From Lama glama (Eukaryota), in NCBI GenBank assembly GCA_028534125.1, contig CM052816.1, forward strand, positions 58,406,001 to 58,470,000: DNA of 64,000 nt. Reading direction: 5' to 3'. A program made the position numbers and the translations under genes. The notes under the pieces were generated by a model that worked only from the letters and a program-made list of their open reading frames with translations, searched no databases and was not told where the DNA came from. Shown one piece after another: positions 1 through 64,000 of this stretch. How positions within the stretch are numbered: the stretch's first letter is position 1; every line of letters begins with the position of its first letter.

Positions 1-277
1 TGATCATGCGGGGTTTTCTCCCTTCATTCTATTAATGTTGTGCACTACATTGATCAATTTCATTTTATACCTATTTAATGTTAGACGTACTTAAAATTTT
101 ACTTGTCTATATTTATCCTGTTTATCTTATTATAACTGAGTTTCTAAGTCTGTTTGCTTAGAACAAATAGCATTCCTATAGTATTAAAATCTTGCTTTAA
201 TAGCTCCAAGGGCTAGTTTGAAAACTTAAGACTGAATGGATGTTATAGAAAATACATTTGTTAAAATCTTTAAAAAT

Positions 278-488
278 GTTTTTTCTTTTAATTTTTTTTG
301 GGGGGGAGGTAATTAGGTTGTTTTGTGTGTGTATACACACATACATAAATATAGATATAGATATACACACATACATATATAAATATAAATATATATATAT
401 ATTTCTTTTTATTGGCAGTAGTAGGGCTTGAACCCAGGACCTCATGTGTGCTAAGCACATACCCTACCACTGAGCTACACCCTCCCCC
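278..488 (-). mobile_element. Camelid tRNA-derived SINE (vic-1-like) with expanded TA/CA microsatellite in its tail
   Basis: Reverse complement of ggggagggtgtagctcagtggtag...gtcctgggttcaagccc (A and B boxes) plus aacctaattacctccccc tail. Confidence 0.85.
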
Positions 489-619
489 TAATATCTTAAT
501 TACAATACGAAAATCAACTGTTTTTCTGTTCCAACAGTAAATATACATGTAAAAATAAGCATTTAAAAACATCCTTTATAAAGATATCAGAGACTATCTT
601 AGAAATAAATCTTAGAAAA

Positions 620-1087
620 GATGTGCCTCTCCTAGGTATTGACACTAGAGAAATAAAAGCATGTCTACAAAAAGATTTATACAAGAATATTTATAGTAGC
701 TTTATTCCAAAGAGCCAAAATTTGGAAACAACCAGTAGAAAAATGGATGGGTAATTATGGTATATTTATATAATGTGGTATACACATAAAATGGAGTACA
801 ACTCAGCAACAACTGGAAACTACTAAAATGCTAAAAAAGTGGATGAATCCCCAAAATATGTTGAGCAAAAGTAACCAGATACAAAAGAATATGTAATATA
901 AAGTGTGTCTATATATACACACACACAAACACACACATAGTTCAGGATCAGGCAAAACTAATCTCTGTGGATGACAGTGGGGAAGGGTCTAAAGGAATTT
1001 CCAGAGATGCTGGGAATGTATATTTGTTTTGTGGGGTGGTTACACAGGTGTGTGCATTGTCAGTATCCAAACTGAACACTTCAGATC
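620..1087 (+). mobile_element. Old L1M 3' end fragment, interrupted by the RPS12 retrocopy
   Basis: L1 3'-UTR-like motifs (agagaaataaaagcatgtctacaaaaa..., ggatgaatcc...atgttgagcaaaagtaaccagatacaaaag, ggtggttacacaggtgtg). Confidence 0.7.
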
Positions 1088-1098
1088 AGTGTACTTTA

Positions 1099-1619
1099 CT
1101 CTTTCCCTGCCACCGCGGAGTCCCGCAGAGGCGGAGGCTGGGGTGCATTCAAGATTCTGCTCCATCCGTGACCCACCACCATGGCCGAGGTAGGCACTGC
1201 TGCTGCAGGTGTAATGGATGTCATTAGTGCTCTGCAAAGAGGTGCTGAAGACCGCCTTCATCCACGATGGCCTAATACATAGAATTCATGAAGCTCCCAA
1301 AGCCTTAGACAAGCGCCAAGCCCATCTTTGTGTGCTTGCATCCAACTGTGATGAGCCTTTGTATGTAAAGTTGGTGGAGGCCCTTTGTGCTGAGCAGCAA
1401 ACCAACCTAATTAAGGTTGATGACAACAAGAAACTATGGGAATGGGTAGGCCTCTGTAAAATTGACAGAGCGGGGGGGAAAAAAAAAACCCATAAAGTGG
1501 TTGATTGCAGTTGTGTGGTGGTTAAGGACTATGGCAAAGATTCTCAGGCCAAGGATGTCATCAAGTACTTCAAATGTAAGGAATGATCAAATAAAGAAAC
1601 TTAGCTCTTGAAAAAAAAA
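1099..1619 (+). pseudogene. RPS12: RPS12 processed pseudogene (full length, frameshifted)
   Basis: Starts at 5' TOP ctctttccc; ATG 1181 ([14 protein letters not shown]); +1 frameshift near 1237; then [12 protein letters not shown]...[23 protein letters not shown]...; TGA 1584-1586; AATAAA 1590-1595; poly(A) 1611-1619; no introns; TSD agtgtacttta 1088-1098 and 1624-1634. Confidence 0.95.
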
Positions 1620-2136
1620 TATTAGTGTACTTTATTAAATGGAAATTATGCTTTAAAAATGTTCATTGTAGAAAACTGTTGACTCAAGATTATGAATTTA
1701 GTCAAAGAATGACATATTCTGTAACTTGATTCTGCAAATTTGTTGTAATTTTCTTCTATGAATTTTGTGACTAACAAAGTCATTTCTAAAAAGGAACGGA
1801 CATTTGAATTTTCTCCAATAGAAGTAAAAATTGAGACACTCTCTCCCCCTCCCCCCCAAAAAGGGGAACAAAACAAAAAATGAGAATGTAGACAGGAAGG
1901 GAAGGAAGAAGTGGAAAAGAGCAAAGATAACTTAGGGAACCAGTAAAGTAGGTTGAAAAATCTGATTAATAGGAATTCCAGATATGAGAACGGTGAAAAT
2001 GAAAGAGAGGAATTATCAAAGCAATAATGCAAGAACATTTCCCAAAAGTAAATGTTCGTATTAAAGGCCCATAAATGCCCGGCAGCGTGAATAGGGGCAG
2101 GAAAGTGTGGGGGCACGTTATTATGCAGAATACCAC

Positions 2137-2726
2137 TGATACAGGAAAATGGGCAAGAGAGGATGGTTGTGTCCCAGGTCTTGGTGGAGATCCTAGGATG
2201 TGCCTCGCCAAGTCAAGGTCCTTAGCTTCACGAGTTCAAGAACAAGAGTGCAGGTAGATTTATTCAGAGAGATACATACTCCACAGAGTGCAGGCCGTCT
2301 CAGAAGGCCAGAGATGTCACGAGGCATGGTGGTGTTTAGTTTAAGGTAAAAGTAGATACACTACATAGAGTGCAGGTCATCTCCAAAGGAAAGAGAGTGA
2401 CCACGAGGTGTGAGGTGCAGGGGTTAGTTTTTATGGGCTTGGTAACTTCATATGCTAACAGGTGGGAGGATTAGCCCAACTACTTTGGGGAAGAGGATGG
2501 GAGTCCCAGGAACTCGGCCATCACCCACCCTTTGAACTTTTATGGTCAGCCTTGAAACTGTTCCGGCACCTGTGAAACTGTTATGGCACCATTTAGCATG
2601 CTATTGTATTTTAATGAGTGTGTATTGAAGCTTAAGGTCTACTGGGAGTTGAATCTTCCACCATCTTGGTGCTAACTGTTGTCATTCTTTTAATGGTTGT
2701 GCCCTGCCACCTTCCCTCCTGTCTCA
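2137..2726 (-). mobile_element. ERV1-type (MER41-like) solo LTR; left boundary approximate
   Basis: Minus strand begins tgagacaggagggaaggtggcagggcacaacc, similar to the start of the LTR at 3466; AATAAA on - at 2259-2264. Confidence 0.7.
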
Positions 2727-3465
2727 TTTAGTACACAAAATGTGAGATTTAAATAACTTGACCTCGCTACAAGTTGGCAGATTTAACTTTGCATTGCAAG
2801 AGAAACACAAAGACTGACACAGCTCATGTAAAGAAAGTCAGACCATTTAAAACAGAAGTCCAATTATTCCTGGCACTGAGGCCAAAGAGAAATATCTCCT
2901 GTAGATTTTTGTAAGTAGGATACTGGATGATATAATAAAGTCTACAACATCATTATAGTAAAAACAACTATTTTTTTAGGACTTTGGGACTATTTCACTT
3001 AATGTCCCTAAACGTAAGCAGACTAAATAATGTACCCCACATACTAGGCTCTTGGATGAGCTGACAAAATCCAAGACCAAAATTTTTTCTATCCGGAGAA
3101 ATGGCTAGACTACCATTTAGAAAAATTTCCACAAATATTTCTCTCAGCTGAATTTTTTTATTGAGATTTTGCCAATATCCACTTGAGAAGTCCAGGATCA
3201 TAGTATATCCGTAACTAAAGTTTCCCATCTGTCTTTCTGTACAGAGAAAACAAAGTGGGAAAAAGAGTGAAAGATTAACTTCTTATGTCTAAAAATTCAT
3301 TGTATAAGGAGTTAATAAACAAACAAAAAAATAAGCAACTCTACATATGTCCCAAATGTGGGGGAAAGTGTATTCTTTATTCTTGCAAAATCAAAAAATA
3401 CCCTTCACAGCATGCATATGAGAAAAAAGATTAATTCTTCCAGTTATACAGTATTTTCATTGAAG

Positions 3466-3916
3466 TGAGACAGGAGGAGAGGGGGCAGGGCACAACCACT
3501 GAAGGAATGGCACAGCAACTTAGGACGGGACAAACTGGCTAGAACAAAGACTGTGGAAGATTCAACTTCCAGTAGACCTTGAGCCTTATGGCACACCCAC
3601 ATGACAGGTGCCATGACAGTTCCTAGGCTGATTATAAAAGGTCAGAAAGTGGGTGTGTGGTGGGGAGCTCATTTCTGGATATCCCTGCCCTTTCCCCAAA
3701 GTAGCTGGAATAATCCTACTTGTTAGCACATGAAATTACCAAGCCCATAAAAACTAACAACTCTGCACCTCATGGTCGCTCTCCCTCTCCCCTTTAGAGA
3801 TGGCCTGCACTCTGTCTATGGAATGTCTATCTCCCTGAATAAACTTACTTTCATTTTACTACGCCTCGCTCTTGAATTCTTTCCTGAACGAGACAAGAAC
3901 CTATTCTCTGGCAACA
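3466..3916 (+). mobile_element. ERV1-type (MER41-like) solo LTR
   Basis: TG...CA termini (tgagacagg...gcaaca); 4-bp TSD gaag (3462-3465, 3917-3920); TATA-like cataaaa ~3746; AATAAA 3838-3843. Confidence 0.85.
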
Positions 3917-4028
3917 GAAGAAAGTGTAAGCTGTACTTGTGAAACTATTTTTCATTAACTAAATATTAATATCTTTATTAAGTCATTTGAAAAGAAAAAG
4001 GACACAACAGGAAAAATATAAAATAACT

Positions 4029-4034
4029 TTTATT
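4029..4034 (-). terminator. Probable BDP1 polyadenylation signal AATAAA
   Basis: tttatt on + strand; on - strand followed ~13-33 nt later by ttttcctgttgtgtcctttt. Confidence 0.65.
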
Positions 4035-5169
4035 TACATAATATATATCTATAGAACGTAACTGTTTTCTTTAGAACAAGAAAATTTACAATGACAGATA
4101 TTGCTTTTTTGTCAAAGACTTCTTCAAGCAAGACAGTATACATGGTCATCCTATTTCAAAGAACATGGTGGTAAACAGTGGATATTCATATTTTCATCTG
4201 TGCCTCAACCATTTACCAACAATTAGGCTTTTAAACAAACCATAATGTTGATCACTTGCTAAAATGTAACTGTTCAGGAGGAAAAGTCAAAAAAAAAGTA
4301 ATAAAGGCCTTTAATTATATCTTCTTTAAGATTTATAAAATACTAATTCTTCACAACATCATCTTTACATGAATTCAATTAAACACAAGTGTGAACAAGT
4401 CCATCTTGTAAGGAAAATACACTGATTAAGTTTCTTTTTCCAAGAGTAGTTGTAAGGATGTAATAGTAGAATAACCGAGCTGTCTGACTTGATTCTCTAA
4501 TACAATGAATGTCCAAAGATAAAACTATCCTTTTTACAGTAAGTAACATCTTCCATAAAGTTAACTCATTGTGGATGAACAAGAGACAGATATTAACAGA
4601 GTTAATAAGTAATATAATACAGGGAATAAAACAGTTTAATTGTGACAACTTAACACCCAAACTAACATTAACTGAGAGAAGCTTCTCAGAAATTTTTAAA
4701 ATTTATAAAAACAGGGCATTAAAATAGCAATGAATAATTTATTCCATGATTCTTGTGACATGTTAATCACATGAAATAAATAAATGCACACCTATAGAGA
4801 ATTTCCACTCAGATTTATAGATCCTCCTTTATGACAAAAAAAGTTAAACTATAAATTTCACTATAAAGCAATGAATAAGAAATGCTCTAATATCAATTGT
4901 TTTAATAAATTAGAATTACTGTTATACTTGCCAAACCATATCCTGTTTTACTAATGAACCTGAAAACTGACCATTTTTTTCAATTTACAAACATAATTAT
5001 CTAAACACTAAAATAGTTTCCCAATTGAAATACTGATTTCATAATGCAATCAACATGGTTTTTAACTGTTAGGCACAACTCACAACTTCAGTACAAATAT
5101 CTCATAGGTAATGACACCAGCACCTTAAGGTAAGAAAACTGTCTAATGTAGAGGTCAAACTAAAAACCC

Positions 5170-5298
5170 AATCCATCCATGTGCATCATATTATCTGTAG
5201 CCATTTTCATACTGAAATGGCAGAGTTGAGTAGTTGCCACAGAGGGCATCTGGCCTATAAACTTGAAAATATTTTGCAGAAAATGTTTCTGATTCCTG
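5170..5298. mobile_element. MER58-like fragment within the BDP1 3' UTR
   Basis: atggcagagttgagtagttgccacagag...tggcctataaacttgaaaatatttt resembles MER58 and the 8700-8790 segment. Confidence 0.55.
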
Positions 5299-6616
5299 AT
5301 CCAATGTATTATCAACCCAGGAAGCTTTTTAAATAAGAGGATAAATCTGCTCTTAGAGAAGTTTAATTTAAACCACCAAATGGGTAGATAACAGAATTAC
5401 CTAAGTAAATCACAAAATCTTAAAATTAAAACCAACCCTTAAATTCATACTGATGATATTCACTGACTTAATAAAGTCTTACTGTTATCTTTTTTTCTGT
5501 TTTTAACATCACAATTATGTTCAATGCAAAAAGGCCTAGGTGTTCCTTAAGCAGAATTTAATGGGGAAAAAAAACTACCAAGAAATTGTTTTTTAAAAAA
5601 GGAATGTGTGTGTTTGAGTGTATGTGTGTGTAAAAGAGATTGAGTTTTGTATGGAAATTCGCCTCATAAAGTCAAGGGTTTTTTTTCCCATACAAATCCT
5701 GAGATTGTCCAAGAAATAAGAAAAACAAAATTCACAGTACAAAGTCAATATGCTAAACTACAAGGAAAAAATGTATTCAAAACATATACACTATCCAAAC
5801 ACTTTTCGTTATATCACTTTAAATATCTTAAAAATTAAAGAGGGAAAGGAGACAAACAAATTTATTAATGCCTTCTTTACCCATAATCTGAGGGGTAAAA
5901 ATAAAAATGAATATTCTTTAAAATAAAAAATTTAAAAATAAATAAGCTTTTTGATGTTTTATCTTTATAAATAATAAGTTTAAGTTTAAATACTAGTTCT
6001 TCAATTAGGACTAATGTTACATCAACATGAATTAGAAAAATACACATTTTTCGGTCAAATAGCTGATAATAGAAAAGCTTTTAACATTTACCATACTAAA
6101 GTGAGTTTCACAATTTGCTTTCATATACTTAGAGGCAACTGAAAAGGCTTTCACCATCCAGAACAAACCCAAAAAACAAACAAAAAAAAAAAAAAACCCA
6201 AAACAAAAAACCCTAAACAAAGAGGAAAAAAACCTTCACAAAAGAAGCCCACCAAATGTTAAATACAATCCACCTCCAAATATATCGGTACTGTGATTTA
6301 TACAGAGACGTTTATCCATGACATTTCAAGATGTCCATGTATGTTCAGCACAAGAAGAGTCAACATGTAAACAAGAGTTGTTATTTCTGTCTGGGAAAGC
6401 AGTCTTAATTGCTTGGTACTTCCAAAATGCTGAATTAATCAGAATGAAAGGAACCTCAGCAATGTCTTTCACTGATTATAAAAGCTTCAAATCAAGCCCA
6501 TTAAATATCAAAAACAACCTAAAGATAAACAGCCAGTGATGCTTTTTTCTAAATACTGCTTTGTTGATTCTGGAAATCCTAGACTTAAAAAAAAAGGGGG
6601 GAAAAAAAAAAGACTT

Positions 6617-6748
6617 TCATTCTGTTTCATCCACTTCAATAAAGATATCACTAAAGAAATATTCAGAGACTGTGGTTGGCTCCTCTTCAGGTATCCGGTT
6701 TTGGCTACTTTTACATTCTTCTTTCGGTAAGGGACTATTACAAGAAAC
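6617..6748 (-). CDS. BDP1: BDP1 last exon (~39), coding part, 132 nt including TGA
   Basis: VSCNSPLPKEECKSSQNRIPEEEPTTVSEYFFSDIFIEVDETE*; acceptor ccttttcag. Confidence 0.95.
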   Translation of the reverse strand, partial: VSCNSPLPKEECKSSQNRIPEEEPTTVSEYFFSDIFIEVDETE

Positions 6749-9700
6749 CTGAAAAGGTAAAAAATAAATAAATATGCAATATAACATTTATATATTGATA
6801 ATGGTATCCCAAATTGATATTTGTTTGAAAAGCAATATAGCAATCAATATTAAGAGCTTTAAATATGTTTATACTCACTGACCCAGTAATTTCATTTCTA
6901 TGCTGTTAAATAAATAATCCTAAACAGGTAAGTTTTAATAAGTAAGATAAACATTTGTAGCATTGGTTATAATAAAATTAGAATCAACAAACATACTAGA
7001 CATGATTAGGTTAACTACAGTATACACATCATTACCCTAATTTCCATGAAAAATACATATATAAAAAAATAAGATTATTAAATCTATAATAGAAACATTT
7101 TAATGACCAGTATAAGAATACACGGATCCATGAAACAGACCAGTACATAAGGAAACATCACAAATCATATCAATCCTATAAAAAATTAGCATACTTAGGA
7201 ATACACATACGTATCAACGGAACAGAAGACTAGAAATATCCCCAACACATGCAGATGGAAATTTAGTATCTGATAAAAGCAGTATTTCCAAAAAAAAAAA
7301 AAAAGTTGGATTAGCCAATAAGCAATGTTGGATAACTGTATAACCATCTCACACACACAAAACAGACCTATTCTTCACCAAAATAAATTCTAGATGGATC
7401 AGTCAACTTAGATGTAAAAACATTTTTAAAACTCTACTACAAAATACCATGGGAAAATGGTTTTATAATCCTAGAGTGGAGGAGAGAGTATCTTTTTAAA
7501 TGACAAGAGAGCCAGAAGGCATAAAAGAAAAGGTCTGCATGGCGAAAACCACCATATACAAAAATTAAAAGATAAATGCTACAGGGAAAAAAAAAAACTG
7601 CAACCTATATCACAAAAGGTTTTCTTTATAAGAGTTTCTAAAAATCAATAATGGAAAAAAACTAATTTTTAAAAAAATCAAATGATATGAACAAATGGTT
7701 CACAGAAAAAGCATAAATGACTGAAATACATAAAGAGATGTTCAACCTCACTCATATGTGTCCATTAAATCTATGAAGAATGTCAAACGTGAACAAGATC
7801 GATAATATGCTAGTGTGAGGATAAAAGTCCCCTCATACACTGCTGATAAGAACAGAAACTGGTATCATCTCTGTGGAGGACAATCAGGCCCTGTCTGTCA
7901 AAAGAATAATTATTCCTTTTGACCAGTAATTCTGTTCCTAGGTACTTAACCTATGAATGTGAAAAATGGCCCATTTTTGCCGTATTTCTCCTAGTTGAGT
8001 CTAATATCCAACCCATTCTATACAAATAAACAAACAGTAGTTATCACATACCTGAGTTGCTGTACTATCAATATTCATAGATTGAGTATTAACAACACTT
8101 GGAGATGGAAGCAGATCAGAGGATTCTTGAGTTTTTTTCTGGCTTTCATTGAGTGGATTAGATCTTTTCAAATTCTGTCTTGATACAGGTATAAGAGGTT
8201 TTAGGCGTTTTTTACTATGAACCTGAGTAGGTTCATCAGACTCCAAACTATTCTTTGAACATATTAAAGACAAAAATCCGAGGGGTCTTCTGCCAGGTCT
8301 AGAAACACAAATGTAAAGATATTCAAGACTATCCAGGAAAACATTCTTAATACAAACTTCTTTCCATTAATGCTAAAACGGCACATGTGATAACACTATG
8401 CCATGACATATACTTGTGACAAAGATCAAAGCTTACTCTAGAGCATTACTTCTCAAGCTTAAAAGTACATACAAATCACCTGAGGATCTTATTAAAATGA
8501 AGATTCCGAATGAACTGGTCAGGGAGTGGGGCCTGAGTTTCTTTATTTCTAGTGAGTTCTCAAATGATGTCCCTTCTGCTGGTCCCAGGACCACACTTTG
8601 AGTAGGAAGGCCTTAGAGCAGGGGCAAGCTAGGCTCCATAGGCCAAATGCAAAAACTGATTCTGTAAGTAAGTTTTACTAGAACACAGCATACTTATCTG
8701 TTTACATATATGATTGCTTTTGTGCTACAAATGCAGAAAGTAGTTGCAACAGAGACATATGGTCCACATAAGCCTAAAATATTTACTACATGATTTTTAA
8801 AAAAAAAATTTGCTGAACTTGTTCTGGAACACTGTTTCTCAATGTTTAACCCAAACCCCCATGATGCTGCCCTCTATTTTCTATTCTATTTCAGCACATC
8901 TCTAAAGTCAGAAAAGATACTGCTGAGCTTTACTCTGTGGTTTATATGGCCTTTTCAAGCTACACATGACTTTCCCCACTTTCCTTTTGTGGAGGCTAGT
9001 ACATATCCTCCCCTCTCCAACTCACCAACTCCATCTTAATGATCTGCATGCTGCTAATAAGCCACTAATTATCCATAACCTAGAAGACTCACTTGTAGAT
9101 TATAAGGAAAATAATGTGGGAGAAGCTGACTTTGGGCTTAAATTTCACACTTAATTCTTGCAGGGAGAAAGCCAGGGTTTACCTCCCTGCTATGCCACGA
9201 GAGAGAAAAATGCACACATTATTTGGGACTTCAATAAAACAATGTCCAGAGCTACTTCTGATGTCAGATCTATGTTTCAGACCATCTACATCTGAATTGG
9301 CAGCTACTGTATGGTAGAATAAATAATTATCAAAATAATAACCATGAACAATCTGGAAAAGAAAGTGTGCAATACCAAATTCTAAACATTTTCTATCTAA
9401 AAGTCAAAGATTCAGCACTTAAAGTTAAGTGTCACATAGAACGTATATTTATCTGGAACAGTCCTATGAAAGTGTACGACATTACTGTATTTCCTTTGAT
9501 GACACTCCATTCCTTCACATTACTGACAGAGGGACACTACTATAAAACACCATCCTTACTACTGGACTTACTCTTTATTCATATATTACACCTGTTCTGT
9601 GTAGGTTATATTTATCCACTGAGAGAAATATCGGGAGAGAACATTCAATAAAGATTTTCTTATGATACCTGGATAGTGGGGTTTTGGAAGACGATGTAAT

Positions 9701-12700
9701 GTTATTCATTTGCTCAGACTTAGAAGCAGCACAAGTTCTTTCTTTTTTATCAGACACAATTCTCTCATCCTGAGGTAACTGAGATGTATTCTTTTCTTGT
9801 GTATCTGTTATTTTATCAAAAGCTCTAGATCCAGTACTCTGAAAAGTTGGTTCAAGTTGCTCTTTCTGAGGTTCTGGAGTTACGTGTGTACTTCCAGAGG
9901 TAGGGAAGTTATCTTGTCCCTTGCAAGCCTCCCCTTCAAAAAAACAAAACAAATGGTAAGCACGCATATTGAAATTAATATATCCAATTAAATTGTAATA
10001 TTTAAAGAATAAAACCCATAATATTCTATCATAAACCTTACCCTAATAAGGGTAAGCTAAATTATAAATTAGTGGAGTTACCTAGACTATTAGGAATATT
10101 ATAATGGGTAAAAGCTATAGTAACAGCTTCTGCATTCAGACACAAAATAGTTGTACCAATGTATTTTTTTGTACTAATATATTCTGACTTAGAAAATCTT
10201 TCTCCATAAATATTTCTTGAAATAGCAAAATGAAAAAGTGATCACCTTCAAATCTTGGGCTAAAGCTAAGGCCATATTAAAACTCCTTTATATCCACTTT
10301 TCTAATCCCTAAAATGTAGTTGTTGAGTTTTCACAGGAAATTCTATAGCCATGTGGTTTTCTATTAATTACAGGATAACAGTAGCTTTTTCAGGCTACTG
10401 AAGTGCCAAATCCAAGATCTCAGCGGGGAAGCAAAATTTCCAACAATAAAAGCATAATTCTTAGAGAAAAGTGAACAAGGCTGCTTCAACCCCAAATTCA
10501 AAGAAGATGCATCAAAAATAATTGGGAGTATTTAGCAAAATGCAGTCACATTAAAATTTATTTCACTCACCTGCTTCTTCCAGAACATTTATTGATTCCT
10601 TTGAACACATCTGTTAAAAGAAAATTTACAAAAGAAAAAAAAATTAGAATTCTATTTGTCAAATAAAATTGATTTTATGTCCTTTCTTTTTTAAGTAAAG
10701 AAAACCTGACTCTTCCAGAAAGCACTAGGGTCAGACATGTTTTATTGGAATTCTACTAAACATTTAGGAAAATACATTGTAACTATTATTTAAGCTATTC
10801 CAGAGCACAGCAGAAGAGGGAACGCTTCAAAATGCCTTTTATAAATCAAAATAATATTGATATTAACTAACCAGTTCCACAACAACACAAAAATGCCAAA
10901 TGAAGTATTTCAAGCATAATTCAGCAGCACATCAAAAGACTAAAACATCACAATCAAATAGAGTTTCTTTCAGGAATGCAAAGATGATTCAATATTATAA
11001 AACCTATTAATACAAATCAATAGCTATAAGGAGAAAAATAATATTATCATCTCTCAATTTACACGAAAAGTGTCTCAAAATATACATTCTTGGAAAAAAC
11101 TTAAGATTTAATAGACAGGCGTTTTCTTTTTGTTTTAATTTTGGGGGGGGGTGCAGGGAGGATTAGGTTACTTATTTTATTTATTTAGGAAGTACTGGAG
11201 ATTAAACCCAGGACGTCATGCATGTTAAGCATGCACTCTACCACTTGAACTATACCTTCCCCCAAGATTTATGTTTTCTTAACACCATAAAATATAACTA
11301 TTGCAATCCAAAAGCCAGCATCCAACTTCATAAACACTGGAAGTATTCCCATTAAAGTCAGGAATAAGAAAAATATTTCACTATCAGGACTACTTTGACT
11401 TTTTTTGAGTTATATTAGCCAAAATAACTAGAAATGAGAAAGAAATTAAAGGTATAAACAGTAGAAGAGAAGAATTAAAATTATATTTGCAGATGATATG
11501 ACTGTTTATGCGGAAAACTCAAGAGAACCAACTGAAAAATTACTATATTCAGGGAGGGGAATTCAATAAAACTCTCTACATTACGAAGAACTCAGTGATA
11601 ACAACAACAAAGATAAAATTCTTAGGGGTAACCTAACAAGAAATGTACCAGATTTATATGAGGAAGAGATTAAAATGCCACTGAGAGACACAAAATACTG
11701 AAACAAAGAGAAAGACATACTGTGTTTCTGGATAGGAAGACTCAACATCATAATTTTTATGTTAATTTTCTCTACGTTAATCTGTTAAGTTAATATGTTC
11801 CTAATACAAGTAACAATAGGGTTTTTATTTTTTTAAAAAGCTCTGAATAAGCTAATTCTAAAATTTATATATACTTCAGAAGATATAAGCAACTAGGAAA
11901 AACCTGAAAAAGAAAGAAAATTCTTAATTTTCTTAAGCCAGGGAGTGGGAGAGACTATTCCTTTAAGCAATTAAAGCACTTAAAAGCTAAAATAATTAAA
12001 ACAGTATGAAACTGGCCCTAGAACAAATAGGTGAATTGATGCAGAAGAAAGTTCAGGGACACACCCAAATATATGTGGGAATTTAATATCTAACAAAAGT
12101 GGGATTTTAAATCAGTGGAGAAAAGATGAATTATTCAATAAATGGTGCTGGGATACATGAATAGGCATCTGTGGAAAATTAAGTTGGTCACACTGCTCTT
12201 GAAACCAAAATAAATTCTAAACAAATAGATAATATTCACTATAACAATTTATATTAAATTGAAGGAAGTCTTTCAATGTGTTAACATAATCTCTATAAGC
12301 CATACATAAACAGACTGATTAATCTGATTACAGAAAAATAATGTTTGTGTGTCTATCTGAATGAAGTATGTGCACATCCTAGAACTTAAAATTACAACAT
12401 TGGCTTTTCATAAGCAATTTTTTATTATAAATTGCTGAAAACAAAGTTTAGAAAATAAAAATCACACATAAGCCCGAGACATTATACATATTTCTCATAT
12501 TTTTAGTCACACTAATGTACATCTATCATTTTTTAAATGGCATATTATAAACTGGTGACCTTGTTTTGAATGTAGTAATTTACTGTGATCTTTTTCCCAT
12601 ATTATTAAATCCTTTCAAAACAAAACAAAACAATCTGCATCAAATGCTGATAAAATGTTGAAACTGGATGCCTGGTACATACGGATACACTCTAATAGCC

Positions 12701-15700
12701 CGTCTACCTTTTTAAATGTTTGAAAATTTTCGTATTAAAAAAGTTAACCAAGGAGGGAGGGTATAGCAGAGTGGTAGAGTGCGTGCTTAGCATGCACAAG
12801 GTCCTGGGTTCTATCCCCAATGCCTCCATTACATAAATGAATAAACCTAGTTACCTCTGCCCCTCCCCCTGCAAAAAAAAAAAAAAAATTACCCCAAAAA
12901 ATCTGCATAGGAAAGCCACAAAAAGTAGAGTCTAAAGACAACTGAGAAAAAACAGTTGCAATTCATATCAGACATACAAAACAGAGAGTTCCCCCAAATC
13001 TGTGAGAAAAAGATCCACAACTCAATTGAAAAATGGGTAAAGAACACAGAGTCCCTTTGCAGGAAAGGAAATACAATTGGCTCTTAACCATATGAAAAAA
13101 TATTCAACCTTACACGTAATAAGAGAAATTAATAACTACTCTGGGATACCATTTTTTACCTCTCAGATATAGAATACACCACCTCTGTTGTCTGCTATCA
13201 TCTAAGGACTACTGGTCTTCAGCTGTCACTTTGAGAATACAGATTCTAAATTAACTTCCTCATAGCGTAGTACATTATGATGAGCACCAGAAACAAAAAC
13301 CTACAACAGTAGCTTGTGGTAGTCTGTCAGGCTTCCCTGAGGTACTAATGATTGAGCTAAAAAAGTCTATGTTTTGCAAGGTAATGTTTCATAAAGGAGA
13401 GACAGCAAAAGAAACACTGGGACATGAAGGAATACAGTGCATTCATGAAACTGATAGATGGGCCATATGGCTAGAGAGTGAGGCAGAGATCAGCATAAGA
13501 TGAGATGAGACAGAGAAAATAGCCTGATAAATACAGGGCCTTACAAGTTCTGGTTTTATTCCTAAGAGCAAGAGGAAGCTTTAAGCATTATGATAATGGT
13601 AGTGATGATATCACTATTACCATTGTACACAACAGGGAACTCGTTCAGAAAGGTAAAGTATCTTGCCTAAGATCCCACAGCTGTTAAATGGTACAGCCAA
13701 GATCCAGATCCTTATGGTGCTTTCAGCCTTATTTTCAGCCAATGACACTGAGCTGGGAATGCGTTTCCTGGTTAATATTCACCAATTTTCACCTGGAACT
13801 GGTTGCAAGTGAAAATTCAAAACCGATTTTATCTGGAATACTCATGGTGAGAAGTATTAGAACTATCTTTATATAAAAAGTCTAAAGGAAAAAAACAGAA
13901 ATAGATTGGTTGTAATACGGCCATCTCACCTGCTTAACAATTCTCTTACCTCAGAGGTGTATTTCTGACGATCGTCTCTTGAACTGAGCAAACTTTTTTT
14001 GGCAGGAGGAACATGGTCACTTTCACCAAGTCTACTATACAATCTCTTCCTAGATACAAGGTCCAAATTAACAGGCTTTTCAGAATCATCTCTTTCGGAA
14101 TTAGATAAACAAACGGCATTCTGACCAACTGAAGTTACCGGAAAACTCACACTGCAAAGAAAACACAAACATATTGAACCAGTTACTTAATGAGGTTAAA
14201 AGGCTGAACTATTCCAATTAAAACTGCTAAAAAACTTCAAAGTGACTTAAAACTAATATATACATAGCCACGGCCCCAAAAATGCTAGTTTTGAGCTCCA
14301 TTCATATTTAAAGGCTTGTAACTTGCATTCTGTAATCCTGAATTAAATCTGAAGTATAAAAAGTGTTTTCCTTATCAGTAAAGTTAAATTTTAGTCTAAA
14401 ATGTCTTTTCTTAATATAAAAGGCTTCAATTTCTGACGTTACTCGATAGACAAACATCTTAAACAATGACTATTAAAATACAACTTAAGAATTCTATGGC
14501 AAAGAATTAAAATGAGTATCAAAAATATTCAAAAATGTATCCTCTTAGTACTCTTTCCAACTTTCTGCAAATGTATATTTATTTCACAATTTAACATATA
14601 TACGTTTACAAAGTAATTACACCTTTAATAGATGCCACTTAATGATCCAGACTGCTAAATTTTTGTTAGCTTTCAAAATACTTAAAATACCAAAAAGAGT
14701 TCCATATGAAAGTATTATACATTTAAGTGGCATCTATATCAGATATAAAATGAATGATATCTTCTCTAACTTATCACGTAATTACTAAAAAAATCTCCTA
14801 GATAATTACAAATAATGTTGGTGAAGTTTGCTCAATCAATACTATTCAATTCATAAAGCATCTTTATCCCTAGCAAAAAGTTAAGCTCATTCATTACCTC
14901 ATGTCCTCCTTTTCCTCTGTATTCACTGATTTGACCAATATGGGTGCTGGCAGTAAAGGGTTTGGCATTAACTGCGTAGTGGTATCAGCAAATTCTTCCA
15001 CTGCATTGGTTGGGATTTCCACCAGAGTTAAAATGAATGCTTGTTCATCCTCACCATCTTGATTTACGTTAGCAACTAGATTCACTATCAAAGTTTAAAA
15101 GTTAAAAATGAAAACTGAACTATGAAACAACAGAAAATCATTAATTTATTTCATTTCTAAAAAGTCTCATGACAACTCATCCACAAGAATAAAAAACTAA
15201 ATTATATCCCCCCTCAAGAAATAAATAAAAAGTAATAAAGGATAAAGATGATTCACTATGGAGAAGACTTACAATTCTGAACAACAAAACTTTTACACAA
15301 AGTATTTCAAATTTTGGGTTTTTTTTGCGTTTTTTTAAAGGCTATCATGGACCAACAAGAACTGCTTTGTTTTTCCACAGTTAAATGGGGATTACAAACC
15401 ATACTACTAGGTTCTATGATACTACTGAAGCAGATTATCCTACCTGTTAGGTCTTGAGGATTATTTACATTCTTTTGTTGGACTTCTGGAATACTAGTTG
15501 GTGTACACTGCCATAACAAATTAAAATAAAAGAGTGAGGTTGACCAAATCTGTTTTACGAAGTTTTCCTGACAATATATGATGAACAGTTACTGTTTCAA
15601 AACTCAAAATCTTACCTAACTATATACAATTTTTCAAGTATTTTAAAACCTTTAGTTGTACCAATAAACTTTTGATTCATAAAATTCATAATAAACATAT

Positions 15701-18700
15701 ATATATATATACATATCAGAAAAAAATTTAGACTAAATTGTGGAAAATGTGCAGGCTATGAAATACTTCTGAAGTAACAGGAGAGGGAGATGCAAAGCCC
15801 TCAACCTTCTCTATCCTCATCACAGCAGCCACTGCACTACTAGCAGGATCATGTGTATGAAAGCAAACTGGTCTCCTTGCCTCCAGCATGGCTCCCTCCA
15901 GTCTGTTTTCCACAAAATAGCAAACACTGTTTTCTCTAAAATGCAATTCTGATTGTAATTCTCTACTGCTTAATATCATAAAACTTTGATTTTGCAACCA
16001 ACAATGTCAGTAATTGATTCACGCAAGAATCATCAATGCATGCTAAATTACTAAGTAGAAAAGATAGTGTTATAATGGAGAAAAATCTGGTAGGCACCAT
16101 TCTAGCCAAGTGATCAGCCAGGATCACCAATAATGGGACAAAGTGATATTATGTGTCCCTGATATGATGCAAAAGGAAGAACAAAACATCACTTACGTAG
16201 TATTCTTGCCCAAAAACGTTTAACCTGCATCTAATAATGAAGAAGCAACAAAAAAAGAAAACCTGGACTGTAAGACTACCTTGGACTCTTCTAAAATGTC
16301 AAGTACACAAAAGAGGAAAAAAGGCAGGAGGACTACTCTAGATTAAAAGAGTAAGAATAAATGACAACTAAACGCAATATAAGAGGCTTGACTGGAACTG
16401 TATGTTACGTAATGCGATTACATCAATGGTGGGTAGTATGCAAATATCTAGTACGTAATAGTATTGCTATTTCTTTGTAAGAGAATGTCCTTATACTTAT
16501 CAAAGACAAGCTGGAGTATTTGTAGGTGAAGGCTCGCATCTGCATCTTAATTTTAAAAAACTGAACCATTGAAGGTTCAGTTTTTTAAAATTATCTATCA
16601 GGATTAAGAGCAACACAGAGAAAGAGAATAATGCTTTAGCTAGGTACCCATGCAAATGAAGCAAAATGTTAACATTTGAGAGTTCTATGTAAGATTCTTA
16701 CAACTTTTCTCTAAACTGAAATTACTTCAAAATAAAATGTAAACATGAGAAAGCTGGGGCTCGGGGGAAAATCCCCTAAGTCTGGATGTAACCCAAATTC
16801 CTTAGCAAGTCATAAATTCCTTTTAAGATCTGTCCTCAGGCTACCTATCTAACTTCATCTCTAACCACTTTCTTCATTTACATTCCATTCATAACTACTT
16901 ATATAGTCCCTGAGCATGTCATGCTGTTTCACACTTATTCTTTGTACATCTTCCTCTCCCTTTAACCGGTTAATTCATATTTGTTCTTCCAGATCAAGGA
17001 TTCTCTCTCTGCTGGGTACACAACAGAATAATCTGGGGTACTTTTTTTAAAAAAAAAAAGATGCTAATGCCTGGGCCTTAGTCCCCCCAGAGATTGATTT
17101 CATTGGATTGGGTTGACGTCCACTCCTATCGAGTCTTACACAACTCTCTTTCATAGAACATTCCAGACTGAGATTAACCATTCATTTACTTGTCTGTTTC
17201 TCACAACTTTGTATATCCAGTATCTCACAGAGTGCTGGACATGTAACATCTCAATACATGCTCTGAAAACGAACTTCTCTGATCTACGAGCTAAGAAGCA
17301 AGAGTTCTCTGTGTACAAAACACTTCCTTTTTCAAAGCTTTTACAACAAAGCTAGGTACTGGTTATTTTATCTCTACGTTTCAGAGACCAAAAACACAAT
17401 AAAAATTCTATCACAATACATTCTTACAAAGGCAACACTATAAGGAAAGAAAATAGATCAGTGGTTGTCAGGAGCTAGGGGTGGAGAGGAGTGACTGCAA
17501 AAGGGCACTGGAAAACTTTGGGAGTTATGGAATTGCTCATGTATTGGTTATATGACTATATATGTTTATCAAAACTTGAAGAACTGTACACTAAAAGGGG
17601 TGAAGTTTATTGTGTGTAAATTACAACTTAACTTTTTTAATGAGGAATAAACAGTGAGCCACCCCCTATTATATTTTATATAATACCTCTGGCACATGAA
17701 GCATAAGCACACTGTCTCCATTATAGTCCTTTCTCAGGGGCTCTTCAATAGAACTCTCACCAGGACCTGTACCCGAACCAAGCATGTGGGGCGCTGTCTC
17801 AGAAGAAACAACTGGAGCAACAGACGATATCTGAACCTCTCCAGATTCCTCTTCTTGACCTTTATTTCTGCAAGACAGATTAGTATGTATCTGAAATTAA
17901 GCTGACAACCACAGAATAATGTTTAGAGTTGGGTATGTCAAAGTTTACCTAATTCAATGGTTTTTAAATTTTTAAGATATATTTAATACAATAGAACAAA
18001 TTCTTACAGTTATAGCTTATGGTACAGTTGAAAGAGAACATAAACCAAATCCCAGGATCTCTTTCCTCTTTTACCTTTCAGTTAGGCTTGCTTCTTGTGA
18101 AATACTGATTTCTTCAATACTATGTACACATGCCAATTTGCTCTGCTCCTTACTCTCCGCTGTTGTAACTGATTCAAGGTTTTTATCTTCTAATTCAGTT
18201 CCTTTAGAAGCATTTTTCTCAGTTTCTTAAATAAAAAACACATTTAAAATATAGCCCAAAACAGTACAATTATAATCGCCATATTAGAAACATAATTCTT
18301 TCTTTAAAGATCACTAGGTAGTGGCTCTTCCAAACTCTTAATCTAAAAACCAAGCTTATTCACATGGCAGAAAGGTGGTCTGGGGCACTTACACTTTTTA
18401 ACATACATGAGGTGATTAATGATTCTGCACTGCACATATTTCACTCCTGATAGCCACAGCAATTTTATCTATACTTTATCATAATAGCAGTATAATCAAA
18501 AATCTATACACAAGAGAGATTCAGAGGCAGGAACATATGAGGTCTGGTTGGTTCTGCTTTACGAGAAGTGTTGGGGAGAGAACTCTTCTGCAAAGAATAA
18601 TATCACAAAGGGGAAGAAAATGACTTCTGTGTAACAGAGATAAAACCTGAGCCTGCACATTAAGAAAGCTTCTCGGTACTGTTCAAGCCAAAGTAATGAA

Positions 18701-21700
18701 TTAACGAACTGAACCACCAGCATTACTGGCTGAAAGGAAATCCCGAAACAGGGAAAAGATGATGCTAACTATCCAGATCTTCTATATATGGGGCTGAAGA
18801 GAACCTAGGCAGCCTACTACTTGCACTGCTTTTCCTGTTCTCACTAGTACCCTAAAGGCTGGGCCCTTGGCAGGGAGGGGAGGTAGAAAAGGAAGTGGGA
18901 CGGGGTTTCAACATGTCCATCACAATACAGTGAGGCCACTGAAAAATAAATTAAGAGCACTCTGCAATCATACAGAAAAATTTTTTCAATATATTAATCT
19001 TTAAAAACAGAAAGCACTAATATATATACAGAACTCAAAATAAGAAAAAGACAGATACCCAATTCTAAAATGAGCATAGATCTGAAGATACATTTCTCTA
19101 AAGAAGATAAAGAAACACATGAAAAGAGACTCAACATTAGTCAACAGGAAAATGCAAATCAAAACCGCCATGAGATAGCACTTCATACCCTCTAAGAGAC
19201 CTATAAGCAAAGAGACAAATAATAACAAGTGTCTCGGAAGATGTAGAGAAACTGAAACCCTTACAGATTGTTGGTGAAAATATAAAATGCTGCAGATACT
19301 TTTTCAAAAGTCTGGCAGTTCCTCAAAAGGTTAAACACAGAATTACCATTGACCCAGCAATTCCACTTGTAGGTATAAACCCAGAGAAATGAAAACATAC
19401 GTCCACACAATAACTTACACATCAAGTGTTCTTAACAGCATTATTTATAATACACTAAAGGCAAATATACTAACCATTAAACTGTACACTTTAAATGGGC
19501 AAATTCTATGGTGAATTATCTCAACAGAACTGTTATTTTAAAAAGCATTGAACAATATTTATGGTATAGTATGCATATATTTTTGTTCTTTTGAAAGGAA
19601 TATATATGCGTACACGTGTGTGTGTGTATGTGTGTGTGCGTGTATGTATATCTGTCTATGTATAGACACACACCTTGTTTAGATGCTTACATGTATGAAA
19701 CATTTCTGGAAGTCTACAACAAAAACTGTTAACAGTAGTTTGCCATCAGAAATGGGATTGGGGGACTGGGAATCAAAGAAGGAGGGAATTTCTAAAATTT
19801 CTGCCTTTTCGGTACTGTCTTATTTTTTGCCACATGCATGTACACTTAAAAGAAATATTTGCTTGAGTATTCATGTATAAACACAGACACACAGAAAAAA
19901 ATATATACAAAGAGAAAATTTCATCAAGTAAATAAAACAAAATGGTAATAATTACTGAAACTAGATGGTGGATTTATGGGTATTTATTTTATAGCTCATT
20001 CTACTTTTTGTATGTTTTAACTTTTTAATAGTTAAAATAACTTTAACGACTGAATATTCCATTTGAAATGCTTATGAAATTTCTTGTGTCAAGTAGCTGC
20101 GTAACTTTCAAGGGAACAATAAAATTTACCTCTTTGAATTTCCACTTCTTCTCCTTTGGCTATAAACAAACTAGGAAACTCCTGATGAGTACCAAAACTG
20201 CTGGTCTCAAAAATCTTCTTCATATTTGGCTTAGGCTTAGCAAATATACTCGTTCTCAAATTATCAGTCACTTCAGAAGTTGTAGTCCTAGAAAGAGATG
20301 GGAAGAGAGAGAAATTGATCAACTGTGTAAGAACTCTCTCACACTGAGACATTCTACCTTGAATTGACACAGTTACATGCCACCTTCTCAGGTGCCACGT
20401 AAGTGTCATTTCTCAAAGCTAAAATTATGCAGTAGTAACTTATCCAAAACTCTTGAGAAGGGAAAAGAATTTGGACTATGTCTGTCAAACAGGAACTATA
20501 TTTACATAAAACTATTTCATTAAAGCTCCAAACATGCATTGTGGTAATTTTAATATGCAAACCATTAAACTAAAATCAAAATCACCAATCCTTACTTTAA
20601 AGAATAAAAAATTAGCACTGCTCACTTTATATTTATACAAATATTACTCAAAGCTGTTAGCCAAACTGATGGCTGGTTTATGTATATTTATTAATTGAAC
20701 ACTATAATTCTTTTGTAAAATTCAAAAAATAATAGTAGTTTGATAAAGCAAAATAAACCTGGATGACACAGCATTCTCCTTTACTTCCTCCATTAAACCA
20801 ACTTCTTCTTTAGTACTTTGTTCCTCCAATACAATCTTGTTTTCTTCTAATGATGGAGATGTACTATGGACAGGTGAAGAAGGTTCCTGACATTCCTGAA
20901 CAGTTTTGTAGTTTATATTATCTGGGCTAAAAGGAATATGACTTTGATCCTCTGAATGAATATCAGGAAGTACACATACTCCTACTGCAAAAAAAAAAGC
21001 AGAAAATTAAAATTGACCCAATACAAATAAATGTCCAAGTAAAATAAACCCTTCAACGTTCAGTAATTATTAAATACTATATTATTTTTAAAGTTTGCTC
21101 TTCTAGTCTCCAAGTTTAAATTTATGATCTCATATTTCATGTCAGAGATTTGACCTAAGTTTAATAATTCTTACAGACTGAAATTTTTTTGTTATAAGTA
21201 AAAATAAATATTTTTGTTGCTTTCAGTAACTATATAACCTCAGCTGAATTTCAAGATAGGATTATCTTGATTTACAATTTCTTAAAACCTGTATTTTATG
21301 TTCTAGACATTTGTGACAGGCTCCAATGCAATACTCTGCCATTGAAAAAGGAGCCCTTCAGGGAACACAAATCAGAGACTTTTCTGATAAATATAGAGTT
21401 ACGGGTCTAAAATTCTGACACCTAATATAAATGGCAGGCTACTCATTAGCAATTAAAATAATTAACAGGATCATAATTAACATAATTATTCATTTAATGT
21501 ACTTAAAGTAGAAGATATTTAAAGAGAAGAAGACAGTAAAGTCTTCTCTATATCAATCTAAAATACTAAAAATCTGGGTTGACGTATTTTTTGGCTCAAT
21601 CCAAACTAACAGAATAGTCTAAAGCATCTCAGTGACTGCAACTGTCCCTTCACACTACATGTGACTGTCAAGTAACTGTGAAGACTATCCAAAGCAGCAG

Positions 21701-24700
21701 CTCCTTTACTAAAGAAACACGTAGAAAGTGATCAGTGATCAATGAGCTCAGTTAACCAATGATGTTTATGATGATAAAGGTAAAGGATTCACTAGATTAA
21801 TTATTCCACGAATACAAATTCTTAATAAACCAAGTGCACTATCTGGAAATGGTGGCCATGACATTTAGAGGCCAAGTAAGTAGGATAGATCAATGCACAC
21901 ATATTACCTTTTCTGGAAAAACAACAAAGTGATGCCAATTTCAAATATAAAAGGCAGGTATTCACTTATTATTCAAATATGGACATAATTACTTAAAAGT
22001 TGGATTTCAAAGGTTTCTCTTTTTTGTAGGACTTATATTTTATTCTTACCATGACTCTGTTCTGTATTTATCTCTGACTGCAACACCAGATCTCCCATTG
22101 TCAGTAAAGTTATGGCAGCTTCGGTGCTTCCATCATTGGTACCTTGTGAGAAAATACCAATATTAAAATAGAAGAATGAACCTGGAAATTTAACTTTGTC
22201 TGCTTAGAAAATAATTCTGAAACTAACACAACATTATAAATCAACTATACCTCAGTTTAAAAAAAATTAAAATGGGGGTGTATAGCTCAGTGGCAGAGTG
22301 CAGTGCTTAGCAAGCACAGGTCCTGGATTCAATTCCTGTACCTCCATTAAAAAAAACAATAATAACAAAAAATAAATAAACCTAATTACCTCAAAAAATT
22401 TTAATTAATTAATTTTAAAAATTAAAATTAAAAAATAATTTTAATTCAGATGTTTGTCCTCTAGTAACAAATTTCAAAACACTCAGTGCCATTAATCCCT
22501 TCCTAGGGTATTATTTTGTTCAACTTATATACTACAAACAAAGAAAGCATCAAGTGTTGACATTTACTCATTAAAATGCCTCCCAACCCTTAAATAATTT
22601 AGTTTCTTCAAAGGAAATATCACACCTCTGCATACCAGAGGAAAATGAATACTCCTTTATCAAACATTTAATCACTCTCTACAGTAGCCTTGCAAGAACC
22701 CAAATTTCCCCTCAAGATAACATTCAGCTGCTGGATCTTTCCATTCAACTCTCCAGCAAACCAACTCATTTACTACCACCACTACTAAATTAAATCACTG
22801 TGCTAGTTGTTGTTAACCAAGTATTTTTAGCAGTCTTCTTATTAACAGTTAGTTACCTGTTTCATCTTGGATATGTTCACCTGTGGTCATATCCTAAAAG
22901 AGGAAAAGAAAAGTAATATCTTCATGTATTTTCCCAAATAGATGTTCTGAATCTCAAGAAGCCCTGCATTTTACAGGTCTTTCAATGCTTTTGATTACAA
23001 TGGACTAGAAACTTTTTCTTCCCTAACTTGTATTTATTCATAAAATTTATATAATTATTCATAAAATTTCATAAACAAGAACAGATACAATTTAAAAGCT
23101 AAATTCTTTCATCTCTCGCTCTTTATTTTACCTTTTCCTTGTATTTCAGGAAAATTTTAACTGATCATATTGCAGAGTGCATCTGCCTTTCTTTTTCATG
23201 ATCCTTCAACTTTAGTCGTATCTGCTACTAATTTTGACACAATGGAAACTAAGATCTGAAGAATATCACAAAATTTTTATGCTACTAGGTGGCTTAAAAC
23301 TTAAACGAATTTTAATTAAGAAGTTACAAGATCTATATCCAGTATGACAGCATGCGGAGCTCTGCTGACCCTCTCCCCAGTGAAACTGGTAAAGTTTATT
23401 TTAAAATAACCATTTAAAGCCTCTGGAGATGGTCCAAAGGGCATAAGATGAATATCTATTCAATCAAACTGAAGAAAATTTGGTGACAAAGGCAAAAAGT
23501 CTATGATATTTAAGCTAAAACTGCTTCCTCCGTGCTTTCAGCTCAGGGAGGTAGAGACTCCACCTCAGACTGCTGCAGCCAAGAAAACAGGGCCCCTTCT
23601 CTCCCTGCAGGGCCTAGCTGGAGGGCTTTCTTCGTAGGAGGAGCATGACTTCAGCTCCTGATAACACAAGAATCTAGTGTCAGATTCATAATAGATAACA
23701 GCCCACTATCTATTATAAATACGGACAAAAATCCTCAATAAATAATAGCACACTGAATCTAACAACATATAAAAACTATATGCCATTACCAAGTAGAATT
23801 TATCCCAGGGATGCAATTTTTGGTTTAACATTCAAAATCCAATCGATGAAATAAATACATCATATCAACACAATAAAAAACAAATATCACACAATCATCT
23901 CAAGAGATACAGAAAAAGCATACAACAAATTCCAATACTCTTTCATGATGAAAACACTCAAACAAACTAGGAATAGAATGAAACTTCTTCAATTTGAAAA
24001 AAGGTGTCTGTGAAAAAACCACATTAAACTTAATGGTGAAAGATTGGATGCTTTCTGCTATTTTTATTCAACATTGTGCTGAAAAGTTCTAGCCAGGGTA
24101 ATTAGGTAAGCAAAAGAAATAAAAGACATCCAGACTAAAAGTGTGGTAAATTGAATTGTGTCCTCTAGAAATATACGTTGAAGTCTTAACCCCTGATACC
24201 ATGAATGTGGCCTTATTTGGAAATAGGGTCTTCCTAGATGTAATCAAGATGAGGTCACAAGGATTAGGGTTAGCCCTAATCCAGTAAGACTTCTTATAAG
24301 TGTCCTTATAAGAAGAGAAGAAACACACACACAAACAGGGAGAACATCATGTGGCAATGGAGGCAGAGACTGGAATCGTGCTGCCACAAGCCAAGGAATG
24401 ACAGACTGCCAGCAAATGCCAGAAGGTAGGAGAAAGGCCTAGGATGATTTCTACCTCAGAGCTACCAAAAGGAACCAGCAGCAGAAGCACTTTCATTTTG
24501 GAATTCTAGCCTCTAGGACTATGAGAGAATAACTTTCTGTGGTTTTAAGCTACCCAGTTCATGGTACTTTGTTACAGCAGCCCTGGGGAAGAAAAACAGA
24601 TGAAAAACTACTCATGTATGCCATGATCTTGTATGTAGAAAAAAATCCTAAGGATTCCACTAAAAACTATTAGAATTAATAATTGAACTCAGCCAAGTAG

Positions 24701-27700
24701 TAGAATACAAGGCCAATATACAAAAACCAGCTGTATTTTCATACACTTGCAATAAACAATCCAAAAACGAAATTAAGGACCAACTCCATTCGCAACAGCA
24801 TCAAAGATAACAACATACTTGAAAATGAAGATAAGAAAGTGCAAAGCTCAAACTCTGAAAACTACAAAACATTGCTGAAAGAAATCAAAGAAGAGCTAAG
24901 TAAATGGAAGTATGTTCATGGACTAGAAGACAACACTGTTAAGATAGCAACACCTGCTCCTCTAACTAATCTACAGATTCAATGCATCCCAACCAGAATT
25001 AAAGCTGATGTCTTCTCTGTAAAAACTGACAAGCTGATTCTAAAATTCATATGAATTGCAAGGGACCCACGATAGCCAAAACAATCTTGAAAACAGAATA
25101 AGGCAGGATGACTTACACTTCCCAATTCCAAAACTTATTACAAAGTAACAGTAATCAACAGAGCCTCACCAGCATAAAGATAGACAAATAAATCGAGAAG
25201 AGAGTCCAAACATCTACAGCTAACTAATTTTCAACAAGAATACAAGACCATTCAATAGGGAAAGAATAGTTTTTTCAAAGAAATGGTGCAACAACTGGAT
25301 AGTCATATGCAGAAGAATGAAGAAGGACTCTAACCTTACACCATACAAAAAAATTTACTCAAAATGGAATAGAGGCAAATGTAAAACAGGAGTAAATCTT
25401 CAGGACTTAGCTTTGGGAAGGAATTCTTAGATATGACAACAAAAGCATGAGCAACAAAAGAAAAAAATTAATGAAGTCCAATTTACCTACTTTGTGCTCT
25501 AAATGAAATCAAGAAAGTGAAAAGACAACTCACAGAATGAAAGAAAACATTGAAGAACATATATCTGATTCCAAAATTGTATCCAGAATATATAAAAAAT
25601 TCTTCCAACGTAATAAAAAATAGGCAAATAGATCGCATTTTTTTTAAATGGGCTAAGGCTCTGAAGAGGCTTTTTTCCAAAGGTGATATAAAAATGGCCA
25701 ATAAAAGCACAAGAAAAGATGCTCAACATCACTATTCATTAGTAATGCAAATTAAAACCATAGTAAGGTACCATAGTGAGCCATACATACTAGGATGGCT
25801 AGATCCAAGAAGTCAAATAACACATGTTGGTAAGGATGTGAAGAAATTAGAACCCTCATACACTGCTGGTGGGAATATAAAATGGTGCAGCAGCTTTGGA
25901 AAACAGTTTGCTAGTTCCTCATATGATTAAACATAGTGTTACCATATGACACAGCAATTCACTCCTAGGAATGTACCCAAGAGAAATGAAAACATATGTC
26001 CATAAAGAAACTTGTACACGAATATTTACAGCAGTATTATTTATAACGGTCAAAAGATGGAAACAACCTAAATGTCCATGAAAAGATCAATGAACAAAAT
26101 GTAGTACATGGCATATTATTTGACTTGACCACAAAAAGGAATGAAATACTGACACATGCTACCACATGAATGAACCTTGAAAACACTAGACTAAGTGAAA
26201 GAAACCAGACATAAAAGACCATACTGCACATAAATGTCCAGTTGAGACAAATCTATAGAGATAGAAAGTTGATCACTGGTTGTCTAGACCTGAGAAAGTT
26301 GGAAGGAACTGCAACTACCAATGGGCATAAGATTTCTTTCTGAGGTGATAAAAATGTACTAGAATTGACTCTGATGTTTGCATATGTCTGTAAAAAATAC
26401 TAAAAAACACTGAATTATACACTTTAAGTGGTTGAAGTGAATGGTATGTGAACTGTATCTTAATAAAGTTGTTTAAGAAATTATAAGTCTTCATTTATAA
26501 AATCAAAGTAAATACCAACCAAATAAGGAAGAGTCCCAAACAGAATGCAACTAAATATATTTTAAGTAATTTATATTTAGTATATATTTAGTGCATCAGA
26601 ATTTTAACATAAGTCTATGAGGATATTAACAGCTATCCTGACACGCAAAAAAAATCTATGCTTTTCAAGTCAAATATAAAATCTATGGGTTGTTCACTAA
26701 TTTCTACTATTCATACTTACAGCTTCTAGAAATTTATCATACTAGCTATGAGCTGCTTGTAAACCTAAAGCTTTCAAAATAAACTTTAAGTCTTTTGAAC
26801 ATAAACAAAAAATTGAAGACAAAACATATTAAAATGGATGCTTACAACTGATAATGCATTCACATTTTCTTCTTGTTTCATTTCCTGAGTAGTCACATCT
26901 GTGTTTGAAAGCTGATGTTCAACAACAGCTATGCATGCTACATCTGGGACATTCACGGTTATTTCAAGCTGTCAAAACAAAAAGTTTCATTATTTCACTT
27001 TGGCATAATACCAGAGCAAAACAAAAACCAATCATAAACTGAAATATTAAACTGAAGAAATAATTCATATTTATACACAATTAAAAGATAATCTCCTCGA
27101 TTATAAACAAGGCAGTGTGGCTCCTATTCCCTTCCTAACAGAGACAACTAAGTATAAAAGACTGTGATTCAGTAGTAGCTGAGTAAAGTTTGAAAATCCA
27201 TCTTTGAGACATTTATTATAGTAACACCTCTGTGCTCTGTGCCTATTTTATCTCTTTTGGGGGAGAGGGGGCATGTAATTAGGTTTTATTTATTTACTTA
27301 TTTTGACGGAGGTACTGGGGATTGAACCCAGGACCTTGTACATGCTAAGCACGCATTCTACCACTGAGTTATACCCTCCTGTTCTGTGTCTGTTTTCTCA
27401 GATGCAATTAGAGAAAAAGCTCTGCTAATATCCTATAGGCCTGGGATGAATTTAAACGTTTAAATGATTTAAAAAGACAAAATATTTTCTGAAAAGCTGG
27501 GATTAGGTGGATAATGGGAATATTCTAGGTAACTGAAAGGTGGTTCTGTAAGTACTACACAGCTTCAAAGCTTTAATTTTTTAAACGTGTATCGAGATTT
27601 AATTTACATCCCATACAATTCATCCATTAAAATTGTATAACTCAATGTTTTTTGGAATAAGCACAGATATACACAACCATCACCACAGTTACTTTTATAA

Positions 27701-30700
27701 CATTTTCATCACTTCAGAAAAGAAACCCCATACCCACTTCTTTAATCCCTCATCTCCAAATTCCTAAGCAACCACTAATGTACTTTCTGCCTCTATAGAT
27801 TTTCCTATTTTAGACATTTCATATGAATGGAATCACATACTAGTGATTTTTTGGTTTCTTTCACTTAGCATAATGTTTTCAAGGTTTCAAGGTTCATAGT
27901 GAAGTATATATCAATATTTTAGACCCCTGGATGATTTAACAATATGCCATTGTATTTCAATGCTTTTTAAACGAACATTTCCTAACATATAAACAAATTT
28001 CCCTGCCTTAGTAAATTGGCTATTAGGAATATAATTTAACCTTTCCTTGCTCAATTATTATGATTAATGCTATTTAAGAAAGCATTTGGTATTAATTCAG
28101 GGATACATCCTGGAACCTGATTTTCAGAACTTAATTTCTGACATTTGTTTTTCCTAGCAGTCTGCCTTTTATCCAAAGAAATTTTTAAAATACAAAATAC
28201 ATAACTAAATGAATTTTCATGTAGTAATCAGCTGTCCTTGAACAAAATTAACTGTCCTTTTACATTCTTTTGGTTTCAACTAAAATTTAAATTCACTATC
28301 TTTACTTTAAATTTTAATTATAAGAAACAACCTCATTTTGTGTCACTATAATTTAGCTTCAACCATTCCAACTTAACTGTATAACATCCAGTATATTATT
28401 AACAATAAATAAATATAGGTTTGGAATTCCATTCATAAATGTGAACTTACAGACTCTACAATCCATTAATTCTGGGTTAACTTAATATTACTTGAAATGT
28501 TTCATATTTCTTACTTCTTTCTGATTCTGTTTCAAATGATTCAGACAGATACTATCATGAATACAAAACAGATGCAGATATAACTCTATCAGCCAATTAA
28601 GTTACTGAAAACGGAGGCAGAACAGAGAACTTTGAAGTTAAAAAGCTAGAAAACTAGACCAAGAGGCAAAAGAGTAAGGAGCTTTCACAATAAAGTAAGT
28701 TGAAGTAATATAATACGGTCCTCTACTTCATATCCATTAGGATGGCTCTTAACAAAAAAAACCAGAAAACAGAAAAAACAAGTGTTGGTGAGGTTGTGGA
28801 AAAATCAGAATCCTTGTACACTATTGATGAGAATGTAAAATGATGCAGCTGCTATGGAAAACAGCATGGTAGTTGCTCAAAAAATTAAAAATAGATTTAC
28901 AATTTACCATATGACCCAGCAATACCACTTCTACAACTGACAGACAGCAGGGATTAGAAGAGATATTTGTACATCCATGTTCATAGCAGCATTCTAATAG
29001 CCAAAAGGCAGAAGCAATTCAACTGTCCAATGACAGATGAATAAATAAAAAGTGGTACTATATATACAGAATGGAATACTATTTGGCCTTTAAAAAGAAC
29101 ATCCTGACATATGCTACAATATATATGAACTTTGAAAACATTATGCTAAGTGAAACAAGCCAGTTACAAAAAAGACAAATACTGTATGATTCTACTTATA
29201 TGAGGTACCTAGAGTAAGTGGCTGCCATAGGCTAGAGAGGAGGGAATAATGTGGAATTATTATTTAACAGATACAGAGTTCTAGTTTCTAAGATGGAAAA
29301 AGTTCTATAGATAGATGCACTTAATGCCACTGAACTGCATGCTTAAAAATAGCTAAGATGGTAAATTTTATGTTATATATATTTTACCACAATTAAAAAA
29401 AAAAAAGATCCAGCCTCAGCTGTAAAGGACATTTGTATCATAATTCATTTGTATCACTTAAAATGATGTCATAATTTTAAAGTAATACATTAAAAAAAAA
29501 AAAAAATACGTTCCTTTACCTTATCTACCAACCAGAGCTCACTCAGCCTGAGCCTATCACAAAGGCTATTATTAATAGAAAACATCTGCCAAGTTGTGTG
29601 TGTGTGCATTTTTTTTTAAATTAACCAGAAAGTAGACTAAGCAGCCTCCAGATACAAGTGAAATCAGATTTCTATCAGTATTGTTATGAACACCTTGTGC
29701 TGGGCCCTGGGCTGTAGGAGCTGAGGAAACACAAGAGATAACACAAGCCTACTTCTACTGATTCCTTAGGCTATCCATCAAGCCTCAATCAAATCACTTT
29801 AATAATATTCAAATCCTAATAATCACTAAGAGAAGAAATAACAATCCCCTAAAAGAAAAGAACAAATATGATAAAAGTTCTAAGGATTCAAAACTCACAC
29901 TACCTCTTCCATGGTTTCCTCAATTTGAGCAGAAACAGGTTCAGGAGATCTGAGACCAACAGGAACAAACACTGGAGCTTTGTTTAATTCTTCTGGAGCA
30001 AGATGATAGTTTTCTTCTTCATAGTCAGACTCAAAGTCTTCAGCATCATCTTCGTCTTCTTCCTGGGAAGCCCGAAGAGTCACCAGCACAGCCTTGGAAG
30101 CTCTAGGTTCCTTCTTAGAGGTCTTACTCCAAATTCGTTTTGACCCACGCCCTTTGGGGACATTTGGTTTCATTTTTCGACGCACTCTCCTTTCACTACG
30201 CTCTATCTCACATTCAGAGGCAGAAGAGAGAGCTGTTCTTCGATTTGAAGCAATTTTAGAGTAATTTGATTCTTTGAACTGCTGTGGACAGCTGGATGTT
30301 TAATTAAAATAATAATATAATCATTACATGCACAAGGATAATTTTAATGAAAACCCAACTTTTAGAGTGAGATCCCAATTCAAAACATAAATATAAAATG
30401 CCCACCACCCATAATGTCAAAAACTTATGCTGTGAAAAGAAGAAAGGAATTTACTGTTAATACTATTGTTTTTCATTCAGAGGTCTTAGTTATCTACTTA
30501 CAAATTTTTCTAAGTTTTCAACTCTGGGCCATTTTTTCCCTTGCTATTTAAATGGCGATGAAATATGAGACTGGAAATTATTAGAAGAAAAAGCGATAAA
30601 GAACACTGGACCAGTGAGTTCAGAATATGAGATCAAAAAGTGATAGCAGTTTATCCTATTGGGTAAACCAATCAGGTTAAAAGAAAAAAGAAGTGGGAAA

Positions 30701-33700
30701 TCTATTAGAACAATGTTTTTTAGCACTTAGGCTCCCTTCCACTTTCCCTGAAAACTGTTTAGTAAAAGAGTACCCTTCACCTGTGTTTGCAACTCCATTC
30801 GAAATAGTGCCCTAGTTACTTAGGCAATACATACTACTTTTTGGTCAGACTTCTGTTCATGTCTAATATACTCAACACCCAGAAATTTAAAACATAGGAA
30901 AGAAGAATCTTCCTGAGAAGATTAGGGAAAAATGTAAATTTTAGTAAATAAAAATCAAAAATCTGGGAAAGAAACAGATGTGTCAATTTAAAAAAATCTA
31001 CACTTCTGTTAACAAACCAGCTTTTTACTCCATCAATAAGTTAGAGTAGGACATCCATAAAGAACAAGTTATTTTTATTTCCTATTCTGAAAGTATTTGG
31101 TAAGTAAAACTTTACCTTGTTGGTTTACTGAAACACTGCTCTTCAACAACTGAACACACAGAATTATCCCCTACAGTTTTTTTTGCAACACTTCCTGATG
31201 GTCCAACTTCTGATTGAGCATCTTTTTTTGCCAAACCAGTCTCCTTGGAACCTACACAATCTTTTCTTGCTGAAACCTCCAGAGATGTCAGAAATTCAGC
31301 CTTTTCCTTAAATTTAAGAAGAAACAGCTAATATTACCATGGAAACAATCTGTATGGTAATTTGGTTTGGTAGCTTGGCCTAAAGCTCTGAGCTTACATA
31401 CATATACACAACTGACTGGTTTCTAAATTTTTATAATATTGGGAAGTCAATCAATTTTCATGAAAGTAGTTATTGTACAAATGGCAAAACTGTATTTTTT
31501 TAATGTTCTCCTTTATGATACTGATAAACAGAGCGCACTGACAGAAATTACTTTTTGTCAGGGGTAAGGGTGTAGCTCAGTGGTAGAGTGCATGCAAAGC
31601 ATACGCGAGGTCCTGGGTTTAAGCTCCAGTACCTCTATTATTTTTTTAATTTTTTAAAAAATTAATTGAATTAAAATTTTTTTTTAAGTTGGGGGGTGGG
31701 TATAGCTCAGTGGTAGAGCTCATGCTCAGCATGCATGAGGTCCTGGGTTCAATCCACAGTACCACCATTAAAAAACAAACAAAAAGCCAAACAACTCCCC
31801 TCTTCCAAAAAAAGGAGAAATTACTTTTTTTCTAACTTACTTTTTGAAGGAGATGGGTGTCAGATTCTCTATGCTGCAGCAAATTATCTTCTGGCTTTCT
31901 TGCCTGAATCTGATCTTCTCTGTCTTTTTCTATGCCTGGTTCCTCTTTCTTACCATGTGCTCTTCCCAAATTTGGCTTAGCCTTTTGGAATTGCCTTCTT
32001 ATCATTTGTGGTGGACTAGGAACACATGTTTTATGTTCATGTCTAGAATGAAATACAAATCATGTTGAAGAACCAAAATCAGAATTCCTGTTGATATAAC
32101 TTGTTAAACAATTCTGGGCACAAACCAATTCTATGTTCAAAGGACTATATATAGATAGGTAATAAAACTAAGCATATAAAATGAAACCACACATGCTGAT
32201 ACGAAAGAAAGAACATAAAAGCGTTTATAACTTCCCTTTTCTATATAGCCTGGGGAATAGTTTCACAATAATATTAATCTTTTTTCTTTCACTCATTGAT
32301 TTTGATGTGTGGTTTGCTACTTTGAGTACATTTTAGATAAATAACTAGATACAAAACAAAAATGCAGTTGAAGATAGACCTCATAATGGCACTTTAAAGA
32401 AATGCCTTCAACTGGGCTCTGAAGCGTGAACAAATATACAATGGTCACAACAACCTTGGTCCTTCTGGTTCAAGAGCAGGCTTGAAAGCCAGAGTCTATT
32501 CTCCCACCACATGCCTGTCAGCTCATAGAAAAGGGTATACCGACAGCCCGTGTCATAAAGATCTCAACATAACCCATTTGTATCTGCAAAATCAGAGAAA
32601 AACAAGGTTTTAACATTCAATACAGTAGCCATAGCTCCCAAGGCAACTCAAGCAGCTGTCTCAAGGTTTTCTGGGAAATACTGAGTAACTGGCAAGGATC
32701 TGAATTAGGAAGTTTAAAACTAATATAAATCTAGATATTTATATATAACTGAGTATGTAAGTATCTATCATGAGTTCTCTGAAAGATTTGTGTTAAAGAC
32801 TAATCATAAGTAATTTTTCTAATAAATTACCTAGAAGAGAATGTAATTAGTTACATTTCCAAATGTTTCAACCCCGCTAAGTTCTTCCAGAGTGAAACAT
32901 CAAGGAAGTTCACAGGAAGTTATAACAAGGTGATGATGCTGGTTAATACATTCCAGTGTAGGCTAATGTACTTGGGAAAACAAGTTATATTTAACTTCAA
33001 TATAAGCTACTTACAAACAAGTGTGATTCTACAAAGGTACTTAAGAATAAAACATACTGGGTGGTAGAGTGCATGCTTAGCATGCACAAGCTCCTGGGTT
33101 CAATCCCCAGTACCCTCATTAAATAAATAAAATTTTAAAAAAAAGCAGGGACCCCCTCCCAAAAAATAAAAAATTAAAAAAATGGAAAAGAATACTATAT
33201 TAAAAAAAAGAATAAAATAATACTATATATATATATATAAGCTCAATGTACTACTGAGGTTTCTATATAGGAAATCTTGAAAGTTAAATCTCGCTTATTA
33301 AAAAATAAAATTGCTTGGAACAACTGTAAGAATTTGCTAGTCTGAAAGTCGTAAAATCCTGAAAATTTCAGTTTAAAAGCTAAATTGCCAATGTTACTTT
33401 GAGCAAGCTATTTATGTCCCCTAGATCTATTTAGACAATTATAAATGAGGGCCTTAGAAAGGCTGACCTCAAAGGTCATCAGTCTTAAAGGCTCGTTTAG
33501 AGTAAAAATCAAAATCCTTACAATGGTGCTACATAATCTGCACTTCTGCCTACTCAGCCTTTTCTTTTCATGTATCAACACTTTTCCTCTTTCTGTTTCA
33601 CACTGGTCCCCTCTGCTGTTCCTCAAACATGCCAGACATGCTTTTGCCTTAAGTCCTTTTCAGCTGCTGTTTCCTCTTCCCCTAGACATCCCTTGACTTG

Positions 33701-35381
33701 CTCCTTCACTTCTTTTAGGTATTCTCTCCAATGAGACCCTTTCAAGGAAGCATTCTCTGATCTCTCTGCTAATTAAAATTAAATTTAAAGACTGATATTT
33801 GTCTTAAAATAAAAACAATATGAAAAGACTTTTTCAAGACACCTATACATACACAAAGGGAAACAAAAGAAACAACAGAAGTTCATGCTAAAATAATAAA
33901 CTTCATAAATAAACGCAGACTGTTTAAAGTTATGCGAAATCAATAGCACCACTTGTTCAGATAGATGACATAATGCCCAAATTCTATTCACAGAGGATGA
34001 AAAAAGGATACAATTAACATCTCTTTTGCATTTCCCCACAACCAAATTAATTCTATGTAATTAAAGGAAGGTGGAATATTCAAAGTCAACTTGTAAATGC
34101 TAAAGACATTCTAGAGGAAAATCAATAAATACTTCACTGAAACATGTCCTAGTTACAAAGACAGTGTAGTAAATTAAAATTAGATGGCCACGGACTGTAT
34201 CCAGAAAGGGAAAGATTTTTAAAATTTTCCTTACACACTAAAAAGAAGAAACTAACACATTCTAATTTAGTATCAGTAATAATAAAGCAGATTGTAAGCT
34301 TAATAAATAAAAGTTGTGCTAAAATATCTTCAATCTTCCAGCGTCCCATTTAAAAGATACTATTCTTACAATTTAGCATGGGACACAACTCTAAATACAG
34401 CACATAGGAAGTACTTTACATCACTTCCCATTTATGAATTTTATCAATAGGTTATACATTTCTAAAGATAGAAAGAACTTAAGAAGCTCTACTATACTAG
34501 TTTTAAAAGAATAATGAGGATGCTTGCCAAACTTCTCAGAGAAATTATAAATTAAGAGAACATCAGTCAAAAAATTATAACAATAATAATAATGACACAA
34601 ATGAACTAATTATTATTTTGATTTCTTGAGTACCTGTAAGCACATTTGACTGCCCTTTATGATTAGATTACCGTATTCTGTTGATTCTTATTTTGTAGTT
34701 GGCTTTATTCCTTCGATAACTATGAAAGTTTAAAAAGCTAAAGATCTAATCAGTTATTAGAAACAATAGTTAGTACATATATGTAAACTAAAAAAAAGTG
34801 CAGTATACTGTATATATGAATTTACATGCAATATAATCTGTATGAACAGTCGAACTGTAGTAATTCTACCTAATAAAACTGGAAAAGGAGGAAAAAAAAG
34901 AGAATATCAGTCATGCAATTATTACAGTATAAGAAGAAACAGATTTAAAATATTCCACATTCATATTTTATCCTTTCATAAAACTTATTAAATGTGAAAT
35001 TATATAAAATCAATTATTCAAATATCCAAACTTTATCTTTGAAAAGTTTTATACTTTTCTTATTAAAAGCAAACAAACTCACCTCTGACAATGAGTGTGT
35101 ATATGTCCATGAATGACTAAAAAATTGTGCTGAACACTGGAATTTGACACAACATTGTAAAATGATTATAAATCAATAAAAAATGTTAAAAAAAAAAAAA
35201 GCAAACTCACCTCATCTTTTCATCTAAAACTTTTATTCTGTCAACAGGAAGGTTTTCTAAAGGAACCACGTGACTCTGGTTTTCATACATTCTGCCTTCT
35301 GAAACTTCGGAGGATAAAATTTCAATTTCAGTTGCAATTTGAGAATTTGGCTGAAACGACAAACCTATATTAGTCTTTTTG

Positions 35382-35413
<32 letters not shown>

Positions 35414-38400
35414 CAATGGAACATACCTCTTAAAATCTATCAATCATTAAGAAAGGTATTTAGTTTTTTTAAAATGAAGTCTCAAATTTGAGTTATGTAA
35501 TGTTCAAGTTTTGCTGCCCAAAACAAAATTGCCTAATTCAGAGAGAAAGTTTCAAAGATTATTGCAGCAATATGTTTTTATAATGATTTAAAAACTGTAA
35601 CAGCTATCTGTTGTGAATCCCCTCAAAAAAGTTCAATGCTTGTAGAACGGATAAACAAGATTACACTGTATAGCACAGGGAAATATACACAAAATGTTAT
35701 GATAAATCACAGAGAAAAAAATGTGACAATGAGTGTGTATATGTCCATGAATGACTGAAAAATTGTGCTGAACACTGGAATTTGACACAACACTGTAAAA
35801 TGGTTATAAATCAATAAAAAATGTTAAAAAAAAAAGTTCAATGCGTTTTTTTTTAAAAAGAATACTTAGGAGGAGGATTTCAAATAAAGATTACAATCAT
35901 TTTAATTTAAATATAGATTTTCCCTTGGTAAAGAAAGAGAGAAAAATAAGAGCTGTTAAAACAGGCATTAAACTACTTAGATTTGCTTCTAATATCAAAA
36001 GATTCATCAATAAGAGATTGGTTAAACTGTCATTCAGAACAGCAGAATGTTATGTAGCAGTTAAAAATGATGTAACTCCAAAAATACTTCTTTACGTGGA
36101 AAGCCTCTTAATATAATAAGTTAAAAACAGTTAAATCATAAAGTAATATGTATACAATGATTTTATTATTTAAATTTACACAGGTACACACACATACATG
36201 CATGGAGATGTATCCAGTAGGATATGTCAAAAATTTCTCAGTAGTTATCTCAGAGTGATGAGACTCGGGATAGTTATTATATTATTTTGAATTGACTGAA
36301 CATTTTCACAATGAATAGTCAGTTCATTAGTTAGGGGGAGAAAAACAGTCTATCTTCATTAAAAAGAAAAAATCCACAATGGTAAATCTGAAACAAAACT
36401 GGACATGTTATGTACTCATTGAGTAAATATTAGATGCCTATATTCTAAGTCAAGTCTGAGCTACCATTTGATATTTTAATTTGCATTTAAAGGCTTGATT
36501 TAATTACACAGCAGTAACTCACCAGAGTTAGAAATTTCTTTTTAGTTTCATCTTTTTGTAATGTTCTTTCTTCTTTAATTGTGTCTTTGGCTTCACATTT
36601 TTCTATTATTTGCTTCTGTCCAACCTTTCTTAAGTTTGGTCTTGGTCTCTGAAGTCGGCCCCTTACTGGTCGAGCAGTTTGGATAACACTTTCCTTCATT
36701 TCTTGTTGGAAAGTGTTTTTATTCTGAGTCCTAGAAAAGGGGACAGGAAGAAAGAGAGAAAGCTTGACTGTAAAAAAATGAAAACTACTGTAAAAATATA
36801 AAATTTGAATCTAATAAACTCTATGTAAAAATATTTTGCACATTAAAGGAAAATTAAGTTACTTTCTGATTATAAGTCTATCTTACATTAAAAAAGTTAT
36901 TTCCATTCTCAAAAGGTAATGAACTTATATGAGGCACCTACATGTTCAAATTCATAGCAAGAGAAAGCACAATGGTGGCTGCCAGGGACTGGAGGAAGAG
37001 GAGAATGGGAAATTATTGTTTAATGAATACAGAGTTTCAGTTTGGGAAGATAAAAATGTTCTAGAGATGGTTGGTGGATTGTGCACAACAATGTGTATGT
37101 ACTTAATGCCATGGGACTGTACACTTAAAAATGGTTTAAATGGTAAATTTTATGTTTTACATATCTTACTATAATTTTTCAAAGGTAATGAATACATACC
37201 TTACATACATATATGCTTAAATATATTGTTCTGTATAAGATCTTAAGCAGTTAACATTGGACATAAGCAGGCAAGTATTAAAATCAATCTGATTTTCTAT
37301 TTTAGGCAGTCTGCCATAGGAATAAAAGTAAACCAAGTATTCTTGATACTCACTTTTAAAATATGTTAACACATTTTTTTCAAAAATGAAGAAATATTTG
37401 AAAGAATTTCCTTATTTAAGATTTTTAAAAAACTACCACTGTTTACCCCATGGAGATAACTAATTTCTTTTCCTGGGCGTGTGTAGACTGAGATTCCTCT
37501 TTACGTTCACAAGAACTTGAAGGTGAAAAGTCCTTTTCAGTCTGTAGACATGGTAGTATCACAGCTTCCTCCTGCCTGCAAACTGATTCGTCACTTTCTC
37601 TTGATGTCATTAGGGAAGCCACATCCTAGAAGGCAGATAAAAAAAAAATTCATCAAGTTATTTAAAGTATAAGGGAAAAGGAACTTTAATAAATTGTTAG
37701 AAGAATAAACATAGTCTTTGTAGAGACAACAGGGCAGTATCTATCAAAAATTTTAATTCCCAGCAATTCTACTTCTAGAAATATATCATAAAAACACTCA
37801 AATAAATATCTAGAAAATTATATATAAGGATATTTATTATAGCAATAGGCCCCCCCAAAAACTTAAAGAAAAAGAAAAGAAAAACAAAAAATTGAAAACA
37901 AGACCAATCAGTAGGGAACTGAATAAATTATAGTATCTGTACTCTTAACAGTACAGTCATTTAAAAGATTAATTTCTATATATTGATCCAAAAAAATGTT
38001 CACAATATTGTATTAAGTGAAAAAAATCAGAAGGCAAGCTATGATGCCATTTTTGTAAAGCAATGAAAATACCTGCACACTATTTCTATAAATAAGTATC
38101 TGTACAGAAAAGGTTAGACAGATATATGTAAAACTGCTACAGGATCAACCTGGGAGGGAGAGATGGGCCATTATAAAGGACTCTCATTTTTTAGATGACT
38201 TATTTTTTGCAATTTGAAATTTTTATAATCAGTTAAAATAATCAATAAAAAGTTATTTATCTTCTTTAAATATAAGATTAAGAGGAAAAAGTACAAATGT
38301 TCAAGCATAGTAAGAACTAAGCTAAGATGTAAAAGAAGAATTTTAATTCAAAAAATACATCTCAAGTTTAGAATACTCAACTTATGAGCATTAACGTTTC

Positions 38401-41400
38401 ATTTCGAGGTTTCTGATGCTGTATCACACATCTTAATCTGTTATAGATCAAGTTAATGTAAGTAAAATAATTTCCTTTAACTCATAACAAGCTTTTAACT
38501 TTTTGCCTTCACAACAGAGTGAAATAAAGACGGACTATCATTCTCATTTTCCAGTGAAGAAACTGGTTGCATCACTTGGCTATGGTCAACTATTGAATAA
38601 AGGTCAGAACTTGAACTTGAGCCCAGGCCTCTTAAAATCTTTCCCATGACACACTTGCCCATCATCAGAGATCAAGGTTCTCACACAAACCATGTGGAAC
38701 AATGAGGCACATTAAGTACAGCAATAAAAATATCACACACAGTAAAAATTATATGAGAAAATATTTGCATTATTTCAATTCCAAGTGTTTATTTTAGTAA
38801 CTATAATAACTAAAACAAATATTCTCGATCTTAAACTCACATGTTGAGAAGGGAGAACATGCGTTTGTTCACTTTTCTGCTGTATCACAACAGTCTCTGT
38901 TTTATCAGCTTCAACTTTCTTCCCAGGTGCATATTTTTCTGCTTCCGTAGTCTCTCTCTTTGAAGCTGCTCTTGCTAAGTTTGGTTTTGGTCTTTTGAAT
39001 CTACTTCTCACAAATGGTCCTGGTTTAACTTCAAATGGCTTCTGTTCTTGAGGAAGAGATTTGCTGTTGGAACAAGGATTATCAAACTTTAGGATGAAAC
39101 GAAGGGGCAGTGGGAGTGGAATCTTAGGAGAACCTTAGAGACTTGGCAGTAAATATTTAATTCTAATTCTTAACAGGAAAACAAAACTGGACTATTTGGT
39201 AGATTCTAAAAAACGTGAGTTGTAGAATCCAGGTATAAACCTAGGAATTATAACATCTTTGCACAAAGAAAATACAGGTTTGTCATACTTGTACTGATTT
39301 AGGAATATGTGTTACATATAATTTTGTATGTTAGTAATTCTCACAATCTACTGTAGAATGACCTTAAAACTCTCCCAGTCTTGATTTCAAAATTGTAGAA
39401 TAGATAAACAAGATTACACTGTATAGCACAGGGAAATATACACAAAATGTTATGATAAATCACAGAGAAAAAAATGTGACAATGAATGTGTATATGTCCA
39501 TGAATGACTGAAAAATTGTGCTGAACACTGGAATTTGACACAACACTGTAAAATGATTATGAATCAATAAAAAATGTAAAAAAAAAAAAAAAACTATGGA
39601 CCCCAAGTACAGAAAATAGAACACAGTAGTTATTCCAGGACTCTGGAAGTTCAAGATCAAAGAGTAGAATGGCTAAAACCACAGTGATAGACATAACCAT
39701 TTGTTCAAGATACCAGGGGACTTCTGGAGTTGATTTCTGGAAGTAGATGTCCACTAAGCATCAGCAAACTTTTGCTTTTCTCCTACTCATTCTTTCAAAC
39801 AAAAACAAAATCCTGCCTCCTGTCTGAGCAATTTCACAGTATTTGATTAATATGAATGTGCGGGTAAACAGTATTGAGCTGTTCAATGAAATTTCTGATC
39901 AGTGTAAAACACGGATGCTATTTATTGTCCTTGCTTTATAAGCTAACTTAATACTTTTCAGATTTTACATTTTTTGTCTTAACAATAAGACAAAACTTTT
40001 ACTAATCATTTGGTATGTTTCTGCCTTTTTTTAATTGAAGTATAGTCAGTTACAATGTGTCAGTTTCTGGTGTACAGCGCAATGTCCCAGTCATGCATGT
40101 ACATACATATATTCATATTCATAAAAAAAAAATGCTGTTTGTAACCCAAGCTAATGGAAACAAGGAAACGTATAGGCAAGGCCGACTTCCAATACCTGCC
40201 CGCACCGGGGTGCCTTCTGAAGCACTGCCCCCGGCGCCCCGCTGAGTCCGTGGCGGGGAGACAGGCTGCAACTGCGAATTTCCTTGATAGCTTCTGTCGT
40301 GACCTTAATGCACTTTGAGCAACTTTCTGGTTAGTACATTTAATTTCCTCTCTTTCACAACATAGGTCTGACCCTGACAGGATAAGCTACCACAACTGAG
40401 ATTCAATTATCACCAAATGGAGAGATTGCCCCCATCTGAGTCCCAAATGCGGTGGTTTTCCATTACTACCCACTCCCACTGATCACCATACAGGGTCTTT
40501 TTTGAAAACTATAACCTCGTAAATTCTTTGGCTAATATTAAAAATTTCTTTTATGAAGTTAATAAAATCTTATACTTAAAAAAAAAAAAAAAAACTCTCC
40601 CAGTCTTCCCCAAACCCGCTTAAAATCTCTAACACTATGCTACAGGTGATGTGTCTTAAAATGTCATTTAGTTTAACAAAATCTGCAAATATAACTATAT
40701 GCTTTCTCTTTGAAAGCACACAGATCTATATACACTTTTACCTTAAATTAATATCTGAAAACTGCTCTGGAACATCTGGACTTTGCATCCTCTGTTCTTC
40801 TATTTTACCAAGATCAGAAGCCTGCGAAGAAGTCTCCAAATGACTCAGCTGACTTTGTACTTCCTTTTCAGAATTTTTCTTCTCTTCTACAAATGTATGC
40901 ACCACGGACAGTATTTCACTGCTAATGTCCTGAAAGTAAATCAACACATACACAAGATTCCTTAAGCATTTCACAAATTTCAAACAAAATTGTCTTTTAT
41001 ATGCACACATATATTCTACACATTGTCTTTAAAAAAGCAGAAGTTTGAGGTATTTTATTTTTACATAAAAATGTTAAAACACAGGAAACTTCTGTTTATA
41101 TTGCATATTATGATTTTTCCAAACTACAAATGGCACTACTTACTCAAAAAAACTTAGAAAACTAGAAAATGTCAGAATAGCTTGACCTTCAATTAACAAG
41201 AAACTTTTAATAGAAGGAACTTTTAAAAGTGGAGTGAAGTGGGGTAGAGCAGAAAATAGGAAAACTGACACAGGTACAGTCAAAAGAAATAATTCCAATG
41301 TATGTTCTTATTAGAATTAACACAAATTCAGTCCAATTTCCTATATTCCTTTTATCTATGAGTAACTTTAAAATGACATTAAGAATAGTAACTTTGGGGA

Positions 41401-44400
41401 AGGGTATAGCTCAGTGGTCCAGTGCTTGTTTAGAATGCATGAGGTCCTGGGTTCAACCCTCAATATCTCCATTAAAATAAATAAATAAATAAATAAATAG
41501 ATAAATAAATAAATAAATAAACCTAATTACCCCCCCAAAATTTTAAAAATAAAACAGATTTATTTTAAAAAAAAAGAATGGTAACTTTTCCACAATTAAA
41601 AGAAATTTTTAATTATTTTTCAAAATGATTATATAATTTTTTAAAGTCCTGAAACAGAACTGAGGATTGGGAAAGACTTTACATTTTAAGAGACTTTAAA
41701 TGTTGTTGGATATAAGGGCAATAATCCTAGAATTATTTTGATAATGTTTCTCTGGAAAAGAAATTTTCAAAAATATTCAAAACAATATTTTTAAAGAACA
41801 GAAAAATACGTACTTTAGTATTTAGTGAAGGCACAGCACTGCAGTCACCGCTATGGCTCTGCAATGAACGTGTCTCAGTTTGTCTTGAGGTCCCAGTCTC
41901 CTCTGATTCACTTTTCCTTAGAGAAATGTCTATTCCAGTTTTTTCCAAATCTGTCACCTTTTCCTCAGTAGCACTGATCTCTTCTGCTCTGCTTTTCCTT
42001 AAGGAATTTTCTATTTCAGTTTCTTTCAAATTTGCTTCTGCTTTCTCAATGGCAGGTATCTTTTCTGATACTTCTTCCATTAGAGAAATGTCTCTATTTC
42101 CAGGTTCTTCCAAATCAGTCTTCCTTTCCCCTGTGGCACAGATCCCCACTTGTACCTTTTCCCTTGGGAAAATTTCTACCCCAGTTTCTTTCAAATCTAT
42201 TTCCATTTCATCACCTATAGTTTTGACCACTGAGGCCTTTTCTTGTGTAGATACTTCTCTTCTTTCAGTTTCTTCCAAATCTGTCTCCATTTCCTCAGCA
42301 GCACCAATCATCTCCAGTGTGTTCTCCCTTGCAGAAATTTCTTTTTCAGTTTCTTTCAAACCTGTCTCCATGTCACCTATAGCACTGACCTCCTCTGCAG
42401 CATTTTCCTGTAGGGGTATTTCCCTTCTTTCAGTCTCTTCCAAATCTGCCTCTCTTTCCTCAGTGGCATCAGTCACCTCTGGTACCTCCTCCCTTAGGAA
42501 AATCTCTCTTCCTGTTTCTTTTAAATCTGTCTCCATTTCCACAGTGATATCATTCATTTCTGATATTTTCTCCCTGGGAGAGATGGCTTTTCTTATGGTT
42601 TCTTTTAAGTCTGACTCCATTTCTTGAGTAGTATTAGTCTCCTCAGGAACCTTCTCCCTTGGTGAGGTTTCTAGTCTTACAGTTTCTCGCAAAGCTGCTG
42701 TCATCTCCTTAGGAGCAAGAATTTCCCCTGGTAACTCTTCCTTTGAGAAAATTTCTCTTCTTCCAGCTCTTCCTATATTTGGCTTCGGTTTCTGAAATCG
42801 AGTCTTTAGAATTGGGACTTGTTTATTTGCTTTACTATCTTCTTCAACACTATTTTAAAAAAAAAAAAAAGGCATAATCAAGTTTTAAACCAGACTGCCA
42901 ACTGAAGAGATGATGGTTGAGAAATCACTACTGAAAAGCCAGGAACTCTCAAATAAAAAATTTCTTTTAAATAAAAAAATTAAAAGTAAGGAAGTGCCAG
43001 GAATCTCTGAACTAAATTTAAAAACTAAAGGAGAGAAAATTCCATCCTTTGAACTTAGAGTAAATTTAAAAAAACACATTTATTATATACATAGAAATCT
43101 TATCAATAAGGTCTTAATTAAAGTAGCAGCTAAGAAAGACTCTCCAGTCCTCTACATTGGAGCTAGGCCAGTTTGTGCCTGCTATTCCTACCTCTTCACC
43201 CCTACTATCCTTTACCCAGACACATGTCTTGCTGTTAAGAGTTGAAGAACTCATTTATATGGCCAGATCTGACCAGGATCTTAAATAGCTGGATGGAAGT
43301 ATAATTTAAAGAAGGTGCAGAATACTTAAACAGGCTCATTCAGCTGTAAGAAGGTACACGACACGCCAGACTTCAAATGTAAAGACTGTAAAATAATAAA
43401 AATTACTGTAACTAGACAGTACATACATGGAAGTCCATTATTCTGTTCTCACTACTTTTGTGCCCTGACTATTCCCAAGAGGAAAAAGGTTTTCAAAGCA
43501 TATTAATTCTGTCAATTTGGTTCAGTATCCTCTGGTGGGGAAGTAACAAACAGAGCTTTGGCTATGTGAAGTATGAGTTTCTACATAAGAGTTTCACATA
43601 AAATTTATGTAAACCTTAAACAAAGGTAATATGTGATCAATCTAATCCCAAAGAAACAAATATTAAGAAAATAAGCAGCATTTTCATATTTGGATAGAGA
43701 CATCTAATTTAATGTCTATGTTAAGTGACAGTACCATCCACATTAGGTCTAATTTGTGATGAGTAAATCAACTCATCAAACCACCAACAACTGAGAAATC
43801 ATGAAGGCAATGACACAAACTGCCTTGAAAGGTGAATTTATACTTGTAAATATTATGTAACTTGATATACAGATAACAAATTAATCTGATTTGCTATTGT
43901 TTTCTAAAAAATTATTAATAATTTCTAAAATTTTACATATAATCCAAATATGATGAAGCTTACCTTAGACATTCATTAAGAGCCGTGGGCTCATCTGATT
44001 GCACATTTTGAAAAGAAGTATCCTTTTCTTCAGATTGTGATGTGATGTCTTCACACTCAAACTTTTCACATGACTGATCTATCTGTTCAGGAGTCTTAAT
44101 AGCAAATAACATTTTAAAAAATGTTTCCCATGTCACAATTAAACACCCATTTATAAAAGATTTCATCAAAAACTACATACAATTTGAGTTCAAGGAAAAT
44201 AGTAAACATTTCAAAATATAAAATGATATTCAAGAGGTGCTTTTTAATGTTTTTTCTTTAGATATAGAAAATGTCATAAGCCACACCTTTTACCTCATCT
44301 CAAAGCCCCCATTCTTTTTCTCCCAGTCAGAAAATAAGCAACTGCTTCAGTCTCATCTGTTAGAATTATCCCTTGGGTTCTATCTTACTAAGTCCTTTTG

Positions 44401-47400
44401 ATTATTATAATCACATTCTAGACCTTGGGAATTACAACAAAAGAGAATTAAACCTCAAAATATGCTAACTCTTTCGCTTTTCACAAAGACCTGTTATTAT
44501 GTAAATAATCCAAAATTTTTCATCTTTGTTGTTGGGATTATATTTTAGTAGGGAGCTTTTAATGTTTTATTTTGTTTAAGTTAGTATTAAAATTCATGTA
44601 CTTAGCTATGTTTTCAGAAGAGAAATGTAATTCAAACACCTGCTGAGTGATGGGGGAAAAGCAAATCCAAACACAAGTAAGGTGAAAGCAGACAATTCAT
44701 CATGTAAATGCTTCAAATCTAGAAAGTTGAGAGCTAAGTAGCTTTACAATTATCAAAGCTGCTGGCTATGAGACTTAGGCCTTAAATTTAATGAACAGTG
44801 TACATAAATGTATAATATTGTTGATTAAAAAGAGGGGTGAAAGTAGGCTTATGTTAAACTAAAACACTAGACGATATCAAAGTACTTACATCTCTGTCAA
44901 TACAGGATTCAGTTTCATTCTTCTCTACACTGGCCTCAGTTATTTCCCGTGACGTAAGAACTTCTTTTCTTTCAGCAGCTTTACCCACATTCGGTTTGGG
45001 CCTTTGCAATAAGCCCCTCATTAGTCGTGAAGGTCTGAAAGCCTTTGGCTGATTATCTTCCTGAAGACAAATTTTTTCACTCAAACTACAACAGTTACAA
45101 AGGAATAAAATTAATGGTCATTCTGAAGTCACATAATTAGTTGTATGTCACATAGTTGCTTGTTTTCAGTATTCCACTCTCCCAGGTATAAATAAGTAAA
45201 TCATCTGAAATACAAAATAATTAAACAGTGGCCTCAAGAACAACCTCAAAGGTATTCATACCTTAACTCACTAGAACACAGTCCTAGAAGCCTGACTATA
45301 AAAAAGCATTTTAAAATCAAATTTACATCACAATATTGGAAAAATTTGTATCTGACAAGCATGGAATACTACTCCCCACTGAGAAATAGTATTACCAATA
45401 TTAGTAATATTATTACTATTAGTAATAGTATTACCACTGTGTATTGTGTATCTCCAGGGCTGGGGCTGGGACACACATTATGGCACAAACATATAGTCCA
45501 GAATCCACTGGTTCAGATTTATATTGGAGCAAAGTCTATTCTAGATCTCCATTCCAAGTTCATTATTCCCTTTTAAAATCCCCTGCTATAAGAATACCCA
45601 GAAACACCATTAATTTATCTAATAAGACTTTGTTAAAATCTTGTTTTAATAAGCTGGAGAAGGGTAATTGTTAATTCACCAGATCCATACCATAATTTAC
45701 TTCTACAGTACCAAGCATAAAGAACATTATCCAAATGTTTCAACAATACCTACGGTTAAAAATAGACTTAAAAAAAAAAAACAGCCTTATGTACACTAGC
45801 TGAAAATAAAATTCAACATTATCAAGTAGAAAACAAGTCATTACAGTCATTCCTAAGAGTTATTATTTTTATTCTACTTCCTAAATACTTACTTAGATAC
45901 AGTGTCAGCTTCTGGGTTCTCTCTCTCTGAATTCTCCATTCCAGGAATATCAAATGTATTCATTTTATCCTTTTCCATGTGATTCTACAAATATAATTTT
46001 TTATATTTAATCTACTTAGTATAAAAAGTACAAATTTTCTAACAAACAAATAAATAGATGGAAATTAAAACAATGAAATTTCACTTTTTTGTACTTCTAT
46101 TAGAAGGAAGTTTTTAAAATCATAAATGCAAATTCAAATATTTTACACATATTATCTCATACATTACTGATAGAAGCACAAATTGGTAAATCCTTTCTGG
46201 AAAGTCTCTGGCAACATGAATCAAGAGCTTTAACAATGTTCATATTCTTTGACACAGTAATAGCATTTCTAAGACTCTATTCTAAAAAAAATATTTAGAC
46301 AAAGATTTAAGTACCAGGATGTTCACTGAAACATTATGCAAAATAGCAAACACTGTAAACAGACAAAATATCCAATAATGAATAAACGGTTAAACAAATC
46401 CAGTTACACCCATTGGCAGGATATTATCAAGTCACTTAAAACTATGTCTTCAAAAGACATTTAATGATATGGAAAAATATTTATGGAAAGTGAGAAAACC
46501 GAAGAAGGATAAAAAACTGAATAGCACTACTCAATCTTGTAAAAGAAAAGCTGGAAGGATATATTCCAAAAGACTGGTTGCATGTGGATAGTAAAATTAA
46601 GTAATTTTTGTTTTAATGTTTACATAAGTCTGTATTTCCCAATTTTCTAGAATTTAAAAACATCTTATAAGATTAAAATAATAGATTATAAAAAGTATGA
46701 TAAAAAAGAGATCACATAAGAGGAAAAAAGTAGACTAAAATTTTAGAAATTATTTTAGCAAAAATAAGACATTTTTAACAACATAACACTGGCAGGGACA
46801 TAAGGCAACAGGAACATTCATTTAATGCTTGTAGCAATGTAAATAGACTGATTTTTCTTTTTGACTGACAGTTTGACAATGCATAACAAGAACCATAAAA
46901 ATATTTAATTTGGCTTATTAATCCCATCACCTCTGGATATGGATTCCTTACCTAGTAACAAAATTGTCTGCTTTTATTTACAAGAGTTAAAAAAATGGAG
47001 ACAACCTAAACATTAGAAATGGTTAGGTAAACTAATAATATGTTAATAGCTGATGCAGCTATTAAAAAGATCAATTAACCTCAAGAAAGTGTACATGAAC
47101 TGTTTCAGAGAAGTTTTAAATGCTATATATGTTATGATTAAAACTATAGAAACGTTTACTTACATAAAAAGAGATAAAGTTTATAAAGGACAAACACAGA
47201 AATGTATCTATGTTTAGACAAAGGGGTTGTGGATATAATTTTATTATAGCTGGTTTAAGAAATATTTTGAATAAAAATTTTATATATTTATACAAAAGAC
47301 AAATCTGTCACTACTAAGGATGTTTGAAATGATATGTCCTAGATTCTAAAGAAAATGCATAAACATGAGACTAATAAGACATATTTAATATTAATGTACA

Positions 47401-50400
47401 AAGTTCTTATATTTTGGTTTTACTATCAGTAACATTTCCTTGTAATTAAAAGCTAAATATTTTTATTCCCAACTGTTCAGAAAAAAATTTTATAATTTTA
47501 GTTTTCATCAAGTCTCCAACTCCAGAGGGGAAGGTACAGCCCACTGCCTGGGTTCAACCCGTGTCTCCACTAAAAATAAATTAAAAAATAAATAAACCTA
47601 ATTACCTATCCCCTTCAATTAAAAAAAAAAAGATTCCATTCTGACAGAAGTATAAGTTACCAAATGGATGATTCTCTTTAAAAAACAAACAAACAAAAGT
47701 CTCTCATTCCATACCTTTTCAACTGAAGTTTCTAGATGCAAACTCTTGCTCTCTGCATCTGTTTTACCTTGTGAAAGAACTGATTTCTTCCCAACTGCCC
47801 TTGATAAATTGGGTTTAGGTCTCTGTAATCGTCCTCTCGTCATTGGTTTAATATTTTCTGTTTGATCAGTTTCCCTAGAAAATTAACATTATTTAAACTG
47901 CACCAACACGCAGGCATATTCAAAAGGAAAATTTTTTAAAAATCCAGAGACAGAAAAAAACTCCTTTAAGCTTACAACAAAAGTAGCATAGAAAACTGAA
48001 CAAGAAGAGCAATGAAGGGGTAACTAATTTGTTTTATCCAATGTTAAAAATATACTATTCAGCATCAATAATCAAAATTCTGTGGTACTGACAGGAATAA
48101 ACAGATAAATGGAACACAAAAGAAAACTGAGAAAATGACTCCAAAACACATACGATTATAGTATATAATAAAGTTAGCATTTCAAAACAGTTGAGGATAA
48201 GATGAAATACAAAATAATGTATTTTAAAAATAAATACTAAATTAAATTAATTATGATGGGGAAACTGATAATACTGTGGAATAAAATAAAATTACCTCCA
48301 TTCTTTGTACTGTACTCACAATATATTCTAAATGGATCCAAGATTTAAATGAAACCATAGAGAAAACATGAATGCGTTCATAACCCCGAGATAGGATAAG
48401 CCTTTTTCAAACTTAATTAAAAGTTCAGGAGCCATAAAACAAAAAAAAGAGAGAAACTTGGTAACATAAAAATCAAAAAATTTACATAGCCAAAACATGA
48501 CTAAATCAAATGATAAACCAGAAAAGTATGTTTTACAACTCGTACAACAGGCTAACCTCTCTAAAATATAAAGAGCTCCTACAAAACAGTACCAAAAACT
48601 CATTAGGGGGAGGGTATAGCTCAGTTGGTAGAGTGCCTGCTTAGTATGCACAAGGTCCTGGGTTCGATCACCAGTACCTTCATTAAAAAATAAACCTAAT
48701 TACTCCTACCAAAAGGGAAAGAAAAAACTCATTAAAAAACTGGACAAAGGATGCAAACAACTCACAAAAAGAAAACAAAATAAAAATAGATTTTAAATGT
48801 GAAAAGATGCTCAACTTCACTTCAAAGTAAAAGCTGATAGAGCAAGTGAGCACAAATGTGACAAAACGTTAAGAATCAGAGAATCTATGGGAAATCATAT
48901 ATAAATGTTCATTGTTCTATTCTTTTGACTTTTCTTAAGGTTAGAAAATTTTTAAATAAGCAACTGAAAGAAAAGAATGAAAGAATTACATTATCACTGT
49001 CAAAAAAAGGTGTGGGGTAGAGATATCATACTGAGAGATTATTTTATAATCTATCAAGACCAACAAAAATCCAAGTTTTATAACACTGTTGATAAGGGAG
49101 ACATTTCTCACATTGTTGGTGGGAATATAAACTAGAATAATTCCTAGGGAGAGCATTTTTGAAATACCTATCAGAATCATAAAGGTATAAATGTACACAA
49201 ACACCTATATATCCTCTGGGCTAGCAATCCCATTTTAAGGAACTTATCCTACAAATACACTTACACAAAGATGAAAGGACAGAGGTGTACGTTTCTAAGC
49301 ATTTTGTAAAAACAACATATATAGCCATCAACAGGGCCTGATAATAAATACTGTGATTCATCAATACAACAGAACACTATGCAAGTATAAAAAGAATAAG
49401 GAAGGTCTTTACATAAAAATATGAAGATATAAGACCAAACAATTGCAAAATGGTATGTATAATATTACCATTAGGTTTTTTAAAAGAGTAAAAAAATATG
49501 TGTGTGTGTGTGTGTGTGTGTGAGTATTTCTAGTAGCTTTAATGTTGTTTTAAAAAAAAAAATCTCTGAAAGAATATAAGAAATAAATAACAGTGGTTAC
49601 TTGTTAGAGTGAGTTGGGGACATAGTAGGAGGGACACTCCACTCTATACCTTCTCATACTTTTGGATGTTTGAAAGATAGGAATATATTGCTTATTCCAA
49701 AGACCAGTTTAAATTTTTATTTAAAAGTTAAGTTCGCTTCTCAATGTACTATGCTTTACTGAAAATAAGAATTCATAAACTAAATAGCTTTTAAGCCCAT
49801 ATGAGGAGCTAGGAAGGAGATAAAAAGGAAGTCTGAATTTTTGAGATACATTTTCAAAGGGAGATCCTTGTGGTGCTTTTATTCTGTTTGTAGTGAAGAT
49901 AGTCATTTAACCAGTATTTTCCTACTAGAAAATGTAATACATAATCTCTTTAAACACATCAATATCAAAATCTACTACTTTGACAATAGGCATGAAAAAT
50001 AAACCAAGTAAAAGTTAAATCTCATAGCAAATATTTAGGTTTCCAAATTACTTTAGAATTTTATCATAAGGTATCACTTTGCTATAACTCATATCACTAT
50101 TATACATCAGATATAAAAGACAATCTTTCTGTAGTGAAACATAAAGTGAAAAACCTTGATATCACTAGGACCACAAAACAATTATATAAAGTGGTCTGCA
50201 GTCCCTTCCTAATTCCTAAAGGAAGCAACATTATCATGTTTTAAATAAGAAATTATCAAAATTTTGAAAATAAACTTTAAAATCCTACCATGTAAAATAC
50301 TTACAGTGATTTATTTTTTAGGTCAACATTTCTTTCTTCTGTGTAACTGTCCTCAGCATTATTCACCTTACACAGTGCTCTCATGCCAACTTCTGAGGAA

Positions 50401-53400
50401 GGCAAATCTGAAGTACTTGATTCTGAAGTCTCAGTTGCTATTGATAAAGCATCTTGTTGGCTACTAAGGAAATGAAAACATATCAGAGGAAAACAATTCT
50501 TAGTAATACATATTTCATCCTAATTATTTAAAAGATTTTTTAAAATATACAAAGCCAAAACTTTGGAAGATGATCCTTCATATCATGGAATAATCAAAAT
50601 GGATATGGCAAGAAGCACCATGCTATTGAAAAACACTGTACCTCTGAAGATAGTAACAGCCACAAATTTACAGGGAAAGTGCTCAAGAAGTCACAAAATA
50701 AAGAACTCTTAATTATATGGGGTTCACAAATCAAACATATGTGTGAAATCATAATAATGTTTAGGAATTAACTTTCATTAAAATGTTATATAGATAATCC
50801 TTGCTTTGCATGGTACTGTGTTAACCAAAATGTCATATAAATCTAGGACACAGTTCCAACACACACAAGTTACAGTTAACACTGTATTATGAAAACAGAG
50901 GATCACTGTATTATGAAATACTTCAATTAACAATAATATAGGGGGAGGATATAGCTCAAGTGGTAGAGCACATGCCTAGCATGCCTGAGGTCCTGGGTTC
51001 AATTCTCAATACCTCCACTGAAAAATCAAATAAATAAATAAACCTAATTACCTCCTCCCTGCAAAAGGAAAAAAATTAAAAAAAAAAAAAAAAAAACCGA
51101 TGGCACGTACTAACTAGCACTCAGTTTTCAGCACAAATTCATATTTAGTCATGCTTCCTTTTTTTTTTTTTTGGCAATTTTTTTCTACTAGGTGTTTGTC
51201 TTTTCCCAACCGACCTGTCAGAGCTCCTTATATATTTTTTCTTGGTTAGATGTTACACATAAAACCTCCCAAACAGCAGCCTGCATTTCACTTTCTTCAC
51301 GGAGCCTTTTGTCAACAGAAGTATTTAATTTTACTGCAGTTGAATTTATCAGTTTTATCCATTAAATGGTTGTGCTTTTTATGTCTTAAGAAATTCTTGA
51401 CATCACAAAGATATTTTTTCTACATTTTCTTCAAAAAGTTATAAAGATGTGCTTTATACATGTAGTCTTTATTAAATAGTTCAGAAAGTTAGTGTATAGG
51501 GTAAAATAGGGATCTAATATTATCTTTTTCATATCTAAGCACCATTTAATGAATAGTTAGTCCAACCCTTAGCCACTAATTTCTAATGCTACCTCTGCCA
51601 TATCAGATTCCTAAATTTCTCTTCTTAGATTCTACACCTATTTCCTCTCTACATCCAGTTCCTTTCAATTTGTCCCTCACCAGTACCACACTGCTTTAAT
51701 CACTCTAGCTTTAGAATAAGTCTCAGTACATTTCTTCTCTACAGTTGTTTTTCAAAATTGTCTTTACCATTCACGACCCTTTACTCTTGTCTACATAACA
51801 ATTTTAGAATCAGCATACTGTTTTACAAAACCAGCTGGGACTTTTAACAGTCATTACAGGGTTGTTTTTCTCCTAAAAAAAGTCATCAGTATTATTTTGT
51901 GCATAATTTAAGAAATTAGTTGTGTTGCTGAGGTTACAATTTAGATGTCTGTCACCCAACAAATTCAGGACCCGAGGTCTGTGGCATGGCTTCAGAGAAA
52001 CTATTAATCTTCTGAATTGTATGAATAAATTGGCACATGTCCATATATGTGTATTTTTTCTATATGAGAATAAACGGCTTTCAAATTTTTCAGAAGAGGG
52101 ACATATAGACCAAGGGAACAGAAGAGACAGACCAGAAATAAACCCACACATATATAGTCAAATGATCTTTGACAAAGTGCCAAAACTACACAATAGGAAA
52201 TGGATAGTCTCTTCAATAAGTGATGTTGGGAAAGCTGGATATCCATATGCAAAAAAAAAAAAAGAAACTGGACCTTTATTTCATACCATACACAAAAATC
52301 AGCTCAAAATAGATTAAAGACTTAAAGATAATACTTAAACTACTAAACTGCTAGAAGAAAACATGGCGGGAAGCTTCACAACACTGGTATTGGCAATGAT
52401 TTCTTGGATATGACATAAAAGGCACAGGCAACAAAAGCAAAAATAGACAAGTGGGATAGTAACAAACTAAAAAACTTCTGCACAGCAAAATAAACAATCA
52501 ACAGAGTCAAAAGGCAACCTATGGAATGGAGAAAAAAATCTGCAAACCACATATCTGATAAGGGCTAATAACCAAAATATAAAAGGAACTCCTACAATTC
52601 AACAGCAAAAAACCCCAAGTAACTCAATTAAAAAATCGGAAAAGGAATTGAACACACATTTCTCCAAAGAAGACATACAAATGGCCAACAATAACATTTA
52701 AACAAACTCAGCATCACAATTATCAGGAAAATGCAAAACAATTTCACCATAGGGTATCACCTCACACCTGTCAGGTCATTATATATTAATTCAAAAAAAC
52801 AAAACAAAACAGAAAGTAACAAATGCTGGCAATGATATGGAAAAACTGGAATCCTTACGCATTGTGCATAGGAATGTAAAATGCAGCCACGATGAAAAAC
52901 AGTATGGAAGCCCTTCAAAAATTAAAAACAGAGTTATCTTATCATCTACCAATTCCCCTTCTGGCCATTTATTCCAGAAGAATTGAAAACAAGATCTCAA
53001 AGAAATACCTTCACTTCCATGTTTATTGCAGCATTATCCACAATAGCCAAAAGATGAAAACAACCTAAATGTCCCAGAAAAATGAATACAGAAAATGTAA
53101 TATATACACACAATGGAGTATTATTTGACCAAAGAAAAGGAAATCCTGTCATATGCTAATAACACGGATGACCCTTGAAAACATTATGCTAGGTGAAATA
53201 AGCCAGTTATAGAAGAACAAATATTACATGATTCCACTTACATGAGGTATCTAAGGTAACCAAACTCATAGAAACAGAAAGTAGAATTGTGGTTGCCAGG
53301 GACTGGGGTAAAAAGGAAATATTGAGTTCAATGAAGAGATTTTCAGTCACGCAAGATGGAAATGCTCTAGAGATCTGCTGTACAACACTGTGCTTATAGT

Positions 53401-56400
53401 TAACAATACTATACATTTTAAAAACTTGTTAGGTGAGTAGGTTTCATGTTATGTGTTTTTTACCGCAAGTAAAAACAAACCAAAAAAATTCAAACAAATA
53501 AAAAAAAACCCTCAGCAGGATACATCACAAACTGCTGAAAATCAAAGAGAAAATGATAAACCCATGCAAACACCAACCACAAGAAAGCTGCAGTGGCAAA
53601 GTCGGCATCAGAACAAAGAGCAATACTAGAATAATATCACACAAATGATAAAACGGTGATTTCACCAAGAAGACAGAACAATCCTAGGTATGTATGCACT
53701 TAACAAGAAAGTTTCAAAAGACATGAAGAAAAACAAACAGAACGATATAGAGAAATAAGCAAATTCACAATTACAGTTGGAGATGTCACACTCCTCCTTC
53801 AGTAACTTATAAAAGATGTAGACAAAATCAGTAAAGATATAGAAAATACCTTGATGAAAGAATAGGGTCAATTCTTTTCTCAACATTTTCACTGGAGGAT
53901 AAACCCACAATGTCGTCTATGTTCTGTACAGACGGAAGTGTCTGCTCCTTATTGCCTTCATCTTCATTTATCTCAGGACTTAAAGATAGGCATTTATCTA
54001 TTAACATAAAATGCACATTATTATAAAAATGATAGCAAAAACATTTTTTAAAGCACAAAGGAATTTACATATAACACTGGAATGTAATGCAGTGATTAAG
54101 AAATTGTCCCAAAGTCCAAAGTCTTAATAACTGAGCTATTCTGCTTTATATGTAATGTTTTTAATAGTAAGCCACAAAAGAGCATTATGATACCTATAAA
54201 TCACACTATGTTACCTATCAGGACTCACTTATTAAAATCTTACTGGTGAAGCTGAACTACATAAAATTTAAATTCTACAGAAAGGTTGTTCTGGTCTGCT
54301 ACTACCTTTTCTCCTCTCTTTTCTTGGTTATCTGCTTAAAATAATATACATCAACTCATAAAGAAAGAGACTAAGATTTCTCTAAACTCTAAGCCCTCAT
54401 TCACTAGTAACTCTTTAGTGTCAAAAATGCCTGCATTCTAGGGAGTTTAAAGAAAGACAAATGAGAGGAATACTTATTCTGGTAGCTCTTTTATAGAAAT
54501 TAAACAACTTATTGTGGGTTCATAAAGGTGCTCTATAGAGGTAGATCATGAAACCCTGTGCTTTATTAACAGACATAATATATATTTACTACACATATAT
54601 GTGACTTAGAATCATCATTAATGGGAGTAAATAGGAGGTAACATATCTTAAAGACAAACTTTAGAGAAAAATCTCCCCATTTCACTTTTGTTTTTTAACA
54701 ATAAATTTTTTTTTCCTTTAAACGAAAAATAAAAGGGTTTAACACAGGACCAAGAATACAGAATGAACTAATAAGCATTATTAGTTGCTACCATCCAGGA
54801 GGAAAATATTTCAGTTATACATCATATTAGTGTACATGTCTTCACAAGTAATATAGGGGCTATTAAAATACATAATAAACTTACTTTTGTGTTTTTCTCC
54901 TTTAGAAGAGCCTGGCTGAATAGTGGCATTTCCTGAAAGATGTTTTACTTGTTTACCACCTTCATCCTGATTCTTTCTCCTCTTTTTCTTTTGATTTAGG
55001 TCTTGTTTTAATGTCATCTGTTCTGAATTCTGTCCTGATAAAGTCAGAGACTGTTGTTCTTCTTCAACTGTCTGAGTATCCTTTTGAGATCCTCCTGTGT
55101 CTGAAACTTTAGTGCTCACAGACTCATCCGGATCATTGTTCACTCTTTCACTGGCAACTTTTTTCACTGAAAATAAGAGAAATTGTTATAAAAACAACCT
55201 GCAGAAAAATTCTTAAAGGTGGGCAAGACAAATATTTAGCAATGTCTGAGCAAAGATTTGAAGACAACCTAAAGTGTGCAATAGAGGATGACTGAATAAG
55301 TTATAATAAATTTATACTATAAAAATCCATGCAGTAAATAATAATGAGGTTATATGTAACAGTGTAAAAGATCTCAGAAAATACTGTTGCATAAAAAAAT
55401 CAAGTTGCAGAACAATGTGCATAGTATGATCTCTTTTTTATTTAAGAAAAACAATTACATGTACTTTAAGACACATACATAGGCACAGAAGAGTTTACCA
55501 ATAATTATACCTAAGAAATCTAAAGAATTTGATTTGAGGGCAGGGTAGGAAAGAGAGTTTGAAAATTTTCTGTATCATTTGTTTTTTAATGAACAATCTT
55601 ATTAACAAATATTTTTAAGCAATTTCTAGTGCCTTTCCTTGAAGGGATACTAACAGTTAAGTGTATCAAAAGATGAAAGTAATAAATTACTTCTAGAAAA
55701 ACAAAAAAGAGTATCCAAACCAAAAACAAACTTTACAACAACAGTACATCAGACATGGTCTCTAAAATTAACTAACCTTAAAAAATAATAAAATTCAATG
55801 TTATTTACTTTTATTCAAGAAAAGTCAAAATAAAATTTTAAAACTAAAAAAAAAATACTGGATTTATTCTTTATCAGAATAATAATCAGCAATTTTTAAA
55901 CTCTGAAACTTATAATAAAATACCTGAAAGGTTCTCACATTAAATAAGATACAGTGACTTACTTATGCTATTACCCATTAACATAATAATCATACAATTA
56001 CTGACAGATTAATATAATTTAAATTTCTTAGGGTTACATATAGTAAGCAAAAAAAAAATTTCTACACAGAAATAACTTTGAAGTTAGTACTACTTTTAAA
56101 AAGATAGAGGCACTGTGCTCTAGAAGAAGTTCTAGACTGGCTCTGTACAGAAAGGACTTAACATAGCAGGCCTCACTGCTCTCCTTTGAAGTGCCTGCTT
56201 AAAAGGTTGGCTCTTGGACTGTGTCTGAGAACTTGGGTTTGGGGAGAGTTCCCACTAGCCTGACAAAAGTGGCTCACTAAACCTAAACTGTTAGTACAAC
56301 TACTGAACAACTGCTTTTCTTCTGGGAATTTTTAATTCTGGTACACACCAGGCAGAAGGTGTCTACATATGTTACCAGCCTCCAACAAAAACCCTGGGTG

Positions 56401-59400
56401 ATGAGTTTCTAACAAGTTTCCTTGGTAGACAGTTTTTTACATATCTCATCACTACTTGTTGCTGGAGAACTAAGCACAACCTGTATGACTCTACTGGGAC
56501 AGGATTCTTAGAAGCTTGCAACTGTTTTCCCTAGACTTTGACCTATGCGCCTTTTCCCTTTGCTGATTTTGCTCTGTATCCTCTCCTTACAATAAATCTC
56601 AGCTGTTAGTACAACTATATGCTGAATCCTGTGAATCTTAGCAAATAATCGAACCTGGGGGTGGTCTTGGGGTCCTCCAACACAGGCTCTCACAGTCCTA
56701 GGCTGAGTCCTGCCTCTGTCACCACTAACACTGTGAGACTTTGGGGAAAAAAATGACTTAGGATCTCTGAGGCTATTTCTGAGTCATTAAAACAAAAGGA
56801 AAGGGGCTGGGATGTATAACTAATACATAAGGTTTCCTGTAGTTCCAAGATTCTTTAAATTATGTGGTTATAGCTAAACATTACCCTCATAGGTCAGAGT
56901 TCAAATAGTTAAGAAAATAAAAGCCTAAAAATAGGAACACCCACATATAAGAATTTCCTACCTGGTACAAGTCAATATTAACCCTCAGAAATAAACTGTG
57001 CTCGCTCAAACAATACAGTTTAGTTACAGGCCTGAAATATTAGAGTTCAATCTTTTTTTTAATACCAGACTTTTGTCTCAGATTTGTTTTATAGAGGAAA
57101 ATGACAGTAAGTAACCACACATGACATCCCAAAATTCTGATGCTCCTTTACTAGCTACAACTATGTCCTAGATGCAAGAAAGATGTCAAATAGCCCAGTC
57201 ATGCCAATTACAAAATTTAAAAGGGAGTTGCTGTTTGGGGCCAGATGACTGGGAGACCGAAGAAACATGAATTCCCTCCAGTTGGATGCCCTGATGATCT
57301 CAACTACCTGAACTAGATATGAATGCTCTACGATTTGAGGGACAATATTGCAAGTCTATTACTATTAAGTAAAATAAAACACTTTCTTTTAAATAAATAC
57401 CTTTTACATTTTTCCGTGATTTAGAGGACTTTTTCTCCTTTAAACTCTGATTTTTAACAGATTTTTGTTTTCTTTTCTCTTCTTCAGCAAGAACTTTCTG
57501 AAGCAAATGAGCAAAAAAATCGAAGTCAAAAGGGCGCTTTTCCTCTGTTTAAAAAAAAGAGAGAACCTTCAAGTTTTCATTTAAAAAAATAAAAATAACT
57601 TAAATTTTTTTTCCTTAGGTATCATAACATCAAAAGCAAAAGGGCTTATTAGCAGAATAGATAAACAACGCTAATCACTGTAGTATAGTCATAACAGAAT
57701 ACCACTGAGCAATAAAAAGTAATACATTAGTTAAAAAAAAGCAACTACTGATATAAGCAATAATACAGGTGAATCTCACAAATAAGCTGAATGAAAGAAG
57801 CTAAACACTAAAAAGCACATACTATTTGATTCTATGAGTAAGATGTTCTAGAACAAGCTAAACTAATCTATCTATGATGACTCAAATGAAAACAGTGGTT
57901 GTCTGGGTCGGGATTAGCGGTGGAGACTGATGAGAAAGGGAAACAAGTGGCCATTCTGGAGTGATGAAAATGTCCCCCCCAAAAAAAACTTTAATGAAAA
58001 AGAATAAGAAAATGAATATATGTATATATATGCATGATTGGGACACTGTGCTGTACACCAGAAATTGACACTTTGTAACTGACTGTACTTCAATAAAAAA
58101 TTAAATTAAATTAAAAAAAAAAGTCCCATGTCTTGTTTTATGTGGTGGTTACACAGGTGTATTCTTCACCAAAATTCAAACTACAAATTACACTGTGCAT
58201 AAATTGTAAATACACTTTTTTAAAAAGCTAGGATGACTAAGAAGTCCTCAAAAACCTATCCATCACTTTATGTCCTCACTTAATTACAACCCTTTCACTA
58301 TTAACTATGCTCTTTCAAATATTAGCAAAGAGGGAAGTTAATGAGTATTGGTCAGGCCCACTCTCACTAAATACCCACTAACAGTATTATATCAGAAAGA
58401 GTAATCCATGAACAAACCAGAATGAATCCACTCCAGAAGTCAAATCCTTGCCTAAGCTCTACGTATACAAACAGTGAATGCAGACAAAGTGGTGCTCTAT
58501 ATATGTAAGCCCCAAGATTGTTTGGATTACAAGATAAGACAGCCTTAGAAAACAAGGTATATACCAGATTCAGAAAACTAAGCCCAAACCTGAAATTCTT
58601 GAAAGCCCTGTTTTATCATGGACCCAGCTTTTATCTGTTCTGACCGTCCACAAGAATGATTCTGAAAAACAGCACTCAATCCATAAAGATTCTCAGAAAA
58701 ATTCAAGATATAAATTCCAAGAAACATCATTAGGGTTTTTTTTTTCTTAACAACTTCCACTATAAAACACTGAACAGTGAATTTTAAAGATTCTATTATA
58801 ATGGTCTTAACAATGGCTCCACACCCCATAAAGACTGTTTATAGATTTATGGATTCTTTTCTTATTATAATGCATTAAACATAATGAAAAGTTTTAGGAC
58901 CACTTCTCCAAAATGGAAAGGGTTCAGGACTACAGTACTTCAGAGCTTCCAGGAGCCATTCCTGGAAATGGTTTTTCTGAGAACACAATACCACATTGAT
59001 ATGGGATGGGGTCCACTTATCTACCTTTGTGTCTACGCATAAAATAAATGTACCTGCTACACAATCTAAGTACCTCTCTTTAGAATTTTTTTCTAAGATC
59101 AGGACTGACTACAGCAAATGAAAAGTGAATATGTTTATTAATCATAAAATGTTAGTAATTATCTTCCAAACAAAGAACACAGGAACTACTTTAAACAGTA
59201 CATTTAATTCTGTTTTTCTTTACAGATCCCTTGATGTCCTTCTCTGGACTTTAAAAAAAAAAAAGCAATGTTAATTTGAATGAGGCTATTAGTTAAAGGT
59301 GAAAAGCTATACTTCATTACTTCAATCCATAAATTCCTTCAGATCTAAATTCAAATGTCATCTCTTCAGACAGAACTTCCCTGAACACCCAATCTAAATA

Positions 59401-62400
59401 TCCACACACCAACTCCTACTTTCTGCTTCTTCTTAGAAATTAACCACTATCTGAAATTATCCTGAAATTATATTCTTTCTCCACCCAATTAGACTTAAGG
59501 CTCTAAAAGCAGTATTCTCATCTGCACTGTTCCCCATTATATCCTCAATGCCCGCAACAGTGACTAGCACACAGCAGGTGGTCTGTATTATTGACTGAGT
59601 GACAGACTGACCACGGTAAGGAATCATCTATAGTATAATATCTTCCAGAAACAATTAACTTTTTCAAAACAGTTCTCCCAGAACAAAGAGAGCTTAGAAG
59701 TGGTATCTTCAGTCCCTCTATAATTTCCTGGACTCAGACCTCTGCTTACTTCCTTCTTGATGTTTCAGCTACTTCTTTACCTACAGATCTGTATCAAGTG
59801 CCAGATTTGAACTGATAAAGAGAAAAACTTCCAGTCCTACTCATCCCATGACAATATAAGGATAAAACAAATCTAAAACACACTGGAACCAAAGACAAAA
59901 CATTGGTCATTTTGGGGGCTCTCCAAATGATATGTTATAAAAGAAGTCTTAATACTTACGGAATGCTTTGTCTATTCTCCATCCATTTGTTTTCTCCTCT
60001 CGTTTAAATTTATTCTGTTAACAAAAGAAAACAAAAAACCTATGGTAATCTTCTCCCATGTAACAAGTGAAAATTATGTTAAAAAAAATATCAAAATGAA
60101 ATTCTTTTAATAACATATGATTCTCTAATAAATAACATATCTTTGCTAACAGGTGAGTTACTTAAACCTTAAGCTTTTTAAAAATAGAGATGAAAGATTT
60201 ATATGAGCTCTCTGATTCTCCTTATGATCAACAGCATGAATCAGCAATGGAAGCTAGATTTACAGGACAGGAAAAAAAATAAAGTCAACTAGTGTAGAAA
60301 CAGATCAAATTGTAATCAATTAAACTAAGCAGTATTAACTCTTTAAAAACTAGTATATTTGTATCATATTAAACCTCTTACACTATGATTTTAATATGTT
60401 TTTAATGGCATGGAGGGGAGACGGTAAAGAAACAAGCAAAATTTTGAAGCAGGCCAAGTTAATCTTAAGAATCTTCTTGATATTAAGGAACACCTTCTTA
60501 TGCTTTTCTGAGGACCAAAGAGTCCATTTCACTCCAGATTATCTCCTTTAAGATAGAAATGGTAAAGGTTTAAGGCTCAATGCATTCTAAGGACATTAGA
60601 AAGTCTGAGGGAATATACATACACATACACATCCTAGGAGACGGAACAATCAACCAGTCTCTCCTTTCTTATCAGTTGCCTAAAAGCTTTCATTAAAAAT
60701 ACAAAAATCAAACATTTTATTGAGAAAAAAAGAGTGACATCACACAAAGTAACTGCTTCATGGCCCCCCTCTTCCTTCCAAAAGAACCTAAGCACTAAAC
60801 TGACTTTTAAAGCAATAACTTTCTTGCATCCTCTTACTGCTTATCATTCAAGGGTAACTCCTTAAGCTCTGTAGTTTAGCCTTGCTTATTATTTTAAAGC
60901 TTCATATGACTAACATCTTTCAATTTACAGATTACCCCTCTTTTTCACTCCTAAGTTCTTTTTTTGTTCGTTTTGTATTGGGGGGAGGGGGCATGGAGAT
61001 AATTAGATTTATTTATTTTTACAGGAGGTACTGGGGATTAAACCCAAGACCTTGTGTATGCTGAGCATGCACTTTGCCATCTGAGCTATACCCTCCCCCT
61101 CCTCTTTTTCTTTCCTTATCTTTCTTCATAATACTTGTTACCAAGTAATACAGAAGTTTTCAAGGATGATCATCTTTCTCCCTTAAGAAATCATATTATT
61201 CTTTAAACAGTTCCTCAAAAGTTAACAAAAGTCACCTCCAAAAAAGTGATAGGCTACAATCACTAAATTAAACATCCTAAGAGAAATGCCAATAGGCTTT
61301 AGGCATTATTCAATTCTAAAACATGGCTACATCATATTTTACCTAATTGGGAAAAGAATTTAGAAAATGTAAAACTTTTATGAAGAATGTATTGGTATTA
61401 GTTATTGAATTCATGGACAGGAACCACTGTAGGCCAAATTCCACGATCATAAAATAAATCAAATAATTTCAACCTCTGGTCCTGACAAAGTATCTGGTTA
61501 TGGGCTTATTCCACACATCCAATCTACCATAAATAACTTTAACACTGAACAAAATAAATGCATCAATTATTTTCAAGCATTGGACAATAGGCAGAGCAAG
61601 ACTACAATCCTAAAACCCCAGATAGAAAGGAAACAAAAGATGTACCAATGTTCACCCTTCTTTCTGCTTGGGGTAAATTTCCTAACCAATGAAGGAGAGA
61701 TAAAGACCAGTTAGAGCACAGAGATCCCACTGAGCTGAGGAAGTCGAGAATCTTTAGGGGCAGGGTTCCACAGAGAAGAGAGCTATTTAAAGAAAAGCCT
61801 CACAAGCCTGGCAGAAGTATCCCATAGGTTATTGGTCTACATCTGGGTTGCATATGCCCAGAGCATAAGGCGTGGAGAATTACTACTACAGGGACGGGAA
61901 CAGAAAGAAGATACTAGAAGTCACATAACATAGTGAGATGACAGGGTTCTAGTCCACATGAATGGAAAAACTTTGATAACACTGAGACATTCACTTCAGA
62001 CCAGAACCACCACCACTTAAAGACAGGGATGACAGCCTAAAGCAGCCTTTCTCAATCGAAGTTCTAGCATGAGAATTAAGCCCTAATGCCCTAAGGCATC
62101 TACTCCATGTAATAAATTACCTTCTTTTCCTATGCACCTACAGTGGGACTAATATGACCATCCTTGGAGAAATTAGAAAACAGTAACTGAAATTATTTTC
62201 TATAGTTCAGATGAGAAACCTAGAGTAAAGATCAATCTTAATAAAGAGTAAAACTAAGCCTTGACACGAATAAGGAGAGTTGACAATATATCAGCTGCCT
62301 TCTAGAACTAAACTCAACCCTCTTTAAGGGAAAAACAAGCAAGCAAACATAATCTAGATATTGTGCAACATATCAGCCACAATGTCCAGCATGCAATAAA

Positions 62401-63412
62401 AAAAAAAAAAAACACCACCACAAGACATGAGAAAAGGTAGGAAAATGAGACACACAATCAGGGAAATGAAATAAAAAATATAATATCAGAAATGTAACAA
62501 TCACTGAACGGGCTTAACAGCAGACTGAAGATAGCAGAAGACAGGGTAGTGAACTTGTAAACACGGTAACAGAAACTAACCAAATTGAAACGAAGAAAAA
62601 AGACTTGAGGGAGAAGAAAGACAGAGCTTTAATAATATTTAGTACAATGTCATGCAGACTGACACATGTAAGTGAGGCACCAGAAGTAGAGAACAAAGCA
62701 GACAAAAAATATTTTAAAAACCCTTAAGCAAATCATAAACATACTGCTGAACACCAAAGTTAAAAAGAAAAATCTTGAAAACAGTCACAGAAAAACAATT
62801 TCACCAAATATGTGACTACATATTAAAGACTACAGTTACAGTTGACTCTTGAACAACATGAGTTTGAACTGTGTGGTTCCACTTACGCATAGGTTTTTTT
62901 CAATAATAAATACTATAGTACTACACAATCCGAGGTTGGTTGAATCTGTTTTAGAAGTGGGTAGATATAAACCAGAAAATGTAATACTGAGGGTTAAAGA
63001 GATTATACTCAATTTAGAATTGAGAAATATTACATTACTTTTGGAGGGGGTGTAATTAGATAGATTTATTTACTTACCTACTTACTTATTTATTTATAAG
63101 AGGTACTAGGGATTGAAACCAGGACCTTGTGCATGCTAAGCACACACTCTACCACTGAGCTATACCCTCCCCTCCTTACACTACTTTATGAGCTGTAAAG
63201 GATAGTTGTACCAAAAACACAGTAGTGGAAAAGGATGGAATGAGATTTCAATCAAAGGTTAAAAAGTAATACATTTTGGTCTCTTTTCAGTTAACAAATG
63301 TGATGGGTTTACTTTACCTTAATTTCTATCCTGGCTCTATGAGGAAAAAGTTGTCCGATCATAGAAAAGTCAGTTCCCACCATGCTGATGGCTAAAAAAA
63401 ACATATCTGTTT
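6617..63412 (-). CDS. BDP1: BDP1, transcription factor TFIIIB component B'' homolog; 33 coding exons in window, 5' exons lie beyond 64000
   Basis: Hand-spliced GT-AG exons give one frame of 6323 nt with matching phases. It runs from SANT domain ETDMFFLAISMVGTDFSMIGQLFPHRARIEIKNKFKREEKTNGWRIDKAF to C-terminus SEYFFSDIFIEVDETE*, both matching mammalian BDP1 as I recall it. Confidence 0.97.
7200..7960 (+). mobile_element. Old L1 ORF2 3' fragment in the last intron
   Basis: aaaataaattctagatggatc, gatgttcaacctcactcata, ccctcatacactgctgataag, tttgaccagtaattct. Confidence 0.65.
8052..8298 (-). CDS. BDP1: BDP1 exon ~38, 247 nt, phase 2>0
   Basis: PGRRPLGFLSLICSKNSLESDEPTQVHSKKRLKPLIP...DSTATQ. Confidence 0.95.
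8440..8822. mobile_element. Adjacent hAT-Charlie MITE remnants (MER5A-like ~8440-8608, MER58-like ~8619-8822)
   Basis: aatcacctgaggatcttattaaaatg...ctggtcccaggaccacactttgag; gttttactagaacacagc...gttgcaacagagac...aagcctaaaatatttact. Confidence 0.65.
9669..9933 (-). CDS. BDP1: BDP1 exon ~37, 265 nt, phase 1>2
   Basis: GEACKGQDNFPTSGSTHVTPEPQKEQLE...QLPQDERIVSDKKERT...KTPLS; AAG acceptor. Confidence 0.92.
10571..10610 (-). CDS. BDP1: BDP1 exon ~36, 40 nt, phase 0>1
   Basis: MCSKESINVLEEA; acceptor ttttaacag, donor CAG|gtgagt. Confidence 0.9.
10700..12300 (+). mobile_element. Old L1 ORF2 fragment (contains a SINE at 11122-11263)
   Basis: caggaatgcaaagatgattcaatatt, tttgcagatgatatgactgtttatgcggaaaactc (FADD motif), tgaattattcaataaatggtgctggga. 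Confidence 0.75.
11122..11263 (-). mobile_element. Camelid tRNA-derived SINE
   Basis: A/B-box head and family tail motif. Confidence 0.85.
12752..12888 (+). mobile_element. Camelid tRNA-derived SINE
   Basis: gggagggtatagcagagtggtagagtgcgtgcttagcatgcacaaggtcctgggttctatcccc...aaacctagttacctc plus poly(A). Confidence 0.88.
13950..14151 (-). CDS. BDP1: BDP1 exon ~35, 202 nt, phase 2>0
   Basis: VSFPVTSVGQNAVCLSNSERDDSEKPVNLDLVSRKR...HVPPAKKS...YTSE. Confidence 0.93.
14898..15084 (-). CDS. BDP1: BDP1 exon ~34, 187 nt, phase 1>2
   Basis: VNLVANVNQDGEDEQAFILTLVEIPTNAVEEF...PNPLLPAPILVKSVNTEEKEDM. Confidence 0.95.
15444..15507 (-). CDS. BDP1: BDP1 exon ~33, 64 nt, phase 0>1
   Basis: CTPTSIPEVQQKNVNNPQDLT. 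Confidence 0.93.
16548..16593. repeat. Perfect 20-bp inverted repeat with 6-nt loop
   Basis: taattttaaaaaactgaacc-attgaa-ggttcagttttttaaaatta. Confidence 0.9.
17687..17867 (-). CDS. BDP1: BDP1 exon ~32, 181 nt, phase 2>0
   Basis: NKGQEEESGEVQISSVAPVVSSETAPH...GDSVLMLHVPE. Confidence 0.92.
18075..18225 (-). CDS. BDP1: BDP1 exon ~31, 151 nt, phase 1>2
   Basis: ETEKNASKGTELEDKNLESVTTAESKEQSKLACVHSIEE...LTE; AAG acceptor. Confidence 0.92.
19030..19540 (+). mobile_element. L1 3' fragment
   Basis: aaatgcaaatcaaaaccgccatgagatagcacttcatacc...gacccagcaattccacttgtaggtataaacccagagaaatgaaaacatacgtccacac. Confidence 0.75.
20130..20287 (-). CDS. BDP1: BDP1 exon ~30, 158 nt, phase 2>1
   Basis: TTTSEVTDNLRTSIFAKPKPNMKKIFE...EVEIQR. 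Confidence 0.92.
20759..20984 (-). CDS. BDP1: BDP1 exon ~29, 226 nt, phase 1>2
   Basis: VGVCVLPDIHSEDQSHIPFSPDN...EENKIVLEEQSTKEEVGLMEEVKENAVSS; CAGTAG acceptor, donor gtttat. Confidence 0.9.
22050..22142 (-). CDS. BDP1: BDP1 exon ~28, 93 nt, phase 1>1
   Basis: GTNDGSTEAAITLLTMGDLVLQSEINTEQSH; AAG acceptor, donor gtaaga. Confidence 0.93.
22274..22440 (+). mobile_element. Camelid tRNA-derived SINE following a ~50-bp L1 tail (22218-22270)
   Basis: gggggtgtatagctcagtggcagagtgc...aaacctaattacctc; preceded by actaacacaacattataaatcaactatacctc. Confidence 0.82.
22857..22893 (-). CDS. BDP1: BDP1 exon ~27, 37 nt, phase 0>1
   Basis: DMTTGEHIQDET; acceptor cttttag, donor CAG|gtaact. Confidence 0.9.
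23330..26470 (+). mobile_element. Decayed L1 (5' fragment, ORF2 pieces and 3' UTR)
   Basis: ORF2 remnants (ENYKTLLKEIKEELSKWK; KLEPSYTAGGNIKWCSSFGKQF); L1M-type 3' end at aataaagttg ~26465. Confidence 0.85.
24142..24598 (+). mobile_element. MLT1 (ERVL-MaLR) solo LTR nested in an L1
   Basis: tgtggtaaattgaattgtgtcc...gaatgtggccttatttggaaatagggtc...tggtactttgttacagcagccc; L1 ORF2-like sequence on both sides. Confidence 0.8.
26846..26968 (-). CDS. BDP1: BDP1 exon ~26, 123 nt, phase 0>0
   Basis: LEITVNVPDVACIAVVEHQLSNTDVTTQEMKQEENVNALSV. Confidence 0.93.
27254..27379 (-). mobile_element. Camelid tRNA-derived SINE
   Basis: ggaggtactggggattgaacccaggaccttgtacatgctaagcacgcattctaccactgagttataccc. 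Confidence 0.87.
27580..27950 (-). mobile_element. L1 3' end fragment
   Basis: gagatttaatttacatcccatacaattcatcc...gcaaccactaatgtactttctgcctctatagatttt is the reverse complement of an L1M 3' UTR. Confidence 0.7.
28730..29405 (+). mobile_element. L1MB-like 3' end
   Basis: aagtgttggtgaggttgtggaaaaatcagaa...cacttaatgccactgaactg...ggtaaattttatgttatatatattttaccacaatt plus poly(A). Confidence 0.8.
29904..30291 (-). CDS. BDP1: BDP1 exon ~25, 388 nt, phase 2>0
   Basis: CPQQFKESNYSKIA...RRKMKPNVPKGRGSKR...LVTLRASQEEDEDDAEDFESDYEEE...APVFVPVGLRSPEPVSAQIEETMEE. Confidence 0.94.
31116..31306 (-). CDS. BDP1: BDP1 exon ~24, 191 nt, phase 0>2
   Basis: EKAEFLTSLEVSARKDCVGSKE...VEEQCFSKPT; AAG acceptor. Confidence 0.92.
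31561..31813 (+). mobile_element. Two tandem or nested camelid SINEs (heads at 31561 and 31691) within one TSD
   Basis: Two A/B-box heads; direct repeat agaaattacttttt at 31543-31556 and 31816-31829. Confidence 0.85.
31841..32042 (-). CDS. BDP1: BDP1 exon ~23, 202 nt, phase 2>0
   Basis: HEHKTCVPSPPQMIRRQFQKAKPNLGRAHGKKEEP...HLLQK. Confidence 0.93.
33059..33190 (+). mobile_element. 5'-truncated camelid SINE
   Basis: gtggtagagtgcatgcttagcatgcacaagctcctgggttcaatccccagtacc plus A-rich tail. Confidence 0.82.
33480..33780 (+). mobile_element. L2 remnant
   Basis: gtaaaaatcaaaatccttacaatgg...ctgttcctcaaacatgccagacatgc...gctgctgtttcctct. Confidence 0.55.
35086..35200 (+). mobile_element. Young 5'-truncated L1 3' end (copy 1), inserted at the exon-22 donor
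   Basis: ~115 bp including AATAAA and poly(A); TSD aaaagc(aaac)aaactcacctc 35065-35085 and aaaagcaaactcacctc 35197-35213; TT/AAAA site. Confidence 0.9.
35211..35350 (-). CDS. BDP1: BDP1 exon ~22, 140 nt, phase 0>2
   Basis: PNSQIATEIEILSSEVSEGRMYENQSHVVPLENLPVDRIKVLDEKM; donor GAG|gtgagt, duplicated by an L1 TSD. Confidence 0.92.
35377..35410. repeat. (GTTTT)n microsatellite just upstream of the exon-22 acceptor
   Basis: About 6 tandem gtttt units. Confidence 0.85.
35640..35829 (+). mobile_element. Young 5'-truncated L1 3' end (copy 2)
   Basis: Near-identical to copies 1 and 3; perfect TSD aaaaaagttcaatgc 35625-35639 and 35830-35844. Confidence 0.9.
36523..36730 (-). CDS. BDP1: BDP1 exon ~21, 208 nt, phase 2>0
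   Basis: TQNKNTFQQEMKESVIQTARPVRGRLQRPRPNLRK...KFLTL; donor gtgagt. Confidence 0.94.
37447..37625 (-). CDS. BDP1: BDP1 exon ~20, 179 nt, phase 0>2
   Basis: DVASLMTSRESDESVCRQEEAVILPCLQTEKDFSPSSSCERKEESQS... Confidence 0.92.
38841..39063 (-). CDS. BDP1: BDP1 exon ~19, 223 nt, phase 2>0
   Basis: KSLPQEQKPFEVKPGPFVRSRFKRPKPNLARAASKRE...LPSQH; donor gtgagt. Confidence 0.94.
39383..40590 (+). mobile_element. Young L1 3' end (copy 3, 39383-39593) carrying a ~985-bp 3' transduction
   Basis: TSD aaaactctcccagtctt 39366-39382 and 40591-40607; internal poly(A) ~39578-39593; second AATAAA 40561-40566 followed by poly(A) from 40578. Confidence 0.9.
40742..40929 (-). CDS. BDP1: BDP1 exon ~18, 188 nt, phase 0>2
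   Basis: DISSEILSVVHTFVEEKKNSEKEV...PDVPEQFSDINL. Confidence 0.93.
41396..41573 (+). mobile_element. Camelid SINE with (AAAT)n expansion
   Basis: ggggaagggtatagctcagtgg...; TSD aagaat(a/g)gtaacttt 41381-41395 and 41574-41588. Confidence 0.88.
41814..42849 (-). CDS. BDP1: BDP1 exon ~17 (large exon with acidic ~27/55-aa tandem repeats), 1036 nt, phase 2>0
   Basis: VEEDSKANKQVPILKTRFQKPKPNIGRAGRRE..., in frame with ORF 41733..42704; repeated DLKET/DLEET units; donor AAA|gtacgt. Confidence 0.94.
43964..44094 (-). CDS. BDP1: BDP1 exon ~16, 131 nt, phase 0>2
   Basis: TPEQIDQSCEKFECEDITSQSEEKDTSFQNVQSDEPTALNECL; AAG acceptor, donor gtaagc. Confidence 0.9.
44890..45085 (-). CDS. BDP1: BDP1 exon ~15, 196 nt, phase 2>0
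   Basis: LSEKICLQEDNQPKAFRPSRLMRGLLQRPKPNVGKAAERKE...CIDRD. Confidence 0.93.
45893..45984 (-). CDS. BDP1: BDP1 exon ~14, 92 nt, phase 0>2
   Basis: NHMEKDKMNTFDIPGMENSERENPEADTVS; acceptor tgtag, donor gtaagt. Confidence 0.92.
47525..47630 (+). mobile_element. Internally deleted camelid SINE
   Basis: ggggaaggtacagcccactgcctgggttcaacc...aaataaacctaattacct. Confidence 0.65.
47715..47874 (-). CDS. BDP1: BDP1 exon ~13, 160 nt, phase 2>0
   Basis: ETDQTENIKPMTRGRLQRPKPNLSRAVGKKSVLSQGK...SVEK. Confidence 0.94.
48606..48722 (+). mobile_element. Camelid tRNA-derived SINE
   Basis: gggggagggtatagctcagttggtagagtgcctgcttagtatgcacaaggtcctgggttcgatc; TSD aaaaactcatta. Confidence 0.88.
49499..49522. repeat. 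(TG)n microsatellite
   Basis: About 12 TG units. Confidence 0.9.
50305..50463 (-). CDS. BDP1: BDP1 exon ~12, 159 nt, phase 2>2
   Basis: SQQDALSIATETSESSTSDLPSSEVG...VDLKNKS; tandem TAGTAG acceptor, donor gtaagt. Confidence 0.92.
50941..51096 (+). mobile_element. Camelid tRNA-derived SINE
   Basis: gggggaggatatagctcaagtggtagagc...gtcctgggttcaattc...aaacctaattacctcc plus poly(A). Confidence 0.88.
52095..53480 (+). mobile_element. L1 (L1MA-like) ORF2 3' part and 3' UTR
   Basis: HIDQGNRRDRPEINPHIYSQMIFDK ORF2 remnant; typical 3' UTR and A-rich tail. Confidence 0.85.
53850..53997 (-). CDS. BDP1: BDP1 exon ~11, 148 nt, phase 1>2
   Basis: NKCLSLSPEINEDEGNKEQ...EKRIDPILSS; AG/GT boundaries. Confidence 0.92.
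54885..55166 (-). CDS. BDP1: BDP1 exon ~10, 282 nt, phase 1>1
   Basis: VKKVASERVNNDPDES...KGEKHK; acceptor ttttcag, donor gtaagt. Confidence 0.93.
56144..56684 (+). mobile_element. MER21-like solo LTR
   Basis: tgtacagaaaggacttaacatagcaggcct...ggtcctccaacaca; TG..CA ends; 5-bp TSD ggctc (56139-56143, 56685-56689); internal AATAAA. Confidence 0.85.
57401..57544 (-). CDS. BDP1: BDP1 exon ~9, 144 nt, phase 1>1
   Basis: QEKRPFDFDFFAHLLQKVLAEEEKRKQKSVK...; AG/GT boundaries. Confidence 0.95.
57690..58220 (+). mobile_element. Old L1M 3' end with a younger L1 tail nested at ~57977-58121
   Basis: Old L1 3' UTR interrupted by atgaaaaagaat...gctgtacaccagaaattgacactttgtaactgactgtacttcaataaa plus A tail; imperfect TSD aaaatgtccc/aaaaagtccc. 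Confidence 0.7.
59310..59605 (+). mobile_element. L2 3' end remnant
   Basis: ccttcagatctaaattcaaatgtcatctcttcag...ttccctga...cagtgactagcacacagcagg...tgactgagtga. Confidence 0.6.
59960..60014 (-). CDS. BDP1: BDP1 exon ~8 (SANT domain end), 55 nt, phase 0>1
   Basis: NKFKREEKTNGWRIDKAF; acceptor aacag, donor gtaagt. Confidence 0.95.
60957..61099 (-). mobile_element. Camelid tRNA-derived SINE
   Basis: ggaggtactggggattaaacccaagacc...tgagctataccctccccc. Confidence 0.85.
62839..62950. mobile_element. TcMar-Tigger end fragment
   Basis: ta-cagttgactcttgaacaacatgagtttgaactgtgtggttccacttacg terminal sequence. Confidence 0.65.
63040..63175 (-). mobile_element. Camelid tRNA-derived SINE
   Basis: Family head and tail; TSD ttaca(t/c)tacttt. 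Confidence 0.85.
63318..63412 (-). CDS. BDP1: BDP1 exon ~7 (SANT/Myb-like domain), 95 nt, phase 1>0
   Basis: (E)TDMFFLAISMVGTDFSMIGQLFPHRARIEIK; acceptor tttacag, donor AAG|gtaaag. Confidence 0.96.
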
Positions 63413-63526
63413 CTGTAAAAATAAACATTCAGAAAGATTGAGAATTAATCTCCTAAATATTTCAGAGGAAAAAGAAATCTTACATAAGTATATCTTTTGA
63501 GGTAAAAATAAATTTGACAGTTAAGT

Positions 63527-63677
63527 TTTGTTTTTTGTTGTTGTTGTTATTATTTTGGTGGGATGAGGGAATTAGGTTTACTTATTTATTTATTCTTAGA
63601 GGAAGTACTGGGAATTGAACCCAGGATCTCATACATGCTAAGCATGTACTCTACCACTTCAGCTATTTCCTCCCCTC
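63527..63677 (-). mobile_element. Camelid tRNA-derived SINE
   Basis: Family head and tail; imperfect TSD tgacag(tag)ttaagtttt. Confidence 0.85.
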
Positions 63678-64000
63678 TGACAGTAGTTAAGTTTTTTACT
63701 AAAGTCCAGTAAACCTTTAGACATAGAAATTTATCTATGTACATGCACACAGACATATTTCAGTTTTCCTGCAAGGAACCTCATGGATATAAAAACATTT
63801 TTTTAAACTTATATACAGAAACATGGCTTAAGAAATTTGAATGTTCATACCAAAGTAGCAGGGATTTTTAAAAAGACATTCTGCCTATTTGGTCTTAAAG
63901 TGCCTTGAAGAAAACTGTCAGTCATGACGAGTATAATATTACTGCTAATGTAAGCAACTAAGACGTGCTAAGCAGTATGTGAAAGAAAGTAGCTAGAAAA

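Follow-up and report, generated by a model that had tools for sequence, protein, structure and literature searches.

BDP1, a general factor of the RNA polymerase III (Pol III) system, continues far beyond its SANT domain, and the locus studied here raises the question of how this long disordered extension was built and what it does. Residues 485-2624 make up about four-fifths of human BDP1 and lie outside the 1-484 construct of in vitro and structural work, and in the accessible text of two papers the part beyond SANT is described only as a 55-residue repeat or as domain-free (PMC5526994, PMC3846559). The initial annotation proposed that a frame-symmetric exon pair carrying a short basic motif had been duplicated in tandem to give a docking array.

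The BDP1 gene and its exon model

The minus strand of the 64,000-nt stretch of DNA analysed here (the window) carries a camelid BDP1 gene. Its product is 96% identical to the Camelus ferus protein in a protein search, all 45 matches of which were either named BDP1 or unnamed orthologue-like records. Exons 7-39, modelled with splice signals and orthologue alignments, join, with AG/GT ends, into one uninterrupted reading frame of 2,106 aa; the junctions are supported by orthologous proteins, and every exon from 9 to 39 is present in 71 mammalian records among those screened. The nine peptides quoted in the initial annotation were all located on the minus strand at the positions it gave, and its limits, 47874 and 29904, coincide with the acceptor of exon 13 and the donor of exon 25.

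Table 1. Exons of the camelid BDP1 gene discussed in the text, with positions in the window.
Feature	Position	Strand	Remarks
Exon 13, 2>0, motif copy 1	47715..47874	-	core 47799-47837 = RGRLQRPKPNLSR; conservation 0.91 vs 0.73
Exon 14, 0>2 spacer, no motif	45893..45984	-	exon model
Exon 15, 2>0, motif copy 2	44890..45085	-	core 44980-45018; conservation 0.82 vs 0.77
Exon 16, 0>2 spacer	43964..44094	-	exon model
Exon 17, 2>0, motif copy 3, then known 55-aa repeat	41814..42849	-	core 42768-42806; conservation 0.91 vs 0.68; period 55
Exon 18, 0>2 spacer	40742..40929	-	exon model
Exon 19, 2>0, motif copy 4	38841..39063	-	core 38970-39008; conservation 0.92 vs 0.73
Exon 20, 0>2 spacer	37447..37625	-	exon model
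Exon 21, 2>0, motif copy 5	36523..36730	-	core 36625-36663; conservation 0.90 vs 0.67
Exon 22, 0>2 spacer	35211..35350	-	exon model
Exon 23, 2>0, motif copy 6	31841..32042	-	core 31961-31999; conservation 0.85 vs 0.67
Exon 24, 0>2 spacer	31116..31306	-	exon model
Exon 25, 2>0, short variant copy 7	29904..30291	-	core 30153-30191; core 0.70 vs rest 0.87
Exon 30, 2>1, copy 8	20130..20287	-	core 20215-20253
Exon 36	10571..10610	-	splice model
Exon 38, 2>0, possible degenerate copy	8052..8298	-	copy 8190-8213; weak in camel, 4.8 bits

Alternation of exon phases and placement of the motif

Exons 13-25 alternate between phases 2>0 and 0>2 with no exception in the exon model, just as had been claimed. 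When the gene's own 33 phases were shuffled 200,000 times, such a run of 14 alternating introns never arose, and it appeared in 4 of 200,000 independent draws at the typical intron phase frequencies of 0.47/0.30/0.23. Each of the exon pairs from 13+14 to 23+24 (252, 327, 1224, 402, 348 and 393 nt) has a length divisible by three and the same phase at both ends. The motif, with the core RxR[FL]Q[RK]PKPN[LIV]xR and a fuller form of about 13-20 aa, RxR[FL]Q[RK]PKPN[LIV]xRAxx[KR], is found in all seven odd exons and in none of the six even ones, its invariant Asn lying 21-32 codons from the acceptor in seven of eight copies and 43 codons from it in exon 25.

Exons 30 and 38, also named as carriers, do start in phase 2: the exon 30 copy is degenerate in camel and RSRFAKPKPNL-like in other mammals, and exon 38 holds a possible degenerate copy, at whose position there is RLQKPLI in turtle and PKPN in two frogs. 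Exon 29 (1>2) forms another frame-symmetric pair with exon 30. A rule placing the motif in every 2>0 exon was rejected, as exons 32 and 35 are 2>0 and lack it. The even exons are indeed motif-free, but the acidic, Ser-rich contrast with the odd exons is mostly due to the motif itself: D+E+S amounts to 0.30-0.40 in even exons and 0.23-0.41 in odd exons after motif removal, and the acidity of the even exons was discarded as an independent signal.

Conservation and distribution of the motif

Per-site conservation in 21 mammalian sequences is 0.89 for the motif against 0.70 for its flanks, in agreement with the initial annotation; no 13-aa non-motif window exceeds 0.85, and the core level was reached in 0 of 100,000 resamplings. 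The best-conserved core positions in mammals are Pro (0.99) and Asn (0.97). For sauropsids (n = 20) the core stands at 0.74 and the flanks at 0.62, with six of eight cores reaching the 95th percentile or exceeding it. Six of the seven copies originally counted are strong, but the one in exon 25 is a shorter variant whose conservation in mammals is not above that of its flanks, as is also the case for the exon 30 copy; several amniotes retain KPN[VI] in exon 25, where a strongly conserved non-motif block (0.87) follows copy 7.

The motif was kept while the spacers diverged, as the initial annotation held, but the extension is not this array alone: conserved non-motif blocks are present in exons 25, 28, 34 and 38, and exon 17 holds the 55-aa repeat. 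This 55-amino-acid repeat of BDP1/TFNR was reportedly described by Kelter in 2000. It belongs to the same extension and is likewise repeated (PMC5526994), but it is acidic, lies within exon 17 and was found here in placental mammals only, whereas the motif array is basic, runs across many exons and is shared throughout vertebrates, if not older; the two were accordingly not equated.

A motif profile run across BDP1 orthologues, as had been proposed, detects copies from shark to human, three to nine depending on lineage, and a spider protein with a BDP1 annotation also has the motif. The profile gave 817 matches in real proteins and none in 165 shuffled ones. Among 1.84 billion proteins it had 74 matches, 70 of which are identified as BDP1 through the SANT domain, BLAST or their name, the other four (P0280, P0282, P0299, P0310) being dropped as unrelated tandem-repeat ORFs. 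Human BDP1 has all eight copies (approximately residues 604-633, 704-725, 802-828, 1427-1456, 1563-1591, 1671-1698, 1821-1849 and 2096-2113). Neognath birds mostly have about five (range 3-6) and several copies have decayed, for example exon 23 in cattle, so individual copies are dispensable. Teleost arrays lie mostly downstream of the exon 25-type conserved block, so exon-by-exon orthology with mammals is only putative for them.

No earlier description of the array was found in literature searches or in Pfam, which recognizes only the SANT/Myb domain in BDP1 and has no family for the motif. In the PDB the motif profile matches human BDP1 alone, and the ESM Atlas gave nothing usable for an amphibian-type array fragment or the spider protein. 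A search of the animal's own genome with exon 19 returned five BDP1 exons and one match (E 7.8) containing a stop, and no second carrier gene, although this search is insensitive and missed three known copies.

Probable duplication of the exon pair

Within the camelid gene no homology was detected between the spacers (z ≤ 1.3 in 15 of 15 pairs) or between the motif exons with the motif masked (maximum z 3.9), and there are no exon-to-exon DNA matches outside exon 17. Other vertebrates carry young duplicates of motif plus spacer, which directly support the proposed tandem duplication, together with the phases. The spacers of axolotl BDP1 are identical at 99 of 109 residues with a period of 136 aa; the duplicated units share 137/162 residues in trout and 51/73 and 48/74 in frogs, and those of turtle reach z 7 and 10. 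Whole-unit homology turned up in half of the 20 proteins compared (10), among them those of axolotl, frogs, trout, turtle, caecilian and coelacanth. Five non-mammalian single-exon ORFs, read from translations alone, fit phase 2>0, two of them tightly when compared with the alligator protein. The exon-pair layout, the stronger conservation of the motif than of its flanks, and the gain and loss of entire units among vertebrates are all observed in BDP1.

Repeated duplication of a 2>0 motif exon together with a 0>2 spacer exon, which preserves the frame, would have built the array, the spacers then diverging and the motif being retained. Modular genes for disordered proteins are known to arise when symmetric exons, singly or in pairs, are duplicated internally, one example being a 1,0-0,1 pair duplicated in a microtubule-binding protein (PMC3632108). 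BDP1 shares with these genes the frame-symmetric unit, the tandem copies, the disordered product and the short motif per unit, but it uses a 2>0/0>2 pair, is a general Pol III factor and in mammals has unit similarity confined to the motif. The mode of gene building is known but, as far as the searches went, undescribed for BDP1, which is not mentioned in the accessible text of that paper.

The duplicated array is very probably under selection. It is most improbable that the copies merely survive as neutral traces of old duplications with no present function: the extension is not a strict requirement for in vitro transcription (PMC5526994) and copies have decayed in birds and cattle, but the motif was retained though the spacers lost all mutual similarity, and its range runs from shark to mammals and includes the spider record.

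Isoforms and copy number

The suggestion that valency could be tuned by skipping of exon pairs is weakly supported: pair loss exists but was seen for the main array in only 2 of 111 comparisons of annotated isoforms, the sample being the listed members of 90% clusters. A sheep RefSeq isoform is without precisely exons 19 and 20, a bird isoform has a similar gap of 126 aa, and in turtle the equivalent of exons 29 and 30 is dropped in 4 of 17 isoform comparisons. Ab initio and strain-assembly models (camel P0001, gundi P0012, seal P0004, and pig and goat UniRef records) were excluded as splicing evidence due to their patchy exon patterns. Copy number is changed more visibly by truncated isoforms than by pair skipping.

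N-terminal relatives and the candidate partner

The extension would display repeated copies of one short linear motif for binding, some 13-20 aa long. Redundant nuclear import signals are an improbable account of them. The copies are basic, linear and disordered, and the monopartite consensus K[KR]x[KR] is matched by KKRLK of exon 38 and KRPK of exon 19; by inspection, however, just one of the eight camel copies (exon 19) matches it, importin needs no invariant PN[LIV], and the N-terminal half of BDP1 carries basic clusters of its own. Binding of nucleic acid or nucleosomes through Arg/Lys, which would turn the array into a series of anchors on DNA or chromatin separated by acidic spacers, is somewhat less improbable but still unlikely. 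Each core has 4-6 basic residues and many copies start with RGR, yet the AT-hook, whose consensus core is RGRP, was rejected because by inspection that core occurs in none of the eight camel copies. The linker that lies close to the SANT domain of BDP1 contacts the DNA minor groove (PMC5526994), but yeast Rpc53 1-57 shows no tDNA binding (PMC10404625), and Pro and Asn being the best-conserved positions fits a shaped protein pocket better than nucleic acid. The motif probably docks on a protein.

The N-terminus of BDP1 contains two related motifs, RRxR[LFI]S..PN[VL], present in 249 records; in the PDB the N-terminal peptide, too, matches BDP1 alone. The array motif may be an amplified relative of these two. 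The initial annotation proposed a likeness to this N-terminus and to RPC4 (POLR3D), and both stretches exist, but they score weakly on the array-core profile, at 3.6 and 2.8 bits, whereas genuine copies have a median of 22.9 bits; the RPC4 segment has p ~5e-4 per window, and an unrelated RPC4 window scores higher, at 3.9 bits. The TFIIIC-binding region (CBR) of Rpc53 and the RPC4 N-terminus share with the array disorder, basic residues beside hydrophobic ones, and an x-P core with an Arg further along (PMC10404625), and camel RPC4 (KKKTFTPNIISRK) has the F, P+2, R+7 spacing of Rpc53. Unlike the array, the RPC4 stretch is single-copy, has Phe at a position that is Pro in most BDP1 copies and is without the upstream RxR[FL]Q, and RPC4/POLR3D is not among the 74 profile matches from 1.84 billion proteins.

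Docking would be on the Pol III machinery, for which TFIIIC is, on yeast data, the leading though tentative candidate through the TPR array of GTF3C3/TFIIIC102. Yeast Bdp1 binds the TPR array of tau131 and D468K or L469K strongly lowers the binding, although the tau131-binding part of Bdp1 is unmapped in the accessible text (PMC4490372) and so need not be the array motif. Rpc53 1-57 binds Tfc4 at 5.6 nM, and growth suffers when alanine replaces F30-P32 and R37-S39 (PMC10404625). Among the disordered ligands that dock on the TPRs of tau131/GTF3C3 are tau138 tauIR, Bdp1 and the Fpt1 helix (PMC4490372, 10.64898/2025.12.24.695929); like the array they are short disordered segments of Pol III factors docking on TPRs, but as far as the accessible text goes none is described as repeated and no common sequence motif is stated. 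Complex prediction of the 32-aa exon 19 peptide with GTF3C3 140-850, using no alignments and a method unvalidated for peptides, gave a score of 0.01 (mark 0.34), a result that weighs on neither side of the binding question.

Another partner in the Pol III system, such as RPC5/POLR3E or SNAPc, would turn the same array into a tail that captures or recycles polymerase rather than TFIIIC, and this we consider unlikely, though less so than nucleic-acid binding. Rpc53 1-57 also binds Rpc37 (8.2 nM), human RPC4 29-46 adjoins the RPC4/5 module (PMC10404625), and BDP1 deprived of its N-terminal region binds SNAPc less well and no longer supports U6 transcription (PMC5526994). However, RPC4 29-46 stops upstream of the FTPN stretch, that deletion construct also lacks other essential segments, and BDP1 is disordered outside the SANT region in SNAPc-Pol III structures, although their construct was BDP1 1-484 (PMC11696126).

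If TFIIIC is the partner, more copies would give higher avidity or reach, so that long BDP1 would stay on or rebind TFIIIC. The 220 and 250 kDa forms of BDP1 have greater TFIIIC activity than shorter forms (PMC3082873, citing Weser 2004), which could also stem from other conserved blocks such as that of exon 25 (0.87). BDP1 1-484 is active in vitro (PMC5526994) and all eight human copies fall beyond it; the array copies may be redundant with the N-terminal ones in minimal in vitro systems. Taken as a whole, the reading of the extension as a flexible tether with a repeated linear motif, TFIIIC being its favoured partner, is plausible at a little under even chances.

Implications for BDP1 biology

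About four-fifths of BDP1 is reduced here to eight mapped sites and two N-terminal relatives. The role of the long forms and their greater TFIIIC-type activity is now testable with peptides and point mutants, specific residues are available for mutation in the search for a binding partner of a poorly understood tail, and copy number provides a rule for interpreting BDP1 isoforms and variants. In its boldest form, which is rather unlikely, animal BDP1 amplified an old docking motif common to its N-terminus and RPC4/Rpc53 into a multivalent array binding the TFIIIC TPRs, with copy number tuned by duplication and isoforms. If true, a single long BDP1 could retain several TFIIIC complexes or link them to one another at tRNA clusters, SINEs or extra-TFIIIC sites, or could alternatively compete with incoming Pol III; lineage-specific duplication and truncated or pair-skipped isoforms would tune the array through copy number, and the array would explain in molecular terms the TFIIIC1-like activity reported for long BDP1 forms.

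Gene model and intron phases

BDP1 is encoded on the minus strand of the window, where the exon 25 frame has a 96% match in Camelus ferus, as well as hits to 44 other BDP1-like proteins in taxa from mammals to teleosts. Exons 7–39 were defined from tblastn with eight mammalian orthologues and from splice-site lists, two small exons being located by a dedicated search; their junctions are based on splice signals and orthologous proteins. Joined at AG/GT boundaries, they encode 2,106 aa in one uninterrupted frame; exons 1–6 lie just beyond the window, in locus L002. The exon numbering of the initial annotation matches that of this model, as do its phases: exons 13, 15, 17, 19, 21, 23 and 25 are 2>0 and carry one copy apiece of the RxR[FL]Q[RK]PKPN[LIV]-type motif, and the even exons 14–24 are 0>2 and carry none. 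Shuffling the gene's own 33 phases 200,000 times never reproduced this alternation over 14 introns, and 200,000 draws at typical phase frequencies did so four times. The invariant Asn lies 21–32 codons from the acceptor in seven of the eight copies. Exon 30, which carries copy 8, is 2>1, unlike the 2>0 exons of the main array, and exons 32 and 35 are 2>0 yet have no motif. The acidic, Ser-rich character proposed to distinguish the even exons is not an independent signal: odd exons with the motif removed overlap them in both respects.

Among the other features of the window, the intronless ORF is presumably a processed RPS12 pseudogene, and the near-identical intronic repeats are probably young transposon pieces.

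Coordinates of features in the window and in locus L002
Feature	Position	Strand	Remark
Intronless ORF	1215-1586	+	Pfam Ribosomal_L7Ae match, E 6e-19
Intronic repeats	35086-35200, 35640-35835, 39393-39588	+	96-97% over 112-196 bp
Exon 12	50305-50463	-	symmetric 2>2, NAGNAG acceptor
Non-motif blocks of the BDP1 extension	29904-30100, 22050-22142, 14898-15084, 8230-8298, 6615-6680	-	
N-terminal motif relatives	L002:8803-8874, L002:6047-6340	-	

Distribution and prior description

A profile built from the window's eight copies matched 74 of 1.84 billion proteins, 70 of which were identified as BDP1 from a SANT domain, a BLAST match or their name. The other four were discarded as unrelated repeat ORFs. 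Counted C-terminal of the SANT domain at the thresholds used, copies number mostly six to eight in mammals (all eight are present in human), seven to nine in turtles, mostly five in neognath birds, eight in alligator and coelacanth, nine in tailed frog, seven in axolotl, caecilian and echidna, five in brown trout and three in horn shark. In the spider Nephila, a protein annotated as TFIIIB B carries RxRFxKARPNI three times; two of these copies are identical and possibly a model artefact. The brown trout record P0291, with a SANT domain and the array, is named mucin-5AC in public databases.

The array is real and conserved, and apparently undescribed before: the motif has no Pfam family, and full-text literature searches, motif letters included, turned up no description in the papers they listed, although Kelter 2000, Schramm 2000 and Weser 2004 might mention it. 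In the portions available, PMC5526994 describes just the 55-residue repeat in the extension, PMC3846559 presents BDP1 as without other specific domain, and the array is absent from PMC11696126, PMC12409998, PMC8837262 and 10.64898/2025.12.24.695929.

Conservation of the motif

The mammalian set comprised 21 sequences, among them close relatives (ruminants, cats, rodents) and a single marsupial. Within it the mean modal-residue frequency is 0.89 for the 13-aa cores of exons 13–23 and 0.70 for other windows (best non-core window 0.85); none of 100,000 resamplings attained the core value, and Pro stands at 0.99 and Asn at 0.97. The proposed conservation over the flanks therefore holds in mammals for exons 13–23, by a small margin in exon 15 (0.82 versus 0.77), but not for exon 25 (0.70 versus 0.87) or exon 30 (0.75 versus 0.74). 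Across 20 sauropsid sequences, cores average 0.74 versus 0.62, six of eight lying at or above the 95th percentile. As the mammalian signal reaches back to a Pro some 14 residues upstream of the Asn and on to a basic residue 7 beyond it, the full element spans about 20 aa.

Non-motif blocks of exons 25, 28, 34 and 38 are also conserved in mammals (0.82–0.89), and the C-terminal tail recurs as far as teleosts. These blocks have no Pfam family and are candidates for further binding sites.

Origin by duplication

In the window's gene, duplication is indicated solely by the phase pattern and the motif: no similar pair was found among the spacers (15 pairs, z ≤ 1.3), nor any exon-to-exon DNA match outside exon 17. 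In other lineages homologous spacers separate adjacent motifs in 10 of 20 proteins tested, for example with 99/109 identical residues and a 136-aa period in axolotl, 137/162 in trout, 51/73 and 48/74 in two frogs, and z of 7 and 10 in turtle. The axolotl period matches the lengths of two exon pairs in the window, 134 aa for 19+20 and 131 aa for 23+24, and the axolotl similarity begins about 12 residues upstream of the motif, as expected for a unit of motif exon plus spacer. Five non-mammalian single-exon ORFs diverge from their best spliced match at a would-be phase-2 acceptor and phase-0 donor, as read from translations rather than DNA, two of them breaking tightly against the alligator protein. 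The tandem duplication of a frame-symmetric exon pair put forward in the initial annotation is thus well supported; copying of symmetric exons, singly or in pairs, is a known mechanism in disordered proteins (PMC3632108).

In marsupials (protein records P0101, residues ~1000–1480, and P0268) a low-complexity expansion of SSLQGEA-like units follows the exon 19 motif, and in placentals the 55-aa repeat follows that of exon 17; this is independent spacer growth in different modules.

Isoforms and copy number

Among 111 within-taxon isoform comparisons (84 plus 27, limited to 15 or fewer listed members of each 90% cluster), two remove a whole main-array unit. One involves sheep isoform X5, in which precisely exons 19+20 (134 aa) are missing; the other is a Pogoniulus isoform with a gap of 126 aa surrounding a decayed copy. 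Of 17 turtle comparisons among the members listed, 4 lose the counterpart of exons 29+30, a 1>2/2>1 pair that bears copy 8. Pig and cattle records of 839–848 aa terminate in exon 17 and hold three copies; gerbil records of ~1,848 aa terminate near exon 28 and hold six. In-frame pair skipping is therefore real but looks rare, early ends being the more visible route, and the suggested tuning of valency by skipping is only weakly indicated. Tissue-specific BDP1 splice forms have been reported (PMC3082873), and BDP1 is listed as an intronic-polyadenylation switch gene (PMC13187750).

Exon 12 is missing from one goat and one sheep RefSeq isoform, and several pig records likewise skip it. Several bird isoforms, including records P0388, P0385, P0392 and P0419, lose 33–43 aa directly after the motif PN, which would trim its C-terminal half.

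N-terminal relatives and candidate partner

The resemblance proposed to the BDP1 N-terminus and POLR3D/RPC4 is weak. The stretches exist: RRxR[LFI]S[VF][KR]PN[VI] at the BDP1 N-terminus (249 records), RRKRIS[TA]xPNL near residue 100 in non-mammals, and KKKTFTPNIISRK in camel POLR3D. However, the array core profile gives the BDP1 N-terminal copy 3.6 bits and RPC4 2.8; real copies have a median score of 22.9, and an unrelated window of RPC4 reaches 3.9. The N-terminal relatives, the second of which has lost PN in mammals, have Ser where the array has Gln (RRxRLS versus RxRFQ), so they, unlike the array, could speculatively be phosphorylation-switched.

Yeast Rpc53 1–57 binds both the TPR region of Tfc4 (5.6 nM) and Rpc37 (8.2 nM). 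Replacing S23-L28, F30-P32 or R37-S39 with alanine causes cold sensitivity, and for three mutant peptides the binding to Tfc4 lies at 40–100 nM (PMC10404625). Yeast Bdp1 also binds the Tfc4 TPR array, in competition with tau138, and this binding is strongly lowered by either D468K or L469K (PMC4490372; PMC7528018). Human BDP1 1–484, an active wild-type construct in vitro (PMC5526994), retains the N-terminal motif and contains no array copy, and TFIIIC activity is reported to be higher for 220–250 kDa forms than for shorter ones (PMC3082873, citing Weser 2004). Other possible partners are RPC5 or SNAPc, nucleic acid and an importin; taken together, the yeast binding, the activity of BDP1 1–484 and the TFIIIC activity of the long forms suggest TFIIIC as the best-supported candidate, on which the array would add avidity or reach.

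Follow-up and report, generated by a model that had tools for sequence, protein, structure and literature searches.

An antisense L1-like insertion in llama BDP1 stands between two identical splice donors, the downstream of which is probably a mostly silent pseudo-site

When a retroelement insertion leaves a gene with two identical splice donors in a row, which of them ends the exon, and what happens if the other is used? BDP1 (TFIIIB B'') raises this question in the 64,000-nt stretch of Lama glama DNA analysed here (the window), which contains most of the gene on its minus strand. The account we consider probable is that a 5'-truncated, poly(A)-tailed, antisense L1-like element lies between the two donors (Table 1), and that the downstream donor is a mostly silent pseudo-site, taken by less than about 5% of transcripts. 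The insertion is then probably a tolerated accident, not a regulatory switch.

Table 1. Features of the BDP1 exon, its two donors and the insertion, in positions of the window
Feature	Position	Strand	Details and basis
BDP1 coding exon (studied exon)	35211..35350	-	140 nt, phase 0 to 2, residues 1408-1454 of P0124
Next BDP1 exon, acceptor at 32042	31841..32042	-	protein mapping and sequence
Upstream (native) donor GAG/GTGAGT, exon end 35211	35205..35213	-	sequence; junction peptide in 13/15 camelid models
Downstream (new) donor GAG/GTGAGT, exon end 35083	35077..35085	-	sequence; predicted weak hairpin with the insert's own end
TGA within upstream donor, first in-frame stop if downstream donor is used	35207..35209	-	translation MR-stop
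Body of the antisense insert, an L1-like 3' tail with AATAAA at 35175	35086..35187	+	102 nt
13-A run, poly(A) tail plus A's of the target-site duplication (TSD)	35188..35200	+	read as U13 from +11 of upstream donor
Right TSD copy, 17 nt	35197..35213	+	spans -3 to +14 of native donor
Left TSD copy, 21 nt	35065..35085	+	17 nt plus extra AAAC
TT/AAAA, canonical L1 endonuclease target	35063..35068	+	sequence; consensus as given in PMC12934576, PMC3219598
Sister copy, about 195 nt	35641..35835	+	own perfect 15-nt TSD; in preceding intron
Second sister copy	39394..39588	+	TSD looked for, none found

The gene structure was anchored on the alpaca RefSeq model P0124, which aligns to the window as 33 blocks in which almost every internal residue matches; over 2069 aligned positions it gives 2026 identities, versus 1964 for a wild-camel model. 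Seventeen P0124 blocks follow the studied exon, which we take to be exon 22 if BDP1 has 39 exons as in human, a number that the 17 blocks fit. Joining 35211 to 32042 encodes DEKMR-HEHK (hyphen at the junction), the same as in alpaca P0124. A (TTTTG)6.8 microsatellite at 35377-35410 forms, on the gene strand, an A-rich block just upstream of the short pyrimidine tract at acceptor 35351, and an unannotated strong donor-like GAG/GTATGT lies at 35427 (minus strand), 77 nt before that acceptor. Elsewhere in the gene, the large exon at 41814-42854 (minus strand) contains about 2.3 or more copies of a 165-nt (55-residue) repeat, and the matching region is longer in the tree shrew protein P0002. Outside the BDP1 exons, 1215-1586 (plus strand) is an intronless frame with a Pfam Ribosomal_L7Ae match (E 6e-19), presumably a processed RPS12 pseudogene.

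A sequence-only reading of this stretch had reported two identical donors at exon ends 35211 and 35083, and both are there: GAG/GTGAGTTTG (slash at the exon end) occurs at each, with a spacing of 128 nt. On the gene strand the two copies are the same from -3 to +9, and the 12-mer CAAACTCACCTC is found at 35074 and 35202 and nowhere else in the window. Its chance expectation is 4.6e-8 per position, or 2.3e-5 within 500 nt. Exact non-low-complexity repeats of at least 12 nt, 60-300 nt apart, number 14 in the window, so that a repeated 12-mer is not rare by itself; the weight of the evidence is that the repeat precisely brackets an insert with a poly(A) tail. Among 32 BDP1 donors this is the only one with a second copy of its 9-mer in the next 500 nt. 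Unannotated sites that look like strong donors are common, as the gene strand holds 43 other unannotated GT sites with at least seven of nine consensus matches.

The anatomy of the insert points to the origin of the second donor. The same reading had ascribed the repeat to a TSD with four extra base pairs in its distal copy, and the sequence bears this out: AAAC is present in the left copy, on the side of 35083, and the TT/AAAA site, the 17-nt duplication, the poly(A) and the truncation relative to sister copies all argue for a TSD. Hallmarks of TPRT are found together (a TTTT/AA target, a 17-nt TSD with 4 bp more in one copy, A13 after AATAAA), as is that of a 5'-truncated LINE-1, namely dispersed sister copies reaching further 5'. 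The TSD is of the size expected for L1 endonuclease-dependent insertion, about 7-20 bp (PMC3219598), and an origin of the insert via L1 endonuclease is well supported. The insert (35086-35197) is 97.3% identical to 35724-35835 and 95.5% identical to 39477-39588, and both sister copies run about 83 nt further 5'. In all, three tail copies of 95-97% identity (35086-35200, 35641-35835 and 39394-39588) lie within 4.5 kb, every one antisense to BDP1. The two longer copies share about 195 nt and diverge just before, which could reflect either a hot spot for truncation or membership of a short non-autonomous family.

The insert body is named 'L1' by its resemblance to the camelid L1 3' UTR. L1 elements are reported to be abundant in camelids, where the name L1-2_Vpa exists (PMC8605555, PMC6726744). 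Pattern scans for the tail had 0 matches among viral, metagenome and genome contigs, as did a scan of metagenomes for the junction pattern, and Pfam returned nothing for three of three degraded older L1-like frames. At 57998-58123 (plus strand) and 40028-40116 (minus strand) the tail has older relatives of 68-73% identity. The window also carries 12 or more other copies of a short SINE-like element, whose shared part is 77-90% alike (for example 33061-33131, 31567-31780, 48603-48706 and 63079-63177). The insert looks recent, given two private differences in its 102-nt body; next to a k-mer-implied divergence of about 2% from organisms A and B, this number is compatible with insertion either before or after that split. 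In sequencing runs (n=24), words of another BDP1 exon were present at 0.92-1.00 in organism C and 0.51-0.55 in A and B, a result that carries no weight here.

From this anatomy we infer an L1-endonuclease nick in the gene-sense strand at intron +14 (TTTT/AA), where the cDNA would have been primed, and a second nick at exon -3, which would have left 17 nt duplicated, the donor included. Four base pairs would later have been gained or lost in one TSD copy. A nick at +14 would never have broken the native donor, so the earlier suggestion that the TSD had restored the proximal donor is not supported: the proximal site would have stayed intact, and the TSD would have added the downstream one.

What the downstream donor would produce can be translated directly. 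Across the upstream donor the frame reads MR-stop-VCFFFF-stop, in which the first stop is a TGA and the second is the TAA after the poly(T). The TGA (35209-35207) lies 124 nt before the 35083 junction, and 16 more junctions follow downstream. A stop codon is expected to elicit NMD when it precedes a later junction by more than 50-55 nt. With the TGA 124 nt ahead of the new junction and further exons after it, the stop position is that of AS-NMD, and a transcript using the downstream donor would therefore be predicted to have an NMD-like outcome. The earlier proposal of an NMD-type product agrees with the sequence in its outcome, while the stop it had named, the TAA, gives way to the TGA inside the upstream donor.

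Protein models indicate which donor is annotated. We examined 15 of the 20 camelid models in the cluster; all 15 are full length and end the studied exon at the upstream donor, and 13 of them, including four of four from alpaca, read DEKMR-(H/C)EHK across the junction. The other two, from dromedary (P0132 and P0134), pass from the upstream donor to an acceptor at 31424 and skip the next exon; their splice into 31424-31398 (minus strand) is likely a prediction artefact. The peptide NQSVVYMY, which follows DEKMR in dromedary, was considered as exonised insert and rejected, as it maps to 31424-31398 in the next intron. More widely, a regular expression for the junction matched 76 of 136 proteins, and P0132 and P0134 were the two inspected among the 60 misses. 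In a weak test covering 18 candidates of 82-2000 aa, none was a separate truncated protein with the studied exon, and the only shorter protein returned with that exon was a wild-camel draft model. The upstream donor is the annotated one, and protein models cannot exclude an NMD isoform. The exit of 4/4 alpaca and 15/15 camelid models at the upstream donor supports a mostly silent downstream site, and so does the abundance of the 43 donor-like sites.

Why should the upstream copy be favoured? Both donors are strong, with 8 of 11 U1 matches, and MaxEntScan cannot separate them because the 9-mers are identical and the scores are equal by construction. The two differ in their surroundings. With donors placed by a nearest-GT rule, so that a few may be wrong, the U fraction from +10 to +28 is 0.74 at the upstream donor, the highest of 32 (mean of the other 31, 0.41; maximum, 0.58), and 0.42 at the downstream one. 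The upstream donor is followed by a U13 run from +11, and the preceding 70 nt hold five GAR triplets versus one for the downstream donor. The predicted energy for opening the 9-mer over five window settings is 3.6-4.5 kcal/mol upstream versus 5.5-8.3 kcal/mol downstream. The downstream value of 5.54 is above 21 of the 25 donors taken for this comparison from the 31 others, and is inside the native range. A hairpin as the main cause of silence was rejected, since the hairpin predicted at the downstream donor does not stand out from shuffled sequences (z -1.27 and -0.91).

These differences suggest a simple mechanism. The upstream donor would be transcribed first and would retain its purine-rich exon, and it would have gained the U13 within +10 to +28, a region in which TIA1/TIAL1 may bind and aid U1 binding. 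The downstream donor would be partly paired and would come after antisense sequence that is rich in U and poor in enhancer-like motifs. In the rare transcripts that used it, the stop would lie 124 nt ahead of the newly formed junction and lead to NMD. Several published systems are consistent with such a preference, and together with the context asymmetry they favour the upstream site. A U tract between two donors is reported to select the upstream one via TIA proteins, even versus a stronger downstream donor (PMC2766253), and transcriptome-wide, TIA crosslinks at 10-28 nt past the upstream member of a donor pair are predictive of splicing at that donor (PMC2964331). Of 31 intronic elements inserted between competing donors, 26 suppressed use of the downstream site (PMC1877881). 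In F7 intron 7, where identical donors are repeated, splicing uses the most upstream alone, and repeated donors in LMNB2 and PDGF also stay unused (PMC1557585). The same source describes counter-cases, with downstream repeats used in 6-16 and CBS, and conflicting results from globin duplication experiments (PMC1557585). SRSF1 can shift donor choice downstream (PMC5585400), and in NF1 18 of 18 insertions disturbed splicing, in a set ascertained through disease (PMC3219598). The TIA mechanism is weakened by the description of TIA as mainly helping weak donors, as this donor is strong. Identical strong donors separated by more than about 40 nt are said, by Eperon and others, often to favour the downstream member; a literature search for such a preference found nothing.

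One alternative is that the downstream donor is leaky without being regulated, with at least 5% of transcripts using it, NMD removing them and the resulting drop in BDP1 output being tolerated. This we regard as unlikely, although it has several points in its favour: the U1-pairing sequence is the same from -3 to +9, the exon extended to the downstream donor would be 268 nt and still ordinary in size, and NMD would conceal the product from protein models. The use of downstream repeats in 6-16 and CBS is on the side of a leak, and the unused repeats of F7, LMNB2 and PDGF are against it (PMC1557585), as is the context asymmetry of the two donors here.

A regulated switch based on unproductive splicing, the idea of the sequence-only reading, in which the level of TIA or SR proteins, or alleles differing in poly(U) length as in merle, would tune use of the downstream donor and with it BDP1 and Pol III output, seems to us very improbable. 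All the parts are there, in that a U tract separates two identical donors and a stop follows at once; TIA levels are reported to shift such choices in a minigene (PMC2766253), and tail length to set splice choice in merle (PMC7349775). Against this, the insert looks recent, and none of the literature found on BDP1 splicing, NMD or TFIIIB, taken at the level of titles and the start of abstracts, points to a switch. Regulated poison events are usually deeply conserved, which also counts against it. The least probable reading, to which we give hardly any credence, is that the insert belongs to a short non-autonomous family moved by L1 rather than being a truncated L1, or that the repeat is not a TSD: the insert's two sister copies match each other over a common stretch of about 195 nt and its TSD copies differ by 4 bp in length, but the canonical target, the TSD length, AATAAA and poly(A) are all present, one sister copy has a perfect 15-nt TSD, and the body resembles the camelid L1 3' UTR. 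A non-autonomous origin would change the name and leave the splicing argument as it is.

The ingredients of a mostly silent pseudo-donor at this locus are all known already. We found no earlier report of the BDP1 insertion, or of an intact donor duplicated by a TSD, in the open-access literature, subscription journals being mostly outside it, and no mention of the tail motifs of the insert in the literature searched. If the downstream donor is silent, the locus provides a clean natural test case for how one of two equally strong, identical donors is chosen, and it offers a reason why such insertions can persist, the tail itself favouring the native site. Target-primed geometry drops the poly(U) behind the first donor copy automatically, so antisense donor-duplicating insertions would be self-buffering, an idea testable genome-wide. 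If instead the site is leaky and tunable, one retrotransposition would have created lineage-specific dosage control on BDP1. The U tract is the place where length variants would divert splicing to a ready-made dead end, and mutation of the native donor would likewise do so. A bolder synthesis, which we put forward as improbable, would see a one-step antisense L1 poison-donor cassette, complete with duplicate donor and built-in stop, in an essential Pol III factor, a donor-side merle in which the length of a TIA-responsive U tract sets the leak, with self-buffering general to donor-duplicating antisense insertions.

The locus can be placed beside four known systems. The L1-endonuclease insertions in NF1 and MET share the target consensus and the TSD sizes (6-17 bp), and include a poly(T) of about 120 bp located 3 nt from an NF1 donor; they differ in being disease-ascertained, disruptive and mostly exonic or at acceptors, and the accessible text of these sources describes no duplicated intact donor among them (PMC3219598, PMC12934576). 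The pseudo-donors of the human F7 intron 7 minisatellite are alike in that identical donors lie downstream of the native one and the upstream site is used, whereas F7 has a 37-bp tandem repeat with a weak donor and no TSD, and BDP1 two strong donors 128 nt apart (PMC1557585). In the antisense Alu of ADAR2, whose internal poly(U) tract responds to TIA, a retroelement U tract likewise comes just after the upstream donor with the rival donor further down; there, both donors are inside the exonised Alu and unequal in strength, and the effect is experimental where that in BDP1 is inferred (PMC2766253). The merle SINE in dog PMEL is again an antisense retroelement at an exon-intron boundary, with a TSD (15 bp in merle) that contains a splice site and a poly(T) tract that bears on splice choice (PMC7349775). 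The BDP1 insert resembles its mirror image on the donor side, with U13, an immediate stop and no known effect, whereas the merle insertion is on the acceptor side, with a longer and variable tail, in-frame exonisation via a cryptic site and a visible phenotype (PMC7349775).
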